The position numbers and the translations under genes were made by a program. Positions 1 to 38,392 of a stretch of DNA of 38,392 nt are shown one piece after another. Below the pieces are notes generated by a model. It was not told where the DNA came from. It was given only the letters and a program-made list of their open reading frames with translations, and did not search any database. Origin of the DNA: Armatimonadota bacterium (GTDB lineage: Bacteria; Vulcanimicrobiota; JACPDT01); NCBI GenBank assembly GCA_016183865.1, contig JACPDT010000279.1, forward strand, positions 1-38,392. Reading direction: 5' to 3'. Position 1 is the first letter of the stretch; each line of letters begins with the position of its first letter.

Positions 1-371
1 GAAGGGAAGGACCGGATCCCCATAATCTGGTGATGCTGCCGGGGACTTCGTCCACGGATGAGATGGTTTCCGGAACCAGGAAGGGAATTCTGGTCACCCG
101 TTTCTGGTACGACAATGTGGTTGATTCAAAGAAGACCCTGATGACAGGTCTTTCACGAGACGGGACATTTCTCATCGAGAATGGGAAAATTACGAGGGCT
201 GTCGGGAGTCTTCGTTACAATGAGAGCATTCTGGGAGGTTTTTCGAGAGCACAGGCTCTGGGCAGGAATCTCAAGGGCTTCAGTTTCGGGACCAGCCACA
301 TTGCCTGTCCTTCCATGTTGATCGAGGAATTCTGTTTCACAGGCAGCCGGGAGAAATATCAGGACTGGTAG
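1..371 (+). CDS. TldD/PmbA-family metalloprotease, C-terminal fragment (5' end lies outside the window)
   Basis: The frame is open from the window edge (codons from nt 3). GILVTRFWY..KKTLMTGLSRDGTFLIENGKI..PSMLIEEFCFTG matches the conserved TldD/PmbA C-terminal region. Stop TAG at 369-371. Confidence 0.8.
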   Translation, partial: REGPDPHNLVMLPGTSSTDEMVSGTRKGILVTRFWYDNVVDSKKTLMTGLSRDGTFLIENGKITRAVGSLRYNESILGGFSRAQALGRNLKGFSFGTSHIACPSMLIEEFCFTGSREKYQDW

Positions 372-397
372 GCGCCGAGAAGTTTACAAGTTGTTTC

Positions 398-426
398 TTC
401 ACTGTCTCTCTCCATCTGTGTATCAT
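398..426 (+). promoter_or_regulatory. Candidate sigma70-type promoter for the DUF3465 gene
   Basis: TTCACT (398-403), 17-nt spacer, TATCAT (421-426). Downstream are the SD-like AAGGGAGAGGG (447-457) and the GTG start at 462. Motif match by eye only. Confidence 0.3.
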
Positions 427-461
427 GGGATATGAGAACATTTTGAAAGGGAGAGGGTTCC

Positions 462-1007
462 GTGCCCATCATCCATGCGACCAACTATGGGAAACTTTAT
501 GGAATTCTGACCGGCCGCCGCACGGTCTCGGCGGATGAGAAGCAGTTTCTCCAGGATACCTTGAATCCCAAAGGGAAGACCTTCGCCACGGTAAAGGAGA
601 ATGTGGCCGATGATCCCCACAGGTCTACGGTGATAGATTATGGGGTTGTTGAAGCCGTCTTTCCTGATGACACCTCAGGGACGAAGCATCAGTTGTTCAA
701 CCTGCGGACAGAGGACGGATTCCTTGTAAAGGTCGCCCATAACATCACCCTGGCCCCCCGGGTCCCTGATCTCAAGAAAGGAAATCCCCTGGGCATAAAG
801 GGGGACTTTATCCCAAGGGATGAGCTGTTGCGCCTTCCCCTACCCGACGACCTGGAGATAGGGGATGTGAAGAAGTTCCTCAAAGATCCCGCGATCACAG
901 GATTGCTCCACTGGACCCACCGCCCCACGTCCTCCAATCCGAAGCACGAGAACGGCGGGATCGTTGTGTTTACTCCAGGGTCCGATTATGAGAAAGTGTG
1001 CCAGTGA
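462..1007 (+). CDS. DUF3465-family protein
   Basis: GTG start preceded by an SD. VFPDDTSGTKHQLFNL..G..V.VAHNITLAPRVPDLKKG and a C-terminal LLHWTHRP...H.NGGIV match the DUF3465 signature as I remember it (DD..G..HQ.F, HNIDLAPR, HWTH). Confidence 0.7.
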   Translation: MPIIHATNYGKLYGILTGRRTVSADEKQFLQDTLNPKGKTFATVKENVADDPHRSTVIDYGVVEAVFPDDTSGTKHQLFNLRTEDGFLVKVAHNITLAPRVPDLKKGNPLGIKGDFIPRDELLRLPLPDDLEIGDVKKFLKDPAITGLLHWTHRPTSSNPKHENGGIVVFTPGSDYEKVCQ

Positions 1008-1012
1008 TTTCT

Positions 1013-1603
1013 TTACCCCCGGGCGTTGCGGGCATATCTGATGACTGCCTGGGTTCCGTAGCTTCGCTCGATGGCGAGCATCCGTCTTAAGCCCCTCCCG
1101 TAGAGATCGGTTCTTCTGAGCATCCTCTGCACCTCTCCCGTCTCGCCCAGCGATTCCATCACTTTATAAGCCGCCCATTCGGCGAAACCTTCGTGGAGCT
1201 CGGTGGATGTGCCGCCCCTTCGGTTGTCCGCCTGCCAGGCATGGGCCAGCTCATGGGCCACTACCGCCATGGTAGTGCTTTCAGGAAGTCCGGTGACCAC
1301 GTAGATTTCCGACAGGGTCTTCGTTCTTCCTCGATATTCCGTCCGATAGAGGCCTGCGAGGTTGCCTCCGGCCGTGCCTCTGCTGATTCTTGACGCCACC
1401 GCCCTGAGCTCCTCTCTGCTTACGACTTTCAGAGTCGGCAGGGGGTATACGCGCATATTGAATCGTGTGGCGAAGATGTGCGCTGCTTGAGTGAGCATGC
1501 TCTGGGCATCTGTGTAGCCGCCCGAGTCATCGTCAGACCACCCTTCCTGAGCGGCCACGGGAACGGTTGTGGCAAAAACAAACCACAGCAGGAGGAAACT
1601 CAT
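1013..1603 (-). CDS. Secreted zinc metallopeptidase, MA-clan (HExxH ... EGxAE)
   Basis: AHELAHAW followed by LHEGFAEWAAY is the gluzincin pattern of Peptidase_MA_2-like proteins. The ATG at 1603 gives a signal-peptide-like N-terminus, MSFLLLWFVFATTVPVAAQEG. The tracked ORF extends to a TTG at 1747, but that extension is Arg/Ser-rich and looks non-coding. Confidence 0.7.
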   Translation of the reverse strand: MSFLLLWFVFATTVPVAAQEGWSDDDSGGYTDAQSMLTQAAHIFATRFNMRVYPLPTLKVVSREELRAVASRISRGTAGGNLAGLYRTEYRGRTKTLSEIYVVTGLPESTTMAVVAHELAHAWQADNRRGGTSTELHEGFAEWAAYKVMESLGETGEVQRMLRRTDLYGRGLRRMLAIERSYGTQAVIRYARNARG

Positions 1604-2000
1604 GATGGCCGCTGTGGCTTTCAATCCTTGAAACGATGAAGACCGGTTTCTGATGACCGGCGAAGTTGCAGTATTAATGGTAATCCTTCCCTTCCTAAAG
1701 ACAGACTTACCCCTGAGAGAGCTTGTCGCCCTTTCGTCGGAGATCAAAAGATTACCGGGATGAAACTTGGTTCTCGAAAACGTCAGTTCTCAGACGGGCA
1801 TCCGGGAACTTGGACGAAGTTCACAATAATAAGGTTCACAAAGGTCGGTGGATTTCCTCGCACTTCTCAAGAATTTTTTGATCCCGTGCAACAAAAGCTT
1901 CGAGGTTCTTGTTTCCACCAATGGAAAGGCCAGGAGCGGGTCTCGCCCGGCTCATTGCCCTCTAAGTGGCCCACGACATGAATAAGGAAAGTGATTTTGG

Positions 2001-2972
2001 ATGAGTGCGTTAGAGAGGTTCGGGGGATGCGAGCCGTGGGGTCAGTGGCTCAGTCTGAAGGTTTGGGCGCTGGGTCTTGTCCTGATTCTATGGTCTCCCG
2101 CCGCACAGGCCCAGTTGTTCCGGCCTCTTTTCGGGAGTGACGGTTCGCACGTGTCCCTTGAAGGCGAGGATCTTTACGGCATAGCTTGCCATTACAATCT
2201 CTCCGTCGAGCACCTGGCCCTTGCCAACGATATTCTTCCCATCCGAATTCAAATCAGCCCCGGCACTCGAATACTCATCCCGGGGCGGCGAATCCTTCCA
2301 GTGGCGCCTCCGCGAAACGGAATCGTCTTGAATATCCCTGAACGGGGACTCTTTCTTTTCCGCAATCAGCGGATGGTCAGATTCTATCCCATTGCCATAG
2401 GGAGGCCGAATAGCTCGGAGACCCCCGAAGGCAGCTTTCGAGTCACGAGCAAGGCCATAAACCCGACCTGGTTTCCTCCCGAAAAGGTACACTATTGGAA
2501 AGGAGCTGTCCGTCCAGGTTACGAGAATCCCCTTGGAAAGTACTGGATCGGCCTGGGTCCCAGTCGGGGGCTTGGCATACATTCCACAAACCGCCCCATT
2601 TTCATCGGTTCCGCACTGACAAACGGCTGCATAAGACTTTACCCGTGGATGATGGAGGACCTTTTCAGGCAAGTAAGGATCGGAATGACGGTCCGCATCG
2701 AATATGAAACCGCCAAGATCGGATGCGATCCCAGGACAGGGACCTGTTACCTTGCAGCCTTCCCTGATGTCTATGGCCGGGCTGATCCCTGCATTTCCGC
2801 ACAGAGGCTCCTCAAGAAGATCGGCTTGAGCAGGTTCGCGACTTTCGAGGCGTGGAAAGACCTGACAGGCCGATCTCCAGGGCTGGCTCGCCCGATCATC
2901 CTCAAGAGGACCGGCATTTCAGCCGCTGAGCTGGAAGAGCCGGTCCTCGATTCAGAAAAAGGAGGTAGATGA
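2001..2972 (+). CDS. LysM-domain L,D-transpeptidase (YkuD family)
   Basis: Signal peptide ending in AAQAQ. LysM-like YGIACHYNLSVEHLALANDI. YkuD catalytic motif GIHSTN......LTNGCIRLY (His ... Gly-Cys-Ile-Arg). SD AAGGAAAG upstream of the ATG. Confidence 0.9.
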   Translation: MSALERFGGCEPWGQWLSLKVWALGLVLILWSPAAQAQLFRPLFGSDGSHVSLEGEDLYGIACHYNLSVEHLALANDILPIRIQISPGTRILIPGRRILPVAPPRNGIVLNIPERGLFLFRNQRMVRFYPIAIGRPNSSETPEGSFRVTSKAINPTWFPPEKVHYWKGAVRPGYENPLGKYWIGLGPSRGLGIHSTNRPIFIGSALTNGCIRLYPWMMEDLFRQVRIGMTVRIEYETAKIGCDPRTGTCYLAAFPDVYGRADPCISAQRLLKKIGLSRFATFEAWKDLTGRSPGLARPIILKRTGISAAELEEPVLDSEKGGR

Positions 2973-2976
2973 GAAA

Positions 2977-4857
2977 ATGGTTTTCAACCATTTGCGAATA
3001 TTACTCTTGATCGCTCTGTTGATTCTTACGAGCACTGCCGGAACCCGGGCAGGGGGAGTATGGCCGAGCATGTTAGGCATGGAGTCCCCCCTGGAATTGC
3101 CCGGCGTCGTTCAGAGCGTCAGCCCTGGGCCTGGTATCATCGCCGGGGCTGCTCCAGGCGCCGTGGTGCTTCAGGCCCCGTCGGGTGCGGTATTTGCTCT
3201 TCCGTTGACCATACCATTTACAGCCAATGGGGCGCCTGTGGCGCCTACCGAGCTTGCGCCCGGTATGGCTGTGACCGCTGTGATCCCACCAATAAGAGGG
3301 GAAATCCTTGCGGTGTCGGGTGGGATCATGACCGTTCAGACAACGAGCGGCGTCCTGCAAATCCCCGTAACCAGTCTCCCCACATCGGTGGCCCAGCAGA
3401 CCATCGTGCCGGTGCAGACGACACAGGGACAAACAGTGGCGATGCCGGTGGCCCAGGCGGTGACACTTCCTCCCAGTCAGGGCCAGATCGTCATCTCGCC
3501 GCACGTATGCCCGGTTCCCACGCCGACAGGGATGATCAAGATTCCCGCAAAAACAAGGGTTGATGTCCAGTTGGCCAACGGCAATATCATCAATGTGCCC
3601 ATAAACGCGGCACTGAACATGCAAAGGGCCCAGGGGGCGACGATACTGGGTATTGCTCTCCATGGCGGGAGACGCCTCGCTGGAAATGAAGCAAATGTTC
3701 AGTCTGCCTTCAGGCACCAGGACAACCCTTATGTAAGCTCCACGTCCAGCTTCCAGGTTGCCCAGCCTCTTACCTTCACCGGTGCGGTTAGAAATGTCTC
3801 ATCCGGGGGAGTTGTCCTCACAACGACTCAGGGCCATCTCCTCTTTTTTCCAGCCAAATCGGAGTTCATCTTAAACGGCGAAAAGGTAGGAGTCTCAGAA
3901 TTGAAGTCCGGCCACCTTGTCCGTGTGAATGTCCCGCCCGGGCGTTTCCGGGTCAAGGGGGCTTACCAGCAAAATGGAGAGACGATTCTCGTGTGCGAGC
4001 ACAATGTTACCCAGGAAGTCTCAAGCCAGGAGGTCGTCTTGATTCCCGTGGCGGCGGTCCCCAAAGGGGAGCACGGCAAGATACGGGTGGATGTTCGGCT
4101 CAGAAACGGGAACATCGTCAATGTCCCGCTCAACGCAGCTCTCAATATGGAGAGGGCTCAGGGGGCAGTGATACTGGGGGTTTACCCTCACGGCGGCCGA
4201 CGGCTGGCAGGCAATGAGGCGAATCCGAACTCACTTAGAAACCATCCTGACAATGCCTATTACGGAGTAATCGTCGGACAGGATGCCCAGAGCGCTCTGG
4301 TCGTCACGACAATGAATGGAAAAGCGGCTCTCGCACAGATCAAACACAAGGACGCCCCGGGTCTCAGCTCCATGAAACCCGGTGACCCTGTGAGCCTGGG
4401 TCTCTCCGAAAGCGGGAACCGGTTCGCGGTCAGCACCTGGAAAGCCGGTCATATCACCATTACTCAAATGTCTCAACCGGCCACGACTCCCTCGGGTACA
4501 ACTCCTGGGGGCGCTCTGGGTCCCAAGACATTGACCCCATCCGGCAAGGCGCCAGGCGAGGCTGGAGGTCCCCCGGCCATGACTCCTTCCGGAACGACTC
4601 CCGGCGGCCCTCAGGGTCCCCCGACCATGACTCCTTCCGGAACAACTCCCGGCGGTCCTCAGGGTTCTCCGGCCACGACTCCATCCGGTGTAACTCCGGG
4701 CGGTCCTCAGGGTCCACCTCCAGGTCAGTCTCCAGGTGGAGGTCCTCCGACAACGACTCCATCGGGCGTGACACCCGGACAACCTCAGGGACAGCCTCAG
4801 GGACAACCTCAGGGACAACCTCAGGGACAACCTCAGGGGCCGAAGGGCGGGTATTGA
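2977..4857 (+). CDS. Secreted repeat protein of unknown function, with an internal domain duplication and a Pro/Gly/Thr-rich tandem-repeat tail
   Basis: Starts 4 nt after the L,D-transpeptidase stop, so probably in an operon. Signal peptide MVFNHLRILLLIALLILTSTAGTRA. Two copies of the module R.DV.L.NGNI.NVP.NAALNM.RAQGA.ILG...HGGRRLAGNEAN. The C-terminus is TPSG(T/V)TPGGPQGPP units followed by (QPQG)5. Confidence 0.8.
   Translation: MVFNHLRILLLIALLILTSTAGTRAGGVWPSMLGMESPLELPGVVQSVSPGPGIIAGAAPGAVVLQAPSGAVFALPLTIPFTANGAPVAPTELAPGMAVTAVIPPIRGEILAVSGGIMTVQTTSGVLQIPVTSLPTSVAQQTIVPVQTTQGQTVAMPVAQAVTLPPSQGQIVISPHVCPVPTPTGMIKIPAKTRVDVQLANGNIINVPINAALNMQRAQGATILGIALHGGRRLAGNEANVQSAFRHQDNPYVSSTSSFQVAQPLTFTGAVRNVSSGGVVLTTTQGHLLFFPAKSEFILNGEKVGVSELKSGHLVRVNVPPGRFRVKGAYQQNGETILVCEHNVTQEVSSQEVVLIPVAAVPKGEHGKIRVDVRLRNGNIVNVPLNAALNMERAQGAVILGVYPHGGRRLAGNEANPNSLRNHPDNAYYGVIVGQDAQSALVVTTMNGKAALAQIKHKDAPGLSSMKPGDPVSLGLSESGNRFAVSTWKAGHITITQMSQPATTPSGTTPGGALGPKTLTPSGKAPGEAGGPPAMTPSGTTPGGPQGPPTMTPSGTTPGGPQGSPATTPSGVTPGGPQGPPPGQSPGGGPPTTTPSGVTPGQPQGQPQGQPQGQPQGQPQGPKGGY
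4483..4838 (+). repeat. In-frame coding tandem repeats: ~48-51-bp units (TPSGTTPGGPQGPP..) followed by 5 x 12-bp GGACA(A/G)CCTCAG
   Basis: Direct reading shows repeated actcc(t/a)tc(c/g)gg...cctcagggt units from about 4483. Five consecutive 12-bp units span 4777-4836. Confidence 0.75.
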
Positions 4858-4865
4858 CGCAAGAC

Positions 4866-4898
4866 AGGGGACCTCTTTGGAGGTCCCCTGATTTTTTT
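4866..4898 (+). terminator. Rho-independent terminator
   Basis: Perfect 10-bp stem AGGGGACCTC (4866-4875) / GAGGTCCCCT (4880-4889), loop TTTG, then T7 (4892-4898). It lies 9 nt after the stop of the repeat-protein gene. Confidence 0.85.
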
Positions 4899-4981
4899 CC
4901 GGCGCCACCCAGGATTTGCTGTCAGAATGTGTATACGTTCAGGAGGGGGTACGTCAGAATTTCGCCACAGCGTTGCTTTTG

Positions 4982-6298
4982 ATGATGGCGGGCAGGTTAT
5001 CAGCCCCCTCCGTGCAGAAAAACGGGTGTATGCTTCTGCTCTTCTTACTCGGCGTGGCTCTTGAAGGAGCTTTTGCGGCAGTTCTCTTACTTGGCGACTT
5101 GCGGCGGTCCGTGGCGTGGTTCCTTCCGATTTACGGCACAGCCTTTGCCATCTATTTGACGGCACTGAAGGTTGCCTGGGACGAAGAGCGGCCTAAAGTT
5201 GTGCAGATGGTGCTGGCTCTGGCGATCCTGTTCAGATTGACCCTCCTTTTGGGCCAACCCACCCTTTCCCCTGATGTGTATCGCTATCTCTGGGAAGGCA
5301 GGATTCAGGCGCACGGGTTCAATCCTTACCTGGAGGCACCTCACTCCGAGAAGCTGCGACCCTTGAGAGACGAGGTCTACGAACGGGTGGAGTACAAGGA
5401 GCTGCCCGCCATTTATCCTCCACTTATGGAGCTTTGCTTCAGGGCGCTGGCGTGGCCCTCGACTTCTCTCTTCAAAACCCGGGTCTTTTTTCTGTTATGC
5501 GATCTGGGTGTATTGTGGATTCTTTTCCTGTTGCTCCGGAGGCGGGGCTTGCCCCCAGGGAGAGTCCTGGTTTACGCCTGGAGCCCGCTGGTTCTTATTG
5601 AATTTGTCCTGACCGGGCACAATGACTCCCTGCCTCTTTTCCTTCTTCTTCTGTCGGTCTATGCTTTTGATGGGGGGTGGGCGATTCCCTCTGCACTCTG
5701 CTTCTCCGGGGCGGTGGGCGCCAAGTATTTTGCTCTTTTCATTGCGCCAGGTCTGGCAGCAGGGAAAAAGGCATGGGCCCTGATCTTCCTTCCTCTGGTC
5801 CTGGGACTTGTCTATTGGCCCTTCGCCGCCGCAGGCCCGTCTCTCTGGATCACGGCAAAGGAGTATCTAAGCCGGTGGCGCTTCAATGACTCTCTCTTCG
5901 GCCTGGTTTTCTGGTACACTCAGTATCTTCAGAGGAGCCACAAGATCGTCCTATTGATCTTTCTGGCTTATGTGCTCTATCTTTTCTGGAAAAAGGCCGA
6001 CCTGGAAAAGGGGCTGATCCTTACCATGGGCGCCTACTTTCTCCTGACTCCTGTCCTTCATCCCTGGTATGTGACCTGGATCGTTCCCTTTCTGGCTTTT
6101 CACCCATACAGGGGATGGCTTCTCTTTACAGGAACCGTCATTTTGGCCTATGGCACATTTCTCAGCAGCAATCCTCAGCCCGGCGAGTGGACGGAGATTT
6201 CTGCCCTGAAATGGCTGGAATATCTTCCCGTGTATGGGCTGCTCATCGCGGATTACGTGGGGAGAATTTGCCGCAGAGGCACAGAGACGCAGAGTTGA
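4982..6298 (+). CDS. Polytopic membrane glycosyl/mannosyltransferase, GT-C fold (DUF2029/GT87-like)
   Basis: More than 10 hydrophobic segments. The first-loop motif LSPDVYRYLWEGRIQAHGFNPY ... LPAIYPPL is typical of DUF2029/PimE-like transferases. The start is ambiguous: TTG 4916, ATG 4982 or ATG 5030. Confidence 0.6.
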   Translation: MMAGRLSAPSVQKNGCMLLLFLLGVALEGAFAAVLLLGDLRRSVAWFLPIYGTAFAIYLTALKVAWDEERPKVVQMVLALAILFRLTLLLGQPTLSPDVYRYLWEGRIQAHGFNPYLEAPHSEKLRPLRDEVYERVEYKELPAIYPPLMELCFRALAWPSTSLFKTRVFFLLCDLGVLWILFLLLRRRGLPPGRVLVYAWSPLVLIEFVLTGHNDSLPLFLLLLSVYAFDGGWAIPSALCFSGAVGAKYFALFIAPGLAAGKKAWALIFLPLVLGLVYWPFAAAGPSLWITAKEYLSRWRFNDSLFGLVFWYTQYLQRSHKIVLLIFLAYVLYLFWKKADLEKGLILTMGAYFLLTPVLHPWYVTWIVPFLAFHPYRGWLLFTGTVILAYGTFLSSNPQPGEWTEISALKWLEYLPVYGLLIADYVGRICRRGTETQS

Positions 6299-6306
6299 CG
6301 ACAGAG

Positions 6307-9300
6307 CTACTTCTCAGGCGCCACCACAATGTCTTTTGTGACGATGTTGTTCTCCTTATCGGCCTCCGGTATCTTGGCTTCAGGATCAACTATGATCGTG
6401 ATTCGGTGCAATCCGGGTGTGGCGCTCTGCCACCTTCGGCTGATGGGAATCTTGCTGGAGCCGGGGATGGATTCCAGCATTTCTCTCACGAATTCGACTC
6501 CATCCTGAATGAAGCTCACAGCTACCTCTCTTGCCGGCACCCTGCCCGAATTCGTGACAATAGCGGTAATCAGGATCGGCTCATTCGCCTTGGGGTTTCC
6601 CACGCTGAACCGGAGATCCTCTTCCCTCACGGAGAGATCGGCGTATTTCCTTTTCTGCATCTCCCTCATGATGTCGAATTTCATCTCAGGTCTCAGCTCA
6701 ATCGTTTCCGCACGAAGAGGGGCCTGAGAAAGGTCGCTTTTCGCCGTGGTCCTGGGAGGTGGTGAGGTCCCTTTGCGGCTGGAAAGATTCTTGGAATGGG
6801 ACGAATTGCCGCTCGGGCCCTGCGCACCTGAACGGGCAGCCGTTCTCGCAGAGGGTGAGCCTGTCACAGTGACTTCTATGGTGGCTTCGTTGTTGTCCTT
6901 TCTTACATCCTCCGTTTGGTTCGTGGGGTCGGCCACAATCGTGATCTTGTGGGGTCCAGGGGTCGTGGCGGTCCATTCTGCCGAAAGGGCGCCCACGGAA
7001 GCGGGAGGAACACGATCTATGACGCCTTTTGCGAACTCCTTCCCATCAGCCAGGAAAACCACCGTCACGTTTCTGGCCTCAAGAGAGCCTTCATTTCGCA
7101 AAAGAGTGGAGACTTTCAAGGTTTCCCCTGCCTTGCACTGCCTGGGAGTCTCTATGGAATCACTTTCCCTGATTTGAAGATCCACCCCGGTCGCGGGCTT
7201 GCCGGGACCGAGACCCACAGTCTTCTCGGGGGGGGGTGTCGGAACAGGTGCAGGGGCAGAGGAGCTAGAGGAGGGCGCGGGAGGGGGTGTTGGGGCCGTG
7301 TGCGGTGCGGTAACGTTTGCCGGTGCAGGCTTCGGCGCAGGGGTAGAGGCAGTTGCCGGTGCAGACTCAGGGGTGGGTGCCGGAGTGAGCGCAGGCGCAG
7401 GGCTGGGGGAGGCGCCGGGGGTATCCTGGGTTTTAGGCCTGGTGGCATCCGGCGGCGTCAAGGGGGAAGGGGGCTCCGTCCTCGCAACAAGCTGCGACTG
7501 ACCGAAAAGGACAACCGTAAAGGCGTCCCCGTATTCATTGGAAGGCCACGGGTTGGCTTGGCCCGCTCCATCAAAGGCTCGGGAGCGAAAATAATAGCTA
7601 TGCCCCCGGAGCCCGAAGAAGGTGGCGACACCGGGCTCGCCCGCCTTGCGCACAATCCAGGTTTTCCAGATCCCCGTATCCCTGTCTTTGTATTGCACCT
7701 CAACTTTGCTTGCATTCACCGCTGTCCAGGAGACGGGGAAAAGAAGGTCCTTTTGCTCCGGCGGCAACGGCTGGACCTGGGAAAAAGGCGCTCCGGACGA
7801 CGGGGACGGGGATGTGGAAATCGGGGTCGGCGGAGAAAGGGGGGCCGGCTTTTCTTTCGGAGGCGCCGGTTGAGGGGTCGAGGGAATCGGTTTCTCCTGC
7901 GCTGGAGGTTTCTCCCTTGCCGTCAGCACAGGCGCCGGTGTAACGGGCTTCTCCGCGAGGGGGGCTGGGCCCGATTTGAGAATCACCGTGGTTTGAGTCT
8001 CTCCCTTTTCTCCCCCTGACCACGGCCCCGGGTTTCCCATCTCGTCAAAGCCCCTGGCTCGAAAGAGATAGGTGTGCCCTCGAAGGCCGAAAAAGGCCGC
8101 CTGGTTGCCGGAACCAGGTTTTCTCACAATCCACGTTTTCCAATCCCCTGATGAGGTGTCCTTGTACTGGATCTCGCACTTGGCCGAGTTTCCTGCCGAC
8201 CACGAAACGGAAAAAAGCAGGGTTTCCACCGTGGCCGGCAATGGGGTCACCGAACAGGCAGGGAGAGTCGCCCGCGTTCCTGCCGGAGTCTCACTGTTCA
8301 CCCCCGCCGCTTGAAAAGGGCTCTGCAACCGATGCAGCACCGCGGGAAAACCGCCTGCCTTTTCCCAAAGGGCTGATTTGTGGGGGACCGAAAGACTCAA
8401 ACCTTGGGAAAGAGGCACGATTTCATCTGATTTGCCGACAGTTGTATAGGTGTCCCCATTTCCCTCTTCCCGGGGCTCGGGATTTCCCTGCCCACCCAGA
8501 CCTCTTGCCCTGAAATAGTATGTCCGTCCCTTGATGCCCACGAACTGGGCCGAATTCGATTCCCCCTCTTTGCGGACCAGCCACTTCTTCCACCTGCCTT
8601 GCGGCCCTTCCCTGTACTCGATTTCGATTCCGGTTGATCCTCCGAAGCTCCATGTCACAAGGAACACAGGGCCCTTCACCAGCTCAGGAAGGGAAAGCAC
8701 CGAAGGTTTGGGGCCTGCGGATGTGGGAGCGGGGGAGGGGGTGGAAGGCGTGGGGGAGGGGGCAGACACGGGAGGCGTCGGCTGGGTTGCCGCCGGTACA
8801 GGGGTCTTGTCGGGTTGGGGCTTTGTGATTCGATCGGGCGGCGTAGAAACGGGTGCAGGAACCGGAGCGGGCACAGGAGTCGCAACAGGGGATGTACGCT
8901 CAGACCCGCCCACGGCAACCAGCTTGCGGGACTCATTGTTCGAGAAACTGGCTTCATTCTGCTGATGATCTTCGTTGATCCTGACCGAAAGCTCGTGCCT
9001 GCCGGGCGCCGCGGTCCATGACATCGTGCCCGCAAGGGGAAGGGAGGCGATGCCTCCGGGCGGGAGAATCGTCGGATAGTCCGCGCTCCCCACAGGCTGT
9101 CCGTCCAGGAAGAATCTTGCCTGAAATCCTGCGGCATCCCCGTCCCCTACATTGCGGACTGTGGCCAGAACAAATACAAGCTGGCCGGGAGACGGGTTCT
9201 CTGGAACCGTAACAATGGAGACCGACAGGTCCGGAAGAGTTGAAGCGGGAAGTCCGGAAGCAGCCAGAAAGAAAAGAATGATCCATGAGAAACAAAGGAG

Positions 9301-9327
9301 TCGCAGCTTGTCGGCAATAGTCCTCAT
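6307..9327 (-). CDS. Large secreted surface protein: CARDB domain, three FN3-like modules separated by Pro/Ala/Thr linkers, then two C-terminal CARDB domains
   Basis: The ATG at 9327 gives the signal peptide MRTIADKLRLLCFSWIILFFLAASG. CARDB-like DLSVS.V.V...P..GQ.V...ATV.N.G segments occur three times. There are three copies of LLF.VSW......K.E.QYKD...G.WK.WIVRK.G....A.FFGLRGH.Y.FR.R.FD..GN..PW. Confidence 0.85.
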   Translation of the reverse strand: MRTIADKLRLLCFSWIILFFLAASGLPASTLPDLSVSIVTVPENPSPGQLVFVLATVRNVGDGDAAGFQARFFLDGQPVGSADYPTILPPGGIASLPLAGTMSWTAAPGRHELSVRINEDHQQNEASFSNNESRKLVAVGGSERTSPVATPVPAPVPAPVSTPPDRITKPQPDKTPVPAATQPTPPVSAPSPTPSTPSPAPTSAGPKPSVLSLPELVKGPVFLVTWSFGGSTGIEIEYREGPQGRWKKWLVRKEGESNSAQFVGIKGRTYYFRARGLGGQGNPEPREEGNGDTYTTVGKSDEIVPLSQGLSLSVPHKSALWEKAGGFPAVLHRLQSPFQAAGVNSETPAGTRATLPACSVTPLPATVETLLFSVSWSAGNSAKCEIQYKDTSSGDWKTWIVRKPGSGNQAAFFGLRGHTYLFRARGFDEMGNPGPWSGGEKGETQTTVILKSGPAPLAEKPVTPAPVLTAREKPPAQEKPIPSTPQPAPPKEKPAPLSPPTPISTSPSPSSGAPFSQVQPLPPEQKDLLFPVSWTAVNASKVEVQYKDRDTGIWKTWIVRKAGEPGVATFFGLRGHSYYFRSRAFDGAGQANPWPSNEYGDAFTVVLFGQSQLVARTEPPSPLTPPDATRPKTQDTPGASPSPAPALTPAPTPESAPATASTPAPKPAPANVTAPHTAPTPPPAPSSSSSAPAPVPTPPPEKTVGLGPGKPATGVDLQIRESDSIETPRQCKAGETLKVSTLLRNEGSLEARNVTVVFLADGKEFAKGVIDRVPPASVGALSAEWTATTPGPHKITIVADPTNQTEDVRKDNNEATIEVTVTGSPSARTAARSGAQGPSGNSSHSKNLSSRKGTSPPPRTTAKSDLSQAPLRAETIELRPEMKFDIMREMQKRKYADLSVREEDLRFSVGNPKANEPILITAIVTNSGRVPAREVAVSFIQDGVEFVREMLESIPGSSKIPISRRWQSATPGLHRITIIVDPEAKIPEADKENNIVTKDIVVAPEK

Positions 9328-9512
9328 CACATTGATACCTCTTTCCGCGGGAAAGCGTGAAATTTCGTTCGTCGCGAGCACCTCCTTCTCCTTCTGTCGC
9401 GAGTCAGGGGCTCCTGTTCTTTCGGCTAATACTTTCTATTGAAAACTTTTGGAAATTGTTGTATAGTAGAATATGGGCATGGTGGCCGTTGTCATCGGAA
9501 GAGGGAGGATTT

Positions 9513-9887
9513 GTGTTGGAAAAGCACGGGAAGGCAGGGAAGGCGCCCTTGGAGGGCTCGATAGAGGAACGAAGGAAACACGTGCGCCTGACGAGATCGG
9601 TTCCGGTGCGTGTTGTGGATCTGGATGGCGAGATTGAGCTGCTTTCAGCGGATGTCGGCGGCGGTGGAGTCCGCCTCTTCAGCAAGGAGCCGCTCAAGGC
9701 GCGTCACAGTGTTTCCATGAAGATTTTTCTTGATGACTCAAAAGTCCCGGTCGTTGCCAAAGGCACGGTGGTCTGGGAGCGCAAGGCGGTGAGCAAGGAT
9801 CGCTACGAGGTTGGAGTTCATCTCGTGAATATGGGTACGGATGACCGGAGACGGCTGGTGGAGTTCGTGCGGCAAAACTCCGGGTAG
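9513..9887 (+). CDS. PilZ-domain protein (stand-alone)
   Basis: RRKHVR (RRxxxR motif) followed by DVGGGG (a variant of DxSxxG) and a beta-barrel-like remainder. GTG 9513 or TTG 9516 follows GGAGG (9504-9508). The tracked ORF from 9357 adds an unlikely N-terminal extension. Confidence 0.75.
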   Translation: MLEKHGKAGKAPLEGSIEERRKHVRLTRSVPVRVVDLDGEIELLSADVGGGGVRLFSKEPLKARHSVSMKIFLDDSKVPVVAKGTVVWERKAVSKDRYEVGVHLVNMGTDDRRRLVEFVRQNSG

Positions 9888-9906
9888 CTCCGCCCCCCTC
9901 CCCCAA

Positions 9907-9927
9907 CCCCTCCCGCCAGGGGAGGGG
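9907..9927. terminator. GC-rich hairpin between convergent genes (possible bidirectional terminator)
   Basis: CCCCTCCC (9907-9914) pairs with GGGAGGGG (9920-9927) across a 5-nt loop. It sits between the PilZ stop (9887) and the stop of the minus-strand gene (9932). There is no clear U-tract. Confidence 0.4.
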
Positions 9928-9931
9928 TGAG

Positions 9932-10567
9932 TCACCATTCCATACCTTCGTCACTTCCCAGCATTTGTTGGATTTTGCGATCAACGACGGCCTCCTTGTT
10001 TTTCTTTCGTTTCTGGATGCGCTCTTCCATTTTGTTGAGCTCCTCCTTCATGTCCCGCATCCGCATTTCCATTCCCTTTTGTCTTAGATCGAACAATTCA
10101 TTTACTATTTCCATGATATCTTTCCTGAGCTGTTCCTTTTTCTTGGGCTCCTGGCTCTGGCGGTAGCTTCTTGCAAGCGTCATGCTCTTGTGCTCCAGGT
10201 CGCGCTCTTTCTTGATATGCTCATAAAGTTTCGGGTTCTGACTCTTGAGGTGCTCCAGAAACCGGGCATCCTGAACCGCCCTGCCGATGATTTCCTTGAA
10301 TCGCTCAGGCTCCTGTGTCCGCAATTTCTGCAGCTCTTCATACCTTTCCGGCTCTTCCGATTTCAGCTTCTCCAGGAATTTGGCCTCATCTTCCGGAGAA
10401 GGGGGTTGAAACTGGCCTGGGGGCGGACCCGGAGGTCTTGGGGGACGGTGGTCCTTTGACTCTCGTGCAGCCAGATCAGGGGGAGGGGCCGGGGGTGGGG
10501 GCTCCTGCGCAAAGGCGGGCAGGATCAGAACGGCCAGCAAGAGACAGGTGATCAAAGGTTCTTTCAT
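9932..10567 (-). CDS. Secreted Pro-rich / charged coiled-coil periplasmic protein, third gene of the ECF sigma operon
   Basis: Signal peptide MKEPLITCLLLAVLILPAFAQE, then a poly-Pro stretch, then repeated charged helices (EPERYEELQKLRTQEPERFKE, NPKLYEHIKKERDLE). AAGGAG SD. The start lies 14 nt after the anti-sigma stop. A Spy/CpxP-like role is only a guess. Confidence 0.7.
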   Translation of the reverse strand: MKEPLITCLLLAVLILPAFAQEPPPPAPPPDLAARESKDHRPPRPPGPPPGQFQPPSPEDEAKFLEKLKSEEPERYEELQKLRTQEPERFKEIIGRAVQDARFLEHLKSQNPKLYEHIKKERDLEHKSMTLARSYRQSQEPKKKEQLRKDIMEIVNELFDLRQKGMEMRMRDMKEELNKMEERIQKRKKNKEAVVDRKIQQMLGSDEGMEW

Positions 10568-10581
10568 GGGATCGTCTCCTT

Positions 10582-11094
10582 TCAGAATGTATCCAATTGA
10601 TGAGAAACATTTCTCATTTTTTGCTCAAGGAGATAGGCGTCTCGGTAAAAGGACAGGCTACCCTCCACGAGGGGCTCGCTCTTGGATTGCGTAAACTCAC
10701 GGATTTGCTCGTGGAGGTTGTGAAGATCCGCGGTTTTCGGCTCCTCCCACGTGATGGGTGTCAGGGCCCGGGTCGGCTGCCTGTGACCATGGATCAACAC
10801 GATTCCCACAGTCACGAGAAGGACGGAAGCCAGAGCCAGGCGCAGCAGAGCCGGCCAGGGAAAGAGCCTGCGTCTTTGTCTCGCTTCTCTTGCGATGGTT
10901 TCGGAGATTCCCTGCGAGGGGCCATCCGCCTCGGGAAGACAGGCCAGCCTTGCATGGATTTCCCTGAATGCCGCCAATTCTTCTTCACAGGATGTGCAGG
11001 AAGATGTGTGGCGGACCAGCTCATCTTTCTTCTCTTCCGGCAGCTCCTCGTACACAAGGAGGACTATTCTTTCTTTCCACTCTTCGCAGCTCAT
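10582..11094 (-). CDS. Anti-sigma factor (zf-HC2 type, single TM)
   Basis: The ATG at 11094 overlaps the sigma-factor stop as ATGA. N-terminus MSCEEW...VRHTSSCTSCEEEL fits the H-x3-C-x2-C zinc motif. One TM helix, LALASVLLVTVGIVLI, is followed by a periplasmic tail. Confidence 0.8.
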   Translation of the reverse strand: MSCEEWKERIVLLVYEELPEEKKDELVRHTSSCTSCEEELAAFREIHARLACLPEADGPSQGISETIAREARQRRRLFPWPALLRLALASVLLVTVGIVLIHGHRQPTRALTPITWEEPKTADLHNLHEQIREFTQSKSEPLVEGSLSFYRDAYLLEQKMRNVSHQLDTF

Positions 11095-11612
11095 ATCGCT
11101 TCCCATTCCTTCAAGATTTTTCGCAGGTTCAAGAGTCCGTAGCGCATGCGCCCCAGGGCAGTGTTGATGGAACATCCGGTGATGCGAGCGATCTCGGAGA
11201 AGGTGAAACCTGCATATTCCGAAAGAAAAATCACAGCCCGCTGTTCCTTCGGAATCCGTTGAATGGCTTCTTCCAGACCTTGCGATTCCGACTTTGCCGC
11301 GGGTTCCGTAACATCCATAAGGCTCAATACCCCTCTGTCCTTCTTGTTCTTCCTGACCGCATCCAGCACGAGGCGATGAGCCACCCGAAAAAGGAGATGA
11401 CTGAATTTCTCCTGAGGTTTGTACTGCGGCAGAAAACGTATGATGCGCAAAAACGTTTCCTGAAACAGCTCCTCAGCCAGTCGCCGGTCCTGCACGCACT
11501 TCACGAGCCAGGAGAACAGTCTTCTCCGATACCGTTGGTATAAATCGTCAAAGGCCCTGTCATCGCCGGAGAGATAATTCTGGATCAGGATGTCATCATC
11601 ATTGGAAGACAC
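11091..11612 (-). CDS. ECF-type RNA polymerase sigma-70 factor
   Basis: Region 2 (FDDLYQRYRRRLFSWL...AEELFQETFLRI) and region 4 (IPKEQRAVIFLSEYAGFTFSEIARITGCSINTALGRMRYG). GTG start with AAGGAG 6 nt upstream. Confidence 0.9.
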   Translation of the reverse strand: MSSNDDDILIQNYLSGDDRAFDDLYQRYRRRLFSWLVKCVQDRRLAEELFQETFLRIIRFLPQYKPQEKFSHLLFRVAHRLVLDAVRKNKKDRGVLSLMDVTEPAAKSESQGLEEAIQRIPKEQRAVIFLSEYAGFTFSEIARITGCSINTALGRMRYGLLNLRKILKEWEAI

Positions 11613-11678
11613 AGTGATCTCCTTGTTATCTGAGAGAGTTAACGAAAAAAGGGGGGAGATTATTGTGTTGGCTTTCGC

Positions 11679-12647
11679 TTACCACCAATATTTTTCGAAA
11701 AAGCCCTTTGCGATGCGCCGCATTTCGTTTCGAAGAGGCTGCGGCTCCAGGACTTCCGCTTCATCTCCGAATGCCAGAACCCAGGGGAGGAGCTCCTGCC
11801 AGTGATTCACCGTCAGGGTGAGGATGGATGCGCCTTCCTCCTTCGGCTGAACCTCGGCCGCCATCTCCCTCCCGTAGGTCGAGAAACCCCTCCGGGTGAC
11901 CAGCAGGCGAACGCGTTCCCGCTCAGGCTTCGGGAATCCCCAGATGTCGTGAAGGGCTGAACGGTAGTTGAATTCGACAGGCGGGGTGAAAAGGTCTTCC
12001 GTCTCGAGGGTGTCGCAGACCGCCTTCCCCTTGATGGTCCGTATCCTGTCAAGCTGCGGAACATAGGCAACCAGGCTGGTTTCGCCCCGGTGAAAGACAA
12101 GGAGCAAGGGATGGCAGGTCTTCCACACCAGTTGAGAGGTGGATTCACCTGTGGTGAGGAGCTTTACCGTCTTATGTGAGGAAATCCCCGTTTCCAGCCT
12201 CTCATAGGACTCCTGAGAGAAAGGTCCGTCCATGGAGGCCAGCAGTTGCTGCGAGACCTCCTTGGGACCGGAATCCCATAAGGTCTCGAAAGAAACGGGG
12301 AATGCCGACTTGAGCTTCTTTACCAGGTTCTCATAGCTTGACTTGTATGGGGCCGTTCGCTTCTTTCCCCTCGCCCTGGAGGGGGCTTCCACGATCTCCG
12401 CCAGGAGTAGAACCTCCTGAAAGCTGAGTCTCAGCGGACTTATGGGAAGCTCCGGGAGAATCCGGTAAGTGCCGTCGAAATAGATGGGTACATGGGAAAG
12501 GGACAAACGACGTAAGTCGTGGAAGATGGTCTCCCTGCTTTCGCCGGTTTCCTGCGCAAGGGACTCCAGGCGCCATTGCTTTCCTTCGCAGGGAAAGGTC
12601 AGAAGCTCCAGAATTCTTAACCTGCGCCGTCGGGAACTCATGCTCAC
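11679..12647 (-). CDS. HTH-WYL-domain transcriptional regulator with C-terminal extension (WYL-1)
   Basis: N-terminal wHTH (RRLRILELL...LAQETGESRETIFHDLRRL). WYL-like core (HPLLLVFHRGETSLVAYVPQLDRIRTIKGKAV). C-terminal LPWVLAFGDEAEVLEPQPLRNEM, typical of the WCX tail of PafBC-like regulators. Confidence 0.85.
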   Translation of the reverse strand: MSMSSRRRRLRILELLTFPCEGKQWRLESLAQETGESRETIFHDLRRLSLSHVPIYFDGTYRILPELPISPLRLSFQEVLLLAEIVEAPSRARGKKRTAPYKSSYENLVKKLKSAFPVSFETLWDSGPKEVSQQLLASMDGPFSQESYERLETGISSHKTVKLLTTGESTSQLVWKTCHPLLLVFHRGETSLVAYVPQLDRIRTIKGKAVCDTLETEDLFTPPVEFNYRSALHDIWGFPKPERERVRLLVTRRGFSTYGREMAAEVQPKEEGASILTLTVNHWQELLPWVLAFGDEAEVLEPQPLRNEMRRIAKGFFEKYWW

Positions 12648-12700
12648 TTTATTCCAGTATTTTCACAAGACTCCTGTTTCCCCGGCGACAGGGCGAGGAA

Positions 12701-14341
12701 ATGGATTATTTGATCTTCAAGGCTCTCGCGGAAAACCTCCAGTCCGCCTGGGCGGGGGCGCGGATCGTGAGAGTCACATCTTCCGGACCAAAGAGCTTCT
12801 CTTTCCAGCTCCTCTCGGGAAAGAACAGGAGGACCCTGCTTTTTTCTCTTGAGGGGCTTATGCCCAGATTTCATCTTCTTTCGGAGGCGCCACGAGGCAC
12901 GGAGATCGCTCCTCCTTTTCTCCTCTTGTGCAGGAAATTCATCGAGGGCGCCAGGCTCAAGCTGTGTGAGGTTTCCCCTCTCCAGCGGGTCCTCGTTGTG
13001 ACCCTGGAGACAAGGGATCTGATCAGGGGGCTTGTGCCGTACAAGCTTGTTTTTGAGGTAATGGGCAAGCAGTCATCCCTTGTGTTGGCAAACTTTGATG
13101 GAAAGATTTTGGGGAGCGTCTTCATCAGGGCGGATGAGCGATTGGAGGCAGGGCGGGATTATCAGGTTCCAGTGCTCTCCGGGGAGCGAAATGTATGGAC
13201 CCGGGACGTGGAGCGTTTCTCCCGCGTCTTGAGAGACCGCCGCGGGGACCTTGCGAAGACTCTGTCCTCGAGTTTTTGGGGAATCTCCAGGACCCACTGG
13301 GATGCTCTCCTTCTTTCGGTTTCAGGATTTCTTTCGCCGGAATTCCTGGATGAGTCGGAGATTCAGGCATTGTGGAGGGAAGTTTCCGGACTTCTCGATC
13401 GTCCCTTTCCAGGGGCCTGGCTTGTCCCCTCGGAGACTCCGGGGGCATGGGAAATAACATTACTTCCCATGCCCGGACGGGAGGGAAGAGTTTTTCCAGA
13501 CATTCACACAGCCCTGGAGGCATGGTTTTCCGAGAGGGACGAGGCGGAGAGGGTCCGGCGTCTTCGTGACAGCCTCTTGCGAGCCCTTTCGCGGACCTCC
13601 GACAGGCTGAACCGCAAATATGAAGCCAGAAAAAAGGAGGAGGAACGCCTTTTCGCAGCGGAGGCCCTCAAGGGGGAGGCCATGGAGCTGATCGCCTCTC
13701 TTTCGGAAATTGATCCGGCTCTCCTCAGGGAGACCTCCGCAAGAGCCCAGGCACTTTTCAAGCAATACAAACGGGCTCGTGCCGTGTCGGGATCGGTGGA
13801 GGCACGGCTCGCGAGCGTCCTACAGGAGATGAAATATGTGGATTCTCTCCGTCACTTTGTGGGCCAGGGGGATGACCGGACCCTTCTGGAAGACATGGAG
13901 GAGGAGCTGCAGGAGCGCGGCTATGTGCCGCGGCCTGGCGGGGGGGCACGTACCAGAGAAAGAAAATCTTCCTTCCGATGTTACGAATCAAAGGACGGGC
14001 ACCGGATCTGCGTAGGGCGAAGCAACAGGGAGAATGAGGCTCTTCTCCATGAATCCACCGGCCCTCGCGATTTGTGGTTCCATACGCGAAACATGCCTGG
14101 AAGTCATGTGATCCTGAAACTTTCCGGCAGAGAGCGCGTGCCGCCCGAGCTGATCGAGCTCTGCGCCAGGATTGCCGCTCATTACAGCAAAGGGAGAGGA
14201 TCTCTGGTGGAGGTGGACTTCACGGAGAGAAAATATGTAAGGAAGCCGAGAGGGTCTCCCCCCGGCTTCGTTCTCTACCACAATGCAAGGACCGTCAGAG
14301 TGTCGTCAGGCGATTTCTCTGCTCATGTGACGACCGTGTAA
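12701..14341 (+). CDS. rqcH: RqcH / NFACT-family ribosome quality-control protein (Rqc2 homologue; FbpA-like)
   Basis: NFACT-N-like N-terminus (..LVFEVMGKQSSLVL..), a central coiled coil, and a C-terminal NFACT-R/DUF814 motif (GHRICVGRSNRENEALL....DLWFHTRNMPGSHVILK). The ATG lies 53 nt from the divergent WYL gene. Confidence 0.85.
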   Translation: MDYLIFKALAENLQSAWAGARIVRVTSSGPKSFSFQLLSGKNRRTLLFSLEGLMPRFHLLSEAPRGTEIAPPFLLLCRKFIEGARLKLCEVSPLQRVLVVTLETRDLIRGLVPYKLVFEVMGKQSSLVLANFDGKILGSVFIRADERLEAGRDYQVPVLSGERNVWTRDVERFSRVLRDRRGDLAKTLSSSFWGISRTHWDALLLSVSGFLSPEFLDESEIQALWREVSGLLDRPFPGAWLVPSETPGAWEITLLPMPGREGRVFPDIHTALEAWFSERDEAERVRRLRDSLLRALSRTSDRLNRKYEARKKEEERLFAAEALKGEAMELIASLSEIDPALLRETSARAQALFKQYKRARAVSGSVEARLASVLQEMKYVDSLRHFVGQGDDRTLLEDMEEELQERGYVPRPGGGARTRERKSSFRCYESKDGHRICVGRSNRENEALLHESTGPRDLWFHTRNMPGSHVILKLSGRERVPPELIELCARIAAHYSKGRGSLVEVDFTERKYVRKPRGSPPGFVLYHNARTVRVSSGDFSAHVTTV

Positions 14342-14961
14342 ACCATTTCCAATTTTCCCACTCGAATCTTGTCCCCTGAATTGAGGGGCTGAGGGGCGCC
14401 CTTGGAAAGCCGCATGTTGTTCACAAAGGTCCCATTGGAAGATCCCAGATCCTCCAGGGCGTACTGGTCGTCCTTCAGAGAGAACTGGGCATGTTTCCTG
14501 GAGATATAGGCATCCTTGTCCTCTTCCGTCAGGTCCACGTCAGGGAAGACTCCGTCTGCAGGGCTTTGGCGGCCGACGAGGACGACCTCCTTCTCCAGGG
14601 GAAATTCCTTGTTCGTTGCCGTAACGACCAGTCTTGCTTTCAGGGAAGGGACGACAGCCCCTTCTCCTCCCCCTTGAGGGGGGAGGCCGGGTGGGGGAGC
14701 GGTCGCCTCCGCCGAAACCGCCGTCGCGACTCCAAGAGCTGCCCCGCAGTCCGAGCAATAGGCTTCCCCTGCCTCGTTTTTCGCGCCGCATGCGCCACAC
14801 TGGACTGTTCCCCCAGTTGCCGCAGGAGGAGGTGGGGGAGGAGGAGGCGGTGCAGCTCCTTCCGTCATCGTAGCTACAGTCCCCGCCGCCAGTTTGGCCC
14901 CGCAATCTTCGCAGTAGGCGGCGCCTTCAATATTATCCGATCCGCAACTCGGGCATTTCAT
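14323..14961 (-). CDS. Double zinc-ribbon + FHA-domain protein
   Basis: Two CxxC..CxxCG ribbons (MKCPSCGSD..CEDCGAKL; CGACGAKN..CSDCGAAL) are separated by a poly-Pro stretch. The C-terminal FHA is VLVGR....D..L.....ISRKHA.F.......LEDLGSSNGTFVN. Its 3' end overlaps rqcH convergently by 19 nt. Confidence 0.9.
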   Translation of the reverse strand: MKCPSCGSDNIEGAAYCEDCGAKLAAGTVATMTEGAAPPPPPPPPPAATGGTVQCGACGAKNEAGEAYCSDCGAALGVATAVSAEATAPPPGLPPQGGGEGAVVPSLKARLVVTATNKEFPLEKEVVLVGRQSPADGVFPDVDLTEEDKDAYISRKHAQFSLKDDQYALEDLGSSNGTFVNNMRLSKGAPQPLNSGDKIRVGKLEMVYTVVT

Positions 14962-14997
14962 ATGGTCTCAGCCTCCTTAGCCTTTATTATAATAAGA

Positions 14998-16284
14998 TCA
15001 GGGTTTCGGATTTTGGATCATTGTCTCATCCAGCAATTGGGTCAATTTTCTAGTGCCGTATTCCAGTTTCTTGGTTCCTGCCGCAGAGGCAGTCCCGCCT
15101 TTTTCGAGCCTTGCCGCTTCTTCCTTGAAGGTATTGGCGAGGTCGGACTGGCCCCGATCCAGCAGAGTCGTCGCGGCGGAGCGCAGCAATTGCGTCGCTT
15201 TGCCGGTTTCCCCGGACTGGACCAATTCCAGGGCCTTGGTTTGCTGCTTGAACACGCTCACAAGATCCACGATATTCATCACTTCACCGTCCACCATGCC
15301 CGCCAGAGCCGCATCGCTCGTATAGTTGACGACTACATCGGCCGAGACCGTGTCTCCCGCCCGTCTTTGGGAGAGGATGTCGTATGCAACCTGCACCTGG
15401 GCGATGCGAAAGGTTCCCGATGGGCGGGATGGAAGGACCAGCTCGCACAGAATGGATTGGGGCTCGTTTTTCTGAAGATCGCTGAGCTTCACGGTCATGG
15501 TTCGGTCCGAAAGAGCCGGCGCCCCCATGTCATTGATCAATGGCTTCACTTTGAAGACCCTTCGCACCTGGATGTCTTTGCTCACTTTGAGCTTGAGCTG
15601 AATATTCTGGACCACAACGGACTGGACCCCTCTCAATTCCTGGGCAAAAATCTGGGGTATGTCTCTCGGGTCATCAATGTAATAAGACTTTCCGCCTGAG
15701 AGCTCAGCGATCCGGATCAGGAGCTTTTCGTTGAAGTCACTGCCGACCCCCATGGTCGAGAAAGAGAGCCCTCTCGATGTTCCGCCTCTTGCCCGATCTA
15801 TGCACTCGTCCTCATGCAGCGTCAAGCCGTCTGTGAGAAGAACCACGTGATTCACCTTGTCCGGCGCGAGGTGTTTCTCCACCTCATCAATGGCGGCGCG
15901 GATACCCCTGTTCATCTCCGTCCCGCCTCCGACGTCCACGTCGTCAATTCTCTGGATCATTCGCTTGACCCCGCCCTTGTCAAAAATTTGCTGGGAGGGG
16001 ATCATGACCCGGGCCCTGTCGGCAAAAGCTATAATGGAAACCAGATCCTCAGGGCGAAGCTGGTCCACGACATACTGGACAGCCTGTTTCACATAATCAA
16101 TTTTTTCCGCCGCATACATGGAGCCGCTCTTGTCCAGAACCAGCGCCATATTCAGGGCAGCTTCGGCGAAGGACGTCTGACCTGAAGGACTGATTTCCAA
16201 AAGCAGATAGACCAGCTTGTTCTCACTGGATACGAGCACATTGCTGTAGCTCAGCCTTGGCGCCAGATTCACTTCCTGTGACAT
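14998..16284 (-). CDS. von Willebrand factor type A (vWA) protein, TerY-like, with ~200-aa C-terminal extension
   Basis: MIDAS residues are intact: LVLDKSGSM (DxSxS), GGGTEM (Thr) and VLLTDGLT (Asp). Confidence 0.9.
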   Translation of the reverse strand: MSQEVNLAPRLSYSNVLVSSENKLVYLLLEISPSGQTSFAEAALNMALVLDKSGSMYAAEKIDYVKQAVQYVVDQLRPEDLVSIIAFADRARVMIPSQQIFDKGGVKRMIQRIDDVDVGGGTEMNRGIRAAIDEVEKHLAPDKVNHVVLLTDGLTLHEDECIDRARGGTSRGLSFSTMGVGSDFNEKLLIRIAELSGGKSYYIDDPRDIPQIFAQELRGVQSVVVQNIQLKLKVSKDIQVRRVFKVKPLINDMGAPALSDRTMTVKLSDLQKNEPQSILCELVLPSRPSGTFRIAQVQVAYDILSQRRAGDTVSADVVVNYTSDAALAGMVDGEVMNIVDLVSVFKQQTKALELVQSGETGKATQLLRSAATTLLDRGQSDLANTFKEEAARLEKGGTASAAGTKKLEYGTRKLTQLLDETMIQNPKP

Positions 16285-16315
16285 GTGGTCTTACCTCCTA
16301 CATTGGTCAATACTG

Positions 16316-18109
16316 CTATCCCTGCTCGCAATGAAGGACAATCACCGTGATGTTGTCATTGCCGCCGCGCTCGTTGGCGATGCGGATCAGCTCGTCGGCG
16401 ATATCGTTCGGTTGTTTCTTCTTTTCGATCACCGAAGCCAGCTCACCTTCTCCCAGGTATTCCCAGAGTCCGTCGGAGCACAGAACCAGCCATGAAGAGG
16501 GGACAGGCTGGAAATCAAAAACATCCACCTCCACTTTCTCACTCGTTCCAATGGCACGGTAGATCAGACTTCTCTGAGGTGAACGAAGGGCCTCCTCCCA
16601 AGTGAGCTGTCCCATTTTCACGAGGCGCGATACCAGGGAATGGTCTTCCGTGAGCTGGCGGGTCTCGCTTCCATGGATCATGTATCCCCTGCTGTCTCCC
16701 ACATGAGCGCCCCAGAAATGGAAACCATTCGTCAGGAGGACCGTCATGGTTGAGCCCATTCCCTTTCGGGCAGGGTCTCCCAGGGAGTATCGGTAAACAG
16801 CAGCGTTGGCGGCTTCCACTGCCTCTCTCAGGCTTTTCCGGACTTCCTGACCGTCCTCGAAGGGGTCTTCATGGGGGACCTCGGGGCCCATCATCCTGCT
16901 CAACAGCTCCGTGACCAGGGTGCGAATTCCCAGATTGCTCGCCTTGTCCCCTTCCGCCTCTCCCCCCATCCCATCGGCGACCACGTAAAGTCTGAGGCGC
17001 CGAAGGTCGGAGCGGACGTTGTAAGCCTTCTCCAGAGATGCAAAAGAGTCCTGATTGACGGAGCGAACCTGACCGATATCGGTTCTCGAAGCAACGGCAA
17101 AGGACAGGGGCTTCTCCAACGGCGGCATTTCGGCGGACGCCGCCGCAGCCGTGACGAGAGCCTCCTCGAATTCCCGGGTATCCTTGAACCTCTTTTGGGG
17201 GTTCTTTTCGACTGCCTTCTGAATACATTTTTCCAGAGAGCGGGAAACATTCAGATTCAGGGAAGCCAGGGACGGGAGGGAGAACAGCCCCTCACGGTTT
17301 GCGGAGACCTTGTAATTGGAAAGCATCTGAAACAGAACCAATCCCAGGCTGTAAATGTCTGAGCGCACATCAACATGACCATCGCCGACTCCGTAAGCCT
17401 CAGGTGCGGAGAAGCCATCCGGCGAAACCCAGCGGCGACGATCGGCCTCTTCGGTTAGACAGGATTCTTCAAAACCTCCGAGACAGGCCTTCCCATCAGG
17501 GGTCAGAAAAATCAGGGAAGGAGCAATGTTCCTGTGGAGAATGTTTCGTTCGTGGAGAACTCGAAGGCCCTGACACAATTGTATGCCGAGTGAGGCGACT
17601 TCTTTCTCGCTTTTGGGGCCCGATGTCTCCAGGATCGTCTTCAGAGTCGGACCTTCCACAAAGCTTGTGACCAGATAGCTTCGGCCGTTGGTGCGGAGAT
17701 AGTCCTCTACCCTGACAAGGTTGGGATGATTCAGGTCTTTGAAGAGGCGATACACTTCCGAGGCTTCCTGCTGCTCTCTCACAAGGACCTTCTTTCCGAG
17801 AGCGCGCGAATTCTCAGCCAGATAGAGGTTGGTGGTCCCTGTTTCCAGCACTTGAACCACCTTGTAGCTCACATCTATGGGTGCCCCTTCTCCCAGGGGA
17901 GGGAGCGCAGAGGGAGGGGGAGGGGACTCCGCCATAGACGCGCCGCAATCCTGGCAATACTCCGTGTTCTGCGGGTTGACCTTTCCGCACTGGCTGCATG
18001 TGACTCCATTCTCCACGGGAGTGGCGAGAGGTGTGCCGCAATGTTCGCAGAATTTCGCATCAAGGAAGTTTTCCTTCCGGCAACTGGTACACTTCATTTT
18101 TTCTCTCAC
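16316..18109 (-). CDS. Double zinc-ribbon - pseudokinase - PP2C Ser/Thr phosphatase fusion
   Basis: N-terminal CxxC..CxxCG x2 followed by a poly-Pro stretch. The kinase-like domain has degenerate catalytic motifs: VLVRE for VAIK, HRNIAPSL for HRDLKPxN, GGFEE for DFG. C-terminal PP2C motifs: RSVNQDSF, VVADGMGGE, GSTMTV, VGDSRGY, CSDGLW, GGNDNITV. Confidence 0.9.
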   Translation of the reverse strand: MREKMKCTSCRKENFLDAKFCEHCGTPLATPVENGVTCSQCGKVNPQNTEYCQDCGASMAESPPPPSALPPLGEGAPIDVSYKVVQVLETGTTNLYLAENSRALGKKVLVREQQEASEVYRLFKDLNHPNLVRVEDYLRTNGRSYLVTSFVEGPTLKTILETSGPKSEKEVASLGIQLCQGLRVLHERNILHRNIAPSLIFLTPDGKACLGGFEESCLTEEADRRRWVSPDGFSAPEAYGVGDGHVDVRSDIYSLGLVLFQMLSNYKVSANREGLFSLPSLASLNLNVSRSLEKCIQKAVEKNPQKRFKDTREFEEALVTAAAASAEMPPLEKPLSFAVASRTDIGQVRSVNQDSFASLEKAYNVRSDLRRLRLYVVADGMGGEAEGDKASNLGIRTLVTELLSRMMGPEVPHEDPFEDGQEVRKSLREAVEAANAAVYRYSLGDPARKGMGSTMTVLLTNGFHFWGAHVGDSRGYMIHGSETRQLTEDHSLVSRLVKMGQLTWEEALRSPQRSLIYRAIGTSEKVEVDVFDFQPVPSSWLVLCSDGLWEYLGEGELASVIEKKKQPNDIADELIRIANERGGNDNITVIVLHCEQG

Positions 18110-18125
18110 CTCACCGCTCTTTTAC

Positions 18126-19463
18126 TCACAACATTCCGAACAGGAGTATCGCCATGCCCACAACCGCCCAGAAGGCGGAGAAAATGCTGGCCCCTGCCAC
18201 GAAGATATTCAAAATGCCCCTTTCTTCCTTCGGACACGTCCAATACATGGAAAGCATCCCCAAAAAGCCGAGAAAACCGGCCAAAGGCACCATGGACAGG
18301 GCGGTCAGGAAGGCGGCGAGCGCGATTCCCCAGGAGGTCAGGTGAGCGATCTTCGACGTAACAAGGATCGGGATCGTTTCCTTATCTCCTTTCCCCGAAA
18401 CGAGGACATTCCCTTTGTGTCGAGCTCCGGGGGGAAGGAGTCGCCCGATCACCCGCACTGTGACCTGTGTGTCCTGGGTGATTCTCTGGGGAGATGCCCT
18501 GAGCCAGGGCTGATCGGTTGCCACATCCAGGACTGCAAGTGAGCCCGCTTTGACTTTCACTTGAAGCTTGCTTACCGGCTGGTCCTGCCGCTCGATTCTC
18601 CCGAAATCCAGGGAATCTTCCAAAACCGTGAAATCTCCGCCCCCCTTTTTTTTCAGGAAGGTGCTCGGCGATGTCTTCGCCGATTCCAGAGCAATCAGCG
18701 ATTGTGTCAACTCTTCCACATTTTGAAAGCGGTTCGCCGGGCTCAATTCCACCGCTCTTGTGATGATCTCCGAGAAACGCGGGGATAGAGCGGGATTCAT
18801 GCTCCTCGGGGGTTTGAATTGAAAAGGCTTGTTTGCAGGGTCCTCCCGGGTGGCCAGATAGTAGAGAGTAGCGCCGAGACTGTAGATGTCGGACCTGGCG
18901 TCGGTCTGTCCGCTTCCGTATTGTTCGGGCGCCGCGAATCCGGGAGTGCCGATGGCAACGGTATCCCTGTTCTTACCCCCAACATAGTGCCTGGCGATGC
19001 CAAAATCTATCAATTTCACCAGCTCACCCCGGGTCACGATGATGTTGTCCGGTTTCAAATCCCTGTATATGATGGGCGGATTCTGGTTGTGGAGGTAAGC
19101 CAGGAGATCGCATATTTGCAGTGCCCACCAGACCAGGCGACGCTCCGAGACCCCTGACGGCTGCGCTTTCAGCACTCCCTCAAGGGTTTCTCCCTCCACA
19201 TATTCCATTACAAGAAAGTCATTTCCTTTCTCAGAGAAAAAATCGGACAAGACAGGGAGGTTAGGATGATTCAGCTTTGCAAGGATCTGAGCCTCCGAAT
19301 TACCCCCTCCGGGCATCTCTTTGACGGCCCACAGGCGACCTTGCAGCTTGGCGTCGTTCGCCAGATAGACGGTGCCCATGCCGCCTTCGGCGAGGGGGCG
19401 CACGATCTCGTACCTCCCCGCCAGGACGGTCCCGGGAGCAAGATGGGCTTGCATGTTGGTCAT
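18126..19463 (-). CDS. Ser/Thr protein kinase (Hanks type) with a beta-rich domain and three C-terminal TM helices
   Basis: GGMGTVYLA, WAVKEM, YRDLKPDNIIV, IDFGIA and GTPGFAAPEQ are all present. The C-terminus carries three hydrophobic helices. I prefer the ATG at 19463 (MTNMQAH..) over the upstream ATG at 19550. Confidence 0.9.
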   Translation of the reverse strand: MTNMQAHLAPGTVLAGRYEIVRPLAEGGMGTVYLANDAKLQGRLWAVKEMPGGGNSEAQILAKLNHPNLPVLSDFFSEKGNDFLVMEYVEGETLEGVLKAQPSGVSERRLVWWALQICDLLAYLHNQNPPIIYRDLKPDNIIVTRGELVKLIDFGIARHYVGGKNRDTVAIGTPGFAAPEQYGSGQTDARSDIYSLGATLYYLATREDPANKPFQFKPPRSMNPALSPRFSEIITRAVELSPANRFQNVEELTQSLIALESAKTSPSTFLKKKGGGDFTVLEDSLDFGRIERQDQPVSKLQVKVKAGSLAVLDVATDQPWLRASPQRITQDTQVTVRVIGRLLPPGARHKGNVLVSGKGDKETIPILVTSKIAHLTSWGIALAAFLTALSMVPLAGFLGFLGMLSMYWTCPKEERGILNIFVAGASIFSAFWAVVGMAILLFGML

Positions 19464-19536
19464 GATGCGAAAACTTCTCCAGAGGCGCCGGTTTTCCTGG
19501 ACAGGACATCTGCAGAAGGGATGGAATTTTCTCATA

Positions 19537-20493
19537 GTGAGAGTTCTCATTACAGGGGCTGCGGGAAATCTGGGAAGTCATCTGGCCAGGCACCTTATGG
19601 GCCGTGTCTCTCTGGACTTTCGCCTGCGATTGATGATACACAAGAAGGACTTGCCTTTCCCCTTGCCCGAGAGTCCCTTTGTAGAATCAGTGAAAGCGGA
19701 TCTGGCTTCTCCCGCCACTTTGGACCCAGCCTGTGAGGGCGTGGATTGCCTGGTCCATTTCGCCGGGGTTCTGTTTGCGCCGAACCCGGAGGCTTTTCTC
19801 CCCACGACGAATACGGTCTATGCAGGAAATCTCGTTGATGCGGCGCTGAGGGCAAGGGTTCGAAGGTTCATTCTCATCAGTTTCCCTCACGTGGAGGGAG
19901 AGACTGCCCCTGGGAGGCTCGCCAACGGGACTCTGGAGGGCAACCCGGTCTCTGTACATGCGCAGACCAGGCTCAAGGCAGAGCAATATCTGTTCAAAGC
20001 CTATCAAGGCGCCGAATTGGAGCCTGTGGCTCTCAGGCCGGGCATGATTTACGGGAAAAACATTCTTATGGTGGATGCGGCGAAGTTCCTGGCTCAAAGC
20101 CGCCTGCTTGCGGTCTGGAAGAAACCGACCTGGATTCATTTGATCTCCATAGACGATTTCCTTGAGTGTGTTCGAGTCGCGATCGAAAAACCCGGCATAT
20201 GGGGGGTTTACAATCTTGGGGATGAAAAGGCCGTGACTCTGCAGCAGTTCCTGGACAAAGCTTCGGAGAGGTGGAGATGCGCAAAACCCGTTAGACTTCC
20301 GGAATGGTGTTTCTATGCGGTTGCATGGCTCTGCGAAACCTTTGCCTCCATCTTCAGGACACGGTCCCCGCTCACAATGGATTTCATCCGAATCGGCATG
20401 GTCTCTTATGCTTCGGACACAAGCCGCATGAAAAGGGAGCTTCTGGAAACCCTGAAATATCCCACCTTGAGTGAAGGGATTCAGATATTGTAG
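19537..20493 (+). CDS. NAD(P)-dependent epimerase/dehydratase (SDR family)
   Basis: The GTG at 19537 gives MRVLITGAAGNLGSHL (Rossmann GxxGxxG). The rest resembles extended SDRs. The tracked ORF from 19372 overlaps the divergent kinase promoter region. Confidence 0.85.
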   Translation: MRVLITGAAGNLGSHLARHLMGRVSLDFRLRLMIHKKDLPFPLPESPFVESVKADLASPATLDPACEGVDCLVHFAGVLFAPNPEAFLPTTNTVYAGNLVDAALRARVRRFILISFPHVEGETAPGRLANGTLEGNPVSVHAQTRLKAEQYLFKAYQGAELEPVALRPGMIYGKNILMVDAAKFLAQSRLLAVWKKPTWIHLISIDDFLECVRVAIEKPGIWGVYNLGDEKAVTLQQFLDKASERWRCAKPVRLPEWCFYAVAWLCETFASIFRTRSPLTMDFIRIGMVSYASDTSRMKRELLETLKYPTLSEGIQIL

Positions 20494-20520
20494 CATCCCG
20501 CCCTTGATATCCCCGCACCC

Positions 20521-20673
20521 TCACGGCTTCACATGGCTCTGGGACTGGTTATCTGCGAGCTGTCTGTAAATCATGTAGGCAGTGACATTTCCCGTTGCCT
20601 GAAAAATACGCCAATATACTTCTGCAATGCTCAGAAAGGATTCCCGTTTATGAGAGCCGTTGTTTTCTTTCAT
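20521..20673 (-). CDS. Small ORF (50 aa), YqzL-like; absent from the supplied ORF track
   Basis: My own translation is MKENNGSHKRESFLSIAEVYWRIFQATGNVTAYMIYRQLADNQSQSHVKP. AAGGAG lies 11 nt upstream. It starts 37 nt downstream of the GHMP-kinase stop on the same strand. W.IF..TGNV.AYM.Y resembles the YqzL family core (W..F..TG.I..YLLYK) as I recall it. Confidence 0.45.
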   Translation of the reverse strand: MKENNGSHKRESFLSIAEVYWRIFQATGNVTAYMIYRQLADNQSQSHVKP

Positions 20674-20710
20674 GATCCATCCCACTCCTTGTGGTCAGAT
20701 GTTCTTGAAT

Positions 20711-21757
20711 TCATTGACGAGAAGCTCTTGTTGACCCGATGACCGGATCGAGCTTCTTCACTTTGAGTCCTTCCGTAGACAGCGAATAATCCAGAATTTC
20801 CGCCCCGCACACTCGCAATGCAGCTTCCACATCGCCTCTTCTGTCTTTTCTTACAAATGTGATCATGCATCCGCCGCCGCCGGCGCCGCACAGCTTGCTT
20901 GCAAGGGCGCCGTTCTTCTCAGCCTCGCTTACCATCTCGTCAATTCGGTCGGTGCTGACACCGGAGCACAGGTTCCTGCGGTGGGTCCATTCCTCTTTCA
21001 GGAGCTTCGCAAAATCGTCAAAATCACAGGAAACAAGGGCCTGTCGCATCTTCATCGCCGTTTCCTTGATGCCTTTCAGGCCCATTACTGTCTTCTGATC
21101 CCCATCTATGTATCGTTTCATCATATTCCAGTTGTTGGTGCCCGAGAAGTGCGACTGTCCGGTAAAAGAAAGGATCAGCCGATTGGAAAGCTCGGAGAAA
21201 TCGCTCTTCTGAAGTCTTATGGGCTCAATCCAATCCTTGCCGATGTCAAACCATATGGCATTGAGGCCGCCATACACGGCGGCGTAATAGTCCTGTTTGC
21301 CGGTGGGGATCCCGAGTGATTGAGCCTCGATGTCCGCTGCGCAATGGATGATCTCATCAGGGGAAAGCCATCCTCCGCGAAGGGAATTGAGGACGCCGCT
21401 CAGGGCAATAAGCAGCGCGGAAGACGCGCCCAGGCCGGAGCCGGGGGGCACGAAGCTCCGGGTTCGGATCTTGAGTCCCTGGGTAGGATGGTAAAAGCGA
21501 AGCGCCCGGACCAGGAGGTCCATCGGGCCCACGGCAGGCAATGAGGAGATGTCCGGGGCGGAGATCTCCTCATTCAGGTCTTCTGAAACGATGGAAACGG
21601 CCGTGGAATCTTTGATCACTTCCACAGTGACCTGCGTAGTGCGGGAGATCGCCACATTGAGCGTTAACCCGCCGCCCTCGAAGAGATAGAGGGGGTGGAT
21701 ATCGAGCGTTCCACCGGCAAGATCAATTCTTGTTGGAGCCGTGGCTTGAATCAACAC
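20711..21757 (-). CDS. GHMP-family sugar kinase (HddA/fucokinase-like)
   Basis: N-terminal APTRIDLAGGTLD. GHMP motif II PPGSGLGASSALLIAL. Motif III-like CGAGGGGCM. GTG start. Confidence 0.85.
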   Translation of the reverse strand: MLIQATAPTRIDLAGGTLDIHPLYLFEGGGLTLNVAISRTTQVTVEVIKDSTAVSIVSEDLNEEISAPDISSLPAVGPMDLLVRALRFYHPTQGLKIRTRSFVPPGSGLGASSALLIALSGVLNSLRGGWLSPDEIIHCAADIEAQSLGIPTGKQDYYAAVYGGLNAIWFDIGKDWIEPIRLQKSDFSELSNRLILSFTGQSHFSGTNNWNMMKRYIDGDQKTVMGLKGIKETAMKMRQALVSCDFDDFAKLLKEEWTHRRNLCSGVSTDRIDEMVSEAEKNGALASKLCGAGGGGCMITFVRKDRRGDVEAALRVCGAEILDYSLSTEGLKVKKLDPVIGSTRASRQ

Positions 21758-21886
21758 TTTTGCACAGTCCTTTCATTGTTAATCATAGCACAGGTGAGAG
21801 CAAATTGCAAGAAAATGCCCTACCGGTCAGCGACGGTCGGAAGGATACGGGTGTCCGAACACTTCTTGTGTTGAGTGAGAAATAGC

Positions 21887-23563
21887 TTACACGATCTCCT
21901 TGAGTCGCTCCAGGCCGAAGGCTTCCCCTGCCGCGCTTCTTGCTTCCGTGAGCCCGTCCGTGTAGAGCAATACGAGATCTCCATGTTGGAGGGTCACCCT
22001 TTTCCTTGAATAGTGGACATCATCCAAAATCCCCAGGGCCACGCCCTCGGCATTGAGCAAGGTGAATTCGTTTTCCGCGGGACGGAACAGGAGGCCCGGA
22101 TCGTGTCCTGCACTGCTGAAATCGAGCTCCATCTTTTCCAGATCCACAGTAAGGTAAAAGGTCGTTATGAACCTCTCCGGCGGCGTTTCGGTGATCATGA
22201 AATGGTTGAGCTTTGAAAGTACGATATTCGGCGCATGGTTCTCCATGGCATAGGCTTTCCACGCGTATTTTCCTCTGGCGGAATAAAGGGCGGCCTGACT
22301 GCCCTTTCCCGATACATCTGCCACGGCTATTCCCCAGCGTTTTGGGCCTGTTTGAACCACATCGAAGTAATCGCCGCCTACCTCCTTTGTGGGCACGAAT
22401 TTGTGCGCAAAGTCCAGGCCTGGAAGGGAGAATTCCCTGGGAGGCAAGAGATTCTTTTGAATGATCCCTGCGATGTTGGATTGTCCTTCATATCGTTGCG
22501 CATTTTCGATGCATATGGCCGCGCAGTCCGCCAATTTCGCAAAAAGGGAGACTTCCTCCGGGGGATACCGGCAGCCCGCCTCATCGAAGAGACAAAGGAG
22601 CCCTGAAGCTCTCTTTCCGGTTGCCAGGGGGGCGCACGCCATGGCGCCCAGTCCTTCCCGCTGGATCTTGTGAGCCACGGAGGGGTTGTGGGTTGCGAGA
22701 AGGAGATCGCTCAGGATCAGAGGCCTTCTTGAGGGGAAAGGAGCATCGAAGCACCAATCCTTATAAGAAAAAGAGATCCCTTTCAGAAACTCTGAGGACA
22801 GCCCCCTTGAACTAACAATCCTGAACCGCCTGCAAGAAGGGTCCCACAGGAAAAGGCAACCTTTATTCTTCCCGAAGAGTTTACATGCTTTTCGAACAAG
22901 AAGGGGGAAGATTTGCTCGGAATTCAAGGTGGTGGCGAGTTTCGCCGTAGCCTGGTGCAACAGGCGGAAACGCTCGATCTGATGGGTCAATCGCTCCAGT
23001 TCCGCCGCCTCATGGGGTTCTCTCGCCTCCGACACTTTGTCCCCGGAGGTTCTGAGAGCTTCGCCGTTTCCGCACGCAAAGGCCGTGGCTATGGTTGTCA
23101 GAAGGCGTGTATGGATATCCAATGTCTTTTGAGACATGACCGGAAGGCGGCTGTACAACTTCCATTGGACGGAAATCTCTTTTTCCGGGACACTGATTTT
23201 CCGGCATTGCTTCAAGAACTCTCCTTTTGAGAGGGGAGAAACGAGGACCTGTCCTGCCCACAACAGGGCCTCAAGGCGGCGGCCCTCCGCCAGGATCGGC
23301 GTTACAAAGTGAGAAGTGCCGAAATCACACCTGTATCTGTGTGTTTCGCCGTGGTCCCTGACTTTCTTTACGGTGTGATCCCGCTGCTTTCTACAGGCCG
23401 GCGGGCTCGCGGAAGGGTCGCCTATCCTGCAAACATTCCGGCAGAAGGGGTTTTGAAAGGCTGGAGGACAAAGAAACATCCCATTCGGTCTCATTACCCC
23501 TGACGAGATATTGGTAGAGCGGGAAAAGAATTTCTGAAACCTTTGCCATGCCTGATTTTCCAT
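21887..23563 (-). CDS. PocR - GAF - SpoIIE/RsbU-type (PP2C-like) phosphatase, C-terminally short
   Basis: PocR-like FCRNVC...YRCDFGTSHFVTPILAEGRRLEALLWAGQV. GAF-like middle region. Phosphatase motifs VGGDYFDV, AVADVSGKG, SAGHDP, LYTDGLTEA. It ends at ..LERLKEIV, before the usual terminal DD(I/V)T motif. I prefer the ATG at 23563 (MENQAWQRF). Confidence 0.8.
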   Translation of the reverse strand: MENQAWQRFQKFFSRSTNISSGVMRPNGMFLCPPAFQNPFCRNVCRIGDPSASPPACRKQRDHTVKKVRDHGETHRYRCDFGTSHFVTPILAEGRRLEALLWAGQVLVSPLSKGEFLKQCRKISVPEKEISVQWKLYSRLPVMSQKTLDIHTRLLTTIATAFACGNGEALRTSGDKVSEAREPHEAAELERLTHQIERFRLLHQATAKLATTLNSEQIFPLLVRKACKLFGKNKGCLFLWDPSCRRFRIVSSRGLSSEFLKGISFSYKDWCFDAPFPSRRPLILSDLLLATHNPSVAHKIQREGLGAMACAPLATGKRASGLLCLFDEAGCRYPPEEVSLFAKLADCAAICIENAQRYEGQSNIAGIIQKNLLPPREFSLPGLDFAHKFVPTKEVGGDYFDVVQTGPKRWGIAVADVSGKGSQAALYSARGKYAWKAYAMENHAPNIVLSKLNHFMITETPPERFITTFYLTVDLEKMELDFSSAGHDPGLLFRPAENEFTLLNAEGVALGILDDVHYSRKRVTLQHGDLVLLYTDGLTEARSAAGEAFGLERLKEIV

Positions 23564-23592
23564 GAACCGCCACCCCGCGATCTCTCCCCTGG

Positions 23593-23623
23593 TTGTTAAA
23601 ACTTCACATTTTTGTGTTACAAT
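23593..23623 (+). promoter_or_regulatory. Candidate sigma70-type promoter upstream of corA
   Basis: TTGTTA (23593-23598), 19-nt spacer, TGT-TACAAT (extended -10; hexamer 23618-23623). The palindrome CCGGT-ATAC-ACCGG (23624-23637) follows. The spacer is longer than optimal. Confidence 0.3.
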
Positions 23624-23719
23624 CCGGTATACACCGGCATGAAATATCATACTGAAAGAATATGAAAATGTCAAGAAGGCATTTCGAATTGCGGTCTACA
23701 AAAGGAAGAGCCGAAAAGG

Positions 23720-24718
23720 ATGGGCCTTTATTCATGCAGAATTTTCCCAGCTACTATGATCACCTGCCTGGCTTATTCAAAGAAAAAGCTCGAGACCCAG
23801 GTGGATTTCAGCCTCATAAGCGACATTCTCCCTGACCGCAGGAATCTGGTCTGGGTGGATGTGTCGGATCCGACCGATTCCGACATGGCTGTCCTGAAAG
23901 AGGAATTCGAGTTCCACCACCTTGCCCTTGAGGATGCGGCCAAACAGCAGCAAAGACCCAAGGTGGACGAATATCCCGGGTACTTCTATCTGGTCATTTA
24001 CGCCCTTGCTTATAGTGAAGAGGACCGGCAATTCACGGAAAGGGAGATTGACATCTTCGTCGGTCGGAACTATATGGTAACGATACACAGGGATGAGATC
24101 CCTGCGGTCCAGCAGAGCCTTCAGCGCTGGACTCAGAACCCTGACATGATGGGGGAGGGGATCGGCTTTCTTCTTTACGCTCTTGTGGACAGAATCATTG
24201 ACGAATATTTCCCTGTTCTTGACGAGCTGGATGACCGCATAGAGGTCCTGGAGCAGAAGATTTTTGAGGCCTTCGACCCTGCTGCTTTGCAGGAGATATT
24301 CGTCTTGAAGCGCACCCTCCTCAAGTTCAGAAAGATTCTTGCGCCGACCCGGGATATTTTCAATCTTTTGATCCGCCAGGACCAGCCCTTGTTCTCACAC
24401 CATACATTGCTCTATTTTCAGGATGTGTACGACCACTTGATCCGGATTTTGGACGCCGTGGATCTTTGCAGGGATATGCTGGCAGGCACTCTGGAAGCCC
24501 ACCTTTCCGTTGTGTCGAACCGTATGAGCTCCGTAATGAAGACATTGACCATTGTGGCTACGATCCTCATGACGGCGGCACTGATTACGGGCTTTTTCGG
24601 GATGAATGTGGAGTTTCCCTCACAGGTGCCCAAGTACGGTTTCATGGGCGTTATCTGGAGCATGGCCCTTCTCACTTCAGGGATGATCTTTTTTTTCTGG
24701 AAGATCGGATGGTTCTAA
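23720..24718 (+). CDS. corA: CorA-family magnesium/cobalt transporter
   Basis: VWVDVSDPTDSDMAVLKEEFEFHHLALED at the N-terminus, two C-terminal TM helices, and the signature FFGMNVEF (GMN motif). Confidence 0.9.
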   Translation: MGLYSCRIFPATMITCLAYSKKKLETQVDFSLISDILPDRRNLVWVDVSDPTDSDMAVLKEEFEFHHLALEDAAKQQQRPKVDEYPGYFYLVIYALAYSEEDRQFTEREIDIFVGRNYMVTIHRDEIPAVQQSLQRWTQNPDMMGEGIGFLLYALVDRIIDEYFPVLDELDDRIEVLEQKIFEAFDPAALQEIFVLKRTLLKFRKILAPTRDIFNLLIRQDQPLFSHHTLLYFQDVYDHLIRILDAVDLCRDMLAGTLEAHLSVVSNRMSSVMKTLTIVATILMTAALITGFFGMNVEFPSQVPKYGFMGVIWSMALLTSGMIFFFWKIGWF

Positions 24719-27700
24719 CCGGCTCTTCCGGTTCCAGGGATCGTCTTTTCTTGACTCTGGCGCTCTTGTGCGGTCTTGCGGGGCTTATCATTACTCTCGT
24801 GTTGCACAACAGGGCTTTTCCTTCCGCTTCCCTGGATCTTGCGGTTTCCCGGGAGGAGGCGGAGACCGGGGCCAGGAGCTTCCTTCTGGCAAGGGGCCAT
24901 GATCTTTCCGGCTTCCGTGCGGCAGTGGCCTTTAATCACGATCAATCGGCTCTGAACTATCTGGAAAGGACCTGGGGACTCTTCCGGATCAATCCTCTCA
25001 TCAAAAAAGAGCTTTCCGTCTGGTACTGGGATGTCCGTTTCTTTCGTCCTCTGGAGCGGGAGGGATTTCAGGTCCGAATTGACCCCGGCGGGAGAGTGGC
25101 GGCTTTTGAGCACACTCTTCGGGAGGAAAGCCCCGGCAAGGACCTTCCCGCGAAAGAGGCAAGGATTCGGTGTGCGGCATTTCTAGAATCCATGGGATGG
25201 GATCTCCGCGAGTTTCGCCCCCTGGCGGAGAAAACGGAGAAAAAGCCCCATCGCACAGACCATCGTTTTGTGTGGGAGAGGAGCAATCCCCCCCTCCCGG
25301 GTCTTCGATACTGGGTCGCTGCCTCCCTGGCAGGCGAGGAGATCTCTTTTTTTTCCGAATCGGTCAAGGTCCCTGAGAGCTTTCTTGCGGCAGAGGCGAA
25401 GGAGGGCGAATCGGGACAGCTTCTGGCCCTGGCCGGCACGTTTCTCTGGTTTCTCATGTTCCTGGGGCTTGTGGTAAGTTTCGTGAAATCCCTGAGGGCC
25501 CGGACCGTGGACTGGACCCTGAGCCGGAGGGTCGGATGGATCCTCGCGGGGATCTCTCTCCTCCTGGGATTGAACTCCATTCCCATTTCCTGGTGGCACT
25601 ATGATCCGGAAGTCTCTTACGGGTATTTCTGGTTCACCCAGATTTTGACTTTCCTGGTTTCCACGGCCGTTCTCTGCCTGGGTACGGTCCTGGTTGCCGG
25701 AGCGGCTGACCCCCTGTGGCGTGGGCTGTTTCCCGGCCGCCCTGCCCTTGATTCCTTCCTGACCCTTCCGGGGCTCAGGCGCCGATCCAGTGCTGTCGGG
25801 GTTCTGGTGGGATATGGGGCGGCCTTTGCCTTTCTCGGCTACCAGGTTCTCTTTTATCTTGGGGCGAGAAAAATCGGAGCATGGTCTCCCCTTGAGATCC
25901 CCTATGACGATGTTCTCAGTACGGCCCTGCCCTGGGTCTATCCTCTTTTTATCGGGTTTTCCGCCGCCTTGAGTGAGGAGTTTTTCTTTCGCTTCTTTGC
26001 CGTGAGCTGGCTCCTGCGGATTACGGGGAGGAAATGGGTCGCCCTTGTGCTCCCTGCCGTGATCTGGGCCATTCTCCACTGCAACTATCCCCAGCAGCCT
26101 TTCTATATTCGAGGAATCGAGCTTGCCGTGGTCGGGATTGCCTGGGGACTCCTCCTTCTCCGGTATGGAGTCATCACAACGGTGACTGCTCATTATGTTT
26201 TCAACGCGGCTCAAGGGTCCGCCCTTCTGCTCATGTCCGACAACCTTTATTTCAGGGTTTCCGCGATCATCACGGTTCTATTGATGCTGTTTCCCCTCTT
26301 TTTCGCCTTTCGGAAGGTTGCAACAGGAAAAGAGGAGGATGTCACGTACACGGAGCGAGAGCTTCCTGAAGATGCCGTTCCGCAGGCGCCGCCTCTTTCG
26401 GCTCATCCTCTTTCGGCGCCTTACACCATCCCTTTTTCGTTACCCAGGAGAACGGCTCTCCTGGGGCTGTCTTTTGCGGGCTTTCTCCTTCTTTATCTCG
26501 TGCCGACGGCTTCTCCCGGCGAGAAAACCCGCTGGTGGTGCGATTTGTACAAGGCCCGGGAGGAAGGCAGCCGGTCTCTTCAGGCTCGCGGAGTACAGAC
26601 TCAGGGCAAGTGGTCAGGGTTCTCGCTGACCCCTCTTGATGACGAGTCTCTGCGATATCTGGTGCAGGAGGCGGGAGTCAGCCGCGCATACGCGGTCCTG
26701 GAAAAGAGGCTTCCCCTACTGCTCATGAAAGGGGCATGGTTTGCGCCGGACAGCCGGGAACGTTACGAAGTGTGGCTCCTTCCCGATGGGAGGCCTTTTC
26801 GGTACGAGCATGAGATTCCTGAGGAGCGACCCGGGGGGCGACTTTCCGCCAGGGAAGCCAGAGATCTTGCCCTGAAGGGCCTTCTCGATTCGGGCATTTC
26901 CGTGAAGAACTGGACACTGGTGCAGGCTCGTTCCATCGAGAGACCGGCCCGGACCGATCATTCCCTCGTCTGGGAGGATCCCCTGCCCGTCATAGGCGAG
27001 GGGCGCCTTCGAATTGAAGTCGGAGTTCAGGGGACCGAGCTGACGGGTCCGGCAATCTATCCCAAGGTTCCCGAGTCCTTTCTGCTCAAGGAAAGGGCCC
27101 GGACTGCCTGGAACGGGGTGCAGGAAGGCATTTTGAGTTTCCTGTCCATCGGGCTCCTCACCCTTCTCTTCATATTCTTTTTCTCCGGCGTCCTGAGAGG
27201 GTTGCTGGATTGGAAGCCTGTTGCCCTGTTGTGCGGCTTTGTCTTTATGTGTGTGGCTTCAGGGGTTGCCAATGGATTTCCTGTACTTGCCTTTCATTTC
27301 CCCTCAGATAAGTCTGTGGTCCAGTTGCTGGGTGGGAGCTTTCTGGCAGGGCTTCTCGTGATGGGAGTGTCCCTTTTCATTCTTTTCTCCGCAGTCGCAG
27401 TTGTGGATATTCTCTCAAAGAAGCTGTTGCCCGGGAGTCCCGGACTCCGGACCTGGATCTCCTGGGTTTTCCTCGAATCCAGAGCCGGCCAGGACTGCCT
27501 TCTCGGAGGCCTCTCTCTGGCCCTTCTGGGCGCGGGAATCGCCCGGCTCCTGAAATGGGGGGCCCTGGAGGCGGGAGAGGATCTGCTTCTGACATATCCC
27601 GTGTTTCTGGATACCTGGTTTCCTGCCCTTGGAGTCATCGGCGCAGCCTTCACGGCGGCCGTTGTTTTCCTGGTTACAGCTCTCCTTGTACTCTTCTGGG

Positions 27701-28032
27701 CCCGTCATTTCGGGAAAGGCGCCGCAATAACCGCCTCCATACTTCTGGGGCTTGCCGCAGTCCTGGCTGTCTCGTCGGCGGAGAAACCCGAGGAGATCGG
27801 CTACATTTTTCTCACCCTGGCAGGCTTTCTTGCAGCAGGCAGGGTAATCGTAAAATGGCTCATCCAGGATCGGATTCCCGCGTATTTTTTCGGTATTTTC
27901 TTTTTCCTGATTCTGGAGCTGGGCTTGCCCTATCTGCAAGTCCCCACGACCATGGGTCGCGCAACATCCGTCATACTCGGGTCGCTCCTGATTGCACCAC
28001 TGGTCCTCAATCTCCGGAAACGGCTTCAGTAG
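24709..28032 (+). CDS. Giant (~1100 aa) polytopic CPBP-family (CAAX/Abi) intramembrane protease with duplicated extracytoplasmic modules
   Basis: The ATG at 24709 overlaps the corA stop by 10 nt. CPBP motifs: SEEFFFRFF (EExxxR), AILHCNY (FxxxH-like) and TAHYVFNA (HxxxN). Two homologous ~150-aa soluble modules each end in (H/A)RTDH.(F/L)VWE. Confidence 0.85.
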   Translation: MVLTGSSGSRDRLFLTLALLCGLAGLIITLVLHNRAFPSASLDLAVSREEAETGARSFLLARGHDLSGFRAAVAFNHDQSALNYLERTWGLFRINPLIKKELSVWYWDVRFFRPLEREGFQVRIDPGGRVAAFEHTLREESPGKDLPAKEARIRCAAFLESMGWDLREFRPLAEKTEKKPHRTDHRFVWERSNPPLPGLRYWVAASLAGEEISFFSESVKVPESFLAAEAKEGESGQLLALAGTFLWFLMFLGLVVSFVKSLRARTVDWTLSRRVGWILAGISLLLGLNSIPISWWHYDPEVSYGYFWFTQILTFLVSTAVLCLGTVLVAGAADPLWRGLFPGRPALDSFLTLPGLRRRSSAVGVLVGYGAAFAFLGYQVLFYLGARKIGAWSPLEIPYDDVLSTALPWVYPLFIGFSAALSEEFFFRFFAVSWLLRITGRKWVALVLPAVIWAILHCNYPQQPFYIRGIELAVVGIAWGLLLLRYGVITTVTAHYVFNAAQGSALLLMSDNLYFRVSAIITVLLMLFPLFFAFRKVATGKEEDVTYTERELPEDAVPQAPPLSAHPLSAPYTIPFSLPRRTALLGLSFAGFLLLYLVPTASPGEKTRWWCDLYKAREEGSRSLQARGVQTQGKWSGFSLTPLDDESLRYLVQEAGVSRAYAVLEKRLPLLLMKGAWFAPDSRERYEVWLLPDGRPFRYEHEIPEERPGGRLSAREARDLALKGLLDSGISVKNWTLVQARSIERPARTDHSLVWEDPLPVIGEGRLRIEVGVQGTELTGPAIYPKVPESFLLKERARTAWNGVQEGILSFLSIGLLTLLFIFFFSGVLRGLLDWKPVALLCGFVFMCVASGVANGFPVLAFHFPSDKSVVQLLGGSFLAGLLVMGVSLFILFSAVAVVDILSKKLLPGSPGLRTWISWVFLESRAGQDCLLGGLSLALLGAGIARLLKWGALEAGEDLLLTYPVFLDTWFPALGVIGAAFTAAVVFLVTALLVLFWARHFGKGAAITASILLGLAAVLAVSSAEKPEEIGYIFLTLAGFLAAGRVIVKWLIQDRIPAYFFGIFFFLILELGLPYLQVPTTMGRATSVILGSLLIAPLVLNLRKRLQ

Positions 28033-29180
28033 CGGAAAACCGCGGCAAGGGGTGTTGGGACCGGCATTTCCTCCGGTTCCACCGCATAGACGGTTCCTTT
28101 GTGAACCAGGGTTTGGACAGCGGCCAGGTCCAGCAGATCCTGGCACCCGGGTCCGCCTTCTTCGCAAAAGCGAATCTCTCCTTTGTCCGCATCAACGGTC
28201 CCCCACTGTTGAGAACCCGTGGCGATGAAGAGGAACTCCACTCTTCCGCGAAAGGCCTCTGGAACAATCTCCCGCACGTCCATCGAGGAGCGCCCGGTAC
28301 CCGAAAAATGTTTATACTGGGCAATTGCGAGTCGCCTACCCTCCAGAAAGTGGGGTTTGATGATCTCCCAGGCCTGTTCGTGCAATTCCTTTGGACTGAG
28401 GCGCTCAGGGTTCCCGATGAGTCCCTGATCAACCAGATAAGGATAGGTGTTTACCTCCCTGTAGATGGGATGGAGATAGTCCACAGCAGCCAGGATGAGC
28501 GGTGCGTGCTCGTTTTTCAGTCGCCCATGGAGACCTTTGTCAATCTGGTGACAGTATGTCCTCAGATCTTCTTTCAGGTCCTCATCTCCGACCCCCTGGC
28601 CGTGAAAGATCACCGATTGTCCCCCTGTTCTCCCCTTCGAGCGGGCGTGGAAGTGAACCTGTTTTGCAGGGCTGTCGTATCTTACGGCCTCTTCACGGCT
28701 TCCCGGCACGCCTGGGATCCGCACTTCGCCGATGTTTGCCCGTGTGCCCTGGAGCAGCCTCATGTTGTGCTGGCTCAGAGCCAGAAGAAAAAATTGTCCG
28801 TCCCCGCTGAGCAACGGGAGAAGGGGCTTGATGTGAAAGCGGTCATTGACGGCCACCAATTCTTCGAAATGATAGGGGAGACAGAAATGCCGAAATTCGT
28901 GGGAGGAAAGAAATACCGCCACCCCTCCCTCTTGCCTTCTCCAGAAGGGTCCATCCTCCAGGAGCTTGTGGGCCGGCGCAAGGAACTCATTCACTTCTCT
29001 TGTGCGGAGCCCTTTGGTGGCCAGATTCTCCCCTGCCTGACGAACCATGTTTTTGAACCGAATCATGTTGTTTTGTTGTGCTTCCACCCCCCCGGGATGA
29101 GCGGGCATGAAGAGAGAGACGCACAGGTTGGTGTGTTTTTCGATGAGTGCCTCAACATCGTTTCTTGTCAGGGTCGCCAT
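28026..29180 (-). CDS. Bacterial eRF1-like (baeRF-family) protein, function unknown
   Basis: Strong SD (AGGAGAGG). N-terminal VSLFMPAHPGGVEAQQNNMIRFKNMVRQAGENL, FWRRQ..GVAVFLS, FHIKPLLPLL, FFLLALSQHNMRLL, the FHGQGVG loop, PLILAAVDYL.PIYREVN.YP and the C-terminal LAAVFRY tail all fit my memory of the baeRF family consensus. No search was run. Confidence 0.65.
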   Translation of the reverse strand: MATLTRNDVEALIEKHTNLCVSLFMPAHPGGVEAQQNNMIRFKNMVRQAGENLATKGLRTREVNEFLAPAHKLLEDGPFWRRQEGGVAVFLSSHEFRHFCLPYHFEELVAVNDRFHIKPLLPLLSGDGQFFLLALSQHNMRLLQGTRANIGEVRIPGVPGSREEAVRYDSPAKQVHFHARSKGRTGGQSVIFHGQGVGDEDLKEDLRTYCHQIDKGLHGRLKNEHAPLILAAVDYLHPIYREVNTYPYLVDQGLIGNPERLSPKELHEQAWEIIKPHFLEGRRLAIAQYKHFSGTGRSSMDVREIVPEAFRGRVEFLFIATGSQQWGTVDADKGEIRFCEEGGPGCQDLLDLAAVQTLVHKGTVYAVEPEEMPVPTPLAAVFRY

Positions 29181-29326
29181 AGGGATCCTCTCCTTTCCAG
29201 AGGGACAGGACTGCTGCCTATGAAGTATTTACCCTGATTTGCGAGGATCATAACCGCAATTCATCCCCACAGAGACACAGAGAGCACGGAGAACTTCAGG
29301 TAACCCGGCAGGTCCTGAGACTTATT

Positions 29327-30148
29327 CTAACTATGGCGGCTCCGGGAACGTCGTGAATGGGCAACGGGTCCGTTCGGATGAACAGGCTGGCTCAGGGAGG
29401 CATTCCAGGTTCGTTCCACGTATTCTTCAATGGAGAAGTTGCGGGGCCTCCTGGAAGGAGTGGCGAGAAGCTGAATTTTCTGTATTCGGTCCCCCTTCAA
29501 GACCACGATTTTCGAGGTCTTGGGAAAATGGGCGACAAGATACCAGTTGCATTTTTGGTAGAAGAGACCGTATGGTTCCACAAGCTCGATTGAGACCTCT
29601 TGCCTCGCCCGGGGCGTGCTGCCCGTCTCCTCAGGGGAGAAGGTGATTCGGGTCTGCAATCTTCGGGTCAAGGCCTGCTCCAGCACTCCGATCGTCGTTC
29701 TGAGAGGTTGATGGATTCGGGATCGTAGGAGTCCGTCGCCCTTTGGGCCGGCCTTGCGGGGGCCCGGCACACCGGCCACCTTTTCTTTTAGCTTCGAATC
29801 GGTGGCAAAAAAGCCATTCGTCAAGGTTTCCTCGATTTTTTTCGCAACTCCAGCCATGGTGGCTGAAACAGGCGTCTTTCTTGCCTCCTTGGCGCCGCAG
29901 CAGTGCAGAATGGAGAGAACCTCCTCAAAAGTCAAAGGAATCGGCGGAAGGAGAATCCCCGGAAGAACCTTGTAACCCTCCTCCTGATAGAGGGGAACCA
30001 GGTAGGAAAGGCGCTCGAGGTCCCTGTAGACGGTTCTAAGCGAGCATTCCAGCCTTTCCGCCATGTCTCGAGGTCTGAGACCGCGGCTTTTCTGAGTGCT
30101 GAGGAGGAGATGGAGCAACCGAAGAAAGCGCTGATTTGCCTTGTTCAC
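29327..30148 (-). CDS. HTH-WYL-domain transcriptional regulator, short form lacking the C-terminal extension (WYL-2)
   Basis: wHTH (RFLRLLHLLL....DMAERLECSLRTVYRDLERL). WYL core (VEPYGLFYQKCNWYLVAHFPKTSKIVVLKGDRIQKIQLL). GTG start with AGGAGG 7 nt upstream. The N-terminal half aligns with WYL-1 (LP..L.P.PL.F.EVL). Confidence 0.8.
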   Translation of the reverse strand: MNKANQRFLRLLHLLLSTQKSRGLRPRDMAERLECSLRTVYRDLERLSYLVPLYQEEGYKVLPGILLPPIPLTFEEVLSILHCCGAKEARKTPVSATMAGVAKKIEETLTNGFFATDSKLKEKVAGVPGPRKAGPKGDGLLRSRIHQPLRTTIGVLEQALTRRLQTRITFSPEETGSTPRARQEVSIELVEPYGLFYQKCNWYLVAHFPKTSKIVVLKGDRIQKIQLLATPSRRPRNFSIEEYVERTWNASLSQPVHPNGPVAHSRRSRSRHS

Positions 30149-30171
30149 ACAGGCCTCCTGGTAAGGAAATT

Positions 30172-30213
30172 GGGAATATCGTACAAACCTGAATGGTAAT
30201 ATTTAATATTCCC
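30172..30213. promoter_or_regulatory. Inverted repeat in the AT-rich promoter region of WYL-2 (candidate operator)
   Basis: GGGAATAT (30172-30179) and ATATTCCC (30206-30213) are perfect reverse complements, 26 nt apart. A doubled AATATT lies just inside the right arm. The left arm begins 24 nt upstream of the WYL-2 GTG start. Confidence 0.3.
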
Positions 30214-30456
30214 ATAAGGATTTCCTCTTCATAGTAAAAATCAATTGTCCTTTCTCTATGACGGACAATACAGAGTCGAAAGGAGTGGTCGCTCCGGATG
30301 GAAGGCTTCAATGTACCGCCGCTACTTGCATCGCAGGGGTAGCCGCCCTGCAGGCTCTGCTGCTCCCCATGGGACTTGAAGACTTCCCTGAGTGCCTGGG
30401 GAGGGGCTCGGGGAATCGGACGCGACGAATCGCGTCTCTCCTTCCCCTTGAGGAGA

Positions 30457-32142
30457 TTACGTAGTGGCGACTCCCTTGCTTGCGCCGAGATCCTCCAGGA
30501 TGTCTTTCAGGCGGGCAGGGTCTTTGATCAGGTTTTTAAGATCTTCGATCATTCCCTTTTGAATGTGGCTTCCGAGCTTGTCCCAGGGCTTCACAGGAAA
30601 CTCCGCGGGATCCATCTGCATGCCGCTCAACACATTGGATAAAATCCCTCCTGCCGTATAAGAGGCATAGCTCTCCTCGAAGACGTCCGCCGCAGGAACC
30701 ATATATTTTGGAATTTTCTCTTCCAGGATCTGATATGCCGCGCTTTTCGCGATCACATCGGGAACGCTTCGGCGCATCCCTACCAGCACATTATCCCAAT
30801 CGGGGTGCCTGTACTCGGCAGGGACGTTAGAGGCCAGCTCGATCTCCGGATCGCCAAGAATCTCCGCCGCCTGTCGGATCAGGTTGTTGTCCTTGGGGTT
30901 GACTCCCATCATCCGCGTGGCGATCGTGTCAATGGCGACCAGGTTCTTTCCGGCGAAGATCATCTCCGTTTTCTTCGGATTCGGGGTTCCCTTGAAGCCC
31001 AGCAGGCCGTCGGCGCTCCAGAATCCATCCACGAACCCGAAATCCACAGGGAAATTGCGCATCATATCCAGGGCCGCCTTGTCCCATTCCCGCTTGGCGT
31101 GGTATTCAAGGCCCTTGTCCTGCAGAGGGGTCAGACCGTACAGGTTCTTCAAGGTAAGAGTGCTTACACAGGAGATATGTGTTTTGTTTTTGGCGAAGGA
31201 GATTCGGTAATCCGCCTCTTTCCACGTTCTCCCTGCCGGATGATTCCCAAGCCTTCCCCCATAGCTGTGCGGCACCTGATCCAGTGTGAGATCCACAATT
31301 CGATAGCCATGCTCTTCAGGCTTCATTCCGGCCACTCTGGCCACATTCTCCACGGAGCGATTCCGGTACCAGTTTCCATAGGTATTCTGGGATTCTACCA
31401 CATAGATTCGAGTGAATCCCTTTTCCCGAATTCCGTCAATCAGATATTCAAGAAGCTCCGGGTCCGTATAGGTAGCAACCGGATCTTCCTTATGGGTCAT
31501 CATCATGAGATTGGGCTTGAGGGCGATGGAGAATTCATCCTTTGGCTTTCCCGATTCTTTCCATTTTGCTTCCAGGTCATCGAAGAATCGGCTTTCCTGG
31601 ATCACCTGATCCATGAGCATGATCTTGTCCGGACCCTTTATCGCTACAACCCTGGCAGGTTGAACGGGAATCGGGGGCTTGTCGCCGATTGCAGTGACGC
31701 TCAATTCGCCCTTTGGCGGGGGAATGATATGATCCGCCAGTTTTGCCCCTCCCGATGCGCCCAGGGTGAAGCCATAGAAGAGCCCTGCCGCGCTTCCCAC
31801 CGTGATTCCGATCACCGCCCCGGCCGCCCCTCCGATGAGGGAGGCTGCAAATGATCCGACAAGGGGGCTCACCTTGTCGTGAACCGCGACGGCCAGACGA
31901 TCTACAAGGGGAAATGCCTTTTCGATGGAATGGGCGTCATGCCCGGGCGGCTTTCCAGAAAATCCGCTCCGCGCCCCCTCAACAGGCGCCAGAACCGCAC
32001 CCCCTGCAAGACCTCCCACACTCCCGAGAGCGCCTCCCGCGGCGCCCAGGACGACCTCCGCCGTCTTGCGCACCCCTTTTCGGAGCCGCGACTCCCTGGG
32101 GTCAGGGGACAGGATCTGTGGAGGGAACCAGGTGATTTCCAT
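30457..32142 (-). CDS. DUF362-domain protein with an N-terminal ~130-aa glycine-zipper membrane region
   Basis: DUF362-like ALKPNLMMMTHKEDPVATYTDPELLEYLIDGIREKGF and FAKNKTHISCVSTLTLKNLYG. The N-terminus holds GAAGGALGSVGGLAGGAV and LIGGAAGAVIGITVGSAAGLFYGFTLGASGGA, the latter with eight Gly at i,i+4. GGAGG SD. The ATG lies 15 nt after the upstream gene's stop. Confidence 0.8.
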   Translation of the reverse strand: MEITWFPPQILSPDPRESRLRKGVRKTAEVVLGAAGGALGSVGGLAGGAVLAPVEGARSGFSGKPPGHDAHSIEKAFPLVDRLAVAVHDKVSPLVGSFAASLIGGAAGAVIGITVGSAAGLFYGFTLGASGGAKLADHIIPPPKGELSVTAIGDKPPIPVQPARVVAIKGPDKIMLMDQVIQESRFFDDLEAKWKESGKPKDEFSIALKPNLMMMTHKEDPVATYTDPELLEYLIDGIREKGFTRIYVVESQNTYGNWYRNRSVENVARVAGMKPEEHGYRIVDLTLDQVPHSYGGRLGNHPAGRTWKEADYRISFAKNKTHISCVSTLTLKNLYGLTPLQDKGLEYHAKREWDKAALDMMRNFPVDFGFVDGFWSADGLLGFKGTPNPKKTEMIFAGKNLVAIDTIATRMMGVNPKDNNLIRQAAEILGDPEIELASNVPAEYRHPDWDNVLVGMRRSVPDVIAKSAAYQILEEKIPKYMVPAADVFEESYASYTAGGILSNVLSGMQMDPAEFPVKPWDKLGSHIQKGMIEDLKNLIKDPARLKDILEDLGASKGVATT

Positions 32143-32157
32143 TGTTGCACGCCTCCG

Positions 32158-33132
32158 TCACTTTCGCTCCAGAATGTACCTTATGGAGCACCGGTTTCCC
32201 TCAGGCGTTTTCTCAACGCTGAGGAAGCCGGGAGCATAATCGGGAAGAGGAAGCCTCGTCGTGGGTGAGCACCATTTGCCCACCATGAGGTCATCGGTGA
32301 CCATCTTGATCTCATCGTGCCAGTTCGTCCAATCATAGGTGTTCATTTGTTCCGGCGTCATCTCCACCCTTGAGTTTCCGGCCAGGAGGCGGGCGAAGAT
32401 GTATCGCATTTTCAATTCTCCCGATTTGTCGGAAGTGAAAGTGAATCTCTGGCTCTCAGGCGAGAGGCCGCCGTCTGAAACCAGCTTTCCCGCCCATTCT
32501 CCGATCACTTTGCCTTCAGGGGGCCTCTGGGCCTGTTCCTGGAAAATCTTTTCGTGGTCCTCTTCGGCCATGCGCTCAATCCCGTACTTTCTGGACATGC
32601 TGAAGGTCAGCAGAGGCAATCCATTGGGCGGAATGCCGAGAAAGGCTTTTCCCACGATCGTATCCTTGTCAACGATTTTGAGGACATCGTAGAACATTGC
32701 GTTCTGAGGACTTATGTACTTGAGAAGCACCACTTCTCCATATTTGGGGTGACTGTATATTTGAGGACGACTGTCTGCGTAAACGAAGGGCACTTCCACC
32801 GGGTGGGTAATCCCTTTGACAACGCCGTCCTCCTGGTAGAAGCGTTTCCAGAAACCGCCCAGATACTGGATGGCGAGATTCTGATCCGCCGGAAAGAACC
32901 CCTTCCACTGGTTGTCATTGTGGATGGTGAGAGTTTCCTTGTCGAAGCTCCATCTCTTTTCCGGGGGTGTTGTTTCCTTGTCCCCATTGATCAGGGTTTC
33001 CAGAGGCAGGTTGTTTTTAGCCTTTTCAAACATCTCTTCCAGCTCTTTTTTGGTGCATTGGATGGGATGTTTCTCCATGCCTGTCTTTGCTTCGGCCACC
33101 TCTGGCTTAGTGGGTCGAGACACAAATTCCAT
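32158..33132 (-). CDS. Tandem GXWXG/DUF4334-like protein (two lipocalin-like halves)
   Basis: Half 1: NQWKG...GGFWKRF..THPVEVPF...AMFYDVLKIVDKDTIVGKAF. Half 2: GEWAG......WHDEIKMVTDDLMVGKW. Both echo the GXWXG + DUF4334 pattern (G.W.G, GWYGK.F, HPL, YD.LPI.D.FR.VDDDT..G). I prefer the ATG at 33132; the tracked ORF to 33834 is not credible upstream of that. Confidence 0.55.
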   Translation of the reverse strand: MEFVSRPTKPEVAEAKTGMEKHPIQCTKKELEEMFEKAKNNLPLETLINGDKETTPPEKRWSFDKETLTIHNDNQWKGFFPADQNLAIQYLGGFWKRFYQEDGVVKGITHPVEVPFVYADSRPQIYSHPKYGEVVLLKYISPQNAMFYDVLKIVDKDTIVGKAFLGIPPNGLPLLTFSMSRKYGIERMAEEDHEKIFQEQAQRPPEGKVIGEWAGKLVSDGGLSPESQRFTFTSDKSGELKMRYIFARLLAGNSRVEMTPEQMNTYDWTNWHDEIKMVTDDLMVGKWCSPTTRLPLPDYAPGFLSVEKTPEGNRCSIRYILERK

Positions 33133-33466
33133 CACGCCTTGACGCGTCTCTGGGCCGATCTCGGGGCGCTCCTCGACTGCGCTCCTCAACGTAGCGCTTC
33201 GGCTACGCCTGCGGTGCTCGCTCGTGCGCGCTCCCGACCTCGTCTCCAGATCCATCGCCAAATCATTGACGTTATTTATGTCCCAACCCACTTTACGGCC
33301 TCTCCGAGGATTACAGTTTCGCCCGTGCGAGTCTCCCTGTCCAGGTTTTGGGCGGCAGGGTTTTGGAAGCCGCCTGTACCTGTGCCGTGAATGTTCAGGT
33401 TGCCGTAATGATTTGTAATTTCCGTTTGCACGAGAATAGCCCCCTTCAGCCCATTTTATGCTCATT

Positions 33467-33488
33467 TTGTCACAGCCCGTCGTGACAA
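33467..33488. promoter_or_regulatory. Perfect palindrome TTGTCAC-N8-GTGACAA in the 514-bp divergent intergenic region (candidate operator)
   Basis: TTGTCAC (33467-33473) and GTGACAA (33482-33488), read directly. It lies about 160 nt upstream of the GTG start at 33647. Confidence 0.3.
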
Positions 33489-33646
33489 GCAAGTTCCAGA
33501 GGGGATCCAATTTTGTGGGTGTCGGAAAGTTTACAGCCTCGAAAACCCGGAAGCCTGAATCGTTTACAGGTGTCCATACTATTTGAGGATTTTCGGAATT
33601 CACTGTGCTATGGTGATGGGAGCAGAATATAAAGGGGGATGATGAT

Positions 33647-35488
33647 GTGAATATCCAACAGAATGACAAGCCCGTCGGCCTTTTTTCTTCCTTGAAGGAA
33701 GCTCTGAAGTCCAACGGCGCAAAGCATGGCGACATGTTCATCGCAGACAGCGACTTGCCTGTGGCCGGGCAGGATTTGACGATCCTCAAGGGGAGCCGCA
33801 TTGATGACGAGCCCCTGACTCTGGATCGGATCAAGGCAAGGAAGGGTCCCTCCGGAGCGCCTCTTGCGACCTACGACTTTTCTCAATACAGACGCTCGAA
33901 CAGGGATGTGCTGATGTATGAGACAACGGGGATCCCTGACCCTGATCACAGTGGGGCCGAGCTGCAGGCAGGAGTCGTGGACCTCACAACAGGAGAGCCC
34001 GTTGATTCCATGTCTCGGTTGGAGTACAAGGATCACCTGTATAGTCCTGATGTGCGGAAGACTTATGCCCGTTTCAAGGAAGTCCTTCACGTCCAGGGCG
34101 AGCGTGTTGAGGGTGCGACCATTGCCCGTAAAGACATTGCCGTGGAGGTGGACCTTTCCGACGGGTCAAAGGAGACTCTTATACTGAAGAAGGGAAGCCG
34201 CCTATATGATGATCCGAGACTCACGGACAGGATCCATCTGGAGACCGCGAGGCAGGGCTCAGGAACGAATTCCGAGGTGATCAGCCGGTATGAGGCGAAG
34301 GGGCGGAGTGTTCTTGCAAGTACGATCACATGGGGAGATCCTTATGAGAGCTGGGGCACAGGGACCCAGTGTTTCGATGCCGGGAGCGGCGAAGAGCTTG
34401 ATCATGCCTATGCGGACACAAGCCACCTGGGGCCGGATGGCTACCCGCCGCCTCTCACTTCCGACAATTACCCGATACTGAAAGATCCCAGAGCTACCTA
34501 TGATTTCCTGAAAAAGGCAGTGCGTGTGGAGGGGGACCCGAAGGGAGGCGCTTACGTCGTTCCCGACACCAGGGATGTGACCGTCATCTTCCCCAATGAC
34601 CGGAAAGGGAGCTTCTTTCTCCACAAGGGAAGCAGGTTTGATGAGGACCCCAAGACCCTGGATGGAATTCGCGTTTCCAACGGCGTGCGAGGCTCCATCC
34701 TGGGCGGGAATTTTCGCAACCGGGTGGATGAGTTCGAGTCTTACAGAAAAGACGGAGTGGATGTTCTGAAACGGTGCATCTCCAACGAGTATGGAGATTT
34801 CAGCTCCTCCTCAGGCAAAACTTACACCTATCTGATAGATGCCGTGACAGGCGCCAACCTCCCCCTTGATTACGACAATCGCTCAGGGCTCGGGAGCTTC
34901 CTCAGAGGGGCCGCCGTTCCTGCCTTCACCGTGGCTGGAACCGCTCTCGGGGCGCTCTGGGGAGGCTTCACAGGCGCATCCGCGGGTCTCATGCTGGGCG
35001 AAACAGCAGGCGCTATCGTGCGGGAGCCCCTCCGAAAGCTCGGAGACCTCATTGCCGACAAGGCGACATCTGCGCCGACCCCTCCAGGTACGGGCCCGGA
35101 AGAGCCTCGCCCTGTAAAGATTTCCACGGACAACGGCCCTGCCATTAACAGCCGCGTAGATGCCCATGTTGTGATCATGGGCTTTGCCGGCGCCGCTCTC
35201 GGAACCGGACTCTTCCATACGCCTGGCGGGTTTTTTGCCGGACTTGTTGCGGGATCTGCGGGATCCGTAATGGATAACGCGAATAGTCCCGCTGAAGCCG
35301 CACTCAAGGGGGCCGCCTATGGAGCCCTTCTCTCCGGTGTGGGCTGGACCTTCTGGGGCGGACTGTTAGGAGGCGGCGCAGGCGGAACCCTCGCGGGACT
35401 CGGCCTCTACGCGCTAAGGCATGCCCTTCTGGGCGCCGCAACCGGAGGTTTCACGGCCCTCACCACTCATCTTCTGACTCATGAGTAG
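33647..35488 (+). CDS. Orphan protein: three tandem ~120-145-aa repeats plus a C-terminal ~200-aa glycine-zipper membrane region
   Basis: GTG start with AAGGGGGA SD. Repeats carry ..TY..F(K/L)K.(L/V).V.G......D(I/V).V......L.(L/H)KKGSR(I/L/F).D(D/E)P..(L/T)D(R/G)I. The C-terminus has (GxxxG)n runs such as AGTALGALWGGFTGASAGLMLGETAG and WGGLLGGGAGGTLAGLG. No signal peptide. Confidence 0.8.
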   Translation: MNIQQNDKPVGLFSSLKEALKSNGAKHGDMFIADSDLPVAGQDLTILKGSRIDDEPLTLDRIKARKGPSGAPLATYDFSQYRRSNRDVLMYETTGIPDPDHSGAELQAGVVDLTTGEPVDSMSRLEYKDHLYSPDVRKTYARFKEVLHVQGERVEGATIARKDIAVEVDLSDGSKETLILKKGSRLYDDPRLTDRIHLETARQGSGTNSEVISRYEAKGRSVLASTITWGDPYESWGTGTQCFDAGSGEELDHAYADTSHLGPDGYPPPLTSDNYPILKDPRATYDFLKKAVRVEGDPKGGAYVVPDTRDVTVIFPNDRKGSFFLHKGSRFDEDPKTLDGIRVSNGVRGSILGGNFRNRVDEFESYRKDGVDVLKRCISNEYGDFSSSSGKTYTYLIDAVTGANLPLDYDNRSGLGSFLRGAAVPAFTVAGTALGALWGGFTGASAGLMLGETAGAIVREPLRKLGDLIADKATSAPTPPGTGPEEPRPVKISTDNGPAINSRVDAHVVIMGFAGAALGTGLFHTPGGFFAGLVAGSAGSVMDNANSPAEAALKGAAYGALLSGVGWTFWGGLLGGGAGGTLAGLGLYALRHALLGAATGGFTALTTHLLTHE

Positions 35489-35535
35489 CGGGGGCTGCAA
35501 GGAAATTGTCCTTGATTCTCGGGAGGAGTCTTATC

Positions 35536-37167
35536 ATGAAAGGTTTTCTGAGAGTTTTTTCCCTGGTTCTCTTTTTCGTCTCATTTTCAAGCTACTCGCC
35601 CTGTTCCGCGCAGGAGATCGAAAGAATACAGAAGTTCCTCGAACAATACCAAATAACAATCCAGGAAAAAGACCTCATAATAATTCAGGAGACTTATGAT
35701 TTCTGGAACCGCTTCGGAGAAGAGATTTGGCCCGGTGTAGATATTTCCCAGACTCCTCTTGTCATAGTTTTTCCTCAGAAACAAAACATATTGATAGGCC
35801 ATCCCAAATCCCCAAAGAATTCCATTCACCTTGCGGAAAAACTCCCTGTTATCGGCAAACCCGCGCTCTTGTACCCTGATCGGACTTTTATGAATGGGGC
35901 CATGTGCAGTCCGAATTTCGAGGGAACTCCTACCGTCTTTTTCAATACCCTCGATACTTACAATGACTTTGTTCATAACATGGGAAAGGAAAAAAACAAT
36001 CCGGAGCTTCTCAAATATCGCCGTCCCTTGATGGACTATTGCGGTGCCATTCTCCACGAGCTTTTCCATTCCTTTCAATACAGGGAGCAGAAATTCTTGA
36101 GATCCCCGTCCGATCAGACGCCAACGAAGTTAACAAAGATTGATTATCCTTATCTTGATGCAGAAGTTGATCTTCTGCTGGCTATTGAGGGACTGATATT
36201 GGCGGATGTCCTGAAAACGGATGACAAGGACGAAGCTCGCGAGCTGTGGCAGGATTTTCTGCAGGTTAGAGTTGAAAGGCGGAAAAGACTGCCAAAGGAC
36301 GTAATCAGGATTGAACAATATCTCGAAATGACCGAGGGAACAGCTCAATACATTCAATATCAGCTTGCCTACCCGAGTCGAAGATATCTCGATTCCTTTA
36401 CTTCATTGAGGAGGGTGCCTGATTTTGAGACTGCCGCAGTCGGAAACCCGATTGAAGCGGTTCTAAAAGATCTGCAATCGCTTCAACACCCGATGAAAAG
36501 CTATGCGATGCAATATGCATATTTCACCGGCATCGCCCAGACATATCTGTTGGACCGCCTTCTCCCGCACTGGAAAGACCAGTTCTTCAGAAAACACGGG
36601 AACCTGGATCAGGTCATTTTCAATGACTTGACATTTTCGGAGGATCGGCGGCTGGCGAAGATTAAAGAGCGGTACAATGCCGATTCGATACTGGAAAGGG
36701 TCAGGAAAGAGATTGAAACCCAGAAGAGAAAATTCAGGGAGGCTTTTCAAAGGCACGATTCCGCTAAGGGGAAGAAGCTGTTGTTTCGGGCACCGGGCAT
36801 CGGTCCCGAAGACGTTCAGATAATGGCGCCCGTTCTACTGGTCGAACACGAAGATTTTAGAATCTTTGAGGCAGGGGCTACTGCGATCGGGTTCGTTCGG
36901 GAGAATCCGAAATGGTCCGCAGTTCTGAATTTCAAGAAATCTTTCCCCATTTTCTTTAATCGGAAGACCGGAGAAGTTTATTTTATTTTCGACGGGGAAC
37001 TGGATGTTGCAAGCTCCATCAAATGCGATGGGAAAAATGAAGCCGGCGCCGGAAGAACAATTTTCTCCGGGAATGTGGATTTTGACAGCGATCTTTTGTC
37101 CTTCAAATGCCAGGAGCTCGATGTTGAGAAAACCTTGGGCGGCACGATTTTCAGTATTATTCGCTGA
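35536..37167 (+). CDS. Secreted HExxH zinc metallopeptidase (MA-clan-like), lower G+C than its neighbours
   Basis: The ATG at 35536 has GGAGG 9 nt upstream. Signal peptide MKGFLRVFSLVLFFVSFSSYSPCSAQE. ILHELFHSFQY (HExxH), then MTEGTAQYIQY as the likely third-ligand Glu motif. Confidence 0.8.
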   Translation: MKGFLRVFSLVLFFVSFSSYSPCSAQEIERIQKFLEQYQITIQEKDLIIIQETYDFWNRFGEEIWPGVDISQTPLVIVFPQKQNILIGHPKSPKNSIHLAEKLPVIGKPALLYPDRTFMNGAMCSPNFEGTPTVFFNTLDTYNDFVHNMGKEKNNPELLKYRRPLMDYCGAILHELFHSFQYREQKFLRSPSDQTPTKLTKIDYPYLDAEVDLLLAIEGLILADVLKTDDKDEARELWQDFLQVRVERRKRLPKDVIRIEQYLEMTEGTAQYIQYQLAYPSRRYLDSFTSLRRVPDFETAAVGNPIEAVLKDLQSLQHPMKSYAMQYAYFTGIAQTYLLDRLLPHWKDQFFRKHGNLDQVIFNDLTFSEDRRLAKIKERYNADSILERVRKEIETQKRKFREAFQRHDSAKGKKLLFRAPGIGPEDVQIMAPVLLVEHEDFRIFEAGATAIGFVRENPKWSAVLNFKKSFPIFFNRKTGEVYFIFDGELDVASSIKCDGKNEAGAGRTIFSGNVDFDSDLLSFKCQELDVEKTLGGTIFSIIR

Positions 37168-37277
37168 AAGAATGAGGAGCAAATCAAGAGCAAAGGGGCC
37201 AACCGCAAGATCGCAGTCACGCTGCACGAGGGAATGCCCCCGATTGCCCGTTACGCTTGGAGGTAATCTGAAACACT

Positions 37278-37538
37278 TCAGCCTTGGGCGGAACCCCAGT
37301 CCACTTTCTCCGGAGGCACACGGGCTCGACCATGACCTTGATGACCTTCCTGACCTCCACGTGACCGTTTCGAGTTTCGTTTTCTCTTCTTTGAGGATCT
37401 CCATGGAGGGTCCGAAGAAGGAGGTTTTGAAGAATTGGATGAGTTCTGATTCAGTCGAGAAAGAAGCTCCCGATTCTCTCGCTCCAGTGCATCCAAACGC
37501 TTCAAGAGCGCCAGGATGAGTTCTCTTGCTGAAAGATT
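37278..37538 (-). pseudogene. IS66-family transposase (TnpC) N-terminal fragment, a remnant
   Basis: ELILALLKRLDALERENRELLSRLNQNSSNSSKPPSSDPP....RGGQEGHQGHGR carries the IS66 leucine-zipper hallmark NSSNSSKPPSSD and GGQ.GH.G. The open frame is only ~86 codons between stops, with no zinc-finger or DDE region downstream in any frame. Confidence 0.7.
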
Positions 37539-37642
37539 TTACAAATTCGAGGTTCAGGAGGGCAGAAATTGACCCTTTCATGATAATCCTGAGTGAAAAG
37601 AAAAGGAAACCACTTTCAGACCCTGGGAGAGGGGGATGTATT

Positions 37643-38392
37643 GTGGCTGTGCAGGAGCTCAAACCCGTCGGATCGCCCCAGCCGGCGGTTATTCCTGAGC
37701 CTGCCCAAAAGTCCGGCACCGTCAAAGAAGTAGAGGAGAAGCCAAAAGACCCGGTAGATCACGCAGATCCGATCAAACCAGGCGCCCCTGAATTCCCAAA
37801 CATAGATTTCAACCAGATAAGAGTCCACCTGGCAACCCAGTATGGAGATGCAGATAACAGCGAAGCTCTTCAAGCCAAAGAAGACTATCAAAAGAGCTAC
37901 GACAAGGCGGCAGAGGACCTGAACCGCGCCCGCTCAACATATAGTGAGCTGGGACCCGGCACCCATGACCTGGGAGACGGGCATGTGGTCGTCATCACAA
38001 AACAGGATGGCAAGATCTCAGTTGTCACAAAAGAAAAAGGGGGCAACGACGGCTCCCAGGAGACAACCACAACCGTCACCTATAATGAAACCGATTCCCA
38101 GAATGGCGAGATAGTCACTGAGACCGTTGATACCGCCGGCGGTAACAAGCAGAAAACCACTGTCTCTAAACACGGAACATCGCTCGCGATCACTGATTCG
38201 TCGGGCCGGCAGACGACTTACAATATAAGCGAAAAGGGCGGAGTTGTCCAGGAGATACGAGCACCTGGATCTTCCGGAACAGTCCGCACAGAGACAAATT
38301 CCGATGGAAGCACCACAGTCACTTCAACCGTTTTCGGACCTGACGGAAAGCCGATAGTGGAGACGGCGACTCACCAGCCCGACCAGGAAAGA
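37643..38392 (+). CDS. Partial ORF (3' end outside window): Thr/Gly-rich beta-repeat protein, function unknown
   Basis: My own translation is open from at least ATG 37580 to the window end. GTG 37643 follows GGGGGA. The sequence includes ..ETTTTVTYNETDSQNGEIVTETVDTAGGNKQKTTVSKHGTSLAITDSSGRQTTYNISEKGGVVQEIR..GSTTVTSTVFGPDGKPIVE, which is loosely reminiscent of YD/RHS-type repeats. It is not in the ORF track because no stop is reached. Confidence 0.5.
   Translation, partial: MAVQELKPVGSPQPAVIPEPAQKSGTVKEVEEKPKDPVDHADPIKPGAPEFPNIDFNQIRVHLATQYGDADNSEALQAKEDYQKSYDKAAEDLNRARSTYSELGPGTHDLGDGHVVVITKQDGKISVVTKEKGGNDGSQETTTTVTYNETDSQNGEIVTETVDTAGGNKQKTTVSKHGTSLAITDSSGRQTTYNISEKGGVVQEIRAPGSSGTVRTETNSDGSTTVTSTVFGPDGKPIVETATHQPDQER

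Follow-up and report, generated by a model that had tools for sequence, protein, structure and literature searches.

The four-gene operon described here is, with a probability that we put at about 70%, a bacterial version of the phosphothreonine switch known from archaea as ArnA/ArnB, with the genes for its writer and eraser in the same operon; the cassette is most likely a phospho-switch composed of writer, eraser, reader and hub. Several features were seen directly: the gene order, the domain content, which catalytic residues are kept or lost, a modelled hub with an ArnB-type fold and a conserved tail, and a cassette that is itself conserved and distributed as part of the core genome.

Organization of the operon

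The window, by which we mean the whole 38,392-nucleotide stretch analysed, contains four co-directional ORFs on the minus strand, with gaps of 16, 31 and 36 nt between them, GGAGG-type ribosome-binding sites upstream of the vWA and FHA genes, and a GC content resembling that of the remainder of the window. A Pfam search of the window matched Pkinase, DZR, PP2C, VWA and FHA, and the spacing and domain content bore out the claim, made in an earlier note on this DNA, of a four-gene same-strand operon. The features are as follows (all on the minus strand).

18126-19463, minus: Hanks-type Ser/Thr kinase (writer), 445 aa from ATG 19463; open frame 18126-19550
about 18675-19463, minus: kinase domain
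about 18351-18632, minus: beta-sandwich of the kinase protein
about 18132-18335, minus: hydrophobic helical tail of the kinase protein
16316-18109, minus: zinc-ribbon/dead-kinase/PP2C fusion (eraser), 597 aa; start GTG 18109 or ATG 18097
about 17930-18097, minus: two zinc ribbons and Pro-rich linker (Pfam DZR/Zn_Ribbon_1)
about 17105-17887, minus: dead kinase-like domain (Pfam Pkinase, 3.2e-23)
about 16331-17083, minus: active-looking PP2C (Pfam PP2C, 7.9e-14)
14998-16284, minus: vWA protein (hub), ArnB-type, 428 aa; N-terminal strands, vWA, beta-sandwich, helix bundle and C-terminal tail
about 15622-16158, minus: vWA domain with MIDAS (Pfam VWA, 8e-19)
about 15103-15288, minus: helix bundle of the hub
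15040-15078, minus: tail motif G403-T-K-K-L-x-Y-x-T411-R-K-L-T415, with tandem basic T-x-x-L sites
14323-14961, minus: ArnA/FraH-type zinc-ribbon/FHA protein (reader), 212 aa (Pfam DZR, 3.7e-10; FHA, 2.4e-18)

The kinase and the phosphatase fusion

The writer gene gave a Pkinase match of 4.5e-39 (Pfam) and scored 181 bits against a PknB-type model (NCBIfam), and its start at ATG 19463 agrees with the alignment of seven orthologues. The motifs AVKE, YRDLKPDN, DFG and APE are present in the sequence and alignments, and with its catalytic motifs kept the protein is indeed an active-looking Hanks kinase, as had been suggested. The AlphaFold model (pLDDT 79) places the kinase at residues 1-263, strands at 278-371 and helices at 377-389, 395-409 and 412-444, and the hydropathy of the long ORF peaks at residues 406-436 and 445-474. 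The earlier description of a kinase ending in three transmembrane helices needs correction: the tail consists of a beta-sandwich and, after it, two hydrophobic stretches; because AlphaFold models these stretches as three helices, we can safely speak only of two to three membrane segments. Pfam found neither PASTA domains nor an OB fold in the kinase.

The PP2C of the eraser reached 230.8 bits against the Stp1/IreP model (NCBIfam; cut-off 230), and its motifs NQD, DGMGG, GDSR, SDGL and NDNIT are intact. The fused kinase-like domain, in which APE is kept, reads VLVRE, HRNIAPSL and GGFEE and is therefore a pseudokinase without the beta3 (VAIK) lysine, the catalytic HRD aspartate and the DFG aspartate; the same three losses, with APE kept, occur in every orthologous fusion aligned. 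Together with the Pfam domains, these losses confirm the proposed fusion of zinc ribbon, pseudokinase and PP2C.

The vWA hub and the FHA reader

In an alignment of 66 homologues the MIDAS residues of the hub (D51/S53/S55, T122 and D152) are invariant, in agreement with the intact MIDAS reported earlier. Across the same homologues, which come from several phyla, the tail GTKKLxYxTRKLT is invariant or near invariant and forms the most conserved feature of the protein; more distant members carry a repeated K-T-x-x-(L/I/M) at this position. We propose, from the sequence, that the T-x-x-L sites of the tail are phospho-acceptor and FHA docking sites, their phosphorylation being a prediction. [quoted passage not shown] When a profile of the hub was compared with PDB sequences, ArnB (8S05_A) was the second-best match (E 1e-20).

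The reader retains the FHA motifs GR, SxxH and NG, which, with the Pfam DZR and FHA matches, verifies its assignment as a zinc-ribbon/FHA protein. It aligns collinearly with ArnA, though as a weak match (5A8I, 8S05_C; residues 2-183 against 4-175, E 1.4e-3, phmmer against the PDB). The zinc-ribbon heads of reader and eraser are collinear homologues, with a local score of 160 compared with 38 ± 8 for shuffles. The idea that both proteins begin with two ribbons followed by poly-Pro is thus right as to the homology of the heads, but the reader has its nine-proline run between its two ribbons, with a second Pro-rich stretch further on.

Conservation and distribution of the cassette

Neighbours were counted around orthologous vWA genes at 30 loci in other genomes, several of the misses being due to contig ends. 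An FHA gene was found at 27 of the 30, a kinase gene at 25 and a PP2C gene at 24, with all three at 21, so the four families are syntenic in related genomes and chance assembly is ruled out. No gene accompanies the vWA gene more constantly than the one for the zinc-ribbon/FHA protein, and the vWA-FHA pair, not the kinase-phosphatase pair, forms the invariant core; at loci L005 and L110 the kinase and/or PP2C is missing nearby.

The cassette was found in at least eight bacterial phyla, and its proteins show 55-65% identity across a phylum. The vWA gene is present in single copy in 42 of 44 genomes of a sister class, including 24/24 high-quality genomes and 13/13 genera, and in two Eremiobacterota genomes there is a common housekeeping flank (EF-P/ApbA/ABC). 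It is a core, single-copy, vertically inherited gene, not part of a patchy island. The FHA gene, the fusion, the ribbon heads and the TM tail, which had been listed as departures from the minimal triad, all recur and are features of the family rather than of this locus alone: the dead-kinase/PP2C fusion is also found in Eremiobacterota, Binatia and Methylomirabilota, and probably in a degenerate form in Deinococcus and Tolypothrix, and zinc-ribbon heads sit on differing components in differing lineages, being on the kinase in the latter two.

Comparison with ArnA and ArnB

[quoted passage not shown] In ArnAB, the beta-sandwich and helix bundle of ArnB form the docking surface for the zinc finger; once the kinase ArnC has acted, the C-terminal helices carry several phosphates and are bound by the FHA domain, a step that a phosphatase undoes (PMC6509490, PMC12852372). 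As in archaellum regulation by ArnAB, control here would lie with a Hanks kinase and a Ser/Thr phosphatase.

There are also differences. The operon is bacterial, and no archaellum is present; its kinase and phosphatase are encoded in the same operon, whereas the ArnAB kinases are encoded elsewhere; and a PP2C with a dead kinase attached to it takes the place of the PP2A. The reader differs from ArnA in its pair of ribbons and its poly-Pro spacers, and the hub differs from ArnB in its extra invariant tail. Hub and ArnB resemble each other in sequence over the vWA domain only, their C-terminal parts being alike in structure alone, and Pfam ArnB_C had no match in the hub at E <= 0.01. In addition, YfbK and Sec23/24 are examples of how widely the three-domain ArnB fold occurs, and the fold alone is thus no proof of a phospho-switch.

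Relatives in Deinococcus and cyanobacteria

On sequence comparison, Deinococcus radiodurans DRA0331-0334 is a distant, homologous operon: the vWA proteins match at E 3e-26, the same four families stand in one operon, with a zinc-ribbon/FHA protein as the reader and a PP2C that is extended far at its N-terminus. A 2026 preprint reports three TM helices at the end of the kinase DRA0332, an active PP2C, antagonism between FHA protein and kinase, and action of the FHA protein and PP2C on several kinases (bioRxiv 10.64898/2026.01.23.701218). Unlike here, it is the kinase that carries the zinc ribbon in Deinococcus, where the pseudokinase is probably a degenerate one; the same preprint terms that region a KI-FHA domain.

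The binding partner of FraH in Anabaena is Alr4359, a protein phosphorylated at T362 and T410; a kinase as well as a phosphatase were co-purified (PMC9035410). FraH, described as the DRA0333 orthologue, begins with a CxxC ribbon. A Microcoleus protein that aligns end to end with our vWA protein (28% over 418 aa, E 8e-46) has an N-terminus near-identical to that of Alr4359, the two C-termini end similarly in KT(V/I)L, and both adjoin ClpP; we infer from this that FraH-Alr4359 is another distant relative, the equation of the two proteins being based on primer-derived termini and synteny rather than full sequence. Identity to the Deinococcus and cyanobacterial relatives is only 24-28% and gene order differs; in cyanobacteria, unlike here, the hub and reader genes lie apart, with the hub next to clpP. 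An ArnB-type hub was recognized neither in the Deinococcus preprint (bioRxiv 10.64898/2026.01.23.701218) nor in the Anabaena study (PMC9035410).

Other signalling systems

Hanks kinase, PP2C and FHA protein act as writer, eraser and reader in PpkA-PppA-Fha1 and in actinobacterial Esr (PMC13622651), which also have a vWA domain, either as part of PpkA or as a protein of its own. The operon could be a core-encoded threat-sensing or conflict module of the Esr kind, still defensive in role, although we consider this improbable. Esr combines a vWA protein, a kinase/phosphatase pair and an FHA output protein, often with a zinc finger, which is threonine-phosphorylated upon epibiont attack (PMC13622651), and Kaur et al. 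(2020) described actinobacterial conflict systems with a kinase (zinc ribbon or TM), PP2C and stand-alone vWA protein (PMC7159879). However, Esr and vWA-MoxR systems depend on a variable surface sensor together with a MoxR ATPase, and both are missing from the window and the related loci; no MoxR or propeller sensor is present, and the proteins are highly conserved across a phylum rather than diversifying.

It is just as unlikely that this is an ordinary growth or envelope Ser/Thr cluster (PknB/PstP/FhaA-FhaB, or type VI PpkA/PppA/Fha1) with the vWA protein as one substrate among many. The best models for the kinase and PP2C are PknB/Stk1 and Stp1, those for the FHA domain are FhaB and TagH, and the multiple kinase targets reported in Deinococcus would suit such a role. 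Against it, rodA/pbpA neighbours are absent from the window, as are PASTA domains; no type VI sheath gene was found in the 96%-complete genome (the E. coli control was positive), unlike the setting of PpkA-PppA-Fha1; and both the vWA-FHA core and the exceptional conservation of the hub tail point elsewhere. The operon also differs from the PpkA-PppA-Fha1 and Esr pathways in that its vWA protein stands alone as a cytoplasmic hub of the ArnB type and does not form a periplasmic sensor domain.

The earlier note had assigned the operon to the TerY-P systems, and vWA protein, PP2C and Hanks-type kinase in one operon are indeed the domain content of that triad (Anantharaman, Iyer and Aravind, 2012); in both, a MIDAS protein is presumed to be switched by phosphorylation. 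TerY-P-like modules have been shown, as the note stated of Gao et al. (2020), to work as stand-alone antiphage systems (PMC11090510). In such a system, here extended by an FHA reader, infection would be sensed and relayed through phosphorylation of the vWA protein, leading to abortive infection or growth arrest. The kinase domains match the PADLOC kinase models mad6 and PD-T4-6, though as generic Hanks-kinase matches; in the PADLOC copy used, the TerY and PP2C proteins of plasmid R478 were unmatched and its kinase gave weak generic kinase matches. BLASTP against the archetypal R478 triad (TerY1/2/3, PP2C and kinase) showed no significant similarity for the kinase (E 0.21) or the PP2C (E 0.12), which on this evidence are unrelated to the R478 enzymes beyond the superfamily, and the vWA protein matched TerY only around the MIDAS (E 3e-6 to 3e-4). 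R478 TerY is a 212-aa single-domain vWA protein, to which TerY3 adds TerY_C, whereas ours is a 428-aa three-domain protein, and Pfam found no TerY_C in any protein of the operon; the R478 PP2C is PP2C_2-type rather than Stp1/PstP-type; and the R478 kinase is divergent, being annotated as 'lipopolysaccharide kinase InaA family'. The published definition specifies a kinase with a C-terminal zinc ribbon or OB fold (PMC11090510), and the latter is absent here. TerY-P triads lie, patchily distributed, in Ter, McrBC/CoCoNuT or secretion islands, whereas nuclease, Ter, McrBC or mobile-element genes adjoin the operon at none of the loci examined, its GC content is like that of the rest of the window, and an entire class has the vWA gene in its core genome, in single copy. 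Only domain families being held in common, membership of TerY-P does not stand, and antiphage defence of this type is very unlikely.

Proposed mechanism

For the ArnA/ArnB-like switch, we infer every step of the mechanism as follows. The kinase, probably membrane-anchored, would respond to a membrane or envelope cue and phosphorylate conserved threonines of the hub helix bundle and tail (T349, T364, T372, T404, T411 and T415). The reader may be weakly pre-docked on the hub via its zinc ribbon and, once the tail is phosphorylated, its FHA domain would clamp the pT-x-x-L sites, converting a loose hub-reader complex into a tight one. The PP2C would reverse this phosphorylation, and the homologous zinc-ribbon head of the eraser may compete with the reader for the same place on the hub, while the dead kinase domain may have either the active kinase or the substrate tail as its binding partner. 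As its output, the switch would alter what the hub binds, either at the MIDAS face or by way of the zinc ribbon once this is released.

Organization of the operon

Four co-directional ORFs occupy 14323-19550 on the minus strand, with the domain content found by Pfam given in brackets below; we refer to the kinase, the phosphatase fusion, the vWA protein and the FHA protein as writer, eraser, hub and reader, respectively.

18126-19550, minus strand: kinase ORF (Pkinase), 445 aa from the start ATG at 19463 chosen in the earlier note
16316-18109, minus strand: fusion protein, 597 aa (zinc ribbon/DZR, Pkinase and PP2C)
14998-16284, minus strand: vWA protein, 428 aa (VWA)
14323-14961, minus strand: zinc-ribbon/FHA protein, 212 aa (DZR and FHA)

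The earlier note had described four genes on one strand that bring vWA, PP2C and Ser/Thr kinase together in one operon, and both observations are confirmed by the Pfam assignments and by the intergenic gaps of only 16, 31 and 36 nt; the kinase start also agrees with an alignment of seven orthologues. GGAGG-like ribosome-binding sites lie upstream of the last two genes (vWA and FHA), no minus-strand terminator-like sites were found between the four genes in a scan that provides weak evidence, and the GC content of the operon (0.556-0.580) is similar to that of the remaining window.

The FHA gene overlaps a convergent rqcH-like NFACT gene (12701-14341, plus strand) by 19 nt at the 3' ends (14323-14341). 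Just downstream of the operon lies a pair resembling an ECF sigma factor and a zinc-finger anti-sigma factor (10582-11612, minus strand), recognized by eye from the translations only, and a regulator gene divergent from the NFACT gene (11679-12647, minus strand) adjoins this pair. Approximately 2.3 kb upstream of the operon, a 595-aa protein (21887-23674) carries a C-terminal RsbU/SpoIIE-type phosphatase domain (GGDYFD ... ADVSGKG ... LYTDGLTEA); this is a separate protein, of a different type from the operon PP2C.

Catalytic domains and zinc-ribbon heads

The operon kinase, whose closest NCBIfam models are PknB/Stk1, retains the motifs AVKE, YRDLKPDN, DFG and APE. In the kinase-like domain of the PP2C fusion, the corresponding motifs are VLVRE, HRNIAPSL and GGFEE; this domain has lost the beta3 Lys, the catalytic Asp, the Mg-binding Asn and the DFG Asp while keeping APE and the C-lobe. 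Identical losses were found in orthologous fusions from four Eremiobacterota, one Binatia and one Methylomirabilota genome, and we therefore regard this domain as a conserved pseudokinase rather than the product of recent decay. The metal-binding motifs of the PP2C are intact, as are the phosphothreonine-binding motifs (GR, SxxH and NG) of the reader FHA domain, for which the closest NCBIfam models are FhaB, TagH and OdhI.

The phosphatase and the FHA protein begin with homologous, collinear heads (local alignment score 160, compared with 38 ± 8 for shuffled sequences), each made up of two CxxC...CxxCG ribbons. The shared head had previously been described as two ribbons followed by poly-Pro; the homologous ribbon pairs hold, but the nine-proline run of the FHA protein sits between its ribbons. 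A conserved pseudokinase-PP2C eraser, together with zinc-ribbon heads common to two components, constitutes the particular character of this operon.

The AlphaFold model of the kinase (pLDDT 79) consists of the kinase domain, a beta-sandwich at residues 278-371, and three helices that span two hydrophobic stretches, so that the three terminal transmembrane helices suggested at first reading are matched in the number of modelled helices but not in the number of hydrophobic stretches. A word-based homologue search with the kinase tail returned the query as its sole match; conservation of the tail was seen by phmmer in the fetched loci and on reading the orthologue sequences.

Distribution and gene neighbourhood

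Homologues of the vWA protein with 55-65% identity were found in MAGs labelled Eremiobacterota, Vulcanimicrobiota or Xenobia, and with approximately 40% identity in Nitrospirota and Anaerolineales. The window's genome (4.4 Mb, 96% complete) is the sole member of its class in the collection searched. Across the phylum, 55 of 201 genomes have the vWA gene, which, among the genomes listed, is all-or-none by family and always single copy. One sister class has a single copy in 42 of its 44 genomes, covering 24/24 high-quality genomes and 13/13 genera; completeness is 65% and 78% for the two genomes that lack the gene. A downstream flank of EF-P, ApbA and ABC transporter genes is common to two Eremiobacterota genomes. 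This single-copy, class-wide distribution and the shared flank indicate a vertically inherited core gene and not a defence island.

We took as orthologous those vWA genes whose C-terminal half matched at < 1e-15, which gave 30 fetched loci. Co-directional neighbours were an FHA gene in 27, a kinase in 25 and a PP2C in 24, with all three partners present in 21, and several of the missing neighbours are attributable to contig ends; the grouping noticed in the window is thus upheld around the vWA gene elsewhere. The most constant partner is the zinc-ribbon/FHA gene (a DZR/FHA protein adjoins in 25/30 loci), and the pseudokinase-PP2C fusion was detected in six loci. By label, the lineages with the cassette include Eremiobacterota, Chloroflexota, Nitrospirota, Methylomirabilota, Binatia and Deltaproteobacteria-labelled MAGs, with more distant versions in Armatimonadota, Deinococcus and cyanobacteria. 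A search of 1.84 billion proteins with the C-terminal half of the hub gave 565 representative clusters at E <= 1e-3 and 204 at E <= 1e-10.

The cassette varies in its additional members. Many Eremiobacterota have a second protein with a C-terminal FHA domain. In Nitrospirota and related MAGs (loci L002, L003, L013, L014, L022, L031 and L109), the zinc-ribbon/FHA gene and the kinase are separated by a gene for an FHA-vWA-FHA protein of 750-790 aa. Two of these loci, L002 and L003, have a gene for a T2SSE/MshEN-type secretion ATPase immediately upstream of that for the PP2C. On a mobilizable plasmid of Tolypothrix sp. PCC 7712 (L103, 2709-13259), three vWA genes are followed by an FHA gene, a PP2C gene that retains a weak kinase-like remnant, and a gene for a kinase-TPR protein; the cassette family is therefore not exclusively chromosomal.

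The window's own genome contains a second, diverged vWA and FHA pair on another contig (C61, locus L107).

2523-3860, minus strand: second vWA hub, 445 aa, 31% identity, tail ...ASKKMITKRLTTQ...
2050-2433, minus strand: FHA-only protein, 127 aa, without zinc ribbon, following the second hub

No kinase or PP2C was found on this 5.8-kb contig, and the pair may use the enzymes encoded by the operon in the window.

Structure and conserved tail of the vWA protein

The AlphaFold model of the hub, built with 66 sequences (pLDDT 91.8, pTM 0.86), shows N-terminal strands, a vWA domain (residues 43-221), a beta-sandwich (223-322), a helix bundle (333-394) and two tail helices (401-422). The MIDAS residues D51, S53, S55, T122 and D152 are invariant in the 66 sequences. 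The top Foldseek match in the PDB was 4FX5, an actinobacterial vWA protein (TM 0.78), followed by ArnB of Sulfolobus acidocaldarius in the ArnAB complex 8S05 (TM 0.66/0.73) and the ArnB paralogue 5A8J, with inter-alpha-inhibitor heavy chain, anthrax toxin receptor 2 and Sec23/24 lower down. By sequence profile, ArnB was again the second-best PDB match (E 1e-20), over the vWA domain only (residues 45-233), and at E <= 0.01 the hub matched only vWA models in Pfam, with no match to the ArnB C-terminal domain family; we therefore use the term ArnA/ArnB-like and do not assign the hub to the family by sequence.

Conservation is pronounced in the tail, where G403, K405, L407, Y409, T411, R412, L414 and T415 are invariant and T404, K406 and K413 nearly invariant across the 66 homologues; the helix-bundle threonines T349, T364 and T372 are also conserved. 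More distant hub proteins have tandem basic K-T-x-x-(L/I/M) repeats at the tail position.

Tail repeats of distant hub proteins
Binatia and Methylomirabilota: KTQxL, three copies
Chloroflexia: KTIKL, two copies
Tolypothrix: KTVKM, two copies
Deinococcus: KTISL, KTLKI and KTQTL

FHA domains select on the residue three positions after the phosphothreonine, often Leu or Ile, and, judged from this pattern of residues, the T-x-x-L motifs of the hub tail are plausible FHA docking sites once phosphorylated.

Comparison with TerY-P

TerY-P systems consist of a TerY-like vWA protein, a PP2C and a kinase with a C-terminal zinc ribbon (PMC11090510, PMC4978471), the kinase of the defence version of Gao et al. 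carrying an OB fold instead (PMC11090510). The earlier note had proposed that the operon is a triad of this kind extended by an FHA gene. The shared domain families in a single operon agree with this proposal, but the types of vWA, kinase and PP2C differ, as does the distribution. The archetypal triad of plasmid R478 comprises two 212-aa TerY proteins, one TerY + TerY_C protein, a PP2C and a divergent kinase annotated as 'lipopolysaccharide kinase InaA family'. In BLASTP comparisons with R478, the operon kinase gave E 0.21 against the kinase, the PP2C gave E 0.12 against the PP2C, and the vWA protein matched TerY1/2/3 at the MIDAS region only (59-125 aa, E 3e-6 to 3e-4). The R478 phosphatase is of PP2C_2 type (156 bits), whereas that of the operon reaches the NCBIfam Stp1/IreP model (230.8 bits, against a cut-off of 230). 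TerY is a short stand-alone vWA, whereas the hub has 428 aa and three domains, and its best relatives include ArnB and 4FX5; likewise, the operon kinase ends in a beta-sandwich and hydrophobic helices rather than in a zinc ribbon or OB fold.

TerY_C (PF15616) was not matched by Pfam on any of the four operon proteins, and a search of the window's own genome for it was empty, the control genomes being equally silent. IncHI2 TerY plasmids were absent among the vWA and PP2C matches at the E-value limits used. The operon neighbours are housekeeping or unrelated genes, with no Ter, restriction or secretion linkage found. In PADLOC, the vWA protein had no match and the PP2C matched only PDC-M21C; however, this result cannot exclude TerY-P, because the archetypal R478 TerY and PP2C proteins are missed equally. 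In the R478 locus (L106, 11238-17465), the triad proteins had no family match in PADLOC-DB 2.0.0, save weak generic matches of the kinase.

The operon therefore resembles TerY-P by its domain families and is not a member. A TerY-P defence function is unlikely, given the lack of similarity of the enzymes to those of R478, the restriction of the vWA match to the MIDAS, the lack of TerY_C and a distribution typical of a core gene rather than a defence island. A threat-sensing role like that of Esr (PMC13622651) is improbable, as the MoxR ATPase and surface sensor of Esr-type systems are missing. We also looked for a type VI secretion link, which was rejected, no sheath gene being found in the genome with a positive E. 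coli control.

Relatives in Deinococcus and Anabaena

The DRA0331-0334 operon of Deinococcus radiodurans is a distant homologue of the operon. The hub aligns end to end with DRA0331 (E 3e-26 over 410 aa), and the kinase and PP2C match at E 7e-29 and E 4e-27, respectively. A 2026 preprint reports that the Deinococcus PP2C is Mn-dependent, that the FHA protein and the phosphatase are antagonistic on kinases, that the kinase has three C-terminal transmembrane helices and that DRA0333 is an orthologue of cyanobacterial FraH (bioRxiv 10.64898/2026.01.23.701218). [quoted passage not shown]

FraH of Anabaena co-fractionates with Alr4359, a 'hypothetical' protein, and also co-purifies with it, and yeast two-hybrid assays validated the interaction; T362 and T410 of Alr4359 are phosphosites, and the co-purifying proteins include a kinase and a phosphatase (PMC9035410). 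The published primers for Alr4359 encode the N-terminus MKVNLQPVLN and the C-terminus KTVLQDTPPK (PMC9035410). A search of the genomes behind four loci gave a 411-aa Microcoleus protein (L112, 1489-2724, minus strand) that starts MKVSLLPVLN and ends KKTRIASKTILK. Its gene adjoins clpP, and alr4359 lies near all4357/all4358; its alignment with the vWA protein of the window runs end to end (28% identity over 418 aa, E 8e-46). Because the primer-derived termini and the ClpP adjacency match this homologue, we infer that Alr4359 is probably an ArnB-type vWA hub and that FraH-Alr4359 would be a bacterial ArnA-ArnB pair. Orthology of the reader to FraH is putative, since the matches to the FHA protein are named only 'FHA domain-containing'. 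The operon and the bacterial cassettes DRA0331-0334 and, judged by the Microcoleus protein, FraH-Alr4359 have in common end-to-end hub homology and the same partner architecture.

A proposed phospho-switch

In Sulfolobus, ArnA and ArnB form a loose complex in which the ArnA zinc finger is docked on the ArnB beta-sandwich and helix bundle; the kinase ArnC then phosphorylates threonines of the ArnB C-terminal helices sequentially, the FHA domain binds them to give a tight complex, and a phosphatase undoes the phosphorylation (PMC6509490, PMC12852372). The reader of the operon aligns collinearly with ArnA, ribbon then FHA (E 1.4e-3; Pfam DZR and FHA), and the hub shares with ArnB the vWA domain, a split beta-sandwich, a C-terminal helix bundle (in the model) and an intact MIDAS. 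An ArnA/ArnB-like phospho-switch is the most likely reading of the operon; we found no description of the bacterial cassette as ArnAB-like in the literature.

By analogy with ArnAB, the kinase would phosphorylate the helix bundle and tail of the hub, and the reader, already docked via its ribbon, would clamp the phosphothreonine sites. The phosphatase could reach the reader's docking site on the hub via its homologous head and reset the switch, and the dead kinase domain might bind the active kinase or the hub tail. The zinc ribbon is on the reader and eraser here, whereas in Deinococcus and Tolypothrix it is the kinase and the reader that carry it, and this varied placement supports its proposed role as a docking tag. 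The two functional hints on the output of such a switch come from Sulfolobus (control of the archaellum) and from Anabaena (reorganisation of membranes).

The fullest form of the ArnA/ArnB-like switch would be a self-contained set of writer, eraser, reader and hub, built on a Sec23/24-like (ArnB-type) protein, to which, taken as a whole, we give roughly one chance in eight. Through their homologous zinc-ribbon heads, the reader and eraser would be rivals for a single docking site on the hub, and the dead kinase domain would tether the phosphatase to the active kinase or the substrate tail. The output would be membrane or envelope remodelling, to which FraH-Alr4359 points through the reorganisation of cyanobacterial thylakoids.

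Implications

Neighbourhoods of vWA, PP2C and kinase genes should not be given a TerY-P defence label on domain content alone, which carries a risk of mis-annotation. The comparison connects three literatures, those on ArnAB in Sulfolobus, FraH and the 'hypothetical' Alr4359 in Anabaena and DRA0331-0334 in Deinococcus, between which we found no cross-citation as the same system. It predicts phosphosites within the invariant T-x-x-L tail of the hub, competition between reader and eraser mediated by the zinc-ribbon heads, and a role for the dead kinase domain as a targeting device for the phosphatase. The solved archaeal ArnA/ArnB structures supply a concrete, testable mechanism for an uncharacterised cassette of many bacterial phyla. 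If the self-contained form of the switch is true, the core of the COPII inner coat would have in this cassette a bacterial relative that is widespread and gated by phosphorylation.

Follow-up and report, generated by a model that had tools for sequence, protein, structure and literature searches.

Arrangement of the locus

Two genes that encode proteins of 273 and 384 aa lie one behind the other on the minus strand of the window, the whole 38,392-nt stretch of DNA that was analyzed. An earlier note had described a WYL regulator gene located 146 nt upstream, on the same strand, of a 384-aa ORF with a strong Shine-Dalgarno sequence and three hallmark segments of the bacterial release factor-like (baeRF) proteins. 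This description was accurate: the spacer is exactly 146 nt, both genes have a strong Shine-Dalgarno sequence (for the 384-aa ORF, AGGAG 9 nt before the ATG), and all three segments are present in the 384-aa translation (SLFMPAHPGGVEAQQNNMIRFKN, residues 22-44; FHGQGVG, residues 192-198; LAAVFRY, residues 378-384). The features of the locus are listed below, with the source of each where applicable.

28026..29180, minus strand: 384-aa Balon-like gene, ATG start (ORF list and Pfam)
29327..30148, minus strand: 273-aa HTH-WYL gene, GTG start (ORF list and Pfam)
29181..29326, minus strand: 146-nt spacer from the WYL gene to the Balon-like gene
29190..29194, minus strand: Shine-Dalgarno sequence AGGAG, before the Balon-like ATG (read from sequence)
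30154..30159, minus strand: Shine-Dalgarno sequence AGGAGG, 5 nt before the WYL GTG (read from sequence)
29043..29123, minus strand: N-domain signature, residues 20-46, CVSLFMPAHPGGVEAQQNNMIRFKNMV (alignments; 151 relatives)
28587..28670, minus strand: middle-domain flexible loop, residues 171-198 (AF2 pLDDT, hhalign, column counts)
28593-28607, minus strand: clade-conserved FHGQG, residues 192-196, inside the middle-domain loop
28167..28205, minus strand: residues 326-338, WGTVDADKGEIRF, a predicted beta-hairpin inserted in the Pelota-like C domain (AF2, column counts)
29984-30112, minus strand: HTH_11 of the WYL protein, residues 13-55 (Pfam)
29471-29686, minus strand: WYL domain of the WYL protein, residues 155-226 (Pfam)
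30171..30214, no strand assigned: operator-like cluster of three TGG(G/T)AATAT half-sites (repeat and motif search)

Family assignment of the 384-aa protein

The 384-aa protein matched the Pfam models baeRF_family7 (E = 1.7e-45, 155 bits), family3 (E = 6.3e-42, 144.2 bits) and family6 (E = 1.4e-38, 133 bits), all well above the baeRF cut-offs of approximately 27-31 bits. Psychrobacter urativorans Balon (AOC03_06830) matched the same models, with a lower family3 score than the 384-aa protein (105.6 versus 144.2 bits), whereas the best match of the 384-aa protein was to family7. When the single sequence was used as the query, the Balon chain 8RD8_B was matched in the PDB with E = 2.5e-8 (query residues 10-384 versus 6-369), and a family profile of the 384-aa protein matched 8RD8_B with E = 5.9e-36 and Msmeg1130 with E = 0.0064. 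The alignment to Psychrobacter Balon by hhalign ran end to end (99.5%, 357 columns). The two proteins are approximately 19% identical.

The protein is divided into N (residues ~1-125), M (~130-292) and C (~295-384) domains, and its AF2 model has a pLDDT of 91.4 and a pTM of 0.85. The best six PDB matches of this model in Foldseek were all Balon-family chains (Balon, Msmeg1130 and Rv2629; TM 0.50-0.63), five of them at TM ~0.6 and Rv2629 at 0.5. aRF1/eRF1 ranked after these chains (TM 0.24-0.39), followed by Pelota. Profile and model comparisons thus identify the 384-aa protein as a clear Balon-family member within the full-length, three-domain baeRF-1 clade of the aeRF1 superfamily, which upholds the baeRF/eRF1-like membership proposed in the earlier note. 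Identity as a class-I release factor (aeRF1) or Pelota was rejected: NIKS was absent from all 151 relatives, the query included, GGQ was not conserved, and these folds ranked below every Balon-family chain.

The NCBIfam model NF052287 ('AOC03_06830 family ribosome hibernation factor') aligned over positions 3-361 of 361 with 116 bits (E = 2.3e-33), below its equivalog cut-off of 330 bits. This score places the 384-aa protein in a subfamily other than that of Psychrobacter Balon, and relative to NF052287, Balon in the strict sense, it is best classed as a paralogous or divergent subfamily rather than an equivalog.

The protein is of the same length class (360-420 aa) as Balon, Msmeg1130 and Rv2629 and has their three-domain aeRF1-like architecture. 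It shares with Balon the N-terminal signature VS[IL][FY]..TH....QQ[DN]P.I.[LF]KN, the C-terminal A-A-x-[FL]-R-Y, a C-domain beta-hairpin, the lack of NIKS and of a conserved GGQ, and an HPF/RaiA gene in the genome. It likewise has the three-domain architecture, the two-strand insert in the Pelota domain and the lack of a conserved catalytic Gln of the baeRF-1 clade (PMC6514570; Pfam baeRF_family1-12). In alignments, the N-domain signature was the best-conserved stretch in common with Balon (VSIFVKTHREHPANDQDPIALKN), and S22, Q36, R41, K43 and N44 were near-invariant among the 151 relatives. The matching region of Balon is said to carry the decoding-centre HP motif, which contacts A1492 and A1913. 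Residues H28-P29 of the 384-aa protein lie within the N-terminal loop region, which aligns strongly to Balon; most clade members have H-R at the two positions.

The Balon family comprises ribosome hibernation factors characterised since 2024. Balon (8RD8, 8RDV, 8RDW), Msmeg1130 and Rv2629 (8V9J, 8V9K, 8V9L) were defined by cryo-EM as A-site hibernation factors (PMC10901736) and gave the best matches to the 384-aa protein in both sequence and fold. In addition, a Synechocystis Balon homologue has been found on hibernating ribosomes (bioRxiv 10.64898/2026.07.03.736309). Because all four bind the A site as hibernation factors, the earlier note is out of date where it says that no role has been demonstrated for any member. 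Burroughs and Aravind had predicted in 2019 that baeRF-1 regulates translation negatively and without catalysis, in a link with HPF (PMC6514570). None of the experimentally studied family members is more than ~40% identical to the 384-aa protein.

Its closest relatives from named genomes are cyanobacterial and have the FHGQG loop in common with it, among them Nostoc and Cylindrospermum homologues of 40-43% identity; the subfamily profile gave cyanobacterial matches of up to 600 bits. Sequence comparison points to a very large clade common to this bacterium and cyanobacteria, in which a PTC-proximal [FY]HG[HQ]G insertion is conserved. The Synechocystis homologue presumably belongs to this clade. 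It is reported to contact rRNA extensively, both at the decoding centre and at the PTC, by means of residues that differ from those of Psychrobacter Balon (bioRxiv 10.64898/2026.07.03.736309), which fits the distinct loop of the clade. Contact with EF-Tu and binding to translating ribosomes were not observed for the Synechocystis homologue (bioRxiv 10.64898/2026.07.03.736309), so these properties of Balon may not be general.

The middle-domain loop and the C-terminal hairpin

Only the loop at residues 171-198, which just precedes the long helix 199-220, was modeled by AF2 with low confidence (pLDDT 52-57). Its topological position is that of the GGQ loop in aeRF1 and of the lasso loop in Balon. 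The lasso-like loop of Balon, which replaces the GGQ loop, wraps A2602 at the wall of the PTC, and a bL27 trap loop is also a Balon feature. By hhalign, the loop of the 384-aa protein contains a 9-residue insertion relative to Balon, and the [FY]HG[HQ]G insertion of the clade is absent from Psychrobacter Balon. Among the 151 relatives, the successive columns of this motif contained Phe (106) or Tyr (26), His (124), Gly (145), His (76) or Gln (50), and Gly (127). Such conservation sets the clade apart from the baeRF-1 families as described by Burroughs and Aravind, since the catalytic-loop region was reported to be poorly conserved in most of these broadly distributed families (PMC6514570). The presence of a conserved 9-residue insertion in a PTC-proximal loop means that the PTC contacts of Balon are not directly transferable.

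The earlier note had likened the HGQG loop to the catalytic GGQ loop, and this comparison held for the topological position of the loop but not for its glutamine. Were the protein an active release or rescue factor, either the [FY]HG[HQ]G loop or the GGQ that is literally present at residues 186-188 would reach the PTC and hydrolyse peptidyl-tRNA on stalled ribosomes. Such an activity would accord with a loop placed directly before the long M-domain helix, as in aeRF1, with its strong conservation across diverse relatives, and with the presence in the 384-aa protein of both Q195 and a GGQ. Neither Gln is conserved, however: GGQ was found anywhere in just 15 of the 151 relatives, the column of Q188 is mostly Arg, and the replacement of Q195 by His in half of the relatives counts against GGQ-type catalysis. 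Moreover, the motif is G-x-G rather than G-G-Q, the solved Balon relatives are all non-catalytic and leave the PTC inert (PMC10901736), and the gene contexts of the family are those of hibernation and stress, not rescue. We therefore regard catalytic release or rescue as quite unlikely, and a non-catalytic hibernation factor as the preferred reading.

The C-domain hairpin consists of strands 326-330 and 335-338, both modeled with pLDDT >90. W326 was present in 141 of the 151 relatives and G327 in all of them, and residues 326-338 aligned to the hairpin region of Balon. By alignment and model, this element is the counterpart of the hairpin that faces EF-Tu in Balon, and of the insert of two strands described by Burroughs and Aravind (PMC10901736, PMC6514570).

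The WYL regulator and its promoter

The product of the 273-aa gene is predicted to be a short-form HTH-WYL regulator, as had been proposed. It exceeded the Pfam cut-offs for both HTH_11 (26.6 bits; cut-off 25) and WYL (33.9 bits; cut-off 21.8), and a PADLOC WYL profile matched residues 8-246 (E = 3e-23). No Pfam match to WCX (PF25583) was found in the protein, the chain of which stops 47 residues past the WYL domain, and no WCX remnant was found in any frame of the 146-nt spacer. Its nearest relatives (25-28% identity, 317-321 aa) have PF25583; no relative above 28% identity was found among 5.8 billion proteins, and the match to the WYL domains of Caulobacter DriD was weak (E ~0.07). The protein is an orphan without a WCX domain. 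An N-terminal HTH_11 followed by WYL is common to known WYL factors (YafY family; PafBC, DriD, BrxR/CapW and CRISPR-associated WYL1). Unlike those factors, the 273-aa protein has no WCX and is encoded next to a putative hibernation factor gene instead of a defence, DNA-damage or CRISPR gene. The other WYL gene of the genome adjoins a probable Cas3.

The inverted repeat noted earlier in the WYL promoter proved to be a pair of perfect inverted 9-mers, TGGGAATAT at 30171-30179 and ATATTCCCA at 30206-30214. There is also a third half-site (TGGTAATAT, 30194-30202), and together with the inverted half-site at 30206-30214 it makes up a near-palindrome. The cluster lies 23-66 nt upstream of the WYL start, is flanked by GGAAAT/ATTTCC, and coincides with the AT-richest part of the region, where GC drops to 0.425. 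In the whole 4.41-Mb genome, at least two half-sites within 80 nt occur only at the WYL promoter, and the same is true of the palindrome. An inverted repeat in the gene's own promoter is typical of autoregulated WYL members, and the uniqueness of the cluster suggests that the WYL gene is likely autoregulated through it.

Genomic neighbourhoods and conservation of the pairing

No WYL gene was found near a homologue of the 384-aa protein in 14 genomes of the window's phylum, in a sample of 36 cyanobacterial genomes, in six metagenome-assembly neighbourhoods, or at a Deltaproteobacteria MAG locus (L001) at which two upstream ORFs were scanned. The totals were 0/50 homologue-bearing genomes from two phyla and 0/7 further loci (six metagenome assemblies and one MAG contig). 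The WYL-Balon gene pairing is thus specific to this lineage, was found in this genome only, and is not a conserved system. A WYL association is likewise not reported for baeRF-1 in PMC6514570, and no paper that combined 'WYL domain' and 'ribosome hibernation' was found in the literature searched. The earlier proposal that a WYL sensor and a release factor-fold effector form a system is not supported, since the adjacency is not conserved, and the earlier interpretation as a whole is partly supported.

In the metagenome assemblies, the homologues had neighbours typical of stress contexts: OtsA/OtsB (trehalose synthesis), Usp, Hsp20, CSD, S1, CarD, BON, S30AE/RaiA and sigma factors. These contexts agree with PMC10901736 (Fig. 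2c) and PMC6514570. In the present genome, the 384-aa gene adjoins the WYL regulator gene, not raiA, and a long HPF is encoded elsewhere (PF02482, 100 bits, C173:14777-15046, inside a 177-aa ORF). The occurrence of a long HPF alongside a Balon-type gene matches earlier findings on genomes that bear Balon (bioRxiv 10.1101/2022.11.24.517861).

WYL proteins are frequent regulators of defence systems, and an A-site-blocking factor would arrest translation, so the pair could be read as a WYL-controlled defence or abortive-infection module, in which infection or DNA damage is sensed and the release factor-like protein shuts translation down. The match of the 273-aa protein to PADLOC WYL profiles and the probable Cas3 beside the other WYL gene point the same way. 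Against this, the 384-aa protein had no PADLOC match, the adjacency was absent from all 57 other genomes or loci, the homologues lie among housekeeping and stress genes, and the window has neither mobile-element nor defence-island genes beside the pair. In addition, deletion of Balon altered recovery from stationary phase, and no role in phage defence was reported (PMC10901736). We consider a defence module highly improbable.

The 146-nt spacer

A terminator scan identified no intrinsic terminator on the minus strand of the spacer (29181-29326), and RNA structure in this interval was not significant (fold z-score +0.57). No sigma-70 promoter was found on its minus strand, by a scan that is weak for this lineage, and a motif search found no copy of the TGG(G/T)AATAT half-site there. 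Four public sequencing runs were returned, all of them groundwater metagenomes listed as DNA.

Co-transcription of the WYL and Balon-like genes is possible from this arrangement. Alternatively, the two genes may be independent, the WYL protein regulating itself or distant targets while the Balon-like gene is driven by its own stress-responsive promoter within the spacer, which could hold one. The half-site motif is absent there, a gap of 146 nt is long within an operon, at other loci the homologues are transcribed from stress operons that are unrelated, and the lack of a WYL neighbour in other genomes also favours independence. The shared strand, the lack of a terminator or stable hairpin between the genes, and the failure to find a promoter in the spacer argue for a connection, as does the confinement of the operator cluster to one site, which leaves the regulator with no other obvious target. 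On balance, we give the independence of the two genes a little less than an even chance.

Proposed function and regulation

The reading that we favour, and hold with considerable confidence, is that of a Balon-type hibernation factor, a non-catalytic bacterial descendant of the archaeo-eukaryotic release factor aeRF1, with a lineage-specific, probably autoregulating WYL neighbour that possibly sets its transcription. By homology, under stress or in stationary phase the 384-aa protein would move into the A site of 70S ribosomes that are idle or stalled. There its N domain would lie on the decoding centre, where mRNA would not be read, and the C domain would point its beta-hairpin side towards EF-Tu and the L7/L12 stalk. 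The protein probably works beside the long HPF of the genome. The WYL regulator most likely acts on its own promoter through the three half-sites, as a repressor or as an activator, and, as no terminator separates the genes, may also set transcription of the hibernation factor gene. Since Balon membership is clear and the WYL pairing was found in this genome only, the 384-aa gene is best viewed as ordinary, apart from one regulatory curiosity of local extent.

A further proposal, which we consider unlikely, is that the [FY]HG[HQ]G insertion, at the tip of the middle-domain loop, gives its clade a distinct action at the PTC, in which it either clamps the CCA end of the tRNA or hydrolyses peptidyl-tRNA with the aid of His/Gln, and that this action is additionally WYL-switched in this groundwater bacterium. 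If so, ribosome hibernation would respond to a ligand-sensing WYL switch, a kind of input with which it has not been connected until now, and a very large uncharacterised Balon clade, cyanobacterial homologues included, would act distinctly at the peptidyl-transferase centre.

Gene arrangement around the Balon-like gene

The two open reading frames that an earlier note had placed on the same strand, a WYL-domain regulator upstream of an eRF1-like (baeRF) protein, were both found at its coordinates, on the minus strand. The local features are as follows.

24466-28032, plus strand: CPBP/Rce1-like membrane protein gene, 1188 aa, convergent with the Balon-like gene
28026-29180, minus strand: Balon-like gene, 384 aa, ATG start
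29181-29326, minus strand: spacer between the WYL gene and the Balon-like gene, 146 nt
29327-30148, minus strand: HTH-WYL gene, 273 aa, GTG start

The peptide motifs quoted for the 384-aa protein (SLFMPAHPGGVEAQQNNMIRFKN, FHGQGVG and LAAVFRY) are all present in its translation. The strong Shine-Dalgarno sequence is also there (AGGAG, 9 nt 5' of the ATG), and the WYL gene has one as well (AGGAGG, 5 nt 5' of the GTG). The stop-codon ends of the Balon-like and CPBP/Rce1-like genes overlap by 7 nt (28026-28032), which leaves neither gene space for a terminator. Upstream of the WYL gene, at a distance of 308 nt, is a DUF362 gene. On the plus strand a 560-aa open frame (27555-29237) covers the Balon-like gene in antisense; it has no homology support and was interpreted as a shadow ORF that reflects the GC-rich coding strand. 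The window is one complete 38-kb contig of a 4.41 Mb genome recovered in 353 contigs from groundwater metagenomes; its closest relatives among the genomes compared are of the same phylum at best.

The 384-aa protein and the Balon family

Residues 129-313 of the 384-aa protein matched the Pfam profiles baeRF_family7 (E 1.7e-45), family3 (E 6.3e-42) and family6 (E 1.4e-38). The NCBIfam model NF052287, 'AOC03_06830 family ribosome hibernation factor', carries in its name the Balon locus tag of Psychrobacter urativorans; it aligned over 3-361 of 361 (E 2.3e-33) with a score of 116 bits, far under the 330-bit equivalog cut-off. A PDB sequence search gave one real match, ribosome-bound Balon (chain B of 8RD8, 8RDV and 8RDW), in which query residues 10-384 aligned to residues 6-369. 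That chain bears the depositors' name 'Methyl-accepting chemotaxis protein', an inherited misannotation by which searches on names can be led astray. When a profile of 36 homologues was searched against the PDB, Balon was recovered at E 5.9e-36 and the mycobacterial homologue Msmeg1130 was also reached (E 0.0064). By hhalign, this profile and Balon aligned across 357 columns at 99.5% probability, beginning at the N terminus and ending with the common C-terminal ...RY, and the N-terminal signature was the most conserved stretch common to both proteins. Pfam baeRF_family3 scored 105.6 bits for Balon and 144 bits for the 384-aa protein. The family is large, with 8,074 clusters (50% identity) matching the query at E <=1e-3 and 3,431 at E <=1e-30; the window's genome has one such gene.

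A first AlphaFold (AF2) model, for which 36 sequences had been aligned, was of low quality (pLDDT 61, TM ~0.3) and was replaced by a second built from 136 diverse homologues, which was confident (pLDDT 91.4, pTM 0.85). Foldseek comparison of the second model with the PDB gave TM scores of 0.59-0.63 for the three Balon entries, 0.60-0.62 for Msmeg1130 and 0.50-0.52 for Rv2629, followed by aRF1/eRF1 at 0.24-0.39 and by Pelota below these. Membership of the eRF1-like baeRF group, as first proposed, is thus borne out by the Pfam profiles, and the fold matches the Balon family first, with aRF1/eRF1 behind.

The baeRF-1 clade was defined by comparative genomics by Burroughs and Aravind (PMC6514570), and the earlier note had held that no member had a demonstrated biochemical role. 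That premise is out of date, because Balon, Msmeg1130 and Rv2629 have been seen in the ribosomal A site by cryo-EM (Helena-Bueno et al., PMC10901736) and a 2026 preprint reports that hibernating ribosomes of Synechocystis carry a Balon homologue (10.64898/2026.07.03.736309). [quoted passage not shown] The same study ran a GFP translation assay with the mycobacterial homologues and followed a Balon-deficient P. arcticus strain beside the wild type as they recovered from a long stationary phase. The Synechocystis homologue contacts decoding-centre and PTC rRNA with residues that differ from those in Psychrobacter Balon (10.64898/2026.07.03.736309).

The loop motif and the question of catalysis

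The HGQG sequence, which the earlier note had proposed to compare with the catalytic GGQ loop, falls within residues 171-198, the sole disordered segment of the AF2 model (pLDDT 52-57). The long helix of the M domain (199-220) starts directly after it, and in topology the segment corresponds to the GGQ loop of aeRF1 and to the lasso loop of Balon. The likeness stands for position and fails for the glutamine. Across 151 representatives, pairwise less than 50% identical, the motif reads [FY]-H-G-[HQ]-G, with successive counts of F 106 and Y 26, H 124, G 145, H 76 and Q 50, and G 127. The loop is strongly conserved, but its glutamine is exchanged with histidine, which speaks against GGQ-type chemistry. 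A literal GGQ does occur in the query (residues 186-188) without being conserved: only 15 of the 151 relatives have GGQ anywhere in the sequence, and arginine predominates in the column that aligns with Q188. NIKS was found in none of the 151. On this evidence it is very unlikely that the 384-aa protein is a catalytic release or rescue factor, the loop position and the literal GGQ notwithstanding.

Compared with Psychrobacter Balon, the [FY]HG[HQ]G of the query's clade is a 9-residue insertion that the prototype lacks. FHGQG is found in the homologues of Nostoc and Cylindrospermum, whose identity to the query is 40-43%, and with a subfamily profile cyanobacterial genomes reach up to 600 bits, level with the query itself. 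The C-domain beta-hairpin is present, and W326-G327 is nearly invariant. By sequence and modelled fold, the 384-aa protein joins the Balon/baeRF-1 hibernation factors as a new member, within a large clade marked by the conserved [FY]HG[HQ]G loop.

The WYL regulator and its promoter

The WYL protein matched HTH_11 (residues 13-55) and WYL (155-226), both over Pfam thresholds, and the PADLOC WYL profile matched residues 8-246. It ends 47 residues past the WYL domain and is without the WCX region that its nearest relatives have; a frameshifted WCX remnant was looked for downstream of the gene and none was seen. Those relatives number only three, 25-28% identical, among 5.8 billion proteins, and no orthologue above 28% identity was available in that set for a reverse-adjacency test. 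The missing WCX and the three distant relatives mark the protein as a short-form orphan.

Upstream of the WYL gene, three TGG(G/T)AATAT half-sites are packed into 44 nt (30171-30214). One pair makes a near-perfect palindrome and one pair a perfect 9-nt inverted repeat, and in a genome-wide search this was the sole half-site cluster and the sole palindrome of its kind. The description of a short-form HTH-WYL regulator with an inverted repeat in its own promoter was therefore accurate, and autoregulation through this putative operator is the natural reading. A motif search of the 146-nt spacer found no half-site, so direct operator control of a separate Balon-like promoter is unsupported. When the spacer was scanned for terminators, promoters and RNA structure, nothing rose over background, and putative read-through co-transcription from the WYL gene into the Balon-like gene is possible.

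On another contig of the same genome, the stretch C226:4506-8204 holds a second HTH-WYL regulator, partly N-masked and with a WCX-like C-terminal part, and, immediately downstream of it, an 870-aa ORF that has a DIPTGLGKT helicase motif and is probably Cas3. This second regulator thus resembles a canonical CRISPR- or defence-associated one.

Genomic neighbourhoods of the homologues

A single-protein search for related loci gave 4 loci only, and adjacency was then tested by genome searches. In the window's phylum, 15 of 251 genomes, including the window's own, have a homologue; WYL genes occur in every one of the 14 others, but in none do they share a contig with the homologue or lie near it. 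Homologues were found in 36 of 151 sampled cyanobacterial genomes, none with a WYL gene nearby. Six distinct neighbourhoods of the closest homologues (~50-54% identity) in metagenome assemblies likewise had neighbours other than WYL. Overall, WYL adjacency was seen in 0 of 57 other genomes and loci. The WYL neighbour of the Balon-like gene is a one-off, and the proposal of a conserved WYL-baeRF system, which the earlier note itself had tied to conserved adjacency, does not hold.

The six neighbourhoods contain genes for Usp, OtsA/OtsB and GT4 (trehalose synthesis), S1, CarD, L35, CSD, S30AE (RaiA/HPF), Hsp20, BON/OmpA, sigma-70 factors, PadR and a P-type ATPase. On five metagenome contigs with the closest homologues (L015-L017 and L020-L021) the Balon-like gene lies inside a trehalose-synthesis cluster (GT20 OtsA, GT4, trehalose phosphatase), and these clusters also hold Usp, S1, CarD, L35, CSD and S30AE genes, a recurring desiccation or osmotic-stress plus translation context. 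The ORFs flanking the homologue in a deltaproteobacterial MAG (L001) and in several of the genomes above encode MoxR, DUF1361 or response regulator-PAS proteins or have no Pfam match. In Nostoc and Cylindrospermum (L002-L004), a gene for a 219-223-aa membrane protein consistently precedes the Balon-like gene on the same strand; the Cylindrospermum copy is DUF1361 (E 6e-52). The homologue neighbourhoods present a stress-operon picture, as reported for Balon.

No defence system was matched by the 384-aa protein in a PADLOC scan, and we regard a defence module formed with the WYL protein, the kind of regulator seen beside the probable Cas3, as more improbable still than a catalytic role. The genome's canonical hibernation factor is its only long HPF, unlinked to the Balon-like gene:

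C173 (another contig of this genome) 14519-15052, minus strand: long-form HPF, 177 aa, Pfam Ribosomal_S30AE 100 bits

The presence of one Balon-like gene and one long HPF agrees with the reported co-occurrence with RaiA/HPF.

Discussion

Given the homology, fold and motif statistics, hibernation of the Balon type is the most likely role of the 384-aa protein. We infer that, together with the genome's HPF, it would act on ribosomes that are idle or stalled, sitting in their A site with no dependence on mRNA and no catalytic activity, and that the loop peculiar to its clade would form contacts of its own with the wall of the PTC; we likewise infer any involvement of EF-Tu. The most likely target of the WYL protein is its own promoter, and by read-through it may thereby gate the hibernation gene. 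That reading and the alternative, in which the two genes are independent neighbours, seem to us about equally probable.

The chief value of the analysis is a correction: the eRF1-like protein is no uncharacterised curiosity and falls in the structurally well-defined and extremely widespread Balon family. The [FY]HG[HQ]G insertion, carried in the PTC-proximal loop by most close relatives, would be an aid to reading the new Synechocystis structure. Among the papers searched, none named both 'WYL domain' and 'ribosome hibernation'. The window's genome supplies one natural example of a hibernation factor gene that may be driven by a ligand-sensing regulator of the WYL type. Such control, were it confirmed, would in this one instance be a new kind of input signal for ribosome hibernation.
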